DNA of 64,000 bases from an uncultured Gemmatimonadales bacterium (GCA_963809895.1 CAWELD010000003.1:1184001-1248000), one strand, 5' to 3'. Shown: positions 1 through 64,000, counted from the first letter of the stretch. Notes: generated by a model from the letters alone, not told the origin. Numbers and translations: made by a program.

Positions 1-1
1 G

Positions 2-838
2 CGCCCCGTCCACGAGATCATCGATCAGGCGGAGGCCATCGGCGCAGGATCGCTGGACCGCCGTATCGGCGCCTACGCCGACACCCAGGAGTACCGTCGG
101 CTGGTCGAGGTCCTCAACACCATGCTCTCGCGCATCCAGTACGCCTTCGACGCCCAGCGCCGCTTCACCGCCGACGCGAGCCACGAGCTCAGATCGCCGC
201 TCACGGTCATCAGGGGCGAGATCGAGCTGGCGCTTCGCCGGCAGCGATCCCCCGAGGAATACCGGCGGGTGCTCGAGAGCAGCCTCGAAGAGGTGGTGCG
301 CCTGTCGCGGATCACCGAGGACCTCCTGACCCTGGCGCGCTCGGATGCGGAGACCCCTCGCACCACCGGCGAGCCGGTGCAATGCGCCGAGGTCGCCCGC
401 CGCATCCTCGGCCGGTTCCAGGGCGCCGTCCAGGACAAGGGACTCGATCTGGCGGTGGACATCCCTCCCGAGCTCGACGCTCCGCTGGACCCCGTCCTCC
501 TCAGCCAGGTGATCTGGAACCTCGTGGACAACGCCGTGAAGTTCACACCCGCCGGCGGACGCATCGGCGTGACCTTGTCTCACGACGATGGCGTCGTGGA
601 ATTCTCGGTCACCGACAGCGGTCCGGGCCTCGGGCCCGAGCCGGCCCGGGTCTTCGACCGCTTCTTCCGGGCCGACGAGGTGCGCACGCCAGGTGAGGAG
701 ACCTCCGGCACGGGGCTCGGACTGGCCATCGTGCGCGCTCTGGTCGAGGGACAGGGCGGTGAGGTGGGCGCCGAGAATCTGCCCGAGGGTGGTGCCCGGG
801 TGTTCGCGCGGCTTCCGGTGGAGGTGGTCGCAGCGTAG
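2..838 (+). CDS. Heavy-metal sensor histidine kinase (CusS/CopS-like), 5' end outside the window
   Basis: Frame open from nt 2 (HAMP-like [22 protein letters not shown]); H-box [14 protein letters not shown]-box [10 protein letters not shown]-boxes DSGPG and GTGLGLAI; directly upstream of copper efflux genes. Confidence 0.9.
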
Positions 839-856
839 GTGCCTGCGTTTTTCGCC

Positions 857-915
857 GTGGGGAACACCCCCACAAGGCGTGAAGCCATCTTCATACGAGC
901 GTAACCGAGTCTTCA
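857..915. promoter_or_regulatory. Composite operator upstream of the cusC-like gene
   Basis: GTGGGG-N5-CCCCAC (857-873), then TGAAG-N4-CTTCA (880-893) and a second TCTTCA 22 bp later; same layout recurs at 9580-9638. Confidence 0.6.
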
Positions 916-970
916 CGAAGGCTCCCGTAGCTTGATCGCAATCGTACGGGACCATCTCTCGAGAAGAACG

Positions 971-2299
971 ATGATCGCTCGAACCCCCATGTTGCTGCTC
1001 GGCCTCGTGGCGGTCGCCTCCACCCGACCCGTCCTGGCTCAGGCACCGCCGTCCGCTCCCCCGACCGGCGCACAGATCCGGGAGCCCCTCCCCCTCGATC
1101 GCGTGCTCGATCTCCTGGCCCAGCGGAATCCCCGGTTGCGGGCCATGGAAGCGTCGGCCTCTGCCGCGGCCAGCCGGGTCGACGACGCCTCCACGCTACC
1201 GGATCCGACGCTCCAGTTGGGCATCATGAACTTCGGCGTCCCCGACCTGAACGCGGACATGCCGGCCTCCATGGCACCGTCGGTCCAGCTCATGCAGCTG
1301 GTGCCCTTTCCCGGAAAGCTCTCGCTCCGGGGGGAGATCGCCGAACACGGCCAGGGGATGGCGTACGCCGCGGCCGACGAAGCGTGGTGGTCCGTCCGGG
1401 CCGAGGCATCCGGCCTGTACTACGACCTCTACGCGCTGGACCATCAGCTCGAGGTCATGGGGAGTACCCTCCAGCTCCTCAAGGACTTCCAGACCGTCGC
1501 CAAGGCCCTGTACGCATCCGGCACCGGACGCCAGGCCGACGTGCTGCGCGCCGATGTCGAAGTCGCGCGCATGGACGGGGAGATCCGGCGGTTGGAAGCA
1601 TCGCGCGTGGCGCTCTCCGCCCGCCTGAACGGCCTGCTCGACCGGCCGGCCGACACACCGGTGGGCAGCCCGGTGCTCGGAGCCCTGCCCCTGACGACCC
1701 CGGACGCCGACACGCTGCGAGCCTGGGCCGACGAGAGCCGGCCACTCCTGCATGGTGGTCGACTCGGGGTCGAGCAGGCCGAAGCACGCGTGGCGTTGGC
1801 ACGCAAGGAAATCTGGCCGAATCTCACGTTCGGGCTGAGCTACGGTCAACGGGACGCGGGGATGGGGCTCGAGCGCATGGGGAGTGCCATGGTCGGGTTC
1901 AGCCTCCCCGTTCACGCGGGACGCCGCCAACTCGCCGCGCGCGACGAGGCGAAGGCCCTGCACCTGATGGCCGAGTCCGAGCTCGGCGGGGCCCGCGCAC
2001 AGGTGGACGCCCGCATCGGCGAGCTCCTTGCCGAACTCGATCGGGCCCGGACCCTCACGCGCCTCTACCGCGACGAGGTGCTCCCCGAGGCTCACACCAC
2101 CGTCGAGTCGGCCCTCTCCTCGTACCGCGTGGGCGAGGTGGACTTCATGACGCTGGTCGACGCACAGATGACCGTGAACCGCTACGAAGGCGAGCTCTAC
2201 CGCCTCCTGGCCGACTACGGAAAGGCCGTCACGGCGCTGGAATCCACCGTGGGCCGCCCCCTTCCCCCATCCGACGCGATCCTCGCGGAGGACCGATGA
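971..2299 (+). CDS. TolC-family outer membrane efflux protein (CusC-like)
   Basis: Signal peptide, PFPGKL motif, two OEP-like helical repeats, SYRVGEVDFMTLVDAQ; ATGA overlap with the next gene. Confidence 0.88.
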   Translation: MIARTPMLLLGLVAVASTRPVLAQAPPSAPPTGAQIREPLPLDRVLDLLAQRNPRLRAMEASASAAASRVDDASTLPDPTLQLGIMNFGVPDLNADMPASMAPSVQLMQLVPFPGKLSLRGEIAEHGQGMAYAAADEAWWSVRAEASGLYYDLYALDHQLEVMGSTLQLLKDFQTVAKALYASGTGRQADVLRADVEVARMDGEIRRLEASRVALSARLNGLLDRPADTPVGSPVLGALPLTTPDADTLRAWADESRPLLHGGRLGVEQAEARVALARKEIWPNLTFGLSYGQRDAGMGLERMGSAMVGFSLPVHAGRRQLAARDEAKALHLMAESELGGARAQVDARIGELLAELDRARTLTRLYRDEVLPEAHTTVESALSSYRVGEVDFMTLVDAQMTVNRYEGELYRLLADYGKAVTALESTVGRPLPPSDAILAEDR

Positions 2300-3570
2300 G
2301 CAACCTCAAGCAACTCGCCCTCTCGGTGGTGGTGATCCTGGCAGCGGGCGCCATCGTAGCCTTCCGCCTGGACGACGGTGACGCCGCCGCCGCATCGAAC
2401 GGAATGGCGGGGCACAACCACGCCGCCATGACGGCGGCCAAGGAGCAGAAACCCGTGCGCCTGGCGGCCGAAGACGCGCGGCGCATCGGGGTCACATACG
2501 CGACGGTGGAACGACGAGGCCTGGACCTGGCCGTCGAGGCCCTGGGCACCGTTGCGTACGACGAGACGCGCCTCACCACGGTCAACCCGAAGGTCGACGG
2601 ATGGGTCGAGCATCTCTTCGTCGACTTCACCGGCGCACCGGTGAAGGCCGGCCAACCCCTCTTCGCCCTGTACAGCCCCAAGCTCGTCTCGGCGCAGGAG
2701 GAGCTGGTGCTCGCGGCCCGGCTGGCGCGGGAAGCCCCATCCACCGGTCGAGCCGCGGACAACGCGCTCGCGCTGCTGGAGTCCGCTCGCAAGCGGCTCG
2801 CCTACTGGGACGTCCCGCCCGAGGAGATTCGACGGGTGGAGGAGACCGGCGAGGTGGTCAAGACGCTGACCCTGCGCGCGCCGGCCAGCGGCATCGTCGT
2901 GGAGAAGAACGTCATCGAGGGGGATCGCATCACCCCCGGGATGACCCTCTACCGGATCGCCGACCTGTCGCGTGTGTGGATCGAAGCGGACGTGTTCGAG
3001 AAAGACCTGGGGCTCGTTCGGGAAGGACAGGCCGGCACCGTCCGTTTCGAAGCCTATCCCGGACACGACTTCGAGGCGCGGGTCACCTACGTCTATCCAT
3101 CCGTCTCGCTGGAATCCCGCACCGGTCGCATTCGACTCGAGCTCGCGAACCCGGACCTGCGACTTCGTCCGGGAATGTACGCCGACATCGACCTGGTCAT
3201 CCCCCCTTCCGAGCCCACGCTCGTCGTGCCCCGTAGCGCGGTCCTGTCGACCGGGACTCGTTCCCTGGTCTTCGTTCAGGCCGCCGACGGCTCGCTGGTG
3301 CCGCGGTCCATCACGCCTGGACGCACGGTGCGTAGAGACGTGGAGGTGGTCTCGGGCCTGGCCGAAGGCGAGCGCGTGGTCTCGTCCGCGGCCTTCCTGG
3401 TGGATGCGGAGTCGAACCTGGGGGCCCTCACCGCCGGCATGGACATGTCGGGCGACATGGAGGCCAGTGCCTCCGACTCCGCGGCCGCCGGGGCCATGGA
3501 CATGGACCAATCGTCCATGAAGCCACCGGCCGGGAACGACGGTCACCAGGGTCACGACGGCTCGCACTGA
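2296..3570 (+). CDS. cusB: RND efflux periplasmic adaptor (CusB-like)
   Basis: N-terminal anchor, YSPKLVSAQEE, LRAPASG, IADLSRVWI, LRPGMY, GLAEGERVV; Met/His-rich termini; ATG overlaps the cusC stop. Confidence 0.9.
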   Translation: MSNLKQLALSVVVILAAGAIVAFRLDDGDAAAASNGMAGHNHAAMTAAKEQKPVRLAAEDARRIGVTYATVERRGLDLAVEALGTVAYDETRLTTVNPKVDGWVEHLFVDFTGAPVKAGQPLFALYSPKLVSAQEELVLAARLAREAPSTGRAADNALALLESARKRLAYWDVPPEEIRRVEETGEVVKTLTLRAPASGIVVEKNVIEGDRITPGMTLYRIADLSRVWIEADVFEKDLGLVREGQAGTVRFEAYPGHDFEARVTYVYPSVSLESRTGRIRLELANPDLRLRPGMYADIDLVIPPSEPTLVVPRSAVLSTGTRSLVFVQAADGSLVPRSITPGRTVRRDVEVVSGLAEGERVVSSAAFLVDAESNLGALTAGMDMSGDMEASASDSAAAGAMDMDQSSMKPPAGNDGHQGHDGSH

Positions 3571-3580
3571 GGGCTGGATC

Positions 3581-6500
3581 ATGTTGAAGCGCGTCATCGA
3601 AGCCGCGGTCCGGAACAAGTTCCTCGTCCTTCTCTTCGCCCTGTTCGTGGCGGCGGGGGGCGTGCTCGCCATGCGAGAGACGCCGCTGGAGGCCCTCCCG
3701 GACCTCTCCGACGTCCAGGTCATCGTGCGCACCGACTACGCCGGGCAGGCCCCGCAGATCGTCGAAGATCAGGTCACGTATCCGGTGGCCTCCGAGATGC
3801 TCAAGGTGCCCGGCGCGCAGACCGTGCGCGGGTACTCGTTCTTCGGGACCTCGTTCGTCTACATCATCTTCGAGGACGGCACCGACCTGTACTGGGCCCG
3901 GAGTCGCGTTCTGGAGTACCTGTCCGCGATTCGCGGCAAGCTCCCGGAGCACGCGGATCCGTCTCTCGGTCCCGACGCCACCGGGCTGGGATGGGTCTAT
4001 CAGTACGCGCTGGAAGACACCTCCGGGACCATGTCGCTGGCCGACCTGCGCTCGTACCAGGATTGGTACCTCCGCTACCAGCTCACCGCGGTGCCCGGTG
4101 TGAGCGAAGTGGCCAGCGTGGGAGGCTACGAGCGCGTCTACGAGGTGACGGTGGATCCCGTCAAGCTCCGGGGATACGGCATTCCGGTCACGCGGGTCAT
4201 GGACGCGCTGCGAGCTTCCAACGAGGACGTCGGCGCCATGGTGCTGGAAATGGCCGAGCGTGAGTACATGATCCGGGGCCTGGGCTACCTCCAGGACATG
4301 GAGGACATCGAGAACGTCGTGGTGGCATCTACCGGCCACGGGACCCCGGTGCGCGTCGCCGACGTGGCGCAGGTTCGTCTCGCTCCCGACGTGCGGCGCG
4401 GCGTCGCGGACCTGAACGGGCGCGGAGACGTGGTGGGTGGCATCGTGGTGATGCGGTACGGAGAGAACGCGCTGGCGACCATCGACCGCGTCAAGGAGAA
4501 GCTGAGCCAGTTGGAGAAGGGCTTTCCCGCGGGAGTCGTCCTGCGGCCCGTCTACGACCGGTCGGATCTCATCCATCGAGCCATCGGCACCCTCAAGGAG
4601 AAGCTCCTGGAGGAGTCGCTGGTGGTGGCGCTGGTGACGGCGGTCTTCCTGGTGCACGTACAGAGCGCGCTGGTGGCCATCCTCACCCTGCCGCTGGGCA
4701 TCCTCATGGCCTTCATCGCCATGCGCGCCCTGGGACTGGGTGCCGACATCATGAGCCTGGGCGGTATCGCCATCGCCATCGGGGCCATGATCGACGCCGC
4801 CATCGTCATGATCGAGAACATGCACAAGCACCTGGAGCGCGCCATCGACGAGAAGCGCGCCAGGGCCCGGGCCCTGGGGGTCCCGCTACCCGGCGACGAG
4901 GGCGGTGACTACCTCCACACGAAGCTGCTGACCCCGCGCGAGCGATGGGACGTGGTGGTGCGGTCGTCCAAGGAAGTGGGCCCCGCCCTCTTCTTCAGCC
5001 TCCTCATCATCACCGTGTCCTTTCTTCCGGTCTTCAGCCTGGAGGCCCAGGAAGGGCGACTCTTCAAGCCGCTGGCCTGGACCAAGACCCTGGCCATGGG
5101 TTCGGCGAGCCTGCTCTCGGTCACGCTGGTGCCGGTGGCCATGGGACTCTTCGTGCGGGGACGCATCCACCGGGAACACGCGAATCCGGTCAACCGCGTC
5201 CTGGTTCGCCTCTACAAGCCCGTTCTCGAATTCGTGCTGCGGTTCCGCTGGCCCGTAGTGGCGTCGGCCGCGGCGCTGCTGATCCTCACGGTGTTGCCCT
5301 ACGAGAAGATCGGATCGGAGTTCATGCCGCCTCTCGACGAGGGCACCATTCTCTACATGCCCACCACGCTCCCGGGCATCAGCGTGGCCAAGGCTCGCGA
5401 GACCCTGCGGGTGCAGGATTCCATCCTCGCGGCCTTCCCCGAGGTGGCGAGCGTCTTCGGAAAGGCCGGACGCGCCACGACGGCCACCGACCCCGCGCCG
5501 TTGTCCATGTTCGAGACGACCATCGTGCTCCGGGACGAAGAAGAATGGCGTGCGGGCATGACCTACGACGCGCTCGTCGCGGAGATGGACCACGAGCTGC
5601 GCATGGCCGGAATCACCAACTCCTGGACCATGCCCATCAAGGGACGCATCGACATGCTGGCCACCGGCATCCGGACGCCGGTGGGGGTGAAGATCTTCGG
5701 GCCCGACCTGAACGAGCTGGAGCGCCTGGCGCGAGAGGTGGAGGCCGCGGTACAGATGGTGCCGGGCACGCGGTCGGCGTTCGGCGAACGCGTGGTGAGC
5801 GGGTCCTACCTGGACATCGACATCGACCGGGAAGCCGCCGCCCGCTACGGTCTCAACGTCCAGGAGATCCAGCGCGTGATCGCCTCGGCCATCGGTGGCA
5901 TGACCATCACGCGCACCGTGGAAGGCCGCGAGCGCTACGGCGTCCGGGTCCGCTACCCCCAGGAGCTCCGGGACCAGCCCGAGAAGCTCGCCGAGATCCT
6001 CATCCCCGTCGGCGGCCGCCGAGGCGGATACGGGATGGCGGACATGGCCGCGCCGGCGACCATGGCGGGGATGAACGACCTGGATCCCTCCGCCGACCGA
6101 GGCGGCATGGCGTCGGGCGCGGCGGGGGTCGGCATGGGGGGTGGTGGGTCCGCGCAGGTGCCTCTCGGACAGGTGGCCCACATCCGGACGGTCGGCGGAC
6201 CCATGGCCGTGAAGACCGAACAGGCGTTCCCCACCGCCTGGGTCTTCGTGGACGTGCGGGACAGCGACCTCGGATCCTACGTCACCGCGGCCCAACGCAT
6301 GGTGGACCAGATGGTGACCCTGCCCACCGGCTACAGCCTTCAGTGGAGTGGGCAGTACGAGTACATGCTCAGAGCCAAGGAGCGGCTGGCGCTGGTGGTG
6401 CCCGCCACCCTCCTCATCATCTTCCTCCTCCTCTTCCTCAACTTCGGCCGACTGGGTGAGACACTCATCGTCATGCTCTCACTCCCGTTCGCCCTGGTGG

Positions 6501-6952
6501 GCGGCGTCCTGATGATGGCGATCCTGGGCTTCAACTGGTCCGTCGCCACCGGCGTCGGGTTCATCGCCCTGGCGGGCGTCGCCGCAGAGATCGGCGTCAT
6601 CATGCTCCTGTATCTCGGCAACGCATGGGAGGCCCGCCGGCAGGCGGGTGGAGCCACCGCCGCGGGGCTCCACGATGCGGTGATCGAGGGAGCGGCGCTC
6701 CGTGTGCGGCCCATCATGATGACGGTGACGGCGATCATCGGTGGGCTGCTGCCGATCTTCTGGGGGCACGGGACCGGCGCCACCGTCATGCGCCGCATCG
6801 CCGCTCCCATGGTCGGGGGGATGGTGTCGGCGACGCTGCTCACACTCCTGGTCATTCCCGCGATCTACTCGCTGTGGCAGGAAGCGCTGGTACGCCGCGC
6901 CGCGCGGTCGAGCGTGGATGCCCTCGAGCCCGTTCCCACGGGAGCGGATTGA
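3581..6952 (+). CDS. cusA: CusA/CzcA-family heavy-metal RND permease (Cu/Ag type)
   Basis: ALPDLSDVQVI, GPDATGLGWVYQY, IMSLGGIAIAIGAMIDAAIVMIEN, EFMPPLDEG, PAPLSMFET, RIDMLATG. Confidence 0.96.
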   Translation: MLKRVIEAAVRNKFLVLLFALFVAAGGVLAMRETPLEALPDLSDVQVIVRTDYAGQAPQIVEDQVTYPVASEMLKVPGAQTVRGYSFFGTSFVYIIFEDGTDLYWARSRVLEYLSAIRGKLPEHADPSLGPDATGLGWVYQYALEDTSGTMSLADLRSYQDWYLRYQLTAVPGVSEVASVGGYERVYEVTVDPVKLRGYGIPVTRVMDALRASNEDVGAMVLEMAEREYMIRGLGYLQDMEDIENVVVASTGHGTPVRVADVAQVRLAPDVRRGVADLNGRGDVVGGIVVMRYGENALATIDRVKEKLSQLEKGFPAGVVLRPVYDRSDLIHRAIGTLKEKLLEESLVVALVTAVFLVHVQSALVAILTLPLGILMAFIAMRALGLGADIMSLGGIAIAIGAMIDAAIVMIENMHKHLERAIDEKRARARALGVPLPGDEGGDYLHTKLLTPRERWDVVVRSSKEVGPALFFSLLIITVSFLPVFSLEAQEGRLFKPLAWTKTLAMGSASLLSVTLVPVAMGLFVRGRIHREHANPVNRVLVRLYKPVLEFVLRFRWPVVASAAALLILTVLPYEKIGSEFMPPLDEGTILYMPTTLPGISVAKARETLRVQDSILAAFPEVASVFGKAGRATTATDPAPLSMFETTIVLRDEEEWRAGMTYDALVAEMDHELRMAGITNSWTMPIKGRIDMLATGIRTPVGVKIFGPDLNELERLAREVEAAVQMVPGTRSAFGERVVSGSYLDIDIDREAAARYGLNVQEIQRVIASAIGGMTITRTVEGRERYGVRVRYPQELRDQPEKLAEILIPVGGRRGGYGMADMAAPATMAGMNDLDPSADRGGMASGAAGVGMGGGGSAQVPLGQVAHIRTVGGPMAVKTEQAFPTAWVFVDVRDSDLGSYVTAAQRMVDQMVTLPTGYSLQWSGQYEYMLRAKERLALVVPATLLIIFLLLFLNFGRLGETLIVMLSLPFALVGGVLMMAILGFNWSVATGVGFIALAGVAAEIGVIMLLYLGNAWEARRQAGGATAAGLHDAVIEGAALRVRPIMMTVTAIIGGLLPIFWGHGTGATVMRRIAAPMVGGMVSATLLTLLVIPAIYSLWQEALVRRAARSSVDALEPVPTGAD

Positions 6953-7031
6953 CGGCGGCGCGCCGGCGACGGATCGTTCAGCAATGAGGTGGAGGTTGCC
7001 CCTCGATCGCGACCACGAAAAAGAGCACACC

Positions 7032-7424
7032 ATGAAGCCGACCCTCCCAAGCCTCGGCGCAGCCTTCTTCGCGCTGGCGCTCCTGGCCTTCGCCCCTCCG
7101 GCGGCGTTCGGCGCTCGACGCCACTTCGAGCTCGTTCGCTCGGACCCCGTCGCGGACTCCACGGTCGCCACCGTCCTGGCGGTTCGTCTCTGGTTCACGG
7201 AGGCGCCCGAGGACAACACGGTGTCCATCCACGTCCTGGATGCGGCCGGCGAACAAACGCCGGTCAGTGACGTGAGCCAGGATTCGGAGGACCCCACGAT
7301 GTTCAGCGTGGCGCCGCGGGCTGCGCTCGCACCGGGCACCTACACCGTCGCCTGGCGTGGCATGGGAGACGACGGTCACGTGGTTCGAGGCCAATACGAG
7401 TTCAGGGTGGCGCAGGCGCGCTAG
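7032..7424 (+). CDS. copC: Copper resistance protein CopC
   Basis: Signal peptide, HFELVRSDP, LWFTE, GTYTVAWR and C-terminal DDGH motif. Confidence 0.88.
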   Translation: MKPTLPSLGAAFFALALLAFAPPAAFGARRHFELVRSDPVADSTVATVLAVRLWFTEAPEDNTVSIHVLDAAGEQTPVSDVSQDSEDPTMFSVAPRAALAPGTYTVAWRGMGDDGHVVRGQYEFRVAQAR

Positions 7425-7438
7425 CGAGCCGACGACCC

Positions 7439-8347
7439 GTGTCCGGCGGCCACCCCCTTCTGGATGCCCTCGTCGGCTGGGTCTTCTTCTTTCCCCTGGC
7501 GCTGAGCCTCGGGTGCGCGGTGAGTCGCTGGACCTTTCTGCGTGGGGGCGAGCCGGCCTCCCCACCGACGCAGCTCGCGTTCCGCCGGAGCACCGTGGCG
7601 CGTCTCGGACAGCACGCGTCCATGGCCGCGGGCGTGGCGCTGCTCGCGTTGGGGGCACGACAGGCCGTCGAATTCCACGATCCGTTCGGCTCCTGGCGTC
7701 AGGACCTGGTGCTACTCCTGAGCGGCACGTCGTGGGGCCGGGTCTGGATCGGTGGCATCGTCGCGGCCGCCCTCGCCCACCTGGGCTTCCGCCGGGCTGC
7801 CCGCGACCGCTCCGGAGGCTGGGTCCTGGCCACGGCCGGTGGGCTGTTGCTGGGCATGGTTCCCGGCCTGACCGGCCACGCCGGCGGCGGCGACCATGGT
7901 GTCCTCCCGCTGGTCGCCGACGCTCTTCACGTATGGGCCATGTCGGGCTGGATCGGCGGCCTCGGTGCCCTTCTCTTCCTCGAGTGGCGTCAGGTACGCG
8001 GTCCAGAGCCGTCGGCCAGCGTCTTGCCCGACCTCGTGCCCCGCTTCTCCCGGCTGGCGATGGTGTGCGTGGCCACCCTGCTGGTCACCGGGATCGTGGC
8101 TGCCTGGCTCCACCTGGGGAGCGTCGCCGACCTGATCCACACCCGATACGGCCTGCTCCTCCTCCTGAAGATCGGGCTCGTGTCCGTCGTTCTGGCTCTG
8201 GGTGGCCTCAACTGGCGTCGTCTGACGCCTCACCTGGGTGAGCCCGAGGGACCTCGGCTCCTGGAACGTGCGGCCATGCTGGAGCTCGTGGTGGCGAACG
8301 TGGTCCTCGCCGTCACCGCCGTGCTCGTGCGCACGCCACCGCCGTGA
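7439..8347 (+). CDS. copD: CopD-family copper membrane protein
   Basis: Multi-TM; GLTGHA, DALHVWAMSGWIGGL, RFSRLA, TRYGLLLLLK; follows copC. Confidence 0.88.
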   Translation: MSGGHPLLDALVGWVFFFPLALSLGCAVSRWTFLRGGEPASPPTQLAFRRSTVARLGQHASMAAGVALLALGARQAVEFHDPFGSWRQDLVLLLSGTSWGRVWIGGIVAAALAHLGFRRAARDRSGGWVLATAGGLLLGMVPGLTGHAGGGDHGVLPLVADALHVWAMSGWIGGLGALLFLEWRQVRGPEPSASVLPDLVPRFSRLAMVCVATLLVTGIVAAWLHLGSVADLIHTRYGLLLLLKIGLVSVVLALGGLNWRRLTPHLGEPEGPRLLERAAMLELVVANVVLAVTAVLVRTPPP

Positions 8348-8352
8348 TCTGA

Positions 8353-9498
8353 TCAGGCGGTCGCGTGACGGCGCCGGTAGCCTTTCCCCCACCGCAGGAC
8401 CAGCCTTCCCAGGTGGCCGTCGTTCTCGTTCACGGCGTTCAGGAGCGCCCAGGCGAAGCCGTACCAGGTTCGTGAGGCGAGCGCACGTTCGAGGAGGCGC
8501 AAGCCACGCGGCGACTCGAGGAGGTGACGCCGCAGGAGCCGCCCGCGCCGGAACTCGTCTTCGAAGGTCTCAGCCGCCATCGCGGGGTACCGGGCCGGGT
8601 CCCCCGCCTCCCAGGCCCGAGCGAGAAGGCCCGCGGAGCGCAGGGCGTTCTGGATCCCTTCGCCGGTGAGTGGATCGGCCAGGCCGGCGGCGTCGCCGAT
8701 CAGCGCGAAGTCGGCTCCTCCGATAGCGCCGTAGTCGCCGTGACCATGCCACGCGGTGCCGATGACCGCGCCGGCGCGCTCCACCGACGGCCCGACCCCA
8801 CCGTCGACCCGCGAGGCATAGTCGTCGATCTCGCCATCGAGCTGCGGCCGGCGCCACGTGCTCTCCGGGACCACGATACCCACCGAACGATGGTCTGGCC
8901 GCGGAAAGTCCCACAGGTAGCCCGCGACATCGTCGTAGAAGCGGAGGGTCGCTCGTTCGGGATCCGGGCCGGTACCCCCGGGATAGGCCACGCGGGTGGG
9001 CTCCAGCTCCACCTTGAAATCGGGGGCCACGACCCGGCGTACGAGGCTCGCCGCCCCGTCGGCACCGACGAGGAATGCGGCCCGCAGCTCCTCGTCGGGT
9101 GTCTCGAGGCGCCAACCGCCGCCACCTGCCCGGGCAATCGTGCGCACACGCACCGGGCGGTGCAGCACGCCGGCCGCGCCGGCACGTTCGAGCTGCCAAC
9201 GCCCCAGGAGCCGCCTGGACACGATCCAGATGGGCTGTTCCAGGGGCAGGCCCAGCGATTGCCGGTGCTGTATCTCCACCCGCACGCCCGCTACCGGCCG
9301 CGCCAGGGACCGGATCTCCCCGAGCTCGGGCATCTCCTCGAAGGCGGCCGGCGTGAGCCCACCGCCGCACGGCTTCTCCCACGGAGCTCTCGGGTCCAGG
9401 AGCACCACGGAGGCGCCCATGGCCGCCAGGAGCTCGGCCACGCGGGCCCCCGCGGGCCCCGCCCCCACCACGGCGACGTCGACGATCTCGCTCATCAT
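8353..9498 (-). CDS. Geranylgeranyl reductase-family FAD-dependent oxidoreductase
   Basis: VVGAGPAG, EKPCGGGL, GADGAAS, GYLWDFP, LIGDAAGLADPLTGEGI. Confidence 0.85.
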   Translation of the reverse strand: MMSEIVDVAVVGAGPAGARVAELLAAMGASVVLLDPRAPWEKPCGGGLTPAAFEEMPELGEIRSLARPVAGVRVEIQHRQSLGLPLEQPIWIVSRRLLGRWQLERAGAAGVLHRPVRVRTIARAGGGGWRLETPDEELRAAFLVGADGAASLVRRVVAPDFKVELEPTRVAYPGGTGPDPERATLRFYDDVAGYLWDFPRPDHRSVGIVVPESTWRRPQLDGEIDDYASRVDGGVGPSVERAGAVIGTAWHGHGDYGAIGGADFALIGDAAGLADPLTGEGIQNALRSAGLLARAWEAGDPARYPAMAAETFEDEFRRGRLLRRHLLESPRGLRLLERALASRTWYGFAWALLNAVNENDGHLGRLVLRWGKGYRRRHATA

Positions 9499-9579
9499 GG
9501 CCGGAACCTAAGCTCCCGACTGCCCGCGTTCGAGAGCCACACGCAGAGCAGCCCTGTGTGCGCGGATCCGGTGTCACCT

Positions 9580-9638
9580 GTGGGGAAGCGCCCCACACCG
9601 CATGATTATCTCTTCATTTCGACTTCACGACGGGTTCA
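9580..9638. promoter_or_regulatory. Second copy of the composite copper operator, upstream of the DUF411 gene
   Basis: GTGGGG-N5-CCCCAC (9580-9596), TGA..TCTTCA (9603-9616), TTCA repeated at 11-bp spacing to 9638. Confidence 0.6.
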
Positions 9639-9708
9639 TCCACCCTACACCAACTTCGAGGGGTCGAAGCCTGCAGCCGCGGCGCCGCCGCCCACGCACG
9701 GAGAGCAC

Positions 9709-10221
9709 ATGCGAGTGAAACTGACCGCCCTCGGGGTCCTGGCCATCATCCTCGGCGGCGCGTCCCTGGCCTTCAGGTCCGAGGGAGAGCCCATGGTGGA
9801 CCCGGGCAGGATCGCGTTGGCAAGCCCCGACCAGGGGACCGCCTCTCAGGTGATCCACGTCTACAAGTCACCTACCTGCGGCTGCTGCGGCGACTGGGTC
9901 GAGCATCTGCGGGCGGCGGGCTTCGAGGTGGAGGTCGAGAACGTCCAGGACCTCGTCGCGGTGAAGCGCCGGTTCGGGATCCCGGATCGCCTCGCCACCT
10001 GCCACACGGCGGTCGTGGGACGATATCTGGTGGAGGGCCACGTGCCCGCTGAGGATCTGCGCCGCTTCCTGGACCAGTCGCCGGACGTGGCGGGCCTCGC
10101 AGTCCCCGGGATGCCGGTCGGCTCCCCCGGAATGGAGGTGGAGGGCCAGCCCGACCAGCCCTACGACGTCCTGGCGTTCGACGCGCAGGGACGGACCACC
10201 GTTTTCGCAGAACATCGCTGA
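9709..10221 (+). CDS. DUF411 / CopG-like periplasmic metal-binding protein
   Basis: VYKSPTCGCCGDW, SCH-like TCHTA, EGHVPA, GLAVPGMPVGSPGME; signal peptide. Confidence 0.9.
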   Translation: MRVKLTALGVLAIILGGASLAFRSEGEPMVDPGRIALASPDQGTASQVIHVYKSPTCGCCGDWVEHLRAAGFEVEVENVQDLVAVKRRFGIPDRLATCHTAVVGRYLVEGHVPAEDLRRFLDQSPDVAGLAVPGMPVGSPGMEVEGQPDQPYDVLAFDAQGRTTVFAEHR

Positions 10222-10469
10222 GCAGGACCCGGTCCCGCCGGAGGGAGCCTGAGCGCCCCCGGTGGGATCCGCCGAAGCACCGGAAGAGCACCGGACGTCG
10301 TCACGTTCGGAACACGAGGCTGCGGCGGCCGACGGGACCGGGAGCATCTCCATTCGGGATCCCTTCGGAGACTCGTGCGGTATAGTAGGTACAACTCTTC
10401 AGAGTTGAACCATCTGTCATGAGTCGGGGGGATCGGCTCTGCCGGTCCCGCCCCGAAAAGGGAGGAAAG

Positions 10470-10901
10470 ATGAAGACGACCTCGAGGTCTCGCGGCTTCT
10501 GGACCGCACTCGCCGTGTTCGCGCTGCCGCTCGTTGCGGCATGCGCGTCAACCGGCGGTGCCGGACAAGCAGAAGCGAAGGCCGCGACACCGAGGATTCC
10601 CAGCCAGGGCATCCCCGTCGTGGTCGAGAACGACAACTTCAACGACGTGACGGTCTACGCCATGACCGGCTCGGCGTCCTATCGTCTGGGCACGGTCACG
10701 GGCATCCACTCCGACACGCTGCACATCCGGCAGGCCTACCTCGCTGGCGGCCCGCTGCGCCTTCTCGTCGACCCCATCGGATCGCTCAACGCGTACCTGT
10801 CCGATCCGGTCATCGTGGACCAGCGCTCCGAGGTCCAGCTCGATGTCGGGCAGACGCTGGCGCTCTCCACGATCAGTACGTGGGATCGCAAGGCCCAGTG
10901 A
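10470..10901 (+). CDS. Hypothetical lipoprotein
   Basis: RBS GGAGG, lipobox-like LVAAC, VVENDNFNDVTVY..RLGTV. Confidence 0.7.
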   Translation: MKTTSRSRGFWTALAVFALPLVAACASTGGAGQAEAKAATPRIPSQGIPVVVENDNFNDVTVYAMTGSASYRLGTVTGIHSDTLHIRQAYLAGGPLRLLVDPIGSLNAYLSDPVIVDQRSEVQLDVGQTLALSTISTWDRKAQ

Positions 10902-10983
10902 CGGTGATTCCGGCGCCGGCCCGGATCGAGGGCCGGCGCCCCGCCTCCCGCTGAGCCTCCTCTACCGCGTCCGATACGATCCC

Positions 10984-11739
10984 TTGGAAATCCCCCGCAT
11001 CCGGGAGTTCCGACCGGGTCTCGTCCTGCTCGAGGCGCGGGTCGAGGACTTCGACGTGCGCTCCGCCGTCGTGGTGGGATCTCGGCGCGCGCTCGTGTGG
11101 GACACCCTCGCCCATCCGCGCCAGATGGCGCCGGTGGCCGGACTTGCCGAGGCACGACCGGTGACGGTCGCCTACAGCCACGCGGACTGGGATCACGTGT
11201 TCGGCACCGGCGGCCTCACGAACTGGACAGAGATCGTAGCCCATGAAGTTGCTGCGGCGCGCTTCGGGGGCGACGTGCCCGCCGAGTTGGCGCGCCGTCA
11301 CGCCACCGACCCCGAAGAGTGGGGCGCCGTCCGCCTGGAGGCCCCCACCCGGACCTTCCGGCGAACGCTCACCATCGACCTCGGCGATGTCGAGGTGCGG
11401 CTCGAAGCACTCCCCGGACACACCGCGGACTGCATCGTCGCCTGCATCCCCTCCTGGGGCGTGTTGCTGGCCGGCGACACCGTGGAGACCCCTCTTCCGG
11501 TCGTGAACGACGCCGCGGCGATCGAGGCCTGGACGGACCGGCTCACCCAGATCGCGGCCGAGCCGTGGTTGGAGCACGTCGTGCCCGCGCACGGCAGCGC
11601 CGGAGGAACCGCGCCTCTCGAGGAGACGCTGAGGTACCTGGAGGCCCTCACGAAGGGGCGTCCCCCCACCCTTCCCGACCCGATGGAGCCCTTCTATCGC
11701 GAGACCCACGCGCGCAATCTCCGGCTGGTGGCGGACTGA
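10984..11739 (+). CDS. MBL-fold metallo-hydrolase (start uncertain)
   Basis: SHADWDHVFG, PGHT, LAGD, VPAHG; in-frame TTG chosen as start. Confidence 0.85.
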   Translation: MEIPRIREFRPGLVLLEARVEDFDVRSAVVVGSRRALVWDTLAHPRQMAPVAGLAEARPVTVAYSHADWDHVFGTGGLTNWTEIVAHEVAAARFGGDVPAELARRHATDPEEWGAVRLEAPTRTFRRTLTIDLGDVEVRLEALPGHTADCIVACIPSWGVLLAGDTVETPLPVVNDAAAIEAWTDRLTQIAAEPWLEHVVPAHGSAGGTAPLEETLRYLEALTKGRPPTLPDPMEPFYRETHARNLRLVAD

Positions 11740-11949
11740 GGCACGCGGAGGGTCGTCCGAGCGCCAGGCCGTACGATGAGCGAACGGGTCACAACGTCCC
11801 GCGACGGGAGGACCTGACCCGCTCGCGGGATTCCCGGACGCCGGCAACCGCGAAGAATCGCGGCCCGGACGACCCGTGCAGGTGGCATGAAGGATGCCGG
11901 ATCTGGAGCGGTGCACCCAGGCGCGCCAGCTCACCAGGAGTCACAGCCC

Positions 11950-12423
11950 ATGCCCCCTCGAGCCACCACACCGGAGTGGCCGACGACGGTCTCCGACCTG
12001 ATGGAGCGCGAGGTCGTCACCGCGACGCCGGACATGCCGGTGCCCACCCTCGCCCGTCTCCTCCGGGACCACCGCGTGAGCGGCGTGCCGGTGGTGGATG
12101 CCGAGGGACACGTGGTGGGCACCGTGAGCAGCACGGACCTTCTCTGGCTGTGCGAGATCCTCCTCCCCCGCCCCCACGATCGCGACGGCGCGCACCACAA
12201 TCGGCGAAACCACGCCAACACGCGCACCGTGGGAGACGTCATGACCCCCGACGTATTCGGAGTGCGGCCGGAAGACAGCCTGGAGGAGCTGTGCCGCTTC
12301 ATGGCACGCACCGGCCTGCGCCGGGCCCCCGTCATGGAAGACGGACGGCTGGTGGGAATGGTGTCCTTCACCGACCTGTTGGCGCTCATGGCCGACGACG
12401 CGGAGGGCGACGGCGCGGACTGA
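11950..12423 (+). CDS. CBS-domain pair protein
   Basis: TVSDLMEREVV..SGVPVVD..GTVSSTDL and TVGDVMTPDV..APV..GMVSFTDL. Confidence 0.85.
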   Translation: MPPRATTPEWPTTVSDLMEREVVTATPDMPVPTLARLLRDHRVSGVPVVDAEGHVVGTVSSTDLLWLCEILLPRPHDRDGAHHNRRNHANTRTVGDVMTPDVFGVRPEDSLEELCRFMARTGLRRAPVMEDGRLVGMVSFTDLLALMADDAEGDGAD

Positions 12424-12529
12424 GCTTGACCATGCCCCTTGCGGGCCACCTGGGAGGGTGGAACGTGAGAGGGCGCGGGTGCCATGGGTTGGGAGGAGCC
12501 GCCCGGAGCTCTCGGCCCGCCGCAGGCGG

Positions 12530-12730
12530 CCCGTCAGGGGGCGCGCGCCGCCTGGGGTTTGCGGCCAGGGACGACAGGCGCGGGCGTGAGGGCTGCAAAG
12601 GCCATGATTATCCTGGTGTTCGCAGCCACGAGTGCGCCGGCGACGGTCCAGGGCTGCGAACGCCGTGATAGTCATGGTGTTCGCAGCCGACTTCTTCGGC
12701 CCCGCCCTTCGGCGGCTGCGATCCCCCATG
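12530..12730. repeat. Array of ~37-bp palindromic repeats with 61-62 bp period (REP-like)
   Basis: Core copies 12591-12627 and 12652-12688 share 31/37 nt; partial copies end at 12566 and start at 12714; spacers 24-25 bp and unrelated. Confidence 0.7.
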
Positions 12731-12749
12731 TCCGCGCGCCTCGCTCCCG

Positions 12750-14087
12750 TCAATCGAGTCGCCGGAGTCGCCGGTCCATCCTTCCCAGGTCGGCTTCGAG
12801 CAGGCGCCGATACACGTCCCCTTTCACGTAGTAGTCGTGCCGCTGCGTCGGGAGGTACTTCCGCCCCCCGCGCATGTCCGGGCGCTCCCGTGAGCGCCGC
12901 TCCTCCAACCAGGTCACACCACCCGGATCCTCGCGCCGAGCGGCCAGATAGCGCGCGACGAGCTCCGCCTGCAGGGCGAACAGCTCGTAGGCGGCGCCGT
13001 CCGTCTCCAGGAGTCCCATGAAGAAGAGCGTGGGGATGCTCCGGTGGAAGAGGTTGAGGTAGAGGTCCAGAACGCCGTCCCGCCGCTCCAGCAGCCCGTC
13101 CGCGAGGAACGGGAAGACCCGGCGGTAGCCCGTGGCCAGGACGACCACGTCCACCTCTTCCTCGGTTCCGTCGGCGAACAGCACGCGGTCGCCACGCCAC
13201 TCGGACACGTCGGGTTTCACCTCGAGATCGCCGTGGCCCAGGTGGTGAAGCACCTGCGTGTTCATGATGGGATGCGATTCGAGGATGCGGTGATCGGGCC
13301 GGGGCAATCCGTACCGGGTGAGGTCGCCCACCAGCACCCGGTCCAGGAGGAATCCGAAGAGCCGCTCCTCGAGCCATCGTGGCAGGTTGGGCCCCTGGTG
13401 GGCGAATACGTCGGCGGGCTTCCCGAAGACGTATTTGGGCACGAAGTGGTAGCCGCGACGGAGGCTCAGGAAAGCGCGCTCGGCGACCCGCGCGGCGTCG
13501 CAGGCGATGTCGCAACCGGAGTTGCCGCCGCCCACCAGGAGCACCCGCCGGCCGCGGAGCTGCTCCGGCGAGCGGTAGTGGAACGAGTGGTAGAGCTCGC
13601 CATCGAAAGGACCGGGGATCTCCGGCAGGTTCGGGTGCCACGCCATCCCCGTGGCCACCACCAGCGCGGCGTAGCGCCGCTCCGCCCCCGACGCCAGCGT
13701 GACGCGCCAGACGGGGTGCGCCGGTCCGCCGTCGACCTGCGGTGCCACCGACTCCACCCGCGTTCTCAGCTGCACGTGCGGCTCGAGACCCCGGGCCACG
13801 GCGTAGTCCTGCACGTAGGCCAGGATCTGATCGTGGCGCGGGTAGTCCGGGTAGTCCCGAGGCATGGGAAAGCCCGGAAAGCCCGACAGCGTCTTCGACG
13901 AGATGAAGTGGGCCGACTCGTACATGGGCGTCTCGGCCCGATCGATGTCCCAGATGCCGCCGATGCGGTCCCCGGCGTCGAGGATCTCGAAGGGGATGCC
14001 CCGCTCGCTCAACGCGGCTCCGGCGCTCAATCCCGCCGGCCCCGCGCCGATGATCCCGACCGTCGACACATCTCCACTGTTCGCCAT
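12750..14087 (-). CDS. Flavin-containing monooxygenase (class B, FMO-type)
   Basis: GAGPAG, GGIW, FMO fingerprint FDGELYHSFHY, GGGNSGCDIA, ATGY. Confidence 0.9.
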   Translation of the reverse strand: MANSGDVSTVGIIGAGPAGLSAGAALSERGIPFEILDAGDRIGGIWDIDRAETPMYESAHFISSKTLSGFPGFPMPRDYPDYPRHDQILAYVQDYAVARGLEPHVQLRTRVESVAPQVDGGPAHPVWRVTLASGAERRYAALVVATGMAWHPNLPEIPGPFDGELYHSFHYRSPEQLRGRRVLLVGGGNSGCDIACDAARVAERAFLSLRRGYHFVPKYVFGKPADVFAHQGPNLPRWLEERLFGFLLDRVLVGDLTRYGLPRPDHRILESHPIMNTQVLHHLGHGDLEVKPDVSEWRGDRVLFADGTEEEVDVVVLATGYRRVFPFLADGLLERRDGVLDLYLNLFHRSIPTLFFMGLLETDGAAYELFALQAELVARYLAARREDPGGVTWLEERRSRERPDMRGGRKYLPTQRHDYYVKGDVYRRLLEADLGRMDRRLRRLD

Positions 14088-14088
14088 C

Positions 14089-15120
14089 TCAGCTCCAGCC
14101 GTAGTAGCCCAGGGATCTCCGGATCTTCAGCCGACGAACCAGATTGAGGGGCTTACGCCGCAGGTGCCCCAGGCCCCGCGCGGCCAGGTCGTCCGCGGCG
14201 TCCAGCACCCGCTCCGACGAGCGACCGTCCCGGTAGGGGTGCACCTCTTCCGTGTAGCTCCGGATCCGCTCCATGAGGTCGTCGGGCCTGGCCAGGGCCC
14301 ACGCGACGGCCGGACCGACCTCGTCGACGCCCGTGACGTCGAGGAACTCGGGCCCCGGTTGCCGGTGGCGGAAGGTCACCACCGGACGCTGCAGCATGAG
14401 GAACTCCACCGGCGCCGAGGACGTGTCCGAGATCATCACGTCCGCCTCCCGCAGGAGCGGCACCAGATCGGCCCCCTCCTCGAAGCTCAGATTCGGCCCC
14501 ACCAGGCCGCGATACGCCTCCACCAGCGCCGGCTCGGTCTTGGAGTGCAGCTTCACGCGCCACTGCCAGCGGGGATCCCGCGACAACTGGCCGACCGTCT
14601 CCAGGAGCGCCGGCGCCGAGGTGAGCGAAGGGCTGAAGGTCGGCGCGTATAGCACCACCGGCCGCGGATTCCCGGGACCACCCTCCGGAAGTGGAAAGAG
14701 CGGATCCATCTTCGGAAACCCCGTCTCCGCTACCTCGAACCAGCCCTTGCGCGCCGCCAGCTCCCTGAAGGGAGCGGTGGTGGTGGGCCCGTGGGTACAG
14801 TAGAGGTCGAAGAATCCGCGCAGGCGGAAGTGCCCCTTCCGGTCGGGACGCTTGTGGGCGTCGAACCCGTGGAAGACCTCCACCTTGACGCCCGGAAAGA
14901 AATCGGGCACACGGTTGCCCGGAACCAGCACCGCGTCGGGCCGGAAGCCTCGCACCCCCTCCACCGTGTCGAGCAGGCGCTCCCCGCTCTCCAGCAGCTC
15001 GGCTCCGGGACCGTCGAAGAACCACGCCACCGCGCCGCCCCGGGACCGGATGGCGGCCTGGAGCGGGCGCAAGATGCCCACGGCGTAGGCTTCGGAACCG
15101 TAGAGGAGGTAGCGCTTCAC
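14089..15120 (-). CDS. CDP-glycerol glycerophosphotransferase-family (TagF-like) protein
   Basis: EVFHG, TGFPKMD, LYAPTF, VKLH, ADVMISDTSS; GTG start VKRYLLY chosen. Confidence 0.82.
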   Translation of the reverse strand: MKRYLLYGSEAYAVGILRPLQAAIRSRGGAVAWFFDGPGAELLESGERLLDTVEGVRGFRPDAVLVPGNRVPDFFPGVKVEVFHGFDAHKRPDRKGHFRLRGFFDLYCTHGPTTTAPFRELAARKGWFEVAETGFPKMDPLFPLPEGGPGNPRPVVLYAPTFSPSLTSAPALLETVGQLSRDPRWQWRVKLHSKTEPALVEAYRGLVGPNLSFEEGADLVPLLREADVMISDTSSAPVEFLMLQRPVVTFRHRQPGPEFLDVTGVDEVGPAVAWALARPDDLMERIRSYTEEVHPYRDGRSSERVLDAADDLAARGLGHLRRKPLNLVRRLKIRRSLGYYGWS

Positions 15121-15267
15121 GGGATCGCTGAGGGCTGGCCGGACGAACGCGGAAGACAAGGTAACACGTGAGGGGAACGAGCGACGTTCCGTCGCACTCC
15201 CAGCGGGCCGCGGTTACATTCTCCGGCGATCCTCCGTCACTCCGCTTCTCACCGCACACGCAAGGCC

Positions 15268-16014
15268 GTGCCCGCTATCCGCTCCGCCCCACCCGCGGTG
15301 ATTCTGGCCGCCGGCCAGGGCGCCCGCATCGGATCTCCCCTTCCCAAGCCCCTGACCCCGCTGCGCGGTCACTCGTTGCTGGAGCGCACCGTGACCAGCC
15401 TGAGCCTCGTGGGTGTGCAGGAAGTGTGGGTGACCGTGGGGCATCGCGCCCCCGAGGTCGCGGCACACGCGGTTACGGTGGGCCAGACCGTGGGGGTGTC
15501 CGTGCACCCGGTGGAGGTGCCTGGATGGGAGCGGGGGAACGGCGCCAGCGCCCTGGCCGTGGCCGAGCACATCGGTGACCGGCCCTTCTTCCTCCTCATG
15601 GCGGATCACCTCATCGAGCCGAGCATCCTCGAGCGGCTCCTGAGCGATCCTCCGGGGCCCGACGAGGTCTGCCTCGCCGTGGACCGCGACCTCGACGGGC
15701 TCTTCGACGTCCCCGACGTCACCAAGGTGCGGACGCGCGCCGACGGCAGCTTCGAAGCCATCGGCAAGGAGCTGGAGGACTGGGACGCCGCGGATACCGG
15801 CGTCTTCCTGTGCACCCCGGCGCTCTTTCGCGAGCTGGCGGCCGCCGGCGCCCGCAACCGTCACCAGCTCTCCCACGCCATGGCGCGTCTCGCCCACGAG
15901 CGCCGGGCCCGGGCCGTGGACGCCACCGGCTGCCGATGGCTCGACGTGGACACACCCGAGGCGTTGCACGAAGCCGAGGCGTGGCTGGACGCCGTGAACG
16001 CGGGGACACCATAG
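15268..16014 (+). CDS. NTP transferase (phosphocholine/inositol-phosphate cytidylyltransferase-like)
   Basis: VILAAGQGARI..PKPL, GNGAS, LLMADH, IGKEL..DTGVF, WLDVDTPE. Confidence 0.82.
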   Translation: MPAIRSAPPAVILAAGQGARIGSPLPKPLTPLRGHSLLERTVTSLSLVGVQEVWVTVGHRAPEVAAHAVTVGQTVGVSVHPVEVPGWERGNGASALAVAEHIGDRPFFLLMADHLIEPSILERLLSDPPGPDEVCLAVDRDLDGLFDVPDVTKVRTRADGSFEAIGKELEDWDAADTGVFLCTPALFRELAAAGARNRHQLSHAMARLAHERRARAVDATGCRWLDVDTPEALHEAEAWLDAVNAGTP

Positions 16015-16679
16015 CACCCGGAGACTTCTGGAACCGGCCGGAGGTGGTTCAGCGCTTCGCCGAGCGCGATCCCGATCACCGCCTCGTTCGTCTCGTGGAG
16101 ACCGAGCTCGATCCAAAGGGCCTGAAGGTCCTCGACGTGGGATGCGCCGGGGGCCGCAACACCGTCTTTCTGGCGGCGTCGGGAGCCGACGTCCACGCCC
16201 TGGATGCCTCCCCGGCCATGGTCGAGGAAACGCGTCAACGGCTGAAGGAGGTCGTGGGCGAGTCGGAGGCGCGCCGACGCGTACGGTGCGGCACCATGGA
16301 CGACCTGTCCGCGCATATGTCGGATTCCATGGATCTGGTGGTGGCGTTGGGGATCTACCAGAACGCTCGGACGCTGGAGGAATGGCACCGGGCCGTGGCC
16401 GAGAGCGCCCGGGTGCTGCGACGGGGTGGGCGGTGCCTGGTGGCCCACTTCACGCCACGGACGGATCTCACCGGCCAGGGGATGCATGCGGTCGAGGGGG
16501 CCCCGCACGTGTATCGGGGGATGCCCGACGGTCGCACAGCGGTCCTGCTCCATGCGGACGAGCTCGACAGTGCCATGGCCGAGCACGGGCTTCTGCCGGT
16601 GGAGGCGAGCCGGACGGTCGAGGTGGAGACCGAGTCGGGGCGGCGGGTCACCGTGAACGGGCTGTACGCGAAGGCCTGA
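16011..16679 (+). CDS. Class I SAM-dependent methyltransferase (start uncertain)
   Basis: VLDVGCAGGRN, ALDAS, SARVLRRGG. Confidence 0.82.
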   Translation: MAPGDFWNRPEVVQRFAERDPDHRLVRLVETELDPKGLKVLDVGCAGGRNTVFLAASGADVHALDASPAMVEETRQRLKEVVGESEARRRVRCGTMDDLSAHMSDSMDLVVALGIYQNARTLEEWHRAVAESARVLRRGGRCLVAHFTPRTDLTGQGMHAVEGAPHVYRGMPDGRTAVLLHADELDSAMAEHGLLPVEASRTVEVETESGRRVTVNGLYAKA

Positions 16680-16700
16680 CCCCGGCCCGGCGCACTACCG

Positions 16701-17282
16701 TCAGCGGGGACCCGACCGGGCGACCTCCTCGCCGGGAACCAACATGCCCTCCGCCACGGCCCGCACCACGTCCAGGGTGGTGAGAATGCCGGTGGCCTCT
16801 CCGTTGTGCAGGACCAGGAGCCGGTGCACGCTTGCGCGCACCATGGCCTGGGCGGCTTCCTTGATCGTCGCCTCGGGCTCCACCGCCAGGACCTTCCTGG
16901 ACATGACTTCGGCCACGGTGTGCTCGTCGAGCGCGTCCCATTCCGGCCCCTCGGACGCCGTCATGCGGCTCGTCACGTCCGAGCCGGAGTCCTCCCACAT
17001 CTGCACGAACCACTGCCCGGGCTCGTCGTCGAGCTCCGGTGCATCCCGTGTGTCGTCTTCCAGCGGACCCACGAGTTGCGGTCGGTACGTGGGCACACCG
17101 GGATCGTCGGCCTCGTAGGTCAGGATGTCGGTCAGGGACACCACGCCCACCACTTGCCCTCCACGTGTCACCGGGGCCCCGCCCACGCCGGCCGAGGTGA
17201 GGAGATCCGCGGCGGCCCGCAGGGTCTCCTCCGGCTCCACGGTCAGCGGATCGGATGTCATCAGGTCACGTACACGCAGCAT
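16701..17282 (-). CDS. CBS-domain pair protein with acidic insert
   Basis: VRDLMTSDP..GAPV..GVVSLTDI and TVAEVMSR..HRLLV..GILTTLD. Confidence 0.85.
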   Translation of the reverse strand: MLRVRDLMTSDPLTVEPEETLRAAADLLTSAGVGGAPVTRGGQVVGVVSLTDILTYEADDPGVPTYRPQLVGPLEDDTRDAPELDDEPGQWFVQMWEDSGSDVTSRMTASEGPEWDALDEHTVAEVMSRKVLAVEPEATIKEAAQAMVRASVHRLLVLHNGEATGILTTLDVVRAVAEGMLVPGEEVARSGPR

Positions 17283-17363
17283 GGCGTCTCCAGAACGGAA
17301 GTCGCGGAGGGTCGTCGCGGATGTCGTCAGGTTCTACCCCCCGAACGGGATGGGTGCCGTTGG

Positions 17364-18224
17364 TCAGGCCCGGTCGTTCAGAGCCACGACATCCTCCTCG
17401 GAAAGCTCGATGGCGGAGGCCGCCACGTTGTCCCGGAGGTGTGCCGGACTCGACGTACCCGGGATGGGAAGGATCACGGGTGAGCGCCGCAGGAGCCATG
17501 CAAGCCCCACCTGGGTGGACGTGGCGTCGAGGCGGCGCGTGATGGCTTCCGGCACCGCTTCCGCGAGTTCTCCACCGGCCAGGGGCCGCCACGGGATGAA
17601 GCCGATCCCCAACTCCTCGCACCGGTCCACCACCGGGTCGGATTCGCGGTCGAGTAGATTGTAGCGATTCTGCACCGACACCAGCGGCGCGACCTCGAGG
17701 GCCCGGTCGAGCTGCCCGACATCGACGTTGGAGACGGCGACGTGGCGGATCTTGCCTTCGTCACGCAGTCGCACCAACTCGCCCAGCGACTCCTCGAGGG
17801 GAACGTCGGGGTCCGGGGCGTGGAGCTGATACACGTCGATGCGCTCCAGCCGAAGCCGGCGAAGGCTGCCCTCGCACGCGGTCCGCAGATGGGCCGGCCG
17901 ACCGTTGCGGTCCCATTGGCCGGGCGCGGGCCGTTCGAGCCCGCCCTTGGTAGCGATCACGAGCCCTTCGGGATAGGGATACAACGCTTCGGCGATGAGC
18001 TCCTCCGCCACCCGCGGACCGTAGGCGTCCGCGGTGTCCACGAGTTGGACCCCCAGCTCGTGCACGGCGGTCCTGAGGACCTCTAGCGCCTCTGCTCGAT
18101 TCTGCGGCGGGCCCCACACGCCGTCGCCGGTGAGACGCATGGAGCCGAACCCCATGCGCCGGACGGTCAGGTCGGCGAGTCGAACGGTCCCGGCCCCGGC
18201 TGCGGTGGTCGTGGTCGTGCTCAT
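17364..18224 (-). CDS. Aldo/keto reductase
   Basis: MGFGSMRL, DTADAYG, IATKGG, YQLH, SVQNRYNL, PIPGTS. Confidence 0.92.
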   Translation of the reverse strand: MSTTTTTAAGAGTVRLADLTVRRMGFGSMRLTGDGVWGPPQNRAEALEVLRTAVHELGVQLVDTADAYGPRVAEELIAEALYPYPEGLVIATKGGLERPAPGQWDRNGRPAHLRTACEGSLRRLRLERIDVYQLHAPDPDVPLEESLGELVRLRDEGKIRHVAVSNVDVGQLDRALEVAPLVSVQNRYNLLDRESDPVVDRCEELGIGFIPWRPLAGGELAEAVPEAITRRLDATSTQVGLAWLLRRSPVILPIPGTSSPAHLRDNVAASAIELSEEDVVALNDRA

Positions 18225-18380
18225 GTCAGGTGCTCCCCGGCTTCTGTTTGGTAAGGATCGACACCCTTCGAGCGTGCAAGTCTGATACCGCCGGGCAGGT
18301 CCGCCGCGAGCGATGGACCGCCGGTTCCGACGCCGGGTAGCCGAATCGGTGCCCTGCGCCCCCACCCGGAGCCCTGCGTC

Positions 18381-19631
18381 TTGCTGGACCGCGTCGCCAA
18401 GCTGCTCGACACTCCCCCCGAGGTCGTCGCCCTGTCCTTCGCGCGCATGGCCGATGCGCTGGGCAACAGCCTCATCATCATCCTTCTGCCGCTCTACATC
18501 GCCCGGGAGCCGTCGCCCTGGTTCGACTTCCCCACGGAGTTCCTCGTGGGTCTGGCGATCTCGCTGTACGGATTCCTGTTCGCCCTGGGCCAGCCTTTCG
18601 CGGGTGCCCTGACGGATCGTGTGGGCCGGCGCCGTCCGTTCATCCTGGGTGGCCTGGCGATCATGGCCGCAGCCACCATCGGCCTCATGTTCGTGCACCG
18701 TTACGCCTGGATCTTCGGGCTCCGGGGAATCCAGGGGCTCGGCGTCGCGCTCATCATCCCGGCCACTCTGGCGCTCATCACCGGCGTGACCCGGAAGCAC
18801 AATCGCGGCCACGCCATGGGCGTCTACAGCACGTTTCGCATGGCCGGCTTCGCCACCGGGCCCCTGCTGGCCGGCGTCCTGCAGGTCCACTTCGGATTCA
18901 ACGCCGCCTTCCTCGTCGGCGGCGCCTTCCTGGCCATCGCCTTCATGCTCGTCTACTTCACGGTCGACGAGCCCGGGGGCTCCCGCGAAGAGGCAGCGGG
19001 GTCCACGTCCGCGTCACTCATCGAAAGCCGCGGCCGCTCGGGGTTCTGGCCGTCCCAGAGCATTCTGACGCTCATGTTCGCCACCGTCATTCTGGCGGCC
19101 TCGCTCTCCATGATCTCGGCGCTGGAGAACGAGTTCAACGCTCGCCTCTCGCAAACCGCCATCGGCTTCGGAGTCGCCTTCAGCGCGCTCACGGTGTCGC
19201 GGCTGCTGGTCCAGATCCCCGTGGGCACCTGGTCCGACCACATCGGCCGCAAGAAGCTGATCGTGGGCGGTCTGCTCGCTCTCGCACCCATCACGGTGCT
19301 CTTCGGCTACGTGGACAGCACCCTGCAGCTCGTGGGGGTTCGTATCGTTCAGGGCATCGCCACCGCCGCGGTGGCGGCGCCAGCGTTCGCCCTGGCCGGT
19401 GACCTGGCTCCGGCCGGCAGCGAGGGCCGCGAGATGAGCTTCGTGACCATGGGCTTCGGCCTGGGCCTCGGTGCCGGCCCCCTGCTCGCGGGCTGGCTGG
19501 CCGGTTACCTGGGCTTCGCGGTGCCCTTCTACGTCGTGGGCGCGCTGTCGGCGCTTGCGGCCTTCGCCGTGTGGCGCTTCGCGCGTGAGAGCATCACCGC
19601 CGGCGAGGCCGTGCAAGCCACCGGCGATTGA
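18381..19631 (+). CDS. MFS transporter
   Basis: About 12 TM segments; motif A GALTDRVGRR and GTWSDHIGRKK. Confidence 0.9.
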   Translation: MLDRVAKLLDTPPEVVALSFARMADALGNSLIIILLPLYIAREPSPWFDFPTEFLVGLAISLYGFLFALGQPFAGALTDRVGRRRPFILGGLAIMAAATIGLMFVHRYAWIFGLRGIQGLGVALIIPATLALITGVTRKHNRGHAMGVYSTFRMAGFATGPLLAGVLQVHFGFNAAFLVGGAFLAIAFMLVYFTVDEPGGSREEAAGSTSASLIESRGRSGFWPSQSILTLMFATVILAASLSMISALENEFNARLSQTAIGFGVAFSALTVSRLLVQIPVGTWSDHIGRKKLIVGGLLALAPITVLFGYVDSTLQLVGVRIVQGIATAAVAAPAFALAGDLAPAGSEGREMSFVTMGFGLGLGAGPLLAGWLAGYLGFAVPFYVVGALSALAAFAVWRFARESITAGEAVQATGD

Positions 19632-19634
19632 GCG

Positions 19635-22328
19635 GTGTCCAACTCCGTCCACGGCGAGGCACAGCCACCGGAGCCGGATCGCAGTCCCGTGAGCGATCCC
19701 TGGCACACACGGTCCGCCTCCGAGGTCCTGACGCTCCTGGACGCGTCGGCCGACGGGCTCACCACCGCCGAAGCGAACGCTCGCCTCGAGCGGCACGGAC
19801 CCAATGTCCTGAGCGCGCAGGCACCGGCCTCGGTGTGGTCGCTGTTGCTGGCTCAGTTCCAGAGCGTCGTGGTGCTCCTCCTGGTGGCGGCGGCCGTCGT
19901 GGCGCTCGCGGTCGGGGATCTTCTCGAGGCCGCGGCCATCGCGGCGGTGCTCCTCGTGAACACGGTGATCGGCTTCGTCGTCGAGCTGCGCGCGCGCCGA
20001 GCCATGGAGGCGTTGCTCCGCCACCAGGTGCCCGAGGCGGCCGCCGTCCGTGACGGCGCGCTCCGCCGCATTCCCGCCGATGGCCTGGTGCCCGGCGACG
20101 TCATCGAAGTGGGCGAAGGCGAGGCGGTACCCGCGGACGCGCGCCTGCTGGAGGCGTCCGGAGTCCGTACCACCGAAGCCGCGCTCACGGGCGAGTCCAC
20201 CCCGGTGGACAAGTCGGTGGAGCCGGTGACGGACCCGGACACGCCCCTCGCCGAGCGCGCCCCCATGCTGTACGCAGGCACCGCGGTGGCCATCGGACGC
20301 GCCCGCGCCGTGGTGGTCGCTACGGGCGCCGACACCGAGCTCGGCCGCATCGGACGACTGCTCGAAGACATCGAAGACGAGCAGACACCGCTGGAGCGGC
20401 GGCTCGATGTCCTGGGCCGCAGGCTCGTCTGGGTGACGCTCGGAATTGCCGCGGTCGTGGTGGCTGTCGGAGTCCTGCAGGGCACGGATTTCGAACGCAT
20501 GATCGAGACCGGGCTCGCACTCGCCATCGCCGCGGTTCCCGAAGGACTGCCGGCCGTGGCCACGATCGCCCTCGCCATCGGGCTGCGCCGGATGGCTCGG
20601 CGACAGGTCATGGTGCGACGCCTCGGCGCGGTGGAGGCGCTGGGATCCACGACCGTGGTGTGTACGGACAAGACGGGCACGCTCACGGCCGGCGAGATGA
20701 CCGTGACGTCGATCGTCACCCCCATGGCCGAGCTCGCCGTGACCGGGTCGGGCTACGAGGACGATGGCCGCATCGAGCTCGACGGTGGCGAGGCCGCGCC
20801 CGCGGAGGTCCCCGGCCTCGACGCGCTCCTCTCCGCGGCGGCGCTCACGCCAAGGGCGCGCTTCGAGCCCGACGGGCAGCTCACCGGTGATCCCACGGAC
20901 GCGGCCCTCCTGGTTCTGGCCCGCAAGGGCGGGCGCGAACCCGACCGCATGCGCGACGCCCTCCCGCTGGTGGGCGAAGTACCCTTCTCGAGCGAGACGC
21001 GCCTGAGCGCCTCCCTCCACCGTGACGGCGGAGGTACCGTCGCGTACGTGAAGGGCGCTCCCGGCCCGGTTCTGGAACGGTGCCGAAGCATCGCGGGCAC
21101 GCATGGCCCCAGCCCCCTCGACGACGACCTTCGCACCCGTCTGAGAGAGCGGAACCAGGAGCTGGCGCGGGAGGGGCTGCGGGTGATCGCCCTCGCCGAG
21201 GCCCACGACGTGCCCGATCCGGACACGGTGCCCGATACACTCACGTTCCTGGGCCTGATCGGCATGATGGATCCGCCGGCGGAGGGCGTCGAGAGCACGA
21301 TCCGCGAGCTGCGGGCGGCCGGCATCCGTACCGTGATGATCACGGGAGATCAGGCGGCCACCGCTGCCGCGGTCGCGGGATCTCTCGGAATGGCCGAAGC
21401 GGACGGCGAGCCCCTGGACGGACGCGCACTCGCGCGCATGGACGACGCCGAGCTCGCGGAGGCCGTAGGAAGTACCGCCATCTTCAGCAGGGTGAGCCCC
21501 GACGACAAGCTGCGCATCGTGGCGGCATTGCGCGCTCGCGGCGAAATCGTGGCGATGCTCGGCGACGGCGTCAACGACGCCGCGGCGCTCAAACGCGCCG
21601 ACGTGGGGGTGGCCATGGGAATGCGTGGTACGGACGTCGCCAAGGAGACGGCCGACCTGGTCCTGCAGGACGACCGCTTTCCGACCATCGCCGCGGCGGT
21701 GGAAGAAGGCCGGGTCATCTTCGACAACATCCGCAAGTTCGTCTATTATCTCTTCAGCTGTAACGTGGCGGAGCTGCTGGTGGTGATGGCCGGGAGTGTG
21801 GCGGGGCTCCCTCTGCCCCTGCTCCCCCTCCAGATCCTCTGGCTAAACCTGGTCACGGACACCTTCCCGGCACTGGCGCTCGCCGTCGAACCCGGCGAGA
21901 CGGGGGTGATGAAGAGAGCACCGCGGGACCCGGAATCGGCGATCCTGTCGCGCCGCTTCGTGGCGTCGCTCAGCATCTTCGCGCTGCTCATCACGGGCTC
22001 GACCCTCGGTGCCTTCGTCTGGGCGCTCGGCACCGGGCCCCACGAGCGCGCGGTGACCGTGGCCTTCATGACGCTCGCCCTGGCGCAGCTCTTCCACCTG
22101 GGCAACGCGCGCAGCCGCCGGCCCGTGATCCGACCATCGCGCATGCTCGCCAACCGCTGGGCGCTGGGCGCCGTCGTGCTCGTGCTGACACTCCAACTCC
22201 TCGCTGTCTACTGGCCACCCCTCGCCACCGTCCTGCGCACCACGCCACTCGGGCTCGGCGACTGGACCGTCGTGCTGGGACTGTCCCTGGTACCCGCCGT
22301 GGTCGGCCAGATCTGGCGGGGGCTGTGA
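19635..22328 (+). CDS. Cation-transporting P-type ATPase (type IIA, Ca2+-like)
   Basis: [41 protein letters not shown]. Confidence 0.95.
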
Positions 22329-22348
22329 GCCCGCGGAGGATGCCTTCG

Positions 22349-24670
22349 ATGAGAACGCTTGCTGTCGTCGTCTTCTGGCTCGCCGCACCCGTCGTGTTGG
22401 CTGCGTCCGCCCCACCCGTGGCCGCCCAGCAACCTCCCCGACTGGGCGAAGCCCCGCTGGACGCCGTGATCGGGGCGATGTCCCTCCAGGAGAAGGCCCA
22501 GGTGCTGGTGGGGCTGAGCACGCGCTTCCGGGACACGCTCGCTGCGGCGGACCAGCTCCCGGTGAAGGTGCCCGGCGCCGCAGGGCGCACGCACCCCTTT
22601 CCCCGCCTCGGAATCCCTTCGCTGACCCTGTCCGACGGGCCTGCCGGCGTGCGCATCCAGCCGATCCGGGAGGGGGACAGCACCCGGACCTACTACGCCA
22701 CCGCGTTCCCTGTCTCGACGCTCATGGCATCGACCTGGGACACGGCGCTGGTGCGCACCGTGGGTGAGGCCTTCGGCGGCGAGGTACGGGAGTACGGCAT
22801 CGACTTCCTGCTGGCGCCTGCCATGAACATCCACCGAAATCCCCTGGGAGGGCGCAACTTCGAATACTACTCCGAGGACCCCCTCGTGTCGGGCCGGATC
22901 GCGGGTGCGTTCGTGCGGGGAGTCCAGTCGCAGGGAGTCGGTGCCACCATCAAGCACTTCGTGGCCAACAACCAGGAGTTCAACCGCACCCGGCTGAACA
23001 CGATCGTCGACGAGCGGACGCTCCGCGAGATCTATCTGCGGGGATTCGAGATCGCCGTGGAAGAGTCGCAGCCCTGGGCGGTCATGTCGTCCTACAATCT
23101 GGTGAACGGGACCTACACCGCCGAGGACCGGCGTCTGCTCACCGACATCCTCAGGGGTGAGTGGGGATTCCGGGGATTCGTCATGACCGACTGGGGTGGC
23201 GGTCAGGACCCGGTGGCGCAGATGGATGCCGGCAACGACGTGCTCATGCCCGGCAATCCCTCGCAGGTGGAGGCGATCGTTCAGGCGGTAGCGGACGGGC
23301 GGCTGAGTGAGTCGCAACTGGACGAGAACGTGTGGCGATTCCTCCGGATCATGCTGCGTACGCCGTCGTTCCAGGACTACTCCTACTCCGACCACCCCGA
23401 CCTGGCGATGCACGCCCGCATCGCTCGCGAGGCGGCCGCTCAGGGGATGGTCCTGTTGGAGAACGACGACGCCACGCTGCCGCTGGTGTCGGGGCTCCAC
23501 GTAGCGCTGATCGGCAACACCTCCTACGACCTGATCCTCGGGGGCACCGGAAGTGGGAGCGTCAACGAGGCGTATTCGGTCTCGCTGGACCGCGGGCTCA
23601 CCGATGCCGGCTACACGGTGGACGCGCCCCTCAGTGAGCAATACGCGCGCTACCTCGACGAGCAGAGGGCCGCCCAGGCGTCACAGGCGCGCGGGCTCCG
23701 CGGCCGGGCGCCGATTCCGGAGTTGGCGGTGAGCGAATCCGCACTGGCGGCGGCGGCGGCGCGCAGCGACGTGGCCGTGCTGACGCTGGGGCGCAATTCC
23801 GGCGAGGGTCGGGACCGGGAGGTGGAGGACGACTTCCTGCTCACCGACATCGAGCAGACGCTCGTGCAGCAGGTCAGCGACGCCTTCCACGAAGCCGGCA
23901 AGAAAGTCGTGGTGGTGCTGAACGTGCCGGGCCCCGTGGAGGTCGCCAGCTGGCGTGGTAATGCCGACGCCATTCTGCTCGCGCTGCAACCGGGCCAGGA
24001 AGGCGGTCACGCCATGGCCGACGTGCTCAGCGGCCAGGTGAATCCCTCGGGCCACCTCGCCACCACCTTCCCCATGCGCTACGCCGACGTGCCCTCGGCA
24101 GGCTCCTTTCCGGGTCATGAGCTTCCGGCCCCGGCTGATTCGACGGCTCGAGGCCGGAGGGGGCGGGCCTCAGAAGTCACCTATGATGAAGGCCTCTATG
24201 TCGGCTATAGACATTACGATACCGATGACGTCGACCCCGCGTATCCCTTCGGTTACGGCCTCTCGTACACGCGCTTCTCGCTGGGGGATCTCCAGGTGGA
24301 AGCTCCCGGGAGCGACGGTGAAGCCGTGCGGGCCACGGTGACCGTGACGAACATCGGCGACGTCCCGGGGCGGCAGGTCGTACAGGTGTACGTGGCGGCG
24401 CCGGCGGGCGGACTGAACAAGCCCCCGCAGGAACTGAGGGCCTTCCAGAAGACGGCGCTCCTCGCGCCGGGCGCATCGCAGACGCTGACGTTCACGCTCA
24501 CGCCCCGGGATCTGGCCTCGTGGGATCCGGTGGTGGCCGACTGGGTGGCGGCCGCCGGCACCTACGAGCTGAGGATCGGCACGTCGTCCCGCGACACCCC
24601 GGCGCGGGCGAGCTTCGAGATGCCGCGTGCCGTCAGCGCGGGCGCCGGGTCCATGCGGCGCCCGCGCTGA
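22349..24670 (+). CDS. Secreted GH3 beta-glucosidase
   Basis: Signal peptide, SDGPAG, GGRNFEYYSEDP, KHFVAN, VMTDW, FGYGLSYT, Fn3-like tail. Confidence 0.93.
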   Translation: MRTLAVVVFWLAAPVVLAASAPPVAAQQPPRLGEAPLDAVIGAMSLQEKAQVLVGLSTRFRDTLAAADQLPVKVPGAAGRTHPFPRLGIPSLTLSDGPAGVRIQPIREGDSTRTYYATAFPVSTLMASTWDTALVRTVGEAFGGEVREYGIDFLLAPAMNIHRNPLGGRNFEYYSEDPLVSGRIAGAFVRGVQSQGVGATIKHFVANNQEFNRTRLNTIVDERTLREIYLRGFEIAVEESQPWAVMSSYNLVNGTYTAEDRRLLTDILRGEWGFRGFVMTDWGGGQDPVAQMDAGNDVLMPGNPSQVEAIVQAVADGRLSESQLDENVWRFLRIMLRTPSFQDYSYSDHPDLAMHARIAREAAAQGMVLLENDDATLPLVSGLHVALIGNTSYDLILGGTGSGSVNEAYSVSLDRGLTDAGYTVDAPLSEQYARYLDEQRAAQASQARGLRGRAPIPELAVSESALAAAAARSDVAVLTLGRNSGEGRDREVEDDFLLTDIEQTLVQQVSDAFHEAGKKVVVVLNVPGPVEVASWRGNADAILLALQPGQEGGHAMADVLSGQVNPSGHLATTFPMRYADVPSAGSFPGHELPAPADSTARGRRGRASEVTYDEGLYVGYRHYDTDDVDPAYPFGYGLSYTRFSLGDLQVEAPGSDGEAVRATVTVTNIGDVPGRQVVQVYVAAPAGGLNKPPQELRAFQKTALLAPGASQTLTFTLTPRDLASWDPVVADWVAAAGTYELRIGTSSRDTPARASFEMPRAVSAGAGSMRRPR

Positions 24671-24694
24671 AGGCGCGGTTCAGCCAGCCCACCT

Positions 24695-25237
24695 CTACCG
24701 CGAACGACAGATGTCGCCGTCGAAGGTGGTGTGGTTGTCTTCGCTGCGGAACGTGCCGCTTCCGGTCGCTCCGTCGAAACGCCCCGTGCCGCCGTCGATC
24801 TCGTAGGTCCCGACCCCGCTGGGAACTGGCCCCGGGAAGAAGTCGCCCGTGTACGTGAAGACGAGCTCATCGCCGTTGGCTGCCGTGAAGGTCCCGCCCC
24901 CGTCGAAGACGGCCCCCTCCGACGTGAAGGTGACCACGGCGCTGGCCGAGGAGGTGTAGCGGCCCAGGTGTGTGGCCGTTCCTTCTCCGGTCAGCGTGAT
25001 GGCGAGCGGGGTAGGTGGCGGACCTCCCGAGACCTCGAACGAACCCGGGCTCCCATTGACCTTGAACGGGACGCAAACCGGGGAGGCGGCGTCGCGCGCC
25101 GCGACGGTGGACCCGACCACGGCGGCAGTGCCGGGGCCCTCGGTCGTGACTCGATCGGGCACGACCGGGTCTCGTCCACAGCCCACCATGAACGTCGGCA
25201 CGAGCAAGATTCCGAAGGCGACTGAGTGCTTCAGCAT
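24695..25237 (-). CDS. Hypothetical lipoprotein (beta-rich)
   Basis: RBS GAGGAGG, lipobox MVGC, ATHLG, TAANGDEL, GGTGRFDGATGSG. Confidence 0.7.
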   Translation of the reverse strand: MLKHSVAFGILLVPTFMVGCGRDPVVPDRVTTEGPGTAAVVGSTVAARDAASPVCVPFKVNGSPGSFEVSGGPPPTPLAITLTGEGTATHLGRYTSSASAVVTFTSEGAVFDGGGTFTAANGDELVFTYTGDFFPGPVPSGVGTYEIDGGTGRFDGATGSGTFRSEDNHTTFDGDICRSR

Positions 25238-25338
25238 GATCCCTCCTCGCAGTAGCGGGAACCTGCAGCCGCGCACCACATGCGATGCGTGACTGATTCA
25301 GGAGGAATCTCGATCCCTGTAACGGGGTGGGATATTAC

Positions 25339-25391
25339 GGGAACGTGGGATCAGGGCCCGTCGGCATCCCGGGATTCCGGGATTCTGGGAT
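25339..25391. promoter_or_regulatory. 8-bp periodic GGGAT array, putative LuxR-type binding sites
   Basis: GGGAA/GGGAT at 25339, 25347, 25371, 25379 and 25387, degenerate at 25355 and 25363; lies between the LuxR gene and the lipoprotein gene. Confidence 0.55.
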
Positions 25392-26416
25392 CAGAAGTCC
25401 GCCGGGCTGCGTTCGAGGGCGTAGCGCACGGCTTGTGCGCGGCCGGCAACGCCGAGCTTCTGGTAGATGTGCGTCAGGTGTCTGGTGACCGTGTTCACGC
25501 TGATGAAGAGTCGCTCGGCGATCTCCGAGTTCTTCGCGCCTTCCACGACGAGACCCAACACCTCGCGCTCACGTGGAGAGAGTTCGTCGAGTCCGCTGGC
25601 CATACCCTGGCCGAGCCCCACCAGCGTGAGGATGGCATCGAGCTCGTCGTCGCCGGGCGCCCCGTCCGCCGTATGGCACACGACGAGACGCGCGCCGTGG
25701 ATCCCAGCGGCGAGTTCCCGGTTCCGCTCCTCACTGGCGAGCGAGTTCGAGCTGTCGTGGAAGATCAGAGTGGGCGCCTTCACCCGTTGGAGGTATGCGT
25801 CCACGTCCCACGCTCGCCGGGCCCGCAGAAACTCGAGAAACTCGGCCTGGGTGGTGGCATCTCGCACCACCTCGGCCCAGCGTCGGGCCTCGTCCGCGTC
25901 GCGCCACCCCAGTGCCGCCTGGCTCACGGACTCGGTGAAGAGCTCCCAGTCCGTCGCCGCCATCTGAAACAACGCGCTCAGGCGGGGCGCCTGTCCGTGG
26001 GCGGCGTCGCGGGCGAAGCTGCTCCACAAGACGAGATGCGACACGCGCGCAGGGTTCTGCGCCGCCCACGCGATCGCCGGCAAACCGCCACTCAGCCACC
26101 CCAGCAACACGATGGGCTCGTCGGATACTCTCCCGGCGACGGCGTCGATATCGCGGGCCAGGGCGTCGATGGTCTGCGTGCCGACACCGCGACTCGAAAG
26201 TCCACCCCCCCGGTGGTCGAACCGGACCACCGTGAAGCGGCGGGAGAGGTGCGAGTACCAGCGCCGCATCCCCTCCACCGACCACTCCGACTGCGCGTGG
26301 CCGAGCTGCACGTTGGGCGTGTGCAGCAGCACCGGTCCCCGCCCGAGCTTCCAGTAGGCGATGTCTGCGCCATCGCTCGTACGCACGTAGCGGACCGACG
26401 GGGGAATCGAAGGCAT
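25391..26416 (-). CDS. Alpha/beta-hydrolase-fold + LuxR HTH transcriptional regulator
   Basis: RTSDGADIAY, FDHRGGGLS; C-terminal LSPREREVL..GAKNSEIAERLFISVNTVTRHLTHIYQKLGV. Confidence 0.9.
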   Translation of the reverse strand: MPSIPPSVRYVRTSDGADIAYWKLGRGPVLLHTPNVQLGHAQSEWSVEGMRRWYSHLSRRFTVVRFDHRGGGLSSRGVGTQTIDALARDIDAVAGRVSDEPIVLLGWLSGGLPAIAWAAQNPARVSHLVLWSSFARDAAHGQAPRLSALFQMAATDWELFTESVSQAALGWRDADEARRWAEVVRDATTQAEFLEFLRARRAWDVDAYLQRVKAPTLIFHDSSNSLASEERNRELAAGIHGARLVVCHTADGAPGDDELDAILTLVGLGQGMASGLDELSPREREVLGLVVEGAKNSEIAERLFISVNTVTRHLTHIYQKLGVAGRAQAVRYALERSPADF

Positions 26417-26545
26417 GGTGGTTCATCCTACCCGGACGCGGCGCGTCGCAGCAAGGAACGGATAGCGATGACGCGTCCCCGAGATCGGCGGCCTACGTCC
26501 GGCAGCGGTCGGAGAGGGTGGTGGTGAGCCGGTCGGTGGTCCCGC

Positions 26546-27042
26546 TCATCGGCCTCGCCTCGCTTCCAGCGCTCCCCGCCAGTTCTGCACGACCATGATC
26601 CTGGCCCTGTGCAGATCCCCTTTGAAACGCAGGAACAGGAAGCCCTGGTCATCGAGGAGAACCTCATACGTCACGTGGGGATCGCCTCCCGGTCCAACCT
26701 CGCCCGCAGCGTCTCCCCCTCGATGTACGGCATCACGTAGTAGAGGAAGCCGTCGGCCGTGCCAGAGTCGAAGAGCGGCAGGATGTTGGGGTGCTGAAGC
26801 TGGGCCGTGGTGGCGATCTCCTGGAGGAACCGCTCGGCGCCCAACACGGCGGCCAGCTCGGGCTTGAGGACCTTGATGGCGACCTTGCGATTGTGCTTCA
26901 GGTCCTCCGTCAGGTAGACCGTGGCCATGCCGCCCTCACCCAGCTCACGCTCGATGCGGTAGCGGCCGGAGAGTGCCGCGTTCAGGCGGTCGGGCACGTA
27001 CCCGGAGCCGCCTTCATCCCGGGGCGGATCAGGAGGGGGCAT
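26546..27042 (-). pseudogene. Ser/Thr protein kinase with a large internal deletion
   Basis: N-lobe (LGEGGMATVY, VAIKVL, LQHPNIL) stops after LDRE; another frame continues TYEVLLDDQGFLFLR..IMVVQNW..stop, resembling the C-terminus of propeller-tailed kinases. Confidence 0.78.
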
Positions 27043-27065
27043 GCAGGTACTCTACCCGGTTTCGC

Positions 27066-27467
27066 TCATTCGCGCCTCCCGCTTCCCGCGCCCGGACCCT
27101 TCGGGGCTGCACCGCCGCGGCTCCTTGCCTCGCCCTCCACTCCACCGCCACTCCCTCCCCCTCCCCTCGGCCGGGACCGGTCCTCGGGCGCGGGGCGGTC
27201 CGGGGCAACGACCGGATGCTCCTTCAGGGTACGGAGCAGCTCCTGGACGCCGCGCTCGATCTGCGGATCGCGGCCTTCGGCCAGGGCCGTGACGTCCTCG
27301 GGTACATCGATGTCGGGATCGACGCCGTGGCCCTCCGCAAACCACGTACCGTCGTCTCCGTAGATCCGGAACGTCGGAACGATGACAAGACCGCCGTCCA
27401 CCAGCTGAGGATTCCCGCTGTACCCGATGAGACCGCCCCACGTCCGGGTACCGACGATCGGGCCCAG
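27066..27467 (-). pseudogene. C-terminal fragment of tricorn-like S41 protease
   Basis: LGPIVGTRTWGGLIG, LVDGG, EGHGVDPDIDV, GRDPQIERGV; rest of the gene absent. Confidence 0.8.
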
Positions 27468-27518
27468 GTGCGAGACCATCGGGATCGAGAGGTTGCGCCC
27501 GTACCGGCTCGCCAGCCA

Positions 27519-27608
27519 GGAGCGGGCGCCGCCCTGTTCGCCTCCGACTCGGGGTTCGAGATCCACCCAATCGACCTCCCAACGAGCGACGGGGCCGAGG
27601 TGAGCCAC
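27519..27608 (-). pseudogene. N-terminal fragment of PemK/MazF toxin
   Basis: RWEVDWVDLEPRVGGEQGGAR resembles the MazF N-terminal motif (..DL.P..G.EQ.G.RP). Confidence 0.65.
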
Positions 27609-27611
27609 GCG

Positions 27612-27722
27612 CTACTCGCCGTCCTCGAGACCGTCCCTCGCCGTCGACTCGAACTCCCGCGTCACTTCCGCCATCTCGGCTGCGAACGAGGGGTCTTCGG
27701 CCGCCGCAGCGTATGCATCCCC
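27612..27722 (-). pseudogene. C-terminal fragment of a cognate antitoxin
   Basis: GDAYAAAAEDPSFAAEMAEVTREFESTARDGLEDGE-stop, acidic tail ending 3 nt before the toxin GTG; no start codon for the lost N-terminus. Confidence 0.55.
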
Positions 27723-27810
27723 CGTCGCCGGCCCGCCCTTTCGCCCCGCCGGCTCATGTCGCTAGTGTCTCGTGCACCGACACCTGAGCCACCCCGCCCC
27801 TCGACGGTCC

Positions 27811-28593
27811 ATGTCCCACGACCACCGCCTCCGGCCCCGAGAGCACGGGGCCTACGCCATGTTGACGTTCCCGGTGGTCTCCGGTCTGGTGATGGGCGGC
27901 CTCTCGTGGTCCGGAACCGCGTTCGCGGCCCTCGCCGTCGTGGGCTTCCTGGCACACGAGTCGGTGCTCGTGGTGCTTGGGGCTCGGGGCGAGCGCATCC
28001 GCTCGAAGGAGGCCGCGCACGCCCGACGGAGGTTGCTTGGCCTCGCCGGCGCCGCCGTGGTGGCCGCCGGCATCTTCGCGGTGACGGCTCCACCCGATGC
28101 CTGGCGCGCGGCGCCGCTGTCGGGGGTGCTGGCGGCGGGGGTGGGCGCGCTCCTGGTGGCCCGGAAGACGAAGTCTCTCCCCGGCGAGATCCTGGTGGCC
28201 GCGACGTTTTCGTCGGTTCATGCCGTTCTCGCGGCCGCCGGCGGCGCCAACGCCCGGGTGACGTACCTTCCCCTGGCCGCGTGGGTCGTGTGTTTCACGC
28301 TGGCCACCCTCTCCGTGCACGCCCTCAAGTATCGCTTCAAGCGTCGGGGGCCCGGACGGTGGACCGTGGCCGCTGCGCCCATCCTGGCGAGCACCGTCGT
28401 CGTTCTCGGCGTCGTGGACGTGGCATCGCCGTATCCCCTGGGAGTCGTCGCGGCGGCGGCACTCCCCAAGGCCATGGCGGTCCTGCTGCTCTCCATCCTT
28501 CCCGCCAACCCGCGGCACCTGAAGCGAGTGGGGTGGACCTTCGTGGTGGCCGATGTGCTGACACTGGTCGTGTTGGTCTCGACAGTGACATAG
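27811..28593 (+). CDS. YwiC-like membrane protein
   Basis: PREHGAYAML N-terminal motif, multiple TM helices, KRVGW near the C-terminus. Confidence 0.75.
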   Translation: MSHDHRLRPREHGAYAMLTFPVVSGLVMGGLSWSGTAFAALAVVGFLAHESVLVVLGARGERIRSKEAAHARRRLLGLAGAAVVAAGIFAVTAPPDAWRAAPLSGVLAAGVGALLVARKTKSLPGEILVAATFSSVHAVLAAAGGANARVTYLPLAAWVVCFTLATLSVHALKYRFKRRGPGRWTVAAAPILASTVVVLGVVDVASPYPLGVVAAAALPKAMAVLLLSILPANPRHLKRVGWTFVVADVLTLVVLVSTVT

Positions 28594-28774
28594 AGGACGG
28601 GCCGCCCGTGGGCGGCTTCAAGAACGTGTGGCGTATCGACTTCTATCGGTGTCCTCCCCGAGGTTCCGTGGCACCGTCGCTTCGCACAGGGCATGTGCGT
28701 CTCGCGCCCGCCCCATCGCCCCCGTTTCGGCAGGGAACTGGCGCTTTCGTCCCCTGCACCCTCGTATTGGGCCC

Positions 28775-31729
28775 ATGCCCGATCTGCAATCCCGCCTGAA
28801 CGAAGCCCTCACCGGGAGATATGTCCTCGACCGTGAGATCGGTGCGGGCGGCATGGCCACCGTCTTCCTGGCGCGCGACCTCCGGCACGAGCGGGACGTG
28901 GCCCTGAAGGTGCTCGATCCGGAGCTGGCCGCCTCCATCGGGGCCGAGCGCTTCCTCGCCGAGATCCGCACTACGGCCCGGCTTCAGCACCCGCACATCC
29001 TCCCGCTCTTCGATTCCGGTGAGGCGGATGGCTTCCTCTTCTACGTCATGCCCTTCGTGGACGGGGAGACCTTGCGCGACCGGCTGGCACGCGAGGGTGA
29101 GCTGTCCATCGACGACGCACTGAGGATCGCCCGCGAGGTCGCCGACGGCCTCGCGTACGCCCACGGCGCCGGGGTTGTCCACCGGGACATCAAGCCCGGA
29201 AACATCCTGCTGGCCGGAGGGCACGCGACGGTCGCGGATTTCGGGATCGCTCGGAGCGTGGAGCGGGCAGGAGGTGACCGCCTCACGCAGACGGGCACCA
29301 GCATCGGCACGCCGACGTACATGAGCCCGGAGCAGGCCTCCGCCGACGTCCGGGTGGACGGGCGGAGCGACATCTATTCCCTGGCTTGCGTTCTGTACGA
29401 GATGCTGGCCGGTGAGCCTCCCTACACGGGACCCACAGCCGCGGCGATCCTGGCGAAGAAGGTCACGCAGCTTCCTCCTCCGGTACGCGTCGTCCGGGAC
29501 ACGACTCCCCCCTGGCTGGAGGCCGCGTTGGGCCGTGCGCTCGCGAAGTCGCCGGCGGATCGATTCGCCACCGCTGAGGCCTTCGCCACCGCGCTCTCCA
29601 CGCCTGCGTCAGCCACCTCCAGGACCTCGAGCCCGCGCTCGACGCAGCCGACATGGAGGTCGAAGACGTACACACGGGTCCTGACGACCGTGGGCGCCGC
29701 GGCCCTGCTCGTTGCGGCCGGTTGGGCGATCCAACGGGCACGTGGTCGCCCGGCCGGTGCGGTCACGGGAAGCGCAAACGTGATCGCGGTCCTCCCGTTC
29801 ACGGTACGCGGCGGGCCTGAGCTCTCCTACCTGCGGGAGGGGATGGTCGACCTGCTGAGCACCAAGCTCGACGGGGTGGCGGGGATGCGCACCACCGATC
29901 CGCAGGCGATTCTCGCGACGCTCTCGGGCGAGGACATCGACGCGCTTTCGGGGGCAGGTATCTCCAGAGTCTCCGCACGGCTGGGTGCTGGAAGAGTCGT
30001 CAGGGGAACGGTACTCGCCGCAGGGACGCAACTCCACATCCAGGCGTCCGTGCTCGATGGGACGGGCTCTCCCACGAGAATCGAGGCGAGCGCCGAGGGG
30101 CCGGCTGACGACCTCTTCGGTCTTGTGGACCGGCTCGTGAGCGGCCTCGTCGCCTCGGGAATCACGGGCGAAGACACTCGGCTTGCCGACCTCGGCGAGC
30201 TCACCACGCGGTCGAACGAGGCACTCAGGCTCTATCTCGACGGCATGCGGAACTTCCGGCAGGGTCGGGGCATGCAGGAGACCACCGAGCTGCTACAGCG
30301 GGCGGTCGCACTGGACTCGACCTTCGCGCTGGCGGCCTACTGGGCCGGGTACATGGCGACGTACGACGATCTGCCGGCGGTGGCCCACTTCGAGCTCGCG
30401 ACGCGCCATCGAGGACATCTCAGCCCGCGGGCCCAGACGCGTCTCGCGGCGGCGTTGGCCGCCGCCGAAGGCCGGCATGCCGAGGCGATCACACTCGGCC
30501 AGCACTTCGTCGAGCGCTATCCCGACGACGTTGCGGGGTGGTTCCAGCTCGGCGAGCAGATCGCCCATACGGGGTACTTCGTCGGCGACTCCGCCGGGGC
30601 CGCGCGTCCGGCGTACGAGCACGCGATCGGCCTCGACCCGGCACTGGCGCCGGCGTACTTCCACCTGGCGGTCATCGGCGGGCTGCAGGCCGACACCGCC
30701 GCGCTGGACAGGTGGGCGGCGGGGCTCGACGCGACGGGCGCGGATCCGATCTGGCCCGCCGTCCTGCGCACGACGCGAGCGGGGGTGAGCGGGGACACGG
30801 CCCTCCTCGACCGATCTGTGGACACTTTCCTGTCCGAGGCGACGCTCTATCCACCCACGACGCTCGCGGGTTCGATCGCCGAGGTCGCGGCGTCGGTGAT
30901 GGTCAGCGATCCCTCGGCGAGCCGCAGGATCATGGACCGCTACGCACAGCACACCGTGTCCGACACCGCGCGGGCCGTCGTAGCCCGACGTCGGGCGAGG
31001 CTCGAGAGCGCCCTGGGTCGGTTCGACCGGGCGGAGGAGGTGCTGCGCTCCATCGGCCCCGACCACCGGACGCTCTTCCCCTACGACCTCGCGTGGATCG
31101 CGCTCCACCCCGCCGCGACCGGCGACGAGCGGGCGAAGGAAGCCGCTCGGCTGCTCCGCGCCAGGGCTCCGGCTGCCGGTCCCGACGAAGCGGCGGTTCG
31201 ACGATACCTCCTCGCCCGCCTGGCCCTGAAGCTCGGCCGGCCCGAACGCTTCCGGGCCGAGCTCGACACGCTGCGACGGGACAATGCGGTTCGAGCAGGC
31301 GACGACGGAGGGCTGGCGCGTGACCTCGTCCTGGAGCTCGCGGCGCTCGACGCCCAGCTCCGCGGAGAGCCGGAGCGGGGCCTGGACTCGCTGCTCGCGT
31401 CCCGGTACTGGACGCGCCAGGAGGTCTGGCCCCGGGAACCCGACACGTATTTCAGCGGCCCCCTCGCGGACCGCTGGCCGCAGTTCCTCAGGGCGGAGCT
31501 CCTGCGGCAGGCAGGTCGGGATGCCGACGCTGCCCTCTGGTACAAGATCTCCTCCGACGGCATCTGGCATCGGGCCATGGGCCTCGAGCGCCTCGCCGAG
31601 ATGGCCGAGGAAGAAGGCGATTCGGCACGGGCGATGACCCTCTACAAGCAGGTCGAGCGCCTCTGGGCGGGCGCCGACCCCGACGTCCGGCCACTCGTCG
31701 CGGAGCTTCACCGCAGGATCGGCGGCTAG
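28775..31729 (+). CDS. Ser/Thr protein kinase with TM segment and TPR-like C-terminal region
   Basis: IGAGGMATV, VALK, HRDIKPGN, DFG, GTPTYMSPE; TM; IAVLPF domain; helical repeats ending WAGADP. Confidence 0.93.
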   Translation: MPDLQSRLNEALTGRYVLDREIGAGGMATVFLARDLRHERDVALKVLDPELAASIGAERFLAEIRTTARLQHPHILPLFDSGEADGFLFYVMPFVDGETLRDRLAREGELSIDDALRIAREVADGLAYAHGAGVVHRDIKPGNILLAGGHATVADFGIARSVERAGGDRLTQTGTSIGTPTYMSPEQASADVRVDGRSDIYSLACVLYEMLAGEPPYTGPTAAAILAKKVTQLPPPVRVVRDTTPPWLEAALGRALAKSPADRFATAEAFATALSTPASATSRTSSPRSTQPTWRSKTYTRVLTTVGAAALLVAAGWAIQRARGRPAGAVTGSANVIAVLPFTVRGGPELSYLREGMVDLLSTKLDGVAGMRTTDPQAILATLSGEDIDALSGAGISRVSARLGAGRVVRGTVLAAGTQLHIQASVLDGTGSPTRIEASAEGPADDLFGLVDRLVSGLVASGITGEDTRLADLGELTTRSNEALRLYLDGMRNFRQGRGMQETTELLQRAVALDSTFALAAYWAGYMATYDDLPAVAHFELATRHRGHLSPRAQTRLAAALAAAEGRHAEAITLGQHFVERYPDDVAGWFQLGEQIAHTGYFVGDSAGAARPAYEHAIGLDPALAPAYFHLAVIGGLQADTAALDRWAAGLDATGADPIWPAVLRTTRAGVSGDTALLDRSVDTFLSEATLYPPTTLAGSIAEVAASVMVSDPSASRRIMDRYAQHTVSDTARAVVARRRARLESALGRFDRAEEVLRSIGPDHRTLFPYDLAWIALHPAATGDERAKEAARLLRARAPAAGPDEAAVRRYLLARLALKLGRPERFRAELDTLRRDNAVRAGDDGGLARDLVLELAALDAQLRGEPERGLDSLLASRYWTRQEVWPREPDTYFSGPLADRWPQFLRAELLRQAGRDADAALWYKISSDGIWHRAMGLERLAEMAEEEGDSARAMTLYKQVERLWAGADPDVRPLVAELHRRIGG

Positions 31730-31779
31730 CACACTACGGCCTGACAAAGCCGTCCCTGCCCCACCGAGCGGCCTCGCCG

Positions 31780-32340
31780 TCAGGGCATCCAGCCGAGCTG
31801 GACGAAGAAGCTCACGCCGCCGAACGGAGCCTTCGGGTTCACGTTCATCCACAGCTCGGTGCCGACGCCCAGCATCGACGTCTGCGCCGAGATGCGGGCG
31901 GTGAGCGGAACGCCCACCGTGAAGCTGGTGGAGCTTCCGTTGGCGGGCCCGCTGCCCTTGTCGATGCCGGTGAGCGCGAGCCCGGCGGCAACGGTGGCCT
32001 CGGCCCAGGACCACACGCGGCTGCGGCCGTAGAGCACACCGAATTCCCCGGCGCCGCCGTCGCCGCCACCGTCGGGAAAGCCTTCGAATTCGGCCAATCC
32101 GGCGAAGCGCAGCGCCCAGAACCGGGAGCGCTTCTGGTAGTTGATCTGAACGATCCAGCCCAAGCCGGACTCTACCCCTCCGCCCGCACCGATCGTGAAC
32201 CCGGCGTCCAGCCAGACACGGTTGCGCGCGGGCTGCTCCGGGGCGGTCTGGGCGGATGCGCCGCGGGGCGCGGCGACCAGCACGAGGGCTACCCACAGGC
32301 CGGCGCGGAGGAGCGCCCGGGGGGCGGAGATGGGAATCAC
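31780..32340 (-). CDS. Hypothetical secreted / small outer-membrane beta protein
   Basis: Signal peptide ending ASA-Q, alternating beta-strand pattern. Confidence 0.55.
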   Translation of the reverse strand: MIPISAPRALLRAGLWVALVLVAAPRGASAQTAPEQPARNRVWLDAGFTIGAGGGVESGLGWIVQINYQKRSRFWALRFAGLAEFEGFPDGGGDGGAGEFGVLYGRSRVWSWAEATVAAGLALTGIDKGSGPANGSSTSFTVGVPLTARISAQTSMLGVGTELWMNVNPKAPFGGVSFFVQLGWMP

Positions 32341-32456
32341 GGGACCTCACATTGGCGGGTTGCGATCGACGGCAAACTAGCCCGGCCTGTCTTGCGACAC
32401 ACCCGACCCCCTCCATGTCTGAAACAGAATGCCCCCACGACCGTGAGGGCATGGAG

Positions 32457-32506
32457 TGTCACTTCTCACGAGGATGGCCCACCTATTCTCACGAGCATGA
32501 TCCACC
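32457..32506. mobile_element. IS21-family terminal repeat (right end)
   Basis: Starts TGTCA, then two direct copies TTCTCACGAG(G/C)ATG(GC/AT)CCACC at 32463-32483 and 32486-32506, just downstream of istB. Confidence 0.7.
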
Positions 32507-32550
32507 CCCCTCGTGACAACCTGGGTCTTAGTGGTTGGTGAGGGTCGGCG

Positions 32551-33042
32551 CTAGGTCATGGGTCCTCCGGGAGGTGTCCGACCGGGCCGCTGGCGGCTGC
32601 GATAGCTGTCGCCCTCGATGACGATCTGGAAGGCGTTGTGGGCGAGGCGGTCGAGGGCGCTCTGGGCGAGGATGGGGTCGTTGAAGAGGGGGATCCATTC
32701 CTCGATGGTCCGGTTGGAGGTGACGATGGTGGACGAGTGGCGGTGCCGCTCGATGATGACTTCATGGAAGTCGCTGGACTGCTGGCTGTTGAGGCGTCGA
32801 AGGACGAAATCGTCGATGATTGAGGAGGTCGGGGGCGAGGAGGGAGCGGAAAGCCTTTTCGGTGGAGTTGTCGGCCCGGGACTGGTGGATCATACGCAGC
32901 AGGTGGTCGCTGCGGAGGAAGAGCACGCGGCGGCCGGCGCGGCAGGCCGCGTGGCCGAGGGCGCCGGCGAGGAAAGGTCTTGCCGACGCCGACGGGGCCG
33001 AGGAAGAGAACGTCCTGGTGGCGCTCGAGGAAGCCGAGGCCG
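32551..33042 (-). pseudogene. istB: IS21 IstB ATPase, frameshifted and 5'-truncated
   Basis: LFLGPVGVGKT / LAGALGHAAC..APDLL / IIDDF..TIVTSNR..ALDRLAHNA..IEGDSYR spread over different frames. Confidence 0.88.
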
Positions 33043-33192
33043 GCCCACTGGGGCGGATCGAAGCGCTCCTCCGTGAGGGGCTGGAGGGCGGCGCGCTCGA
33101 CGTCCTGGAACACGGCCAGCGGGCGCTATCGCGTCGTGCCGTGGAGGCGGGTTCCCGCGGCCTCACGGCACCAGACGATCGCGCGCTCTTGG
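33043..33192 (-). pseudogene. istA: IS21 IstA transposase internal fragment
   Basis: WCREAAGTRLHGTTR-stop-RPLAVFQDVERAALQPL, fused directly to the istB fragment. Confidence 0.72.
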
Positions 33193-33399
33193 ACCGTCGA
33201 GGAGTTCGACTTCACCTTCCAGAGTTCGATCCGCCTCAAGATGCTCGGCAGCTTCCTCGGGCCGGAGTTCGTCACCAAGGGACGCTCGGCCATCTTCAGC
33301 GGCCCGACCGGCCGCGGCAAGACGCACCTGGCCGTGGCTCTGGCCTACCGGGCCGTCCAGAATGGCTTCGACGCCCGCTTCACCACGGCCGACGAGCTC
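33193..33399 (+). pseudogene. istB: Second IS21 IstB fragment, opposite orientation
   Basis: TVEEFDFTFQ..SGPTGRGKTHLAVALAYRAVQNGFDARFTTADEL. Confidence 0.82.
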
Positions 33400-33740
33400 C
33401 GCGTTCGTGTCAACGCGTGCGACGAGACCGAAGGAACGGCTGGCGTCAGCCAACGGGAGGTAGAGACCTCCTTTCGTTTGGTCCTGGCCGATCCCTTCGC
33501 GTCCCTCGGTTCCTACCAGCCCCGCGTCGTCCACGACGCTGACTATCGCATACGCATGAAGATCGAGGATCGAGAGGAGGGCGGCGAACGAAGCTGGCAC
33601 GGGCCACGATAGGCGGCACGGGGCGGACCCGCAACGGACGTGCGCCGTCTTGCCCTCCACCTACCCGCATCCTACCGTGCGCCTTGAGCTGGGGCGGACG
33701 ATCGACGCCAAGCAGCTGTGAACCGGACGCGGGAGATGCG

Positions 33741-34178
33741 ATGAGCGCGACGCCACCAAAGGCACGGAGCGGGGATTCGAGGCAGGCGTTCCCCGGCTAC
33801 GGCGATCCCATCACGGCGCCGTTCTGGGACGCGGCAACCCGGGAGGAGCTGTTGGTGCAGCGGTGCACGGCCTGCGGTCACCACCAGTTCTACCCTCGGC
33901 GCTTCTGCCTCGAGTGCTCGTCGGAGGCGGTCGAGTGGGTGCGGGCGCGTGGGACCGGCACCGTCTACTCCCAGACCACGGTCCATGTCCAGATCGCGAC
34001 CGAGTTCGAGCCGCCGTACGTGGCGGCTCTGGTAGAGCTGGACGAGGGCCCCCGCCTCCTCACCAACCTGGAAGGGCCGTGCGCCATCGGCGACCGGGTG
34101 GCGGTGCGTTGGCGGGAGCGGCAGGGCCTTCCGCCTCTCCCGGTTTTCACTCCGGATCGACCTGGCGCGGAGCACTGA
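33741..34178 (+). CDS. Zn-ribbon + OB-fold protein (DUF35 / ChsH2-like)
   Basis: PFWDA, QRCTACG..YPRRFCLEC, GTVYSQT, PYVAALVELDEGPRL. Confidence 0.92.
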   Translation: MSATPPKARSGDSRQAFPGYGDPITAPFWDAATREELLVQRCTACGHHQFYPRRFCLECSSEAVEWVRARGTGTVYSQTTVHVQIATEFEPPYVAALVELDEGPRLLTNLEGPCAIGDRVAVRWRERQGLPPLPVFTPDRPGAEH

Positions 34179-34284
34179 CGCCCGAAGCCCTTCCCTGGAG
34201 ATACCGGACCCGGACTCAATGGTGGGCCGAGATCGGTGGTTCTCAGGGCAGGAGCCGCGGCTCCTGGTCTACGGCGGCCGAGGA

Positions 34285-34473
34285 AGTCCCCAGCAGCATC
34301 ATCCGTAGCGCCAGCTCCGGGTCAATCCCCGGTCGCCCCTTCCCGGCCGCGTAGCACGCTGCCACTGCCTCGTCACTGTGCGCGCATAAGCAGCGATTAA
34401 CATCGGACGGCCTGAATCCAACTCCTTCCCCCTCTGAAACCCACCCTGATCCGCCGTCGTCTTTCAACAGCCT
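34285..34473 (-). mobile_element. IS1182/IS5-type remnant: left end plus transposase N-terminal fragment
   Basis: Minus strand AGGCTGTTGAAAGA (34460-34473) resembles IS1182 ends; peptide YAAGKGRPGIDPELALRMMLLG resembles the DUF772 motif. Confidence 0.7.
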
Positions 34474-35543
34474 TTCTTCACGAAGGACCTGCCCAGGCGG
34501 TCCTCCACCATGCGGTCCGCCGCCTGTTCAGTCCCGATGTCCAAGCGGCGAGCGACGGCGAAGACCTCCCTCACCGTGTCGTAGATGCCGTCCAGTGCCT
34601 GATCCATGCGGGCCCGATCCCACCCGACCAGGTCGACCGATCCCGAGATCACACCGCCTGCGTTGGCGACGTAGTCCGGCACGTAGTGAATGCCCCGCTC
34701 GCGGAGACGCTCGCCCTGCTCCGGGTTGCGGAGTTGGTTGTTCGCCGCTCCGCACACGGCCCGCACGCGGAGACGCTCGACGCCCTCCGCGTCCAATACG
34801 CCCCCCAGAGCACACGGCGCGAAGATGTCCGCGTCCACGTCCAGGATCTCGTCGGGCGGCACCGCCTCGGCCTGGAGCTCCTCCACGGCCGACCGTACAC
34901 GGCCCGGATCCACGTCCGCCACCACGAGTCGGGCGTCCTGCTCGTGGAGGAACCGCGCCAAATTGAAGCCTACGTTCCCGAGGCCCTGCACCGCCACCGT
35001 GCGGCCCGACAGATCCGGTGAGCCCCACCGCTCCGTGGCCACGGCCTCCATGGCACGGAACACCCCCCGGGCCGTGAACGGCGAGGGGTCACCCATGCCT
35101 CGCTCCAGACCCGCCACGTGGCGGGTCTCACCCGCGATGCACGCCATGTCCGCAGGGGTCGTCCCCACGTCTTCTCCCGTGGCGAACAAGCCGCCGAGCC
35201 GCTCCACGAAGCGCCCATGCGTACCGAAAAACGCGGCCCGAGCCGCGGCTTCGTCCGGCGCGGGTCCCAGGATCACGGCCTTCCCGCCTCCGAACGGAAG
35301 CCCGGCGAGCGCGTTCTTGTAGGTCATGCCGCGCGAGAGCCGGAGGACGTCCTCCAGGGCCTCGCCGAAGCCATCGTACCGCCACACGCGCGTCCCCCCC
35401 ACGGCGGGCCCCAGGAGTGTGCTGTGCAGGGCGATGATCCCCAGGTAGCCGACGGAAGGATCGCGGCAGACGGTCACCTGCTCGTGGCCCATGGCATCGA
35501 GCACGGAAGAAAGATCTCGAAGGCTGTCCAAGGATGTCTGCAT
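34464..35543 (-). CDS. Glu/Leu/Phe/Val dehydrogenase (leucine dehydrogenase-like)
   Basis: GPAVGGTR, RGMTYKNA, GGGKAVI, EDVG, QGLGNVG, APCALG, GAANNQL, PDYVANAGG. Confidence 0.93.
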   Translation of the reverse strand: MQTSLDSLRDLSSVLDAMGHEQVTVCRDPSVGYLGIIALHSTLLGPAVGGTRVWRYDGFGEALEDVLRLSRGMTYKNALAGLPFGGGKAVILGPAPDEAAARAAFFGTHGRFVERLGGLFATGEDVGTTPADMACIAGETRHVAGLERGMGDPSPFTARGVFRAMEAVATERWGSPDLSGRTVAVQGLGNVGFNLARFLHEQDARLVVADVDPGRVRSAVEELQAEAVPPDEILDVDADIFAPCALGGVLDAEGVERLRVRAVCGAANNQLRNPEQGERLRERGIHYVPDYVANAGGVISGSVDLVGWDRARMDQALDGIYDTVREVFAVARRLDIGTEQAADRMVEDRLGRSFVKKGC

Positions 35544-35769
35544 CGGTCCGTCTGCCTCGGCGCGTGGCACGCTGACGGATCGCGTCCGGGATCCTCCATG
35601 ATGATGATCGGCGTCCCGGTTGCGTCCTAGAGAACGGTGGATCTCACAGCTTCAACGGATGGAGGGCAAGGACGATGGAACCGCGAGTTGAGTCGCCGGC
35701 GCACGGTAGGGCATGGGTTGGCCATGGGCAAGCAGAGGTGAGCCTACCCCTGGTCACCGGGGAACGCCC

Positions 35770-36972
35770 ATGACCACAGCGGGAGCTGGACGGGGCTGCG
35801 CGTCCCATCTGGAGTGCGCCATGTGCGGCGCGACGTACGAGAGCGAGCAGCTCCTCGGGGTCTCGCCCTGCTGCGCAACGAGCTTGCAGGTCCGTTACAA
35901 CCTCGACGCGATCCGGCATCGGTTCCGGCCCGACTTGCTCAGGGACCGACGCCCCGATCTGTGGAGGTACGAGGACGTTCTTCCCGTGAGGGACCGGCGG
36001 TACCAGGCGCGCATCGGGGAGGGGTTCACACCGTTGGTCGATGCCGACAGAACAGCGAAACGACTGGGTGTGAATCGTCTTTGGATCAAGGACGAGGGGC
36101 AGAACCCCACCGGCAGCTTCAAGGACCGGGGGGCTGCCGTGGCGGTGGGAAGGGCCGCCGAGCTCGGTGCCCACGCCGTGGCCATCCCCACGATCGGGAA
36201 CGGGGGCGCCGCGGCGGCGGCGTATGCGGCCGCCCTGGGACTCCAGGCCCACGTCTTCGTTCCGCGGGACACCCCACCCGCGACGCATGAGCAGATCCGC
36301 AAGCTCGGGGCTGAGCTCTACATCGTGGACGGCAGCCTTTCGGCCGCGCGGCAGGCCGTGCGGGACGGTGTGCGCGATGAAGGCTGGTTCGACCTCTCGA
36401 CGCTGGAGGAGCCGTACCGGGTCGAGGGCAAGAAGACGATGGGGTACGAAATCGTGGAGCAGTTGGGGTTCCGCATTCCCGACGCCATCCTCTACCCCAC
36501 CGGCGGGGGCACCGGCCTCATCGGCATGTGGAAGGCATTCCAGGAGATGGAGCGCCTCCGGTGGATCGGCCCGGAACGGCCCAGGATGATCGTGGTCCAG
36601 GCTACCGGCTGCCACCCCATGGTCCGCGCCTGGGAGGCCGGCGCGGACGTGGCCGAGCCCTGGGAGGACGTGCGTACCTACGCATCCGGCTTCTGCGCCA
36701 CCAAGCCCTTCGGCGACTACCTCATTCTCCGGACCCTTCGCCAGTCCAACGGCACGGCTGTCGCCGTCCCGGATCGTGCCATGGAGCGCTGGGTCGGAAC
36801 CATCGCGGCGGACACCGGCCTCTTCGTCTCCCCCGAGGGGGGCGCGACCGTGGCCGCCGTGGAGGCGCTCCGCGAGCGGGGAGACCTGGGAGCGAGCGAC
36901 GAGGTGCTGGTCTTCGCCACCGCGGGCGGCCTCAAGTACGTAGGCCGCGACCCGCGCGATGCCGGGGAGTAG
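35770..36972 (+). CDS. Threonine synthase-like PLP-dependent enzyme
   Basis: N-terminal Cys ribbon, EGFTPL, NPTGSFKDRG, EPYRVEGKKTMGYE, YPTGGGTG. Confidence 0.88.
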   Translation: MTTAGAGRGCASHLECAMCGATYESEQLLGVSPCCATSLQVRYNLDAIRHRFRPDLLRDRRPDLWRYEDVLPVRDRRYQARIGEGFTPLVDADRTAKRLGVNRLWIKDEGQNPTGSFKDRGAAVAVGRAAELGAHAVAIPTIGNGGAAAAAYAAALGLQAHVFVPRDTPPATHEQIRKLGAELYIVDGSLSAARQAVRDGVRDEGWFDLSTLEEPYRVEGKKTMGYEIVEQLGFRIPDAILYPTGGGTGLIGMWKAFQEMERLRWIGPERPRMIVVQATGCHPMVRAWEAGADVAEPWEDVRTYASGFCATKPFGDYLILRTLRQSNGTAVAVPDRAMERWVGTIAADTGLFVSPEGGATVAAVEALRERGDLGASDEVLVFATAGGLKYVGRDPRDAGE

Positions 36973-36988
36973 CCGGCGGTGACCCGGT

Positions 36989-38263
36989 TCAGGCACTCGG
37001 CGGCTCGACCGCGGGGCCGCCGTCCAGGCCGTCCTTCAGGACGCGGCCTTCCTTAAGGACCAGGACGACCCGCGATGGGTCCAGGGCGTCGATATCGACG
37101 AGCGGATCGACGTCGGTGACCACGAGGTCCGCCAGCTTGCCGGGCTCGATGGTCCCGATCCGGTCTTCCCAACCCAGGCACTCGGCCGCGGTGCGGGTGG
37201 TCGCCACGATGGATTCCATGGGCGTCATGCCCAGATGCTCACACATGAGGCCGAGCTCGCGCAGGTTCGTGCCGTGGGGCACGATGCCGGCGTCCGTGCC
37301 CATGGCGATCTTCACTCCCGCGCGGTACGCGTTTCGGATGCTCTCCCGGTGCGCCTCGATCATTTCCCGGACCTTATCCAGGGCCCAGGCCGGCATGGAT
37401 CCGGCCGCCTCGGCCTGCTCCACCACCCCCACCGGGGCAAGCAGCGTCGGGACCAGATAGACCCCTTTATCGAGGAACATCTCGATGGCCTCGTCGTCCA
37501 GGTAGACGCCATGCTCAATGGAGTGCACGCCCGCCCGCAAGGCGTTCTTGATCCCGTCCATCCCCTGCCCGTGGGCCATCACCCGGGTGCCCCTCCGGAA
37601 GCCCCCCTCCTCCACCATGACCTCCAGCTCCTCGCGCGAGAACTGGGTGAACTCCGGATGGTCGGTCGGGCTCACGGCTCCTCCCGTGGCGCACACTTTG
37701 ACGACCTCCGCTCCCGCGCGCAGCACCTCGCGCACCTTGCGGCGGACGCCTTCCACCCCGTCGCAGATGCCCTTCGGCATACCGGGATGACTGACGAAGA
37801 GCTCGAGCTCGCTCCCGGATGGAAGCCAGAAGTCCATGTGGCCCCCGGTCGGCGACAGGGCGGCGATGCTGATCTGGACGCGCGGCCCCTCCACCATCCC
37901 CTGCTCCACCGCTCGCTTCAGCCCGAGGTCCGCGCCGGCCGCGTCCCGAACCGTGGTGATGCCCGCGTCGAGGGTGCGGCGCATGTGGACGACGGACCGG
38001 TAGAACGAGAGGGAGAACGGCGTGGTCGCCATCTTCTCCATCACGTCCATCCGGAGCATCAGGTGGACATGGGCGTCGATGAACCCCGGGAGCAGCGTGC
38101 CACCGCCGGCATCGATCTCCCGTACCTCTCCGCTCGGGCGGGGCAGCCCGGCGATCGGCCCGCAGGCTCGGATTTGGCCGTCCTGGATCAACACGGCGCC
38201 GTCACCGACCGGAGGAGCTCCAGTACCGTCGATGAGCGTGGCGTTGCGGAGCAGGGTGTACAT
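36989..38263 (-). CDS. Amidohydrolase-family metal-dependent hydrolase (prolidase/carboxypeptidase-like)
   Basis: PGFIDAHVH, VKVCATGG, MAHG, SIEHG, GTDAG, GKLADL. Confidence 0.92.
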   Translation of the reverse strand: MYTLLRNATLIDGTGAPPVGDGAVLIQDGQIRACGPIAGLPRPSGEVREIDAGGGTLLPGFIDAHVHLMLRMDVMEKMATTPFSLSFYRSVVHMRRTLDAGITTVRDAAGADLGLKRAVEQGMVEGPRVQISIAALSPTGGHMDFWLPSGSELELFVSHPGMPKGICDGVEGVRRKVREVLRAGAEVVKVCATGGAVSPTDHPEFTQFSREELEVMVEEGGFRRGTRVMAHGQGMDGIKNALRAGVHSIEHGVYLDDEAIEMFLDKGVYLVPTLLAPVGVVEQAEAAGSMPAWALDKVREMIEAHRESIRNAYRAGVKIAMGTDAGIVPHGTNLRELGLMCEHLGMTPMESIVATTRTAAECLGWEDRIGTIEPGKLADLVVTDVDPLVDIDALDPSRVVLVLKEGRVLKDGLDGGPAVEPPSA

Positions 38264-38409
38264 GCGGACCTCCTCATGCTACAGGACACGTTGGTGACGA
38301 TGCATGGATCAGAGGGGTGTCCGCGGTCGTGTCGGCGGGCATGGTAGCCGCCGGGTCCGAGGCGCGGCAAGCCGGTGTGCCCGACCGACGAGACGGTCCC
38401 AACGGTGGA

Positions 38410-38437
38410 TAGGTACAACAGCACCCATGGCTGCGTC
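38410..38437 (+). promoter_or_regulatory. Putative ECF-sigma promoter TAGGTACAA-N15-CGTC
   Basis: Identical bipartite motif and spacing at 40120 and 49622. Confidence 0.65.
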
Positions 38438-38542
38438 TTCCAATCGCATGGGTGAGGAGGGGTCGGTCCAGATCGTGTCGTACCTTGGGATCCGACTCGT
38501 CGGGTGGACTCGACCGAATCGAATCGCGAGGGGACGAGTGTG

Positions 38543-40081
38543 ATGGAGCCTGGGAAGGGGCCGAGGGGTGGAGTCGAGTTGGTGAGGGATGACCGAGGAG
38601 GGTCCGTCATTCGGCCGGTGCTCGGCATTGTTCTGGTGCTGGCGAGCCTCGCCGCATCCTGCTCCGACCCGTCCCTGACGGAACCGATGGGGCTGGACCG
38701 CGGTCCGGGACCCGACCCACAGGGCGGGCCGGTCACGGCCTTCGTGGACGTGAACGTCGTGCCCATGGACGCGGATCGGACCGTGCAGGGGCAGACGGTC
38801 CTGGTCCAGGACGAGACGATCGTGGAGATCGGCCCGGCGGACTCGGTCCAATTGCCGGACGGTGCCCGGGTCGTGGAAGGCTCTGGACGCTGGCTCATGC
38901 CGGGGCTGGTGGATGCGCATACGCATCTCGGCACGAATCTGTCCGAGTTCACCAACCGGATCCCGCCGCAAGAAGAGCTCCAGGAGATGGCCGAGGGCCA
39001 GATGCTCCTCTACCTGGCCAATGGGGCCACGACGATCCTCAACATGGGGAGCTTCGCGGAGCCGGTGCTCCAGTGGAGGAGCGATGTGATCGAGGGTCTC
39101 TATCCCGGGCCCACCATCTATGCGTCACACTGGCTCCGGGGTCCTCCCGGCACGCCCGACGGGGGGCCGGGGATCTTCGCTCCCACGACACCGGACGAGG
39201 CTCGGGCGTGGGTCCGGGAGACCGCGAACAGCGGCTATCACTTCCTCAAGCTCTACAACTGGCCATCGAAGGCCGTCGTCCTGGCCGCCATGGACGAGGC
39301 AAACACGCAGGGCCTGGCCATCGCCGGTCACTTTCCCCACACCCTGCCCGTTCAGGAGACCCTCGCCTCGGGGATGGACCTGGTGGCCCACGCGGAGGCG
39401 TACCTCTGGACCTTCTTCCACTACGGGGTCAGCGACGAGTTGGTCCCCGACGCCGTGGCCATGACCCAGGGTGCCGGCGCCTCGGTCGCCACAACCCTCG
39501 GGGTGACGAAATGGGAGGCCGCCGTCTGGGGTGGGAACCAGGCCGGGATCGATGCGTTCTGGGCGCTGCCCGAGGTCCGGTACATGCACGCCAGTGAGGT
39601 GGGCCTCCACAAGGAAGGGCTGGACGGCACACGCTGGAATCCGGCGGGAGCGGGGCCCGGCGACTACGACGCACGCTATCAGTTCGTCCTGAGATACACC
39701 CGGGAGTTCTACGACGCCGGCATCCGGCTGCTGGCCGGGACGGATTCGCCCACGGTCCTGGGGGCGGCCGGGTTCTCGCTCCTCCGGGAGCTCGACATCC
39801 TGCAACAGCAGCTGAACCTGAGCCCGTACCAGGTCCTGGAGTTGGCCACCGGAAACCCGGGGGATTTCGTGGACGAGTATGTCCCCGAGGCGAGCCGGTT
39901 CGGTCGCGTGCAAGCGGGTTGGCGGGCGGATCTGCTTCTTCTGAACGGTGATCCGCTGGCGTCTCTGGACAACGTGCGGGACCGGGTGGCGGTCATGGCC
40001 AGGGGAAGGCTCTACACGGAGGACGAACTCCAGGCGGGACTCAAAGAGCTGGCCGCCCGGTACGTCGGAAACGGGGGATGA
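38543..40081 (+). CDS. Amidohydrolase-family lipoprotein (start may be GTG 38582)
   Basis: Lipobox LAASC, PGLVDAHTH, LKLY, AGH, AHAE, AGTDSP, ADLLLL. Confidence 0.88.
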   Translation: MEPGKGPRGGVELVRDDRGGSVIRPVLGIVLVLASLAASCSDPSLTEPMGLDRGPGPDPQGGPVTAFVDVNVVPMDADRTVQGQTVLVQDETIVEIGPADSVQLPDGARVVEGSGRWLMPGLVDAHTHLGTNLSEFTNRIPPQEELQEMAEGQMLLYLANGATTILNMGSFAEPVLQWRSDVIEGLYPGPTIYASHWLRGPPGTPDGGPGIFAPTTPDEARAWVRETANSGYHFLKLYNWPSKAVVLAAMDEANTQGLAIAGHFPHTLPVQETLASGMDLVAHAEAYLWTFFHYGVSDELVPDAVAMTQGAGASVATTLGVTKWEAAVWGGNQAGIDAFWALPEVRYMHASEVGLHKEGLDGTRWNPAGAGPGDYDARYQFVLRYTREFYDAGIRLLAGTDSPTVLGAAGFSLLRELDILQQQLNLSPYQVLELATGNPGDFVDEYVPEASRFGRVQAGWRADLLLLNGDPLASLDNVRDRVAVMARGRLYTEDELQAGLKELAARYVGNGG

Positions 40082-40119
40082 TCGGAGCGGCACGACGGGG
40101 TCGCTGCCATCCCCCCCGA

Positions 40120-40147
40120 TAGGTACAAGACCGCGCTTGCTCCCGTC
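40120..40147 (+). promoter_or_regulatory. Putative ECF-sigma promoter TAGGTACAA-N15-CGTC
   Basis: Intergenic, 35 nt before the thiolase-like gene. Confidence 0.65.
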
Positions 40148-40182
40148 ATACTTTCCGAACGGAAATCGCGGAGGCCCCCGCA

Positions 40183-41346
40183 GTGCTTGAAGGGACAGGA
40201 CGACCCGTGTACATCGCCGGCGTGGCCGAGAGCCCCCTGGGCGAGGTCCACGACGAGACCGAGCTCTCCATGGCCGCGAAGGCCTCTCGGGAGGCCCTCG
40301 CCGAGGCCGGCATGACCCTGGACGACGTCGATGGCCTCCTCGTCAACTACATGGGTGAGGAAGGGTCGGTCCAGGTGGGGGAGTACCTGGGCGTCCAGCC
40401 CCGCTGGGCGGACTCGACCGACATCGGGGGAGGAGCCTTCGAGGCGTTCGTCCACCATGCCGCCACCGCCATCGCCCAAGGCAGGTGCGACGTCGCGCTC
40501 ATCACCTATGCGTCCCGGCAGCGGTCTCGCCGGGCGCGAACCAAGACCAGCGCCATGATGGAGCCCCGGCCCGATTCCCTGTCAGCCCAATTCCAGTCGC
40601 CATTCGGCCTTCCGCAGCCCATCGGCCAGTACGCCCTCATCGCGGCACGCCACATGGCGCAGTTCGGGACGACCTCCGAGCAACTGGCGGAGGTGGCGGT
40701 CGCGGCGCGCGCCTGGGCCGGGATGAACCCGAAGGCGTGGAGCCGTGAGCCCATGACCGTGGAGGACGTGCTCTCCTCTCGCATGATCTCGGATCCCCTC
40801 CACAAGCTGGACTGCTGCCTGGTGACGGACGGGGGTGGAGCCGTCGTGCTCACCCACCGCGACCGGGCTCGGGACGCCGCCAAGCGAGCCATCCGCGTGT
40901 TGGGCGCCGGAGAAAGCCATATGCACTGGCACATCAGTCAGATGCCCGACCTCACGGTGAGCCCGGGGGTCGTATCCGGACGAGAGGCATTCGAGGTCGC
41001 CGGGCTCAGCCCCTCCGACGTCGATGTCCTCGAGCTCTACGACGCGTTCACGATCAACGTCGTCATGCACCTGGAGGATCTGGGCTTCTGCCGGAAGGGG
41101 GAAGGAGGGGCCTTCCTCGAGGACGGAAGGCTCCGCCCCGGCGGGTCCCTGCCCACCAACACACAGGGCGGAGGGCTCTCATACTGCCATCCGGGAGCGT
41201 TCGGGATCCTCCTTCTGGTGGAGGCCGTTCGTCAGCTCCGGGGAGAGTCCGGCGAACGTCAGGTGGAGGGCGCGCGGATCGCCCTCGCGCACGGGATGGG
41301 CGGCGTCCACTCCACGGCCGCGACCGTGCTCCTGGGGCGGGATTGA
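40183..41346 (+). CDS. SCP2/Ltp2-type thiolase-like protein
   Basis: IAGVAE, DCCLVTDGGGA, ELYDAFT, NTQGGGLSYCHPG, EAVRQLRG; DIGGGAF lacks the usual nucleophilic Cys. Confidence 0.88.
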   Translation: MLEGTGRPVYIAGVAESPLGEVHDETELSMAAKASREALAEAGMTLDDVDGLLVNYMGEEGSVQVGEYLGVQPRWADSTDIGGGAFEAFVHHAATAIAQGRCDVALITYASRQRSRRARTKTSAMMEPRPDSLSAQFQSPFGLPQPIGQYALIAARHMAQFGTTSEQLAEVAVAARAWAGMNPKAWSREPMTVEDVLSSRMISDPLHKLDCCLVTDGGGAVVLTHRDRARDAAKRAIRVLGAGESHMHWHISQMPDLTVSPGVVSGREAFEVAGLSPSDVDVLELYDAFTINVVMHLEDLGFCRKGEGGAFLEDGRLRPGGSLPTNTQGGGLSYCHPGAFGILLLVEAVRQLRGESGERQVEGARIALAHGMGGVHSTAATVLLGRD

Positions 41347-42293
41347 TGGCGGCCGACCAGGGAGCCGCTCCCAGGACGCTGGAGGGCAGGGTGGCCATCG
41401 TCACCGGCGCCGGGCGTGGGCTGGGGCGCGCGCACGCTCTTCACCTCGCGGGCCGGGGGGCGGCCGTGGTGGTGAACGACCTCGGGGTGAGCCTGGACGG
41501 ACGGGGCCGAGAGGCGACCGTGGCTCAGGAGGTGGCCGACGAGATCGAGGCCGCCGGTGGCCGAGCGCTGGCCAGCGGCCACGACGTGGGCGACTGGCAA
41601 GAGGCCGCCGAGTTGATCGAGGCCGCGGTCGAAGCATTTGGAGAGCTCCACGTGCTGGTGAACAACGCCGGGATCCTGCGGGACCGGAGCCTGGCGAGGA
41701 TGGAGGAGGCGGAGTTGGACGCGGTTCTTCGCGTGAACCTGAAGGGCCATATCGCGCCGACCTGTCATGCGTTCGCCTACTGGCGGCGACTGGTGAAGGA
41801 AACGGGAGCCCCGGTATCGGCTTCCGTGATCCATACGGCCTCCCCTGTCATCCTGGGCGCCAACCTCGGGCAAGCCGCCTACGGGGCGGCGAAGCTCGGC
41901 GTGGTGGGCCTTTCCGCCACGGCCGACCTCGAAGGCGAGCGGTACGGAATCCGCTCGAACGCGGTAGCGCCCTCAGCGCGGACCCGCATGACCACCGCAG
42001 GCACGCAGGATGGCGGGGATCTGGTCGCCAGGCCGGGCGATGCGGAGGCCTTCGATCCATGGGACCCGGCGAACGTGTCGGCTCTCGTGGGCTGGCTGGC
42101 CCGAGCGGAGTGCCCGGCCAGCGGGCAGATCTTCCAGTTGCTCGGCCGGAAGCTCCGGGTGATCTCCATGCCGGCGCCCGTTCACGAGTTGGAGCACGAG
42201 GCCGCACGAGCCTGGACGGAGGAGGCGTTGGACGGAGCATTGGACGGTCGGCTTCTGGAGCGGCGGGACCTCATGCGGTACGTGGAACCGTGA
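41346..42293 (+). CDS. SDR oxidoreductase (peroxisomal MFE-2 / hydroxyacyl-CoA type)
   Basis: TGAGRGLG, VVVNDLG, NNAGILRD, YGAAK. Confidence 0.92.
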   Translation: MAADQGAAPRTLEGRVAIVTGAGRGLGRAHALHLAGRGAAVVVNDLGVSLDGRGREATVAQEVADEIEAAGGRALASGHDVGDWQEAAELIEAAVEAFGELHVLVNNAGILRDRSLARMEEAELDAVLRVNLKGHIAPTCHAFAYWRRLVKETGAPVSASVIHTASPVILGANLGQAAYGAAKLGVVGLSATADLEGERYGIRSNAVAPSARTRMTTAGTQDGGDLVARPGDAEAFDPWDPANVSALVGWLARAECPASGQIFQLLGRKLRVISMPAPVHELEHEAARAWTEEALDGALDGRLLERRDLMRYVEP

Positions 42294-42321
42294 AGAAGCA
42301 CCTCCGAGCAGGGCTCACTCC

Positions 42322-43503
42322 GTGACACTCGACGTCCGCCGCATGCGCGACTCCGAGCGGGAAGCGATGCTGGAGATGCACATGCAAGCCTTCCGCTTGC
42401 CCCCCTACCGGGAGGCCAGGGTCCGCGCGACTCCCCTCGAGGAAGGGTGGGTCGTCGAGGACGCGGGGAGACTCGTGGGAGGGCTGCGGGCCGAATGCCT
42501 CGCTCAGTACTTCGGCGGACGGCCCGTGCCGAGCGCGGCGGTCAGCGCTGTGAAGGTGGCGCCGGAGGCGCGGGGGCGAGGCATTGGAGGACTCCTCCTT
42601 CGCCAGGTGCTCGACGAACTGAGGCAGGAGGGCGAGTTCCTCTCCTTCCTGTATCCCTCCAGCATCGGGTTCTACCGCCGGGTCGGCTACGAGGTGGCAT
42701 TCGGGCATTCCCGCTATGGCCTGTCGCTCCATCAGCTCCCCCGCGAAGGGTCTCTGGTGGCGGAGCCGTGGGAGGACGGCGAGCTCGAAGAGGTCAAGGA
42801 CTGCTACGAGAGGGTGGCTCGGGCTTCGACCGGGCTCGTGGCACGCTCCGCCGACTGGTGGGACGAGCGCATCCTGTCGTCCCGACAAGGAGAGCGCGTC
42901 TATCGGTACGCGGTCCGAACGGGAGGGAAGCTGACCGGCTACGTGGTCTACACCCACGAGGCGGCGTCGGCCGACCTTCCCTACGCCTTCGCCCTCTCGT
43001 GCCGGGACCTGGTGTGGGAGGACGCGGAGAGCGCCTCCTCCCTGCTGGCCTTCGCGTCCGCCAACGCGGGCCTAGGCGTGGAACTGGAGTGGCCCGGCTC
43101 ACCGCTGGATCCGCTCCTGACGTCGCTCACCGGCCAGCTCCCCCGCGCGATCTCCAGCCTGCCGGGAATGGTGCGGCTCATCGACGTGCGGGGCGCGCTG
43201 GAAGCCAGGGGCTACCCGGACGACGTCGAAGCGACGGTGGAGTTGGAGGTGTCCGACCCCTGCATTCCCGCCAACGAAGGGACCGTGCGACTGACGGTGG
43301 CGGGAGGGAGCGGGCACGTTGAGAGCGTGTCGAGCGCGGCGGCCAGAGTCGGGGTCGACGCGCTGGCGGCGCTCTACACCGGCTGGCTCCCCGCCGGGAG
43401 CTTGGCGCGATTGGGTCGGATCCAGGATGCCAGGCCGGAGACGTTGCGTACGCTCGAGAAGCTCTTTCTGGGGCCCACGCCCTGGGTCGTAGCCGTGTTC
43501 TGA
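42322..43503 (+). CDS. Eis-like GNAT acetyltransferase with C-terminal SCP2-like domain
   Basis: VAPEARGRGIG, LYPS..FYRRVGY, MVRLIDVRGALEARGY, LAALYTG. Confidence 0.88.
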   Translation: MTLDVRRMRDSEREAMLEMHMQAFRLPPYREARVRATPLEEGWVVEDAGRLVGGLRAECLAQYFGGRPVPSAAVSAVKVAPEARGRGIGGLLLRQVLDELRQEGEFLSFLYPSSIGFYRRVGYEVAFGHSRYGLSLHQLPREGSLVAEPWEDGELEEVKDCYERVARASTGLVARSADWWDERILSSRQGERVYRYAVRTGGKLTGYVVYTHEAASADLPYAFALSCRDLVWEDAESASSLLAFASANAGLGVELEWPGSPLDPLLTSLTGQLPRAISSLPGMVRLIDVRGALEARGYPDDVEATVELEVSDPCIPANEGTVRLTVAGGSGHVESVSSAAARVGVDALAALYTGWLPAGSLARLGRIQDARPETLRTLEKLFLGPTPWVVAVF

Positions 43504-45431
43504 TGAGGATTCCCATGAGAGGTTGCCCCGTGACGTCCATGCAGAGGGCCCCCCGTATCCTGGCGGCATTCGCGTTCCTGGTGATCGCCGGAGTCATGCG
43601 CTCGGAGACACCCCTGGTCGCCCAGACATATCCCGGGGCTCCGGGACCGTACGCGGTGCGCGTCGACTCGACCGTGTTCATCACCCTTTCCGACGGCGTC
43701 CGACTGGCGGCCGACCTGTATGTCCCGTCCGGGGTGGGCCAGCAGGTCCCCGCCATCGTATGGCGCACACCCTACGACAAGAACCGGTTCCGGGACCGTG
43801 ACCCGCAACTGCGGGTCCTCGCGTCGCACGGCTACGTCGTCGTGGCGGAAGACGTGAGAGGGCGGTTCGAATCTGAGGGGGTCTTCAACGTCCAGGCCGA
43901 CGACGCGAAGGACGGCTACGAGACCATCGAGTGGGTGGCCGATCAGCCATGGTCCGACGGCAAGGTGGGGATGTTCGGGTGCTCGTACTCGGGGGAGGCC
44001 CAGATCCTGGCGGCGCCCCGCCACCCTCCGCACCTGACGGCCATGATCCCCCGGGCGGCTGGGGCCCCGGCCCGTTGGCTGGGTGGGTACAACGGCGGGG
44101 CCTTCGAGCTGGCCCTGCCGTTCAATTGGTTTCGGGAGAACGCAAGCAAGGTGCACCTGGTCCCCGCGGCCGGGATACCGGACTCGCTTTTCCGGAAGGC
44201 ACTTCCGTATCTGCAGATGACGTCCCACGTGGAGCCGACGGACTATCGTGCCCTGTGGCGCACGCTGCCGCTGGTGGGGATGGTGGAACGATCCGGGGCG
44301 CCGCCCACCGACTTCGACGCCTTCGTGTCGCACCCGCCTCCGGATCCGTGGTGGAATCGGTTCGGCCTCCCGTCGGACACGATGACCTACGAAGTGCCGG
44401 CGCTGCAGGTGAGCTCCTGGTACGACTACGGCGTCGCTCAGACGCTGGACCTGATGAATCGGATGTATCGCCAGGCCAGCAACGATGCGGGGCGCCAACA
44501 GTACGTGGTGATCTCCCCCACGACCCACTGCGGCTCCGAAGCCGCCACGGAGCGGACGATGGTGGGGAACCGCGACGTCGGAGACGCCCGCTTCGACTAC
44601 GCCACGCTCTACCTCGACTGGTGGGACCGCTGGCTGCGGGGCAACCAGGAAGCCCTCGATGGATGGCCCACGGTCCGATACTACGTGATGGGCAGGGGCG
44701 AGTGGCGGACGGCCGACGCCTGGCCGATACCGGGGACGGACTTCACGAAGTACTACTTCCATTCGGACGGACGGGCCAACAGTCGCTTCGGGGATGGCAC
44801 GCTGTCGACCGAGATGCCGAGTGGGGATGAGCCCGCGGATCGGTACGTCTATGACCCGGACGTCCCGGTGCCCAGCGTGGGAGGGCCGCTTTGCTGCACG
44901 GGCTCGCCGGACTGGCCGGCGGGCGCGTTCGATCAGTCCGAGGTGGAAGCCCGGAACGACATCCTCGTTTACACCACGGCGCCCCTGGAGCGGGGCGTGG
45001 AGGCCACCGGGCCCCTGAGGGCGGTGCTCCAGGTGTCGTCCGATGCCCGCGACACGGACTTCACGATGAAGCTCGTGGACGTCTATCCCGACGGACGGGC
45101 GTTCAACGTGCAGGAGGGGATCCTCCGCGCGCGGTACCGCGAAGGTCTCGATCGACAGGTGTGGATGGAGCCGGGCGGGGTCTACCAGGTGGAGATCGAC
45201 CTCCAGGTGACCAGCAACTACTTCCCGGCCGGACACCGGATCCGCGTCGAGGTCTCGAGCTCCAACTTCCCCCGCTTCGACCGAAACCTGAACACCGGCG
45301 GGAAGAACTGGGATGAGACGGAGTGGAAGGTCGCGCGGAACGTGATCCACCATTCCGCGGCTCACCCGTCCTATCTGATCCTCCCGGTCATTCCGGATGC
45401 AGACGGCGCGGCCGAGCCCGCGGGCCGCTGA
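43503..45431 (+). CDS. Secreted CocE/NonD (S15-type) serine hydrolase
   Basis: DGVRLAADLY, RTPY, DVRGRFESEG, GCSYSG, WYD, SSNFPRFDRN; signal peptide. Confidence 0.93.
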   Translation: MRIPMRGCPVTSMQRAPRILAAFAFLVIAGVMRSETPLVAQTYPGAPGPYAVRVDSTVFITLSDGVRLAADLYVPSGVGQQVPAIVWRTPYDKNRFRDRDPQLRVLASHGYVVVAEDVRGRFESEGVFNVQADDAKDGYETIEWVADQPWSDGKVGMFGCSYSGEAQILAAPRHPPHLTAMIPRAAGAPARWLGGYNGGAFELALPFNWFRENASKVHLVPAAGIPDSLFRKALPYLQMTSHVEPTDYRALWRTLPLVGMVERSGAPPTDFDAFVSHPPPDPWWNRFGLPSDTMTYEVPALQVSSWYDYGVAQTLDLMNRMYRQASNDAGRQQYVVISPTTHCGSEAATERTMVGNRDVGDARFDYATLYLDWWDRWLRGNQEALDGWPTVRYYVMGRGEWRTADAWPIPGTDFTKYYFHSDGRANSRFGDGTLSTEMPSGDEPADRYVYDPDVPVPSVGGPLCCTGSPDWPAGAFDQSEVEARNDILVYTTAPLERGVEATGPLRAVLQVSSDARDTDFTMKLVDVYPDGRAFNVQEGILRARYREGLDRQVWMEPGGVYQVEIDLQVTSNYFPAGHRIRVEVSSSNFPRFDRNLNTGGKNWDETEWKVARNVIHHSAAHPSYLILPVIPDADGAAEPAGR

Positions 45432-45448
45432 GTCGGAGGACCGTAAGG

Positions 45449-46633
45449 ATGCGCGAGGCGGTAGTTCTCGAGGCGGTTCGCACGCCTGTGGGAAAGCGAG
45501 GGAAGAGCCTCTCGAAGGTGCATCCCGTCGACCTTCTGGGTGACGTCCTGAATGGGGTCGTAGCCCGGGCGAGCATTCCGGCAGAAGCCGTGGAGGACGT
45601 GGTCGCCGGTTGCGTGACCCAGGCCGGGGAGCAGTCGGCTAACGTCGCCCGCCACGCTTGGCTGGCGGCGGGGCTCCCCGAGGCCGTTCCTGCGACGACC
45701 ATCGATCGTCAGTGCGGCTCCAGCCTCCAGGCCATCCAGTTCGCGGCTCAGTCCGTCCTGGCCGGCACCTTCGACCTCGTCCTGGCATGCGGGGTGGAAT
45801 CGATGAGCCGCGTGCCCATGGGGTCAGCCATGCGGGACGGGCCGGGTTGGCCCATCTCCGACGCGCTGGGTCGACGCTATTCGCTAGGAGAACACGGCGC
45901 CTTCGACCAGGCGGCCGGCGCGGCCTGGATCGCCAGGGAATGGGGGTTCGGAAGACCCGAGCTGGATCGGCTGGCGTACGAGAGCCACATGCGGGCCGCG
46001 GCGGCACGCGCGGAAGGCCGCTTTGAACGGGAGATCCTCCCGGTGGAGGCTCCCACCGCCGATGGCGGCTCCGTCGCCGTGGATACGGACGAAGGCATCC
46101 GTCCCGACACCACGCCCGAGCAACTCGCGGGGCTCGAACTCGCGTTCGAGGGGGTGGACCTCATCACCGCCGGCAACTCCTCTCAGATCTCCGATGCGGC
46201 GGCGGCAGTCCTGATCGGCACCCCTCGGAAGGCCGCGGAGCTCGGGCTGCGGCCGCGGGCCAGGGTGGTGGGGCTCAGCACCGTCGGGGTGGACCCCGTC
46301 AGCATGCTCACGGGACCGATCCCGGCGACCTGGAAGGTGCTGGAGCGGACCGGCCTCGGGATCGACGACATCGACCTCTTCGAGGTGAACGAGGCCTTCG
46401 CGTCCGTGGTGTTGGCGTGGCAGAGGGAGACCGGAGCGCCCTGGGACCGGGTCAACGTAAACGGCAGCGGAATCTCGTTGGGCCATCCCCTCGGCGCGAC
46501 GGGGGCTCGGATCGTTACGACGCTCCTCCACGAGCTCGAAAGAAGAGAAGGACGCTACGGCCTCGTCGCCATCTGCGAAGGCGGGGGAATGGCGAACGCG
46601 GCGATCTTCGAGCGGCTGGACCCAACGGCATGA
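45449..46633 (+). CDS. Acetyl-CoA C-acyltransferase (thiolase)
   Basis: RTPVGK, DRQCGSS, EVNEAFA, GHPLGATG, ICEGGG. Confidence 0.95.
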   Translation: MREAVVLEAVRTPVGKRGKSLSKVHPVDLLGDVLNGVVARASIPAEAVEDVVAGCVTQAGEQSANVARHAWLAAGLPEAVPATTIDRQCGSSLQAIQFAAQSVLAGTFDLVLACGVESMSRVPMGSAMRDGPGWPISDALGRRYSLGEHGAFDQAAGAAWIAREWGFGRPELDRLAYESHMRAAAARAEGRFEREILPVEAPTADGGSVAVDTDEGIRPDTTPEQLAGLELAFEGVDLITAGNSSQISDAAAAVLIGTPRKAAELGLRPRARVVGLSTVGVDPVSMLTGPIPATWKVLERTGLGIDDIDLFEVNEAFASVVLAWQRETGAPWDRVNVNGSGISLGHPLGATGARIVTTLLHELERREGRYGLVAICEGGGMANAAIFERLDPTA

Positions 46634-48141
46634 ACGAAGCGGGACGAGTGGACCCACACCGGATCTCCTATGGACATCGGGTCTCGGATCTCGCAGCCCG
46701 CCATCCAGATCAAACGGCGATCCGGGTCGTGGGGAGCGACGGTGTGGAGACCGGGACCAGTTGGCGCGAGCTCGATCTGAGATCGAACCGCCTGGCCAGA
46801 CTCCTGCAGCGAAGGGGAGTCGGGCAGGATTCGACCGTGGTGGTGGGGCTCCCCAACTCCTTGGAGCACTACCTCGCCACACTCGCAACATGGAAGCTCG
46901 GCGCGTGCGTGCTCACGCTCTCCCACCGACTTCGGCTCGAAGAGCGGGATTCCATCCTCGATGTCGCGGGCGCTACCCTGGTCATCGGGCTCTGGCGGGA
47001 TCTCTCCGGCCCGACCATCTCACCCCAGGAGCTGGCCGACCTGGATGGGTTCCCGTCGGACGCCCTTCCCGAGGTCGTGCCGCACCCGGGCAAGGCGGTC
47101 GCGTCCGGAGGCTCCACGGGCCGCCCCAAGGTCATCGTGGACCCGACACCCTGGACCGAGAGACCAGGCCGGCTGGCCGAGCGGCTGGGCCCGCCCATCG
47201 GCTTCGCCCGGGGGCAGATCCAGCTCGTGGCCGGCCCGCTCTACCACAACGCTCCATTCGTCGCGAGCCACTGGGGGCTCTTCGAGGGACACACCCTCGT
47301 CGTCATGGAACGCTTTGATGCCGAACGGTGGGTGACCCTGGTGGAGCGTCATCGGGTCGAGTTCGGGGTCCTGGTCGCCACCATGATGAGGCGCATTCTC
47401 CAGGTGCCCGACCTGAGCCCACGGCGCGTGGCGAGCATCCGGGCCATCTATCACACGGGTGGCAGTCTACCGCGATGGGTCATGCGGGAGTGGATCGACC
47501 TGCTCGGACCGGAGCACGTCTACGACGCGTACGGCTCCACCGAGAACATGGGCTCGACGTCGATTCGAGGAGACGAATGGCTCCGACATCCCGGTAGCGT
47601 GGGCCGGCCGTTCGACTGCGAGGTGCGGATCCTGGACGAAGACGGTGCGCCCCTCCCGGCCGGAGAGACGGGTGAAATCTGGACCCGGCCGCGTGCCGAA
47701 GAGCCCACGTACGAGTATCTGGGCGCGGCGCCGGCACGCGCCACGGACGACGGGTTCGTCAGCGTCGGAGACCTCGGTTGGCTGGACGAGGACGGATACC
47801 TGTACGTGGCGGATCGACGAACCGATCTCATCATCTCAGGCGGTGTGAACGTATATCCCGCGGAGGTAGAGGCAGTCCTCGTCCGCCATCCGTCCGTGGC
47901 GGACGCGGTGGTCATCGGGCTCCCGGACCCGGAGTGGGGCAAACGGGTCCACGCGCTGGTTCAGCCACGGGAGCCGGACTCGCCCTTTGACTTCCAACAA
48001 CTGGAGGCATTCGTGCGAGAGCGCGTGAGCGGCGCCAAGGTGCCCAAATCTTGGGAATCCGTTTCCTCGCTCCCTCGCAACGAAGCGGGCAAGATCCGGC
48101 GCTCGGCCCTCGGGGCAACGCGCGGACAGGACGGCGCATGA
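46630..48141 (+). CDS. AMP-binding acyl-CoA ligase (bile acid-CoA ligase-like subgroup)
   Basis: SGGSTGRPK, GPLYHNAP, YGSTE, GDLG, IISGGVNVYPAEVE, GKI. Confidence 0.92.
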   Translation: MNEAGRVDPHRISYGHRVSDLAARHPDQTAIRVVGSDGVETGTSWRELDLRSNRLARLLQRRGVGQDSTVVVGLPNSLEHYLATLATWKLGACVLTLSHRLRLEERDSILDVAGATLVIGLWRDLSGPTISPQELADLDGFPSDALPEVVPHPGKAVASGGSTGRPKVIVDPTPWTERPGRLAERLGPPIGFARGQIQLVAGPLYHNAPFVASHWGLFEGHTLVVMERFDAERWVTLVERHRVEFGVLVATMMRRILQVPDLSPRRVASIRAIYHTGGSLPRWVMREWIDLLGPEHVYDAYGSTENMGSTSIRGDEWLRHPGSVGRPFDCEVRILDEDGAPLPAGETGEIWTRPRAEEPTYEYLGAAPARATDDGFVSVGDLGWLDEDGYLYVADRRTDLIISGGVNVYPAEVEAVLVRHPSVADAVVIGLPDPEWGKRVHALVQPREPDSPFDFQQLEAFVRERVSGAKVPKSWESVSSLPRNEAGKIRRSALGATRGQDGA

Positions 48142-49598
48142 GCCCGACCACCTCCACCCAGAGCCGTCCCGGCCTGCACAAGGAGCTCAGGTCACTCCAG
48201 TTCTTCGCGGTGGCCTTCGGGGCGACCATCGGAGTGGGCTGGATTGTCGTGCTGGGCGATTGGTTGGAGGCCGCGGGGCCTGGTGGGACGATGCTCGGTT
48301 TTCTCGTCGGCGGGTGCATCATCGCCGTCATCGCCCTCTGCTATGCGGAGCTCGCGACGGTGTTTCCGTCGGCGGGCGGTGAGTTCGTCTACAGCTACGC
48401 GCTCTACGGCATCAAGACGTCGTTCGTCGCCGGGTGGCTCCTGGCCATGGCGTACCTGGCGGTGACCGCCTTCGAGACCATCGCCGTGGGGTGGATCGCC
48501 AACGCCCTGATCCCGGGCCTGGAGGGGCCGGTACTCTTCCATGGGATCGGCGGGAGTCCGGTCCACCTGGGCACCATCTTCCTCGGTTTCGGGGGGCTCG
48601 TCCTGATCTCGGCCCTGAACTACCGCGGCGTCGGATGGGCGTCGGTATTCCAGGAGGCGCTCACCTACGGATTGACCGTCGCCTTCCTCCTGTTCGTGGG
48701 AGCCGGGATCCTCCTGGGCGACGTGGCGAACCTGAAGCCCGCCTTCCACGCGTCCGGGGGCGGATCCGTGTGGCTCGGAACGCTCGGAATCCTCATCCAG
48801 ACGCCGAACTGGCTGGTGGGGTTCAACTTCGTGCCCCAGCTCATGGAGGAGAAGGCGCCCGACACACCGATCCGCAGGGTGGGGCTCGTGATGGTCTCTT
48901 CCGTCCTCTCGGCTACCCTCTTCTACCTCCTCGTCGTCTTGGCGTGCTCCATGGTGACACCCTGGCCGACGCTCGTGGGGATGGAGCTTCCGGCAGCGGG
49001 CGCGTTCGAGGCGCTCCTGGATTCGCCCATCCTCGCCAAGCTGGTGCTCCTTGCGGGCCTCATGGGTCTGGTCACCACCTGGAACGCGGTCTTCATGGGA
49101 GCGTCCCGGATCCTCTTCGCGCTCGGGCGCGCTCGGATCATCCACCCGTCGTTCGCGTCGGTGCACCCCGAGTTTGGCACCCCCGGGAGGGCCGTGCTCT
49201 TCGTGACCGCGATCGGCGCGGTCGCGAGCCTGCTGGGTCGCGATGCGCTCGTGCCATTGCTCAATGTGGTCGCGGCCGCCCTGTCGTTCCTCTTCATCCT
49301 CACCTGCTGGGGAGTCGTGCGCCTCCGCCGCCGGCGTCCCGAGGTGCAGGCCGCGTATCGCGTGCCGGGGGGCGCCGTGACCGGGATGGTGGCGTCTGCC
49401 GCATCGGTCGCCTTTCTCGTCCTGGCGCTCGCCCAGCCGTACGCCGCGGCCGGCAGGCGCTTCCCCCTGGAATGGGGAATCATCCTGGTGGGAGGAGTGG
49501 TCGGGATGGCTCTGTGGAGGTTGGGGCGCGAGACCCGGGACGAGTTGAGCGAGGACGATCGGAGCCGGGTCGTCCTGGGAGACGAGAGCCTGTGGTGA
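48138..49598 (+). CDS. APC-family amino acid permease
   Basis: FGATIGVGW, YAEL..PSAGGE, about 12 TM segments, YRVPGG. Confidence 0.92.
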   Translation: MSPTTSTQSRPGLHKELRSLQFFAVAFGATIGVGWIVVLGDWLEAAGPGGTMLGFLVGGCIIAVIALCYAELATVFPSAGGEFVYSYALYGIKTSFVAGWLLAMAYLAVTAFETIAVGWIANALIPGLEGPVLFHGIGGSPVHLGTIFLGFGGLVLISALNYRGVGWASVFQEALTYGLTVAFLLFVGAGILLGDVANLKPAFHASGGGSVWLGTLGILIQTPNWLVGFNFVPQLMEEKAPDTPIRRVGLVMVSSVLSATLFYLLVVLACSMVTPWPTLVGMELPAAGAFEALLDSPILAKLVLLAGLMGLVTTWNAVFMGASRILFALGRARIIHPSFASVHPEFGTPGRAVLFVTAIGAVASLLGRDALVPLLNVVAAALSFLFILTCWGVVRLRRRRPEVQAAYRVPGGAVTGMVASAASVAFLVLALAQPYAAAGRRFPLEWGIILVGGVVGMALWRLGRETRDELSEDDRSRVVLGDESLW

Positions 49599-49621
49599 CC
49601 GTATCGCGGGGAACCGACCCG

Positions 49622-49649
49622 TAGGTACAACAGGGCCTCCCGCTTCGTC
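49622..49649 (+). promoter_or_regulatory. Putative ECF-sigma promoter TAGGTACAA-N15-CGTC
   Basis: Intergenic, upstream of the second CocE gene. Confidence 0.65.
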
Positions 49650-49723
49650 CACTACATGAACCGTAGGCTACTCGCCGCCCACACGGCCGACGGCATGCGC
49701 GCGGGGCGGCACAGGAGATCCGC

Positions 49724-52066
49724 ATGAATCGCTGGCTGCTGCCTATCCTCGGAGCCTCACTCCTCCTCGGGTTCGCCGAGCTCAGGTCCACAGACGCCCT
49801 CTCCGCGCAGACGACCATGGCCGACACCGTCGTCTGGGATGGCTATGTGGTCGGTGTCCGCCTTGCCGAGCTCAAGCTGGCGGATGACAGCTACACGATT
49901 CGCTGGAAGGACCGCGAAGCGAACCGCTGGCTGGATCCACATACCACGTCCTCAGCCGAGGTCGGAGACGACCCTTCCTTCGCACTGGGAGGCTCGGTCT
50001 CCCGCTTTCCAGCCCAGCTGCCCGAGCTCGAAGCCATGACCTGGACGGGCCGGCAGGCCGTCGCCTGGCCGGATCCGGAGACCGTCTACGTCCCGGATCG
50101 TGAAAGGGACGCGGTGGTAGCAGGCACCCCGAAGACGGCCCGACGGTGGATCCAGAAGGACGGCTCCAGTCCCATGGACCTCATGATCGGGCCGGGCGAC
50201 CGTCCCGTCGCGGCGTTCGATGTCGACAACGACATCGTGTGGGTGAAGCGCGGCTGGGAGGGGGTGACGACGGTGGCCCGGTGGCAGGCGCCCGGCGTGT
50301 CGAAGCCGGAGTACGGCTACCGCGCCCTCGACAAGCAGATGGTGCCCATGCGGGACGGCGTGCATCTGGCCACCCTGATCTACCTTCCGCAGGGCGCCGG
50401 GGCGGACGGCCCCTTCCCCGTCATCTTCATCCGCACGCCGTACGGCATCGGAGGCTTGATCGGCCGATACTGGCACTACGCGGTCCGGGGGTACGCGGTC
50501 GTCCTGCAGGCGGCTCGGGGAACAGCCTACTGGGACCCGGAAAACCGTTCAGAAGGCGAGTGGGGCTACTTCCGGAACGAGGCGGCCGACGGTGCCGACG
50601 CCCTGGAGTGGGTGGCCTCACAGCCATGGTCCAACGGCGAAATCTGCACCCAGGGAGCGTCCTATCTCGGATATACCCAGTGGAACGAGACCATCGCGGG
50701 CAATCCGGCGTTGAAGTGCATGATCCCGGAATCGAGCATGGGGACCATGTTCAGCGACCAGCCGTACTGGGGTGGTGGCTTCGTCAACGGGAATACGTAC
50801 TACATCACATGGATGCTGAACAAACAGCCGATCCGGGACGGTCTTTCCTGGACCGACGTGTTGCACCATCGCCCCCTTGTGGACATCGATGTGTTCGCGA
50901 CCGGGGAGGATCTCCCCCAGTGGAATGCCATCATGGAGCATTCCCACAACGATGCCTACTGGGCTCGGCAGAACTGGTACGTGAAGGACGTCCCACGGGA
51001 CTTCGGCGCCTTCATGTTCAGCGGATGGTGGGATGACGATTTCGCCGGCACGATGGCGAACTGGGCGCTCATGAGGAAGACGAGCTCAGCCCCGCGCAAG
51101 CTCGTGATCGGACCCTGGAAACACAACTACAACGTGGACCGAGCCCTGAACGGCTTCAGCTTCGGCCCCCACGCCCTCCGCGACGACGTCTGGCTCTCGA
51201 AGCAGCGCTGGTACGACCACTTCCTGAAAGGAGTGGACAACGGAGTCGAGCACGAGAGGGTCCAGTACTTCATGTTGGGCGAAAACGAGTGGCGCACCGC
51301 GACGGACTGGCCCCCACCCGAAGCGGAGCCGACCGCCTTCTACCTCCACAGCGACGGCGACGCGGAAGGACTGATGACGTCGGGGCATCTGGACCGCACG
51401 ACATCCACTTCCCCCGAGGACTTCGATCAATACGTCTACGATCCCGCCCATCCGGTCACGAACTGGATGAGCTTCGATCAGATGACCGCGTGGGAGGATC
51501 AGCAGACGTGGCCCTACGACTTCAAGGACATCGAGGGGCGCTCGGACGTGGTCTCCTACACATCCGGGCCCCTGGAGGATGATCTGGTGATCGCCGGGAA
51601 TGTTATGCTGGTGCTGTACGCGTCGACGGACGTGAAGGACACGGATTGGTGGGTCCACGTCTCCGACGTCGATCCCGACGGCATGTCGAAGCGGCTTACG
51701 ACGGGCGTGCTGCGTGCGCGCTTTCGCAATCGTGACGATCCTCAGTACGGCGCGATGGGCGAGAACTACGCCCGGGAGGAACTCCTTTCGGGTGACCTGG
51801 ACGACGTGGTGGAGTACCGGATCGGACTCCGCGCGATCGCCAACAGGTTCGAGAAGGGGCACCGCATTCGCGTCGCGATCTACAACGCTCTCGACAACTA
51901 CGAGTTCCCCAACTCGAACACCGGTGGGGACGAGGCCCAGGCCAAGGAGACGATTCCGGGGATCATGCGGGTGCACCATGAAGCTTCATGGCCGACCCAC
52001 ATCATCTTGCCCGTGGTTCCCTCCGGGACTCAGGCATCCGCCGCTCCGGGGTCTCGCGAGCGGTGA
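49724..52066 (+). CDS. Secreted CocE/NonD hydrolase with N-terminal extension
   Basis: Signal peptide, MRDGVHLAT, RTPY, GASYLG, GWWD, IGPWKH, KGHRIRV. Confidence 0.92.
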   Translation: MNRWLLPILGASLLLGFAELRSTDALSAQTTMADTVVWDGYVVGVRLAELKLADDSYTIRWKDREANRWLDPHTTSSAEVGDDPSFALGGSVSRFPAQLPELEAMTWTGRQAVAWPDPETVYVPDRERDAVVAGTPKTARRWIQKDGSSPMDLMIGPGDRPVAAFDVDNDIVWVKRGWEGVTTVARWQAPGVSKPEYGYRALDKQMVPMRDGVHLATLIYLPQGAGADGPFPVIFIRTPYGIGGLIGRYWHYAVRGYAVVLQAARGTAYWDPENRSEGEWGYFRNEAADGADALEWVASQPWSNGEICTQGASYLGYTQWNETIAGNPALKCMIPESSMGTMFSDQPYWGGGFVNGNTYYITWMLNKQPIRDGLSWTDVLHHRPLVDIDVFATGEDLPQWNAIMEHSHNDAYWARQNWYVKDVPRDFGAFMFSGWWDDDFAGTMANWALMRKTSSAPRKLVIGPWKHNYNVDRALNGFSFGPHALRDDVWLSKQRWYDHFLKGVDNGVEHERVQYFMLGENEWRTATDWPPPEAEPTAFYLHSDGDAEGLMTSGHLDRTTSTSPEDFDQYVYDPAHPVTNWMSFDQMTAWEDQQTWPYDFKDIEGRSDVVSYTSGPLEDDLVIAGNVMLVLYASTDVKDTDWWVHVSDVDPDGMSKRLTTGVLRARFRNRDDPQYGAMGENYAREELLSGDLDDVVEYRIGLRAIANRFEKGHRIRVAIYNALDNYEFPNSNTGGDEAQAKETIPGIMRVHHEASWPTHIILPVVPSGTQASAAPGSRER

Positions 52067-52102
52067 GGCTCCGGGCGGCTGGTTTCCGTTCCTCCTGTCT
52101 GC

Positions 52103-53296
52103 TCAATCGTCGAGCAGGAGGAAGATCTCCCGTTGGATCTTCGACGGCGTCACGACGGGCCCTTGGTCGCTCCAGAACACGTTGATCTCGCTACGCACGC
52201 CAATCTCGCCCGCGATGTAGATCCCGGGTTCCACCGAGAACCCCACTCCGGGAACGAGCAGCCGGTCGTCTCGGGTCTCCAGGTTGTCCAGATTCGGTCC
52301 GCTCCCATGGAGCATGGTATCCATGGAATGGCCCGTACGGTGGAGGAAGTACTCCCCGTAGCCCCGCTCCGCGATGAGATGGCGTGACGCGTCGTCCACC
52401 TCGTAGCCGCGCACGTCTTGACCGGCCTCGAAGCGCTCTCGCAGGAACTCCACGGCGGCATCGCGCGCATCGCGCACGGCTTCCCAGATCCTCTGGGTCC
52501 GGTCGTCCACCGTGGAGCCCATCATTCCCATCCAGGTCTGGTCGGCGGGTACCGAGCCGGCCCTGCCCGCGAACAGATCGATGAGCAGCAACTCGCCTTC
52601 CGCGATGGTTTCACCGGCACCCGCGACGCGGTAGTGCGGATCCGAAGCGGTCCGTCCCACCGCCACGGTGCAGCCGGCCTGCTCGGGCAGGCGGCGCTCG
52701 TGGAGCTCGGCGCGGATCCAGTCGGACAGGGCCCCTTCACTGGTAGGGCTTCCGGCCCGGATGGCGTCGGTCGCACGCTGGAAGGCGCCCTCCACCACGT
52801 CCACCAGAATCTCCGCCGCCTCCATGTGGTCCTCGGCCTGTCTCCCGGTCCAGACCGAATGGAAACGAGACACCAGATTCCCGGACGACACCATCTCCGC
52901 GCCCGAGCGGCGCACGACGTCGGCCATCCCGACGGGCAAATAGTCCAGGGTCGGCACGGCCGCCCCCGGAGAAACCTCCATGGCCAGCCTCCTCCGGCCG
53001 CGCAGGATCCGGGCCAGCCCCGACTCCATTTCCCGCCAGCCCCGGTAGCTCTGTTTCGCCCATGGCCACTGGCGCCATGCCGATCCCTCGATAGCATGGA
53101 TGAGCGCGCGGGGCTCCCCGTGGGCGGGGATGAGAAAGAAGCTACGCCGGGTGGTCTTGCCCACGGCCAACATGGCCTTGGAAATGGGATTTGCTCCACG
53201 GAACTCATAGAGGAGCCAGCCGTCCAGGCCTTCCTCCCGCAGCGCCTCCTGGACCTGCCGGATCCCCTTCTCACTACACAGTAGAGGCTCTGCCAT
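52103..53296 (-). CDS. M24-family metallopeptidase (Xaa-Pro aminopeptidase-like)
   Basis: DPHY, LLID, ADQTW, HRTGH, SVEPGIY, GVRSE. Confidence 0.92.
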   Translation of the reverse strand: MAEPLLCSEKGIRQVQEALREEGLDGWLLYEFRGANPISKAMLAVGKTTRRSFFLIPAHGEPRALIHAIEGSAWRQWPWAKQSYRGWREMESGLARILRGRRRLAMEVSPGAAVPTLDYLPVGMADVVRRSGAEMVSSGNLVSRFHSVWTGRQAEDHMEAAEILVDVVEGAFQRATDAIRAGSPTSEGALSDWIRAELHERRLPEQAGCTVAVGRTASDPHYRVAGAGETIAEGELLLIDLFAGRAGSVPADQTWMGMMGSTVDDRTQRIWEAVRDARDAAVEFLRERFEAGQDVRGYEVDDASRHLIAERGYGEYFLHRTGHSMDTMLHGSGPNLDNLETRDDRLLVPGVGFSVEPGIYIAGEIGVRSEINVFWSDQGPVVTPSKIQREIFLLLDD

Positions 53297-53319
53297 CGTT
53301 CCTCCGGACGATCCGTACC

Positions 53320-55692
53320 CTACCGGGGCCGCTGCTCGATCCTGTAGTCGTAGGGCGGCTCCTCTCCCAGAAGCTGCCGCACGAAGAAGTCCCACACCCG
53401 TCGGATGAAGTAGGGCTCCTGTGAGTAGCCGTGGCCCCGGTCCGGCATGATCAGGAGATCGAAGCTCTTGTTGGCCCCGACCAGGGCATTCACCAAGCGA
53501 ATCGTGTTCGCGGGATGCACGTTGTCATCCATGTCGCCGGTCACCAGGAGCAGCTTCCCTCTCAGGCGGGACGCTCGGAGGTAGTTCTTCTGATTCTCGT
53601 AGCTGTCCGTGTGATGCACGGTATCCATCTGGAGGAGTCCCTGGTATCTCTCCGCCCAGGGGGAGCTGTACGTACGGTTGTCCTGGTTGCCCGAGGCTGC
53701 GACTCCGACCTTGTAGAAGTCCGGGTACGACAACATGGCGTCCACGGTGGCGAATCCACCGCCCGAGAACCCGTAGACGCCCAGACGCGTCAGATCCATC
53801 CAGGGCCGTGACGCGGCCAGCTGTTTGAGGCCGTGGACGTGATCGGGTAGTCCAGCGTCGCCCAGGTTTCCGTACCAGGTGTCATGCCACGCCTTCGAAC
53901 GGAGGTTCGTGCCCATGGCGTCGATCTCCACCACCACGAAGCCAAGCTCGGCCAGCGCCGGGGGCTGGCCTATGGTCGCGTAATTCAAGACCGGCTCACG
54001 CGTCGGAAAGAACCACTTGGGCGCCGTGATGGTCTGGGGCCCCCCGTAGATATGATCGATGACCGGGTACTTTTTGCGTGGGTCGAAGTTGGACGGCTTG
54101 AAGAGCACACCATAGACGTCATGGATGCCGTCGCGTGCCTTTACGTGAAAAGGCTCTGGCGGCTTCCAACCCAAGGCCGACAGGCGGGAGATGTCGGCGC
54201 GCGCGACGGTTCGCACGATTCGACCCTCCCGGTCACGCAGCACGGTCACCTGAGGCTGATCGACGCGTGAATACGTATCCGTGAAATAGCGACCGTCAGG
54301 AGCGAAATGGATAACGTGCTGGGCTTCTTCGGGTGTCAGCAACCTGAGATCCGAGCCATCGAAATTCTCGACGTACAACGGAGCGAAATAGGGGTCGACG
54401 CCCGGCTGCCGGCCTCGAGCCGTGAAGAAGACCTGACGCGTGGTCCCGTCGACATACATGAGGTCGCCCACCGTCCAGCCCCCGCCTGTGACACGGCTCG
54501 CCGTTCCACCATCGCGATCGTAGCGGTAGAGATGCCCCCAGCCGTCGCGCTCCGACCACCAGATGACGTCGTCACCTCCGTTGACCACGTCCCAGTTGGG
54601 CGGTCGGTGGACGTCTTCATTGACCTCGACGTAGGTGCGGCTGCTGTCCCGGACCACCGGGTGGGCCGATCCCGTCTCTGGATCCACGTCCCACAACGTC
54701 ACCTTCTTGTTGGCACGCGTGACCGTGGTCACGAAGAGGGCATCTCCATCCTCCGTCCATTTCACCGCCCACCACGTCGTGCCGTCGGGCGCCATGGGAC
54801 TGATGCCGTTCATCGGGTACGGCGTCGAAGGCACGTCCACCTTGACCGTCCTGTGCGCAACGACGTCGGCGACATACACGTCGTACCGCGGGATCACCGA
54901 ATCGCCCGGGAGAGGATACGGGTAGGTGTACAGCACCGGCCGCTCGCGGGTCGAAGAGTAGAGTGGCATGCGCGGCACGTCCCGTTGGTCCAGACGCCGC
55001 ACCGCGAAGTACCGCGAGTCCGGGCTCCATTGCCCCACCGGGCGGAGTGGGCTGAGGGACAACCCCTGGCTCGCGCCATAGGTGTGATCCTCCACGCCAT
55101 CGTGCGTCAACGCCACGCTGTCCCCACCGCTTGTGGGTTTCACGTACAGATTGTGGTCGCGCGTAAACACGACCCATTTCCCATCGGGCGAGGGAAAATC
55201 CAAGGGGGAACGCAGTCCCGCCGTATCATCCGCCATGCAGGTGTACGCTTCAATATCGCAGCGGAACAGCCGCGCATCGGCCCGGAACTGGATCACCCGT
55301 TCATCGTCGGTGAGATCGAAGCCCCCGAACGGCAGCGCATGGGGATCGTAGACGGTGTCGTTGGCCAGGGACATGGCTTCGGCCAGCCGACCGTTTTCGA
55401 AGAGGGGGCGCTGCGTGTTGTGTTGAGGGTCCACGACGAGGTACTCCGCACCCTCCGGGCCGTTGTCGCGAAACCAGAAGCGATCGCCCTTCATCCAATG
55501 AGGGATCACGAGGTCGTGGCTGATGAGCGGCAGCGTGTTCCAGGTGAGAAACTGCTCGGCGCGATGGTAGGCGGCCTCCTGCGCGACCGCAGGGCCGGGT
55601 GCGGCCAGCGAGACGGCGAGGCACGGCCCGAGCATGGCGAGCACCCCCATGGGGCCCGGCCAGGTCGAATGGTGAGGGTGTTTGCTGTTCAC
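53320..55692 (-). CDS. Secreted S9-family dipeptidyl peptidase IV-like protein
   Basis: Signal peptide, WSPDS, SERDGWGHLY, YGGP, GFSGGG, DDNVH, GHG; GTGA overlap with the upstream gene. Confidence 0.93.
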   Translation of the reverse strand: MNSKHPHHSTWPGPMGVLAMLGPCLAVSLAAPGPAVAQEAAYHRAEQFLTWNTLPLISHDLVIPHWMKGDRFWFRDNGPEGAEYLVVDPQHNTQRPLFENGRLAEAMSLANDTVYDPHALPFGGFDLTDDERVIQFRADARLFRCDIEAYTCMADDTAGLRSPLDFPSPDGKWVVFTRDHNLYVKPTSGGDSVALTHDGVEDHTYGASQGLSLSPLRPVGQWSPDSRYFAVRRLDQRDVPRMPLYSSTRERPVLYTYPYPLPGDSVIPRYDVYVADVVAHRTVKVDVPSTPYPMNGISPMAPDGTTWWAVKWTEDGDALFVTTVTRANKKVTLWDVDPETGSAHPVVRDSSRTYVEVNEDVHRPPNWDVVNGGDDVIWWSERDGWGHLYRYDRDGGTASRVTGGGWTVGDLMYVDGTTRQVFFTARGRQPGVDPYFAPLYVENFDGSDLRLLTPEEAQHVIHFAPDGRYFTDTYSRVDQPQVTVLRDREGRIVRTVARADISRLSALGWKPPEPFHVKARDGIHDVYGVLFKPSNFDPRKKYPVIDHIYGGPQTITAPKWFFPTREPVLNYATIGQPPALAELGFVVVEIDAMGTNLRSKAWHDTWYGNLGDAGLPDHVHGLKQLAASRPWMDLTRLGVYGFSGGGFATVDAMLSYPDFYKVGVAASGNQDNRTYSSPWAERYQGLLQMDTVHHTDSYENQKNYLRASRLRGKLLLVTGDMDDNVHPANTIRLVNALVGANKSFDLLIMPDRGHGYSQEPYFIRRVWDFFVRQLLGEEPPYDYRIEQRPR

Positions 55693-56654
55693 GATCGTCT
55701 CCCGGCCTTGTGACCGTCCTCCCGCTTCCGCCAGTACCTGGCGAGCCCATGCCAGCAGTCCTTCGGGTCGGCGGCCAGCAGGTAGGCCTCGATGACCTCT
55801 GGGTCCTGTAGCTGTTCCATGACCTCTGCGCGTACCGCCTCGGCGAACCGTCGCGCCCGTTCCGCGTCCTCCCGGCCGTCCGACAGAGACGCACGGACCC
55901 GTTCCCCCCAGTCGCGCAGCGTGTGCAGCAGGGTCGTGAGGTGTGCGTCGGTCTCGCCGGTCGGGCCGAAGTGCGAGAGGAAGAGGCGGGAGGGCCGCCA
56001 GGCCCGGATTCCGGCGATGGACTCCTCCCAGAGCCCCAGGTCGATGTCGGGAGGCGGCGTGGTCGGGAGAACCAGCGGCCGACCCTCGATGCAGATCCCG
56101 CCCACATCGCCAACGAACGCGGTGCTCGTGGAAGGCTCGAAGTAGGCCGCGTGGTGCGAGGCGTGTCCCGGCGTATAGGCCACCTCCAGATGCCTCTCGC
56201 CCACCTGGACGTGGTCTCCGTCCGTCACGACGCGGACGTTCTCTGCTGGCACAGGCAGCACTTCGCCCCACAGCTCGTCCATCCGCTCCCCGTAGATGCG
56301 CCGCGCGCTCGCGAGCAGTCTCGCCGGGTCCACGAGATGTCGAGCGCCGCGTTCGTGGACGAAGACCTCCAGGCGTGGATTGTCCCGCACGAGCGACCCG
56401 ACCGTGCCGGCATGATCCAGGTGGATGTGGGTCAGCAGGACGGCGTTGATATCCGCGATGCCGAGTCCGAGCGTCTCGAGCCCCCGCCGAAGCCTGGGGA
56501 GCACCGACGCCGGCCCCGGGTCCACCAGGGCTCGCTTGGTTCCTCCATCCAGCAGGGCCACGGCAAGCGCGAGGGGCGCCCCCCACTCCACGTCGATCAT
56601 GGTCAGGTCATCGGCGAGAACCTCGGTCCGCACCGCTCCGGAGTCGCCGCTCAT
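55689..56654 (-). CDS. MBL-fold metallo-hydrolase
   Basis: [30 protein letters not shown]. Confidence 0.9.
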
Positions 56655-58633
56655 AGGGACGATCCTCCCGACCCACCTACGCCCACGGCCGTCCGGATCG
56701 ATCGCACCGCGGACGGGTTTTCGAGCGCGGACGTGTCGCCGGGATCCTCACCGAGGTAGGCGGCGCGAATGACGCGCCGCATGACCTTGGCGCTTCGCGT
56801 ACGGGGAAGGTCGGGGACGAAGAGCACCTTCTCCGGAGCGAGCGCCCGTCCGAGCTCGTCGGCTACATGGTGGCGGAGCTCGTCGGCCAGCTCGGATCCG
56901 CCCGCCTGGGGATTGACGAGAATGCACAGGGCCACCATCGAGGTGCCCTTGACCGCGTGAGGCACGCCGATGACCGCCGCCTCCGTGACTGTGGGATGGC
57001 CCACGAGCACGGACTCGAGCTCCGCCGGCCCGACCCTCTTCCCGGCCACCTTCAACGTGTCGTCGCTCCGGCCGAGGATATACCAGAATCCGTCCTCATC
57101 GACCCTGGCCCAGTCGCCGTGCGCCCAGACGTCATCGAACCGACTCCAGTAGGTGGTGACGTACCTCCCGGGATCGTTCCAGAACCCCCGAGCCATGCCG
57201 ATCCAGGGCTTGCGAATGACCAGCTCGCCCACGTCACCCCGTACGGATCGGCCGTCGTCGTCCACGACGTCGGCGTCGATCCCCGGGCACGGAGCGGGGA
57301 AGGAGCACGGTTTGAGCGGGAGGATCGGGTTCCCGCACAGGATTCCGCCCGAGATCTCCGTTCCTCCCGAGTAGTTCACGATCGGGGCCCGCCCGCTGCC
57401 CACGGTCTCGAAGAGCCACCACCACGGGTCCGGATTCCATGGCTCCCCCGTCGATCCGATGATCCGAAGGGTGGAGAGGTCGTGGCGACGCACAGGCCCG
57501 GCTCCGTGCACCATGAGCGCCCGGACCAGGGTAGGCGAGATGCCGAGGACCTCGATGGCGTGCCGCTCGCACAGATCCCACACGCGGTCCGGCGCAGGGT
57601 GATCGGGCGCACCGTCGTAGAGGACCATGGTGCCGCCGAGAAGCAGGGATCCGTAGATGAGCCAAGGGCCCATCATCCAACCGATGTCCGTGACCCAGTG
57701 GATCCGCGTTCCGCGCCCCACGTCCATCCCGAAGGCCATGTCCTGGGCAGCCTTGATCGGGAAGCCACAGTGGGAGTGCTGGATCCCCTTCGGCCGCCCC
57801 GTCGTGCCGGAGCTGTAAAGCACGAGCAGGGGGTCTTCCGCGCCGGTCGACGCGACCCCCGCGGCGTCGGCGCCCGCCGCGGCACCCGATGCCAAGACCG
57901 CTTCGTACCAGATGTCGCGCGGGGCGTCCATCTGGACGGGGATCCCCGAACGACGAACCACGATCCGGTGCACGAGATCCGGGCATCGCGCCACCGCTTC
58001 GTCGCACACCTCCTTCGCCGGAACCAGGCGGTCACGGCGTGGGAACGCATCTGCGGTGATCAGGGCTCGCGCCTTCACGTCGCGGAGCCGGGAAGCGATC
58101 GCCGCGGGACCGTAGCCGCTGAACAACGGGACAGCCAGCGCGCCGATCCGCCCCGCCGCCAGAAGCGCGACCACGGTTTCCGGAATCATCGGCAGATGGA
58201 TGCCCAGCGCGTCGCCCGGTTCCAACCCCAGCGCCCGGAGCCCCGCGGACAGTTGCCGCACCTCCACCGCGAGTTCGCCGTAGGTGAGCGTCCGGGTGCG
58301 ACCTTCCTCCCCCTCCCAGATCACCGCCGCCCGATCCTCGGCTTCCGTCCCGAGCCACCGATCCAGGCACGCCTCCACGACGTTGAGCCCCCCACCTACA
58401 CACCAGTGCGCCCAGGGGAGCCCCTCCGAGAGATCCACCACCTGCTCGTAGGGCGGGTCAAACCGGACATCCAGGAACTCCAGAACCGCCCCCGTGAACC
58501 AGGACACGTCCTCCACGGAGCGCCGGTGCAGCTCGTCGAAGTCGGAGATCCCGTGCCGACGCATGAAGTCCGTGAGCCGGGCGCGCGAGAGTGTCTCGGG
58601 GTCCGGGCGCCATACGATCTCGCCGGACCTCAT
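56651..58633 (-). CDS. Acetyl-/acetoacetyl-CoA synthetase-like ligase
   Basis: [46 protein letters not shown]. Confidence 0.92.
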
Positions 58634-59289
58634 TCAACCACTGGTCCTAGCGCCGCCCGCACCTGTTTGAGGGCCACGACGAGGTAGTTGGCCACCGTGC
58701 GTGGAGCCAATCCGGTGACCTCTCCGATCTCCCTGTAGGACATGTCGTGCAGGTGGGCGAGAACGAAGACCTCCTTTCGCCGCGGCGAGAGTCCGTCGAT
58801 GGCTCCCTCGATGGCGAGGGCGAGCTCGCTCAGCTCGGCCTCGGCGTCAGGTGCCCTGAATCCTCCCACAATGGGTTCGTAGCGCCGCTCGATCCTCCGG
58901 GTCTGGCTTCGGAGTCGCCGCTCCCGATCAATGGTCATGTTCCTCGTGATCCGGTAGAGGTAGGATTGGGGGGAGCGGACCTTGGAAAGCTCTCCACGCT
59001 TCTGCCACACGCGAATCAGGACCTCCTGCACCACGTCTTGCGCAGCGTCCGAATCACCCAGCATTCGAGCCGCATACGCATGGAGCCGCTCACCATGTCC
59101 CTCGACAAGGGCGGCGAAGGCGCCGGTGTCGCCGGCTTCGATGGCCGCGAACAGCGCACGGGTCACCTCCTCGTTCTCCGCGGATGGCGAGTCGGAGCGC
59201 GACGGTCGCGGCCGTCCAGGGGTCATGGGCACCTCACTTCGGTATTCGCCCGACACCCTCTGCGCCATGGCGGACCAGGAGTCCGTCAT
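58630..59289 (-). CDS. ECF RNA polymerase sigma factor
   Basis: [45 protein letters not shown] overlaps on both sides. Confidence 0.9.
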
Positions 59290-60785
59290 CGCTCACCCCC
59301 CCGATCGAGGTCGTCGCCGGGATGGGAGAGGGCGGCGAGAATGAGCTTGCGACGCTCGGCTCCCGTGAGCGCCTCCCGAGGCCTGCGGGCCAGCCTCCAG
59401 AAGACCGCGCCGAGCACCACCCACGTACCGAGGACGACCCCCTCCGTCGATACGCCTGTCGGCTTCAGGAACAGTTGATTGATCGCCAGGAGGAGGATGA
59501 AGATGGATCCCGCGACGGCCAGGCCGGCGGTGAGAGAGCCCCCGGGCGCACGGTAGGGTCGAACCGCATGCGGACGGGTCCGCCGCAGCTGAATCAGGCA
59601 CGCCGCCGTTACCAGGAACGCCACGGCGAAGCAGATGCCGGACAGGTTCACGATGGGCGTGATGGCGTTGCGTCCGGCGAAGGCCCCGATCGTCCCGACC
59701 GAGCCTACGAACAGAACAGCATGGCCAGGTGAACCATACCGCCCCTGGACGCGGCCGAAGGTCGTGGGGATCAAATGAGCGCGCCCGAGCGCGAAGAGCA
59801 CCCGGGCGCCGCCGAGGAAGGTGGTGTTCCAGGTCGTGACGAGACCCAGCAACGCGGCGAGGAGCACCACCTTGCCGATCCCCGCGATGGGGAATGCACC
59901 TTCGAAGGCTGCTGCAGCAGGAAGATCGGCGTCCAGGAGCTGCTGCCACGGCTGCGTCATGGAGGCTGACAGGATCACGAGACAGTAGAAGACGGCCGCC
60001 AGCCCGATGGACAAGAGCACCATCTTGCCGACGACCGCGAGCCGCGTTCCCTCCGAGACCTCCTCCAGCGCCTGAGGAATCACGTTGAACCCGGAAAACC
60101 AGAATGGGACCGTCATGAACACCGCGAACATGCCGGCAAGCCCATCGCCGCCCCCCGAGCCGAAGTAGGGCCGTAGATTCGCGGGATCCCCCCACACCAG
60201 CCCCGAACCAATAAAGACCAACGACAACCCAAGCAGGACGAACGTCAGGATATCCTGGAGCCGAGCGGCGGATCCACCGCCCCGATAGTTGAACCACGTC
60301 AGCAGGCTCATTCCGCCCACGCCGATGACGATGTCCCCCAGGTGGACGGGAGCACCGAGGCTCGTGTACAAAACGGGCCCCTCCAAGGCGGGAAAGAGGG
60401 CGGCGACAACCCACCCGATCGATATCGCCTCGAAGGTCGTGACTCCCACATACGCGAGGCCCAACAGCCACCCGACGGCGTACGCGGACCGGACGCCGAA
60501 GACCTCGTGGGCGTAGGCCACCTCGCCTCCGGCCACGGGAAGGAGGGTTGCGACCTCGGCGTAGCACAGGCCGATCAACATCATGAGGATGGCGCCCGCG
60601 CCGAATGCGAGCATCGCGCCAAGCGGGCCCGCCTGGTCCAGCCATTCTCCCAACACGATCACCCAGCCGACACCGATGATCGCCCCGAAGGCGAGCGTGA
60701 AGTACTGGACCGACCCAATCGCCCGCTTGAGAGTTCCGGTGGACTCGGCGACGTTCGCGTCGGGATCTGTGGCCGTGGACTTCAT
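59286..60785 (-). CDS. APC-family amino acid permease (paralogue of 48138-49598)
   Basis: FGAIIGVGW, YAEV..PVAGGE, about 12 TM segments, YRAPGG. Confidence 0.92.
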   Translation of the reverse strand: MKSTATDPDANVAESTGTLKRAIGSVQYFTLAFGAIIGVGWVIVLGEWLDQAGPLGAMLAFGAGAILMMLIGLCYAEVATLLPVAGGEVAYAHEVFGVRSAYAVGWLLGLAYVGVTTFEAISIGWVVAALFPALEGPVLYTSLGAPVHLGDIVIGVGGMSLLTWFNYRGGGSAARLQDILTFVLLGLSLVFIGSGLVWGDPANLRPYFGSGGGDGLAGMFAVFMTVPFWFSGFNVIPQALEEVSEGTRLAVVGKMVLLSIGLAAVFYCLVILSASMTQPWQQLLDADLPAAAAFEGAFPIAGIGKVVLLAALLGLVTTWNTTFLGGARVLFALGRAHLIPTTFGRVQGRYGSPGHAVLFVGSVGTIGAFAGRNAITPIVNLSGICFAVAFLVTAACLIQLRRTRPHAVRPYRAPGGSLTAGLAVAGSIFILLLAINQLFLKPTGVSTEGVVLGTWVVLGAVFWRLARRPREALTGAERRKLILAALSHPGDDLDRGGER

Positions 60786-60791
60786 CCGTGC

Positions 60792-61784
60792 CTACCGTGC
60801 TTCCGCTGCGCCGAGCTTGGGATAGCGGGTAGGCGTGTCCGACAGACCCAGAATCTTCCGTGCCTGCGCGGGGGCTGCAACCTCTCGATTCAGCTCGTGC
60901 GCGATCCGCACCGCCCGCTCCACCACCTCCCCATTTCCCTTCAGCTTGCGCCCGCGGCTGAAGTATATGTTGTCCTCCAGCCCCACCCGCACATGTCCTC
61001 CCATGAGGGTGGCCAGCGTCGTCATCGGCAGCTGGAACGGACCAATCCCGGACATGAGCCACTGCGTGCCGGCCGGGAACTCCCTCACGATCTGGAGCAC
61101 GTTGTCCACGGTCGGATAGCTCGACGTCTGATAGCCCATCACCGTCTGGATCCAATAGGGTGGCTCGATGAGCTCCAGCCGGGCGAGCTCGTCGATCACC
61201 CAGGAGCCGCCAGGCTGATACGTCTCCATTTCCGGCTTGATGCCGCGCTTCTTCATCTCGGTCGCCAACCATTCGATGATGGCATAGGTCCAGGGCAGGC
61301 AGGCGTCGATCTCCATCGCTTCCCGAGGATCGGGAAGCGGTGCCTCCCGAGCCTTCAGGTGGAAACGGACCATTTCCGGAGACAGATTGAGCGACGCTAT
61401 CTCCGGGTTCGCGTCCAGGCAGCTCGCCCGCTCCTCCATGGTCGCATGGTGGCTGGCGCCCGTGGTGTCATTGATGATGATGTCCGGACAGCGTTCCCGG
61501 ATCCGGCGATTGACCTCAAGCCAGTGCTCGGCCGTCGTGGCGGCCGAGGCCTGCCGGTCTGGGTGACGAGCGTGAACGTGCACCATGGATGCCCCGGCGT
61601 CGTACGCCTCGCCGACCGAGTCCGCGATCTCTTCCGGTGTCTCTGGGATCGCTTCGTTGTATTCCTTGCCCTGCAGCCCACCGTTGCACGCCACGCAGAT
61701 GATCATCGGAGGCATCCCTTCGCGGACGCGCTCCATGAATGCATAGCAGTCCGTATAGTCCCAGGTTTCGGTTATGTCAGGCAT
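60792..61784 (-). CDS. Beta-keto acid cleavage enzyme (BKACE / DUF849 / Kce family)
   Basis: IICVACNG, PETPEEI, AGASMVHVHAR, NDTTG, PEIASL, KPEME, GGHVRVGLEDN. Confidence 0.93.
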   Translation of the reverse strand: MPDITETWDYTDCYAFMERVREGMPPMIICVACNGGLQGKEYNEAIPETPEEIADSVGEAYDAGASMVHVHARHPDRQASAATTAEHWLEVNRRIRERCPDIIINDTTGASHHATMEERASCLDANPEIASLNLSPEMVRFHLKAREAPLPDPREAMEIDACLPWTYAIIEWLATEMKKRGIKPEMETYQPGGSWVIDELARLELIEPPYWIQTVMGYQTSSYPTVDNVLQIVREFPAGTQWLMSGIGPFQLPMTTLATLMGGHVRVGLEDNIYFSRGRKLKGNGEVVERAVRIAHELNREVAAPAQARKILGLSDTPTRYPKLGAAEAR

Positions 61785-62499
61785 GATCCTCGTCCGGTGA
61801 ACGTGGTTTGAGGGCCGTTCGACGCGACAACGCCCTCCAGGTGGAGGACCGGTTGCTCCGAAGGATGTCCCGCGCTTCGTCGAAGTCGCCGCGCCGTACT
61901 GCATCGAGCATAGCCTCGTGCTCCATCGGGGCATTCTGCCACTCGGTGGCCCCGCTCGTGAACCGATCCTCGAACACTCTCGAGAACTCCCAGATTTCGA
62001 GACGGCGCACTTGAGAACGGAGGTCGTCCGCCAGGTCACGCACAACGGAGTTGCCGCTGAAGACCGCAAGCAGATGATGGAACCGATCATTGGAGTCGAT
62101 GCACGTCTCCACATCGCCCCGTTCCGACGCCAGGCGGTACTTCTGGTTTACCGCCTCCAGCTGCTCGAACTCCTCCGGACCGAGGCGAGGGAACGCCAGC
62201 TCCCCCGCCAGGACCTCCACGGCGCACAACAGCGGATACCGTTCCAACAGGTCGTCGATGGATGGTTCCGGCACTCGGTAGCCTCGCTGGGGGATCCGCT
62301 CCAGGAATCCGTCTCCCGCGAGCCGGGCGAGAGCTTCGCGAATAGGCGTTCGGCTCACGCCCATGGCCGTTGCCAGCTCGCTCTCCCGGACGAAGGCGCG
62401 AGCCTTCAACTCACCGTTCAGGATCTTCTCTCGCACGGCATCGTGGACCCTCTCCGAGAGCGTCTCGCCGGTCGACAGCGTTGGCCATGTCGCATCCAT
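61777..62499 (-). CDS. GntR-family regulator (FCD domain)
   Basis: ESELATAMGVSRTPIREAL..DGFL; NDRFH, EHEAMLDA. Confidence 0.92.
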   Translation of the reverse strand: MDATWPTLSTGETLSERVHDAVREKILNGELKARAFVRESELATAMGVSRTPIREALARLAGDGFLERIPQRGYRVPEPSIDDLLERYPLLCAVEVLAGELAFPRLGPEEFEQLEAVNQKYRLASERGDVETCIDSNDRFHHLLAVFSGNSVVRDLADDLRSQVRRLEIWEFSRVFEDRFTSGATEWQNAPMEHEAMLDAVRRGDFDEARDILRSNRSSTWRALSRRTALKPRSPDEDHA

Positions 62500-62576
62500 G
62501 TGTGAAAATCCGCTTGTCAGGGTGTCATGTGCGTGACGGAGGGTCGAGGCTGCTGCGCGTCGTTACCGGGCGGTAT

Positions 62577-63548
62577 TCAAGGATGTGGCGTTTCGCGCTT
62601 GAGATGTCGCATCCGCTGGATGAGGACATCCCTCCACCGAGCGATGTCCTTCACAGCCGCACCGTTCTCCATCCGATCGGTATCCTGGGCGAGCCGTGCC
62701 AGGAAGGGGTCCTCGAACGCCGGCGTGGGGGCGAGATCTTCCATGATGTCCTGGTAGGTGTCGCGGTAGAGCGTGAAATACTCCTTCACCCCTCCCTTGG
62801 CGTTGGTGTTGGCCACGCCGAACGGTCCCAGGAGAGCCCACCGGAGCCCGAGGCCATCTCGTACGACGGCGTCCACCGCGTCGACGGTCGCCACCCCCCG
62901 CTCCACCAGCGAAAGGGCCTCGCGGAGCAGGGCCGCCTGGAGGCGGTTGAGAACGAAGCCGGGAACGAAGAAGGCCATGGCGACGGGCGTCTGGCCCAGC
63001 TCGGCCAGGAACTGCGTCGTCCGCTCGACCACCTCTGGGTCGGTGGAGGGCCCCGGAAGGACCTCCACACAGGGGATTACGTGGGGAGGGTTGGTCGGAT
63101 GTGCGACGATGCACCGCCCGGCGCAGGGGAGACCATCCGCGATCGCTGCCATGTCGATTGCCGACGTGCTGCTCGCCAGAATCGTGGATCCCGAGGTCGC
63201 CTCGCACAGGGCCGTGAACACGTCTCGCTTGATCTCCAGTCGCTCGGGACAGCTCTCCTGGACGTAGGCGACGCTCGACGCCGCATCCGCGAGCGAGGAC
63301 GCCCGCACGACCCGACGCTGCTGGTCCGAAGCCTCCGAAGCTGTGAGGGTCCCGTCGGCCACATCCATCGCGAGGCTTCGCTCCACCCATTCGAGGGCGG
63401 CACCGAGGCTCAATGGATCGGCATCCCAGACCCGGGTCTCCATGGCCCTGGCAAACACCCGGATCCAGCTTCGGCCCACGACACCGGTGCCGACGACCGC
63501 CGCGGATCGTCCAGTCTCCGCGGGCTGCGTTCCTGAGGGAGGGGTCAT
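62577..63548 (-). CDS. 3-hydroxyacyl-CoA dehydrogenase-family enzyme (carnitine / L-gulonate 3-dehydrogenase-like)
   Basis: GTGVVGRSW, VQESCPERLEIK, LASSTS, AHPTNPPH, GFVLNRLQ, GLGLRWA. Confidence 0.9.
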   Translation of the reverse strand: MTPPSGTQPAETGRSAAVVGTGVVGRSWIRVFARAMETRVWDADPLSLGAALEWVERSLAMDVADGTLTASEASDQQRRVVRASSLADAASSVAYVQESCPERLEIKRDVFTALCEATSGSTILASSTSAIDMAAIADGLPCAGRCIVAHPTNPPHVIPCVEVLPGPSTDPEVVERTTQFLAELGQTPVAMAFFVPGFVLNRLQAALLREALSLVERGVATVDAVDAVVRDGLGLRWALLGPFGVANTNAKGGVKEYFTLYRDTYQDIMEDLAPTPAFEDPFLARLAQDTDRMENGAAVKDIARWRDVLIQRMRHLKRETPHP

Positions 63549-63585
63549 GTGTCCTTCCGGGAGTTGGTGGGGTGGATTGCTAAAT

Positions 63586-63621
63586 CGTATAGATTATACG
63601 TGGACAATTTCTCTCACGCAA
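63586..63621 (-). promoter_or_regulatory. Sigma70-type promoter with overlapping palindromic operator
   Basis: Minus strand TTGCGT (63616-63621)-17 bp-TATAAT (63593-63598); CGTATA-N3-TATACG (63586-63600) covers the -10. Confidence 0.72.
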
Positions 63622-64000
63622 AGACCCGCCCTGCAGCTCTCACCGGACGAGCCGGCCTGAAAGGGGATGACGAGAGGACCAGGTCGAACTCGTACCCCAG
63701 GCCGATGGAGTCCTGTCGAAGTTGTCTCCGCCTTCAGACCGTGCCGCTGACCCGGGAAGAAGGGCGTGGTGGATCGGTCGAGTACAGATGTCCCCGGGGC
63801 ACGCGGAGGACCGGCTCGATCGTGAAGACGGGATGATCGGCCTGATCTCGGAGAGGATTGCCTCGCACACCGCGAGGCAGGACGTCACGTAGAAGACCTG
63901 GTGGGACTACCAGAACAGCGTGGACGAGTGTGTGGTCGGTGCGCCTTGGATGATCGCCAGCCCTTCCGGCCCGCGAGATCCGCTGCGACGGTCCTAACTC

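What the first reader, a model, noticed from the sequence alone, without database searches (positions are those of the whole stretch)
56651..63548. Carnitine-like 3-hydroxy acid / BKACE module linked to peptidases
Known: in carnitine catabolism a CoA-independent 3-dehydrogenase makes a beta-keto acid, and BKACE converts it with acetyl-CoA to acetoacetate plus an acyl-CoA. Seen: both enzyme types plus an acetoacetyl-CoA synthetase-like ligase in one arm and a thiolase in the other. The transporter is an APC permease, the neighbours are peptidases, and there are no betaine genes. Inference: the substrate is a 3-hydroxy amino acid released from peptides. A statine-type 4-amino-3-hydroxy acid is one candidate, since it would give an aminoacyl-CoA that the Leu-type dehydrogenase could use after hydrolysis. 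The substrate guess is speculative.
Basis: partly seen in the sequence, partly recalled or inferred. Interest (0 to 1): 0.7.

Follow-up and report, generated by a model that had tools for sequence, protein, structure and literature searches.

The report
Uncharacterised dehydrogenase–BKACE–amino-acid-permease catabolic module
Three linked genes recur across many uncultured bacteria and most likely import a still unknown amine-bearing 3-hydroxy acid, oxidise it and cut it with acetyl-CoA, as in carnitine breakdown; the substrate is not carnitine, and nothing found here points specifically to statine.

Summary
The genes are real and overlap as one operon. The conserved core is a CoA-independent, L-gulonate-3-dehydrogenase-like enzyme, an intact BKACE and an APC permease. 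In 400 genomes of the phylum, 37 carry this BKACE clade. Of these, 36 have the permease (8 of 363 others) and 28 the dehydrogenase (3 of 363 others); 33 of 37 loci have a 3HCDH-fold gene within 300 bp. The clade (74 sequences, support 0.999) keeps all catalytic residues, lacks the Kce and carnitine signatures, and has an acidic residue at position 137 (63/74 versus 0/137). Elsewhere a beta/gamma-amino-acid transaminase sits beside it, and sister permeases sit with GABA/putrescine genes. An amine-bearing substrate is therefore likely but inferred. The thiolases, Leu dehydrogenase, M24 and S9 peptidases are not conserved partners (0/37), so the statine argument loses its support. A CocE hydrolase from the opposite arm is a partner (9/37). 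The ligase probably activates acetoacetate but is not module-specific. Earlier scan notes touched two relatives of this clade on other DNA. Verdict: new variant of a known pathway type, substrate open.

The parts
62577..63548 (-). Core. NAD-dependent 3-hydroxy-acid dehydrogenase, lambda-crystallin/L-gulonate 3-dehydrogenase type (3HCDH fold), predicted CoA-independent. FecR-SusC-SusD lie directly upstream, beyond the window end (L001 4089-9801)
   Evidence: Best PDB match 3ADO E 2e-56 vs <=1e-28 for CoA-ester enzymes; PRK06129 296/347, carnitine DH 169/592; S129, H150, N201, R236 align with 3ADO S124, H145, N196, R231; the CoA-contact K56 and N221 positions of C. butyricum HBD are T67 and G234
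61777..62499 (-). GntR/FCD regulator, stop overlaps BKACE start
   Evidence: orthologue-level match in 4 of 37 loci
60792..61784 (-). Core. BKACE (PF05853) of an uncharacterised clade with an N-terminal W-x-Y-x-D-x-Y extension and a beta-hairpin insert; all catalytic residues present
59286..60785 (-). Core. APC-family permease of a subfamily that tracks the BKACE clade
58630..59289 (-). ECF sigma factor, probable partner of the upstream FecR; local, not conserved with BKACE
   Evidence: 0 of 37 loci
56651..58633 (-). ACS/AACS-intermediate acyl-CoA ligase, probable alternative acetoacetate-CoA ligase; co-transcribed here but not a conserved part of the module
55689..56654 (-). MBL-fold hydrolase (ST1585/PqsE-like); weak candidate for the acyl-CoA thioesterase step
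   Evidence: 3ADR E 2e-11; PqsE 2e-7; orthologue in 1 of 37 phylum loci and 1 of 40 other loci
53320..55692 (-). S9/DPP-IV peptidase with signal-peptide-like N terminus; local neighbour only
   Evidence: 0 of 37
52103..53296 (-). M24 peptidase; local neighbour only
   Evidence: 0 of 37
43503..45431 (+). CocE/NonD hydrolase (cocaine-esterase-like, signal-peptide-like N terminus) in the opposite arm; its orthologue lies right after BKACE in relatives, so it is the likely acyl-removing partner
   Evidence: 9 of 37 phylum loci in 2 genera, plus L003 and L087; 57% to the L204 copy
48174..49598 (+). Second permease of the same APC subfamily, in the opposite arm

Best explanation
A catabolic cassette that works like the carnitine (CdhA/CdhC) and phloroglucinol (TfD/TAL) routes. 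(1) An ester or amide of the substrate is hydrolysed outside the cytoplasm, probably by the CocE hydrolase (inferred). (2) The APC permease imports an amino-acid-like 3-hydroxy acid (inferred). (3) The gulonate-dehydrogenase-like enzyme oxidises it with NAD+ to the free 3-oxo acid without CoA activation (fold and residues shown; activity inferred). (4) The Zn-BKACE condenses it with acetyl-CoA and releases acetoacetate plus an (amino)acyl-CoA (catalytic residues shown; activity inferred). (5) Acetoacetate is activated by the ACS-like ligase and split by any cellular thiolase. The substrate most likely carries a primary, N-acylated or N-methylated amine away from C3: an omega-amino-3-hydroxy acid such as 4-amino-3-hydroxybutyrate or a longer homologue. 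In other organisms the same BKACE clade is fed by a beta-amino-acid transaminase instead. About 0.85 for steps 3-4 as chemistry; about 0.55 for the whole, including the amine-bearing substrate.
For: BKACE residues (numbering from the PMC11961710 supplement; alignments): Zn H69/H71/E270, carboxylate T107/S131/N133, E187, Y189, R266, D271. Co-occurrence in one 400-genome phylum sample: BKACE 37; permease in 36/37 vs 8/363; dehydrogenase in 28/37 vs 3/363; a second 3HCDH-fold protein in 17 genomes, all BKACE-positive. Within one genus the same 10 of 24 genomes carry all three genes, although the permease is unlinked there. 33/37 loci have a 3HCDH-fold gene within 300 bp, in 6 of 9 genera. None of 120 loci of other BKACEs has these partners at the same thresholds (65 of them >=10 kb). 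18 contig lengths are shared between the top 120 BKACE and top 118 dehydrogenase homologues, against 1.4 in shifted controls (indirect). Amine evidence: a transaminase most like S. thermophilus beta/gamma-amino-acid omega-TA (6K8H; PMC10589169 passages) lies within about 1.6 kb of the BKACE in 7 loci (L016, L018, L092, L093, L099, L204, L219; PG[GA]xTR motif seen in 4, not displayed for 3). Five of the eight BKACE-negative permeases form a sister branch; the two of these loci I annotated hold a GABA transaminase, SSADH and an Orn/Lys decarboxylase, or a class III amine transaminase. Position 137 is D/E in 63/74 clade members and 0/137 others. Acidic members have permease, transaminase, acylase or peptidase neighbours in 48/55 loci >=5 kb; non-acidic members in 0/10, with a thiolase or CoA ligase in 7/10.
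Against: No enzyme was assayed and no substrate is identified. The acid/non-acid split follows the tree (probably one change), and most genomes belong to three genera, so the counts are not independent. Peptidase/acylase neighbours are common in these peptide-feeding bacteria. This protein departs from the clade consensus (E137/V139/A161 vs D137/S139/D-E161), so its substrate may differ from the majority. 9/37 BKACE genomes lack this dehydrogenase and 4/37 lack both types. No thioesterase or amine-disposal enzyme is conserved. CocE orthologues are adjacent in only 2 of 9 genera.
Confidence: 0.55

Rival explanations
1. The dehydrogenase and BKACE handle a neutral or fatty 3-hydroxy acid released from N-acyl amides, lipoamino acids or lipopeptides by CocE or penicillin-acylase-type enzymes. 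The permease imports the amine half of the same compound.
For: CocE, penicillin-amidase, beta-lactamase-family and M20 hydrolases recur near the BKACE. The opposite arm has a CoA ligase, SDR and two thiolases with CocE and a sister permease, and the SDR orthologue (58%) sits with BKACE, DH and CocE in L003. Position 14 is hydrophobic as in G1 enzymes, and this protein has V139/A161.
Against: Gulonate-type dehydrogenases act on small polar acids (recalled). An acidic residue at 137 is confined to members in amino-acid contexts, and the members next to lipid-type genes have F/L there. The minimal loci (L203, L211) are only permease-DH-BKACE, with no genes for an amine half.
Confidence: 0.2
2. 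One reading: statine-type 4-amino-3-hydroxy acids from peptides, giving leucyl-CoA for the Leu dehydrogenase.
For: Fits the general class (amine, C2 methylene, 3-OH). The Kce F114 position is small (V/S/G) in the clade, which could leave room for a side chain.
Against: Leu dehydrogenase, M24 and S9 are in 0 of 37 related loci; the Leu dehydrogenase is 25 kb away and one of five paralogues. The clade spans soils, sediments, digesters and anaerobes (record titles), wider than statine peptides would suggest (judgement).
Confidence: 0.05
3. Carnitine or another betaine is the substrate.
For: Same two enzyme families. Some clade members lie beside MttB/MtmB methyltransferases or a dimethylglycine-dehydrogenase-like gene (L018, L099, L092, L093), so N-methylated amines occur in the clade.
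Against: Carnitine DH models score 169/592 and 147/414. The BKACE lacks the TAG..LDCG signature seen in 3 reference-set proteins (the assignment of that signature to group G5 is recalled). No BCCT, no DMG dehydrogenase domain, no carnitine DH in the genome.
Confidence: 0.05
4. The substrate is a 2-deoxy or amino sugar acid, as the gulonate-dehydrogenase kinship and the deoxyribonate precedent suggest.
For: Best structural relative is L-gulonate 3-dehydrogenase; deoxyribonate is degraded by dehydrogenase plus BKACE (10.1101/205583 passages); one clade locus has a sugar-type ABC transporter (L016).
Against: No kinases, lactonases or glycoside hydrolases recur among the recurring neighbours annotated; the transporter is an APC permease.
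Confidence: 0.1
5. Non-canonical chemistry: the BKACE acetylates without CoA transfer (as flavophos BsfD does), or the dehydrogenase works on CoA esters or as part of an epimerase with the His-less second protein.
For: BsfD shows the family can deviate (10.64898/2026.01.15.699783 passages). The second 3HCDH-fold protein has Asn at the catalytic His position in 14 of 14 copies and co-exists with the first type in 12 genomes.
Against: Y189, the Tyr that canonical BKACEs have and BsfD lacks, is kept in 73/74. CoA-contact residues are missing from the dehydrogenase. The His-less protein was not found in this genome.
Confidence: 0.1

Closest known systems
Carnitine catabolism (carnitine 3-dehydrogenase CdhA + 3-dehydrocarnitine cleavage CdhC, BKACE group G5)
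   Same: 3HCDH-fold CoA-independent dehydrogenase next to a BKACE; transporter and an acyl-ester hydrolase nearby (P. aeruginosa arrangement recalled; G5 = carnitine from 10.1101/2023.02.15.528638 passages).
   Different: Dehydrogenase far below carnitine-DH cut-offs; different BKACE clade without the G5-type signature; APC permease rather than a betaine transporter; no betaine disposal genes found.
TfD + TAL of anaerobic phloroglucinol degradation, Clostridium scatologenes (PMC10470551, sections 8-9 read)
   Same: CoA-independent (S)-3-hydroxy-acid dehydrogenase lacking the K56/N221 CoA contacts, followed by a BKACE without Glu14; acetoacetate recycled.
   Different: No phloroglucinol reductase or cyclohydrolase among recurring neighbours; 3,5-dioxohexanoate model scores 174/430; amino-acid permease and transaminase context.
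Deoxyribonate oxidation, Pseudomonas simiae (10.1101/205583, passages)
   Same: Free 3-hydroxy acid to 3-keto acid to acyl-CoA plus acetoacetate; acetoacetate activation supplied by unlinked, redundant genes.
   Different: There an SDR dehydrogenase and MFS transporters; sugar-acid substrate.
Kce of lysine fermentation (2Y7D-G, group G2)
   Same: Fold (TM 0.77/0.92 to 2Y7F), Zn site, catalytic residues; amine-bearing 3-oxo acid.
   Different: Amine-binding Glu14 replaced by Leu; model score 217/382; no lysine-fermentation genes among recurring neighbours.
L-gulonate 3-dehydrogenase / lambda-crystallin (3ADO, 3F3S)
   Same: Closest solved structure over the whole length; S124/H145/N196/R231 positions kept.
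   Different: Bacterial, coupled to a BKACE; substrate untested.

Membership tests
BKACE (PF05853), catalytically competent | PF05853 over cut-off and TIM-barrel fold | tested here: met
   264 bits vs 24.8; model pLDDT 91.6, the top Foldseek matches (ranks 1-21) are DUF849/BKACE structures
BKACE (PF05853), catalytically competent | Zn ligands H46/H48/E230; carboxylate S82/T106/N108; E143, Y145, R226, D231 (Kce numbering) | tested here: met
   H69/H71/E270; T107/S131/N133; E187, Y189, R266, D271 (Zn-ligand numbering recalled)
BKACE (PF05853), catalytically competent | Acetyl-CoA-dependent release of acetoacetate | not testable with these tools
   needs assay
Kce, group G2 (3-keto-5-aminohexanoate) | Glu14 and NF052387 cut-off | tested here: not met
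   L37 (I/V/L in 71/74 of clade); 217/382
CdhC, group G5 (dehydrocarnitine) | TAG..LDCG-type signature (recalled) and adjacent carnitine dehydrogenase | tested here: not met
Groups G1 and G4 (3,5-dioxohexanoate, 3-oxoadipate enzymes) | NCBIfam cut-offs NF053538, NF053568; clustering with G1-like or G4-like motifs | tested here: not met
   174/430 and 185/350; clade of 74 contains none of the 6 G1-like or 13 G4-like sequences (motif labels recalled)
ASMC group G3 (mixed) of Bastard et al. 2014 | Placement in the published active-site clusters | not testable with these tools
   paper and supplement not seen; only described via PMC4922564 and 10.1101/2023.02.15.528638 passages
Carnitine 3-dehydrogenase | NF005716 / NF005471 cut-offs | tested here: not met
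   169/592, 147/414
CoA-independent 3-hydroxy-acid dehydrogenases (GDH/lambda-crystallin, TfD type) | Catalytic Ser/His/Asn kept; CoA-contact K56/N221 absent; closest structure GDH | tested here: met
PRK06129 (NF004783) | Curated cut-off 347 | tested here: not met
   296 bits, best of 15 models listed
Acetoacetate-CoA ligase (TIGR01217/NF002937) | Curated cut-off | tested here: not met
   375/521, 444/639
Acetoacetate-CoA ligase (functional) | Enlarged acyl pocket and complementary distribution with the canonical enzyme | tested here: inconclusive
   acetate-ligase DTWWQTE motif replaced by NYSGGTE; 0 of 7 carriers have canonical AACS; no assay

The most novel reading that the evidence does not exclude
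This BKACE clade is the shared hub of an undescribed route for omega-amino 3-hydroxy and 3-amino acids (4-amino-3-hydroxybutyrate, beta-lysine-type diamino acids, their N-acyl or N-methyl forms). It would be fed either by two distantly related 3HCDH-fold proteins, one lacking the catalytic His, or by a beta-transaminase, and would read the amine with a new acidic residue instead of Kce Glu14. The transaminase-fed form could supply the genes for the 3-keto-6-acetamidohexanoate cleavage route of beta-lysine, described biochemically decades ago without sequences (recalled; searches returned no paper on it).
Probability: 0.3. Interest if true: 0.62.

Novelty: new variant of a known kind. Interest (0 to 1): 0.42.

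Why it matters
BKACE routes let cells cut 3-oxo acids without spending ATP on activation, and only a few natural substrates are known. [quoted passage not shown] It has a tight partner set and a clade-specific residue, so three proteins and one mutant would name a new catabolic pathway and a substrate for an unassigned APC subfamily. The chemistry itself is of a known type.

Tried and rejected
Loss of carboxylate binding: I first read PDMSKF as replacing T106/N108; the PMC11961710 supplement shows these are the SLN motif, which is kept. Rejected. Ligase as a conserved module member: present in 1 of 37 loci (G183), and there the cassette lies between an aminotransferase and the ligase that are direct neighbours in two BKACE-negative genomes (G098, G102). 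Rejected as conserved, kept as a probable general acetoacetate ligase. Second 3HCDH-fold protein as a simple replacement: 12 genomes have both types, so not exclusive. Class I CoA-transferase for acetoacetate: none found in the genome. Integrase or att duplicate at the tmRNA: no distant copy of the tmRNA 3' end longer than short chance-level matches. Promoter scan: no sigma-70 sites; terminator-like sites at chance level. Single-sequence locus scan found nothing; the alignment scan worked. ESM Atlas gave only generic BKACE clusters. No RNA holder listed. Plasmid collection held no clade member (best 40%). Hypusine, 3-hydroxyproline and hydroxyectoine were considered as substrates and set aside: no aldehyde dehydrogenase, reductase or Eut/Doe gene set recurs among annotated neighbours (an aconitase-X pair does recur in 7 loci of one genus and L096). 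Literature searches returned no paper describing this clade or module; subscription papers, including Bastard 2014 and Bellinzoni 2011, were not available.
Full report
Observation. The minus-strand arm reads FecR, SusC, SusD (beyond the window, L001 4089-9801), a 540-bp gap, then dehydrogenase 62577-63548, GntR 61777-62499, BKACE 60792-61784, APC permease 59286-60785, ECF sigma 58630-59289, acyl-CoA ligase 56651-58633, MBL hydrolase 55689-56654, S9 peptidase 53320-55692 and M24 peptidase 52103-53296. From GntR to S9 the genes overlap by 4-8 bp or are 6 bp apart. A convergent plus-strand operon (40183-52066) holds an SCP2-type thiolase, SDR, GNAT, CocE hydrolase, thiolase, BaiB-like CoA ligase, a second APC permease and a second CocE. 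The arm starts just downstream of the tmRNA gene and looks accessory. The BKACE was not found in 19 same-genus genomes, the dehydrogenase had no close match in 60 relatives, and the ligase had none in 40 at E<=1e-150.

Dehydrogenase. Its closest solved structures are the two lambda-crystallin/L-gulonate 3-dehydrogenase entries 3ADO and 3F3S (E 2e-56, 1e-52); CoA-ester enzymes score 1e-28 or worse. S129, H150, N201 and R236 align with 3ADO S124, H145, N196 and R231 (their roles in GDH are recalled) and are invariant or nearly so in 37 homologues. The two CoA-contact residues whose absence marked TfD as CoA-independent (PMC10470551 section 8) are also absent here. Carnitine dehydrogenase models score far below cut-off.

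BKACE. The AlphaFold model (pLDDT 91.6) matches DUF849/BKACE structures. All Zn, carboxylate and catalytic residues are present, including the Tyr that canonical enzymes have and the non-canonical BsfD lacks. In a tree of 211 de-duplicated sequences from fetched loci, it falls in a clade of 74 (FastTree support 0.999) that contains none of the Glu14-type (36), G1-like (6), G4-like (13) or G5-like (3) sequences; these motif labels are recalled, not curated. Kce Glu14 is I/V/L. By MAFFT, Kce L112 is D/E in 63/74 clade members and in 0/137 others, and F114 is mostly S/G (V here). HMMER pairwise alignments shift this stretch by one residue, and I could not inspect coordinates, so the pocket role is inferred.

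What travels with it. In one evenly drawn sample of 400 phylum genomes, 37 carry the clade. The permease orthologue is in 36 of these and 8 of the other 363. The dehydrogenase is in 28 and 3. A second 3HCDH-fold protein with Asn at the catalytic His position is in 17 genomes, all BKACE-positive, and was not found in ours. In the 37 fetched loci (10-20 kb), 19 have the first and 14 the second dehydrogenase type within 300 bp, 20 the permease, 9 the orthologue of the CocE from the window's other arm, 4 GntR, 1 the ligase, 1 the MBL protein, and 0 either thiolase, M24, S9, ECF, SusD or Leu dehydrogenase; SusC-like hits occur in 6, one genus (identity thresholds 30-45%). Among 40 further clade loci from other collections (many short), 3 have the dehydrogenase, 9 an APC permease of one of two types, 7 an ADP-forming acyl-CoA synthetase and 2 the CocE. 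None of 120 loci of other BKACEs has these partners. Most genomes come from three genera, so the counts overstate independence. However, the gene order differs between genera, and in one genus the same 10 of 24 genomes hold all three core genes at two separate sites.

Substrate clues. Seven clade loci have a transaminase most like the beta/gamma-amino-acid omega-transaminase 6K8H and beta-phenylalanine aminotransferase beside the BKACE (PMC10589169 passages). That gives a second route to a 3-oxo acid, and three of these loci (L092, L093, L219) share our permease type. Five of the eight permeases in BKACE-negative genomes form a sister branch; two annotated examples lie with GABA transaminase, SSADH and Orn/Lys decarboxylase, or a class III amine transaminase. 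Deacylases, carbamoylases, an arginase-like gene and N-demethylases occur in various loci. Members with an acid at 137 have amine or peptide-handling neighbours in 48 of 55 loci of 5 kb or more; the 10 non-acidic ones have none, and 7 sit with thiolases or CoA ligases. This split follows the tree and counts as about one event. Together these point to an amine-bearing acid, but no compound is singled out. Our copy differs from the consensus at three pocket-proximal positions.

Ligase and thiolase. The ligase is below all cut-offs and lies between acetate and acetoacetate ligases; the acetate-pocket motif is replaced. The genome has no canonical acetoacetate ligase and no class I CoA-transferase. 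None of 7 tested carriers of this ligase has the canonical enzyme, whereas 30 of 37 BKACE genomes do. It is therefore a likely alternative acetoacetate ligase. It also occurs in at least 5 genomes that are not on the BKACE list (7 hits at E<=1e-150, the two weakest not examined), and its one other BKACE neighbour looks positional. In the deoxyribonate route, acetoacetate activation is likewise unlinked or redundant (10.1101/205583 passages).

Comparison and verdict. The cassette works like carnitine CdhA/CdhC, phloroglucinol TfD/TAL and deoxyribonate oxidation, but fails membership of each on tested features. It is a member of the BKACE family and of the CoA-independent 3-hydroxy-acid dehydrogenases by residues. 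My searches returned no paper on this clade. Bastard 2014 and Bellinzoni 2011 were not seen, and a clade member may be in the former's mixed group G3 or its supplement; bioRxiv supplements were also not seen. What I saw of each paper: passages of 10.1101/2023.02.15.528638, PMC4922564, 10.64898/2026.01.15.699783, PMC10589169 and 10.1101/205583; passages plus sections 8-9 of PMC10470551; passages, section 9 and supplement passages of PMC11961710; the first part of 10.1101/2025.04.07.647545. The peptidases, thiolase and Leu dehydrogenase cited for statine are local neighbours. New variant of a known kind; interest 0.42.

Noticed in passing
L001 4089-9801 (just beyond the window end, minus strand): FecR, SusC-type TonB receptor and SusD directly upstream of the dehydrogenase; uptake/signalling unit whose link to the core is local and untested.
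   Followed up: partly
L001 9966-11015 (beyond the window end): tmRNA gene (minus strand) followed by two 261-bp tandem units (93% identical) and a degenerate third, with inverted repeats matching the tmRNA 3' end; MITE- or att-like; lies between tmRNA and FecR.
   Followed up: partly
L204 8455-9375; L205 8305-9243 and 12 other loci: 3HCDH-fold protein with Asn in place of the catalytic His; found in 17 of 400 phylum genomes, all with this BKACE clade; function unexplained.
   Followed up: partly
window 56651-58633 and L355-L359: ACS/AACS-intermediate ligase family: none of 7 tested carriers has canonical acetoacetate-CoA ligase; candidate non-orthologous replacement.
   Followed up: partly
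L013, L015, L017, L019, L020, L021, L032, L095, L097, L098, L100: Sub-branch of the same BKACE clade with F/L at position 137, mostly in anaerobes, next to SCP2-thiolase/ChsH2 pairs, acyl-CoA dehydrogenases or ligases.
   Followed up: partly
window 40183-52066 (+): Convergent operon: SCP2-type thiolase, SDR, Eis-like GNAT, two CocE hydrolases, thiolase, BaiB-like CoA ligase, APC permease; may degrade the acyl part of an acylated amine; SDR and CocE orthologues sit with BKACE in L003.
   Followed up: partly
window 58630-59289 and L001 8830-9801: ECF sigma factor is separated from FecR-SusC-SusD by the DH-GntR-BKACE-APC block and lies downstream of them, an unusual order that suggests rearrangement.
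   Followed up: no
L231 3516-5293, L096 4769-6067: Aconitase-X pair (cis-3-hydroxyproline-dehydratase-like, low score) next to the BKACE cassette in 7 loci of one genus and one metagenome locus.
   Followed up: no
L018, L099, L092, L093: BKACE plus beta-transaminase beside MtmB/MttB methyltransferases with corrinoid protein, or a dimethylglycine-dehydrogenase-like gene: suggests an N-methylated beta-amino acid.
   Followed up: no
L325, L326, L341: In one genus the unlinked permease is followed by a MaoC dehydratase and a CaiC-like acyl-CoA ligase.
   Followed up: no
window 32551-33612: IS21 istB remnants on both strands.
   Followed up: no
window 1-10221: Heavy-metal (Cus/CopC-like) efflux cluster with sensor kinase.
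   Followed up: no
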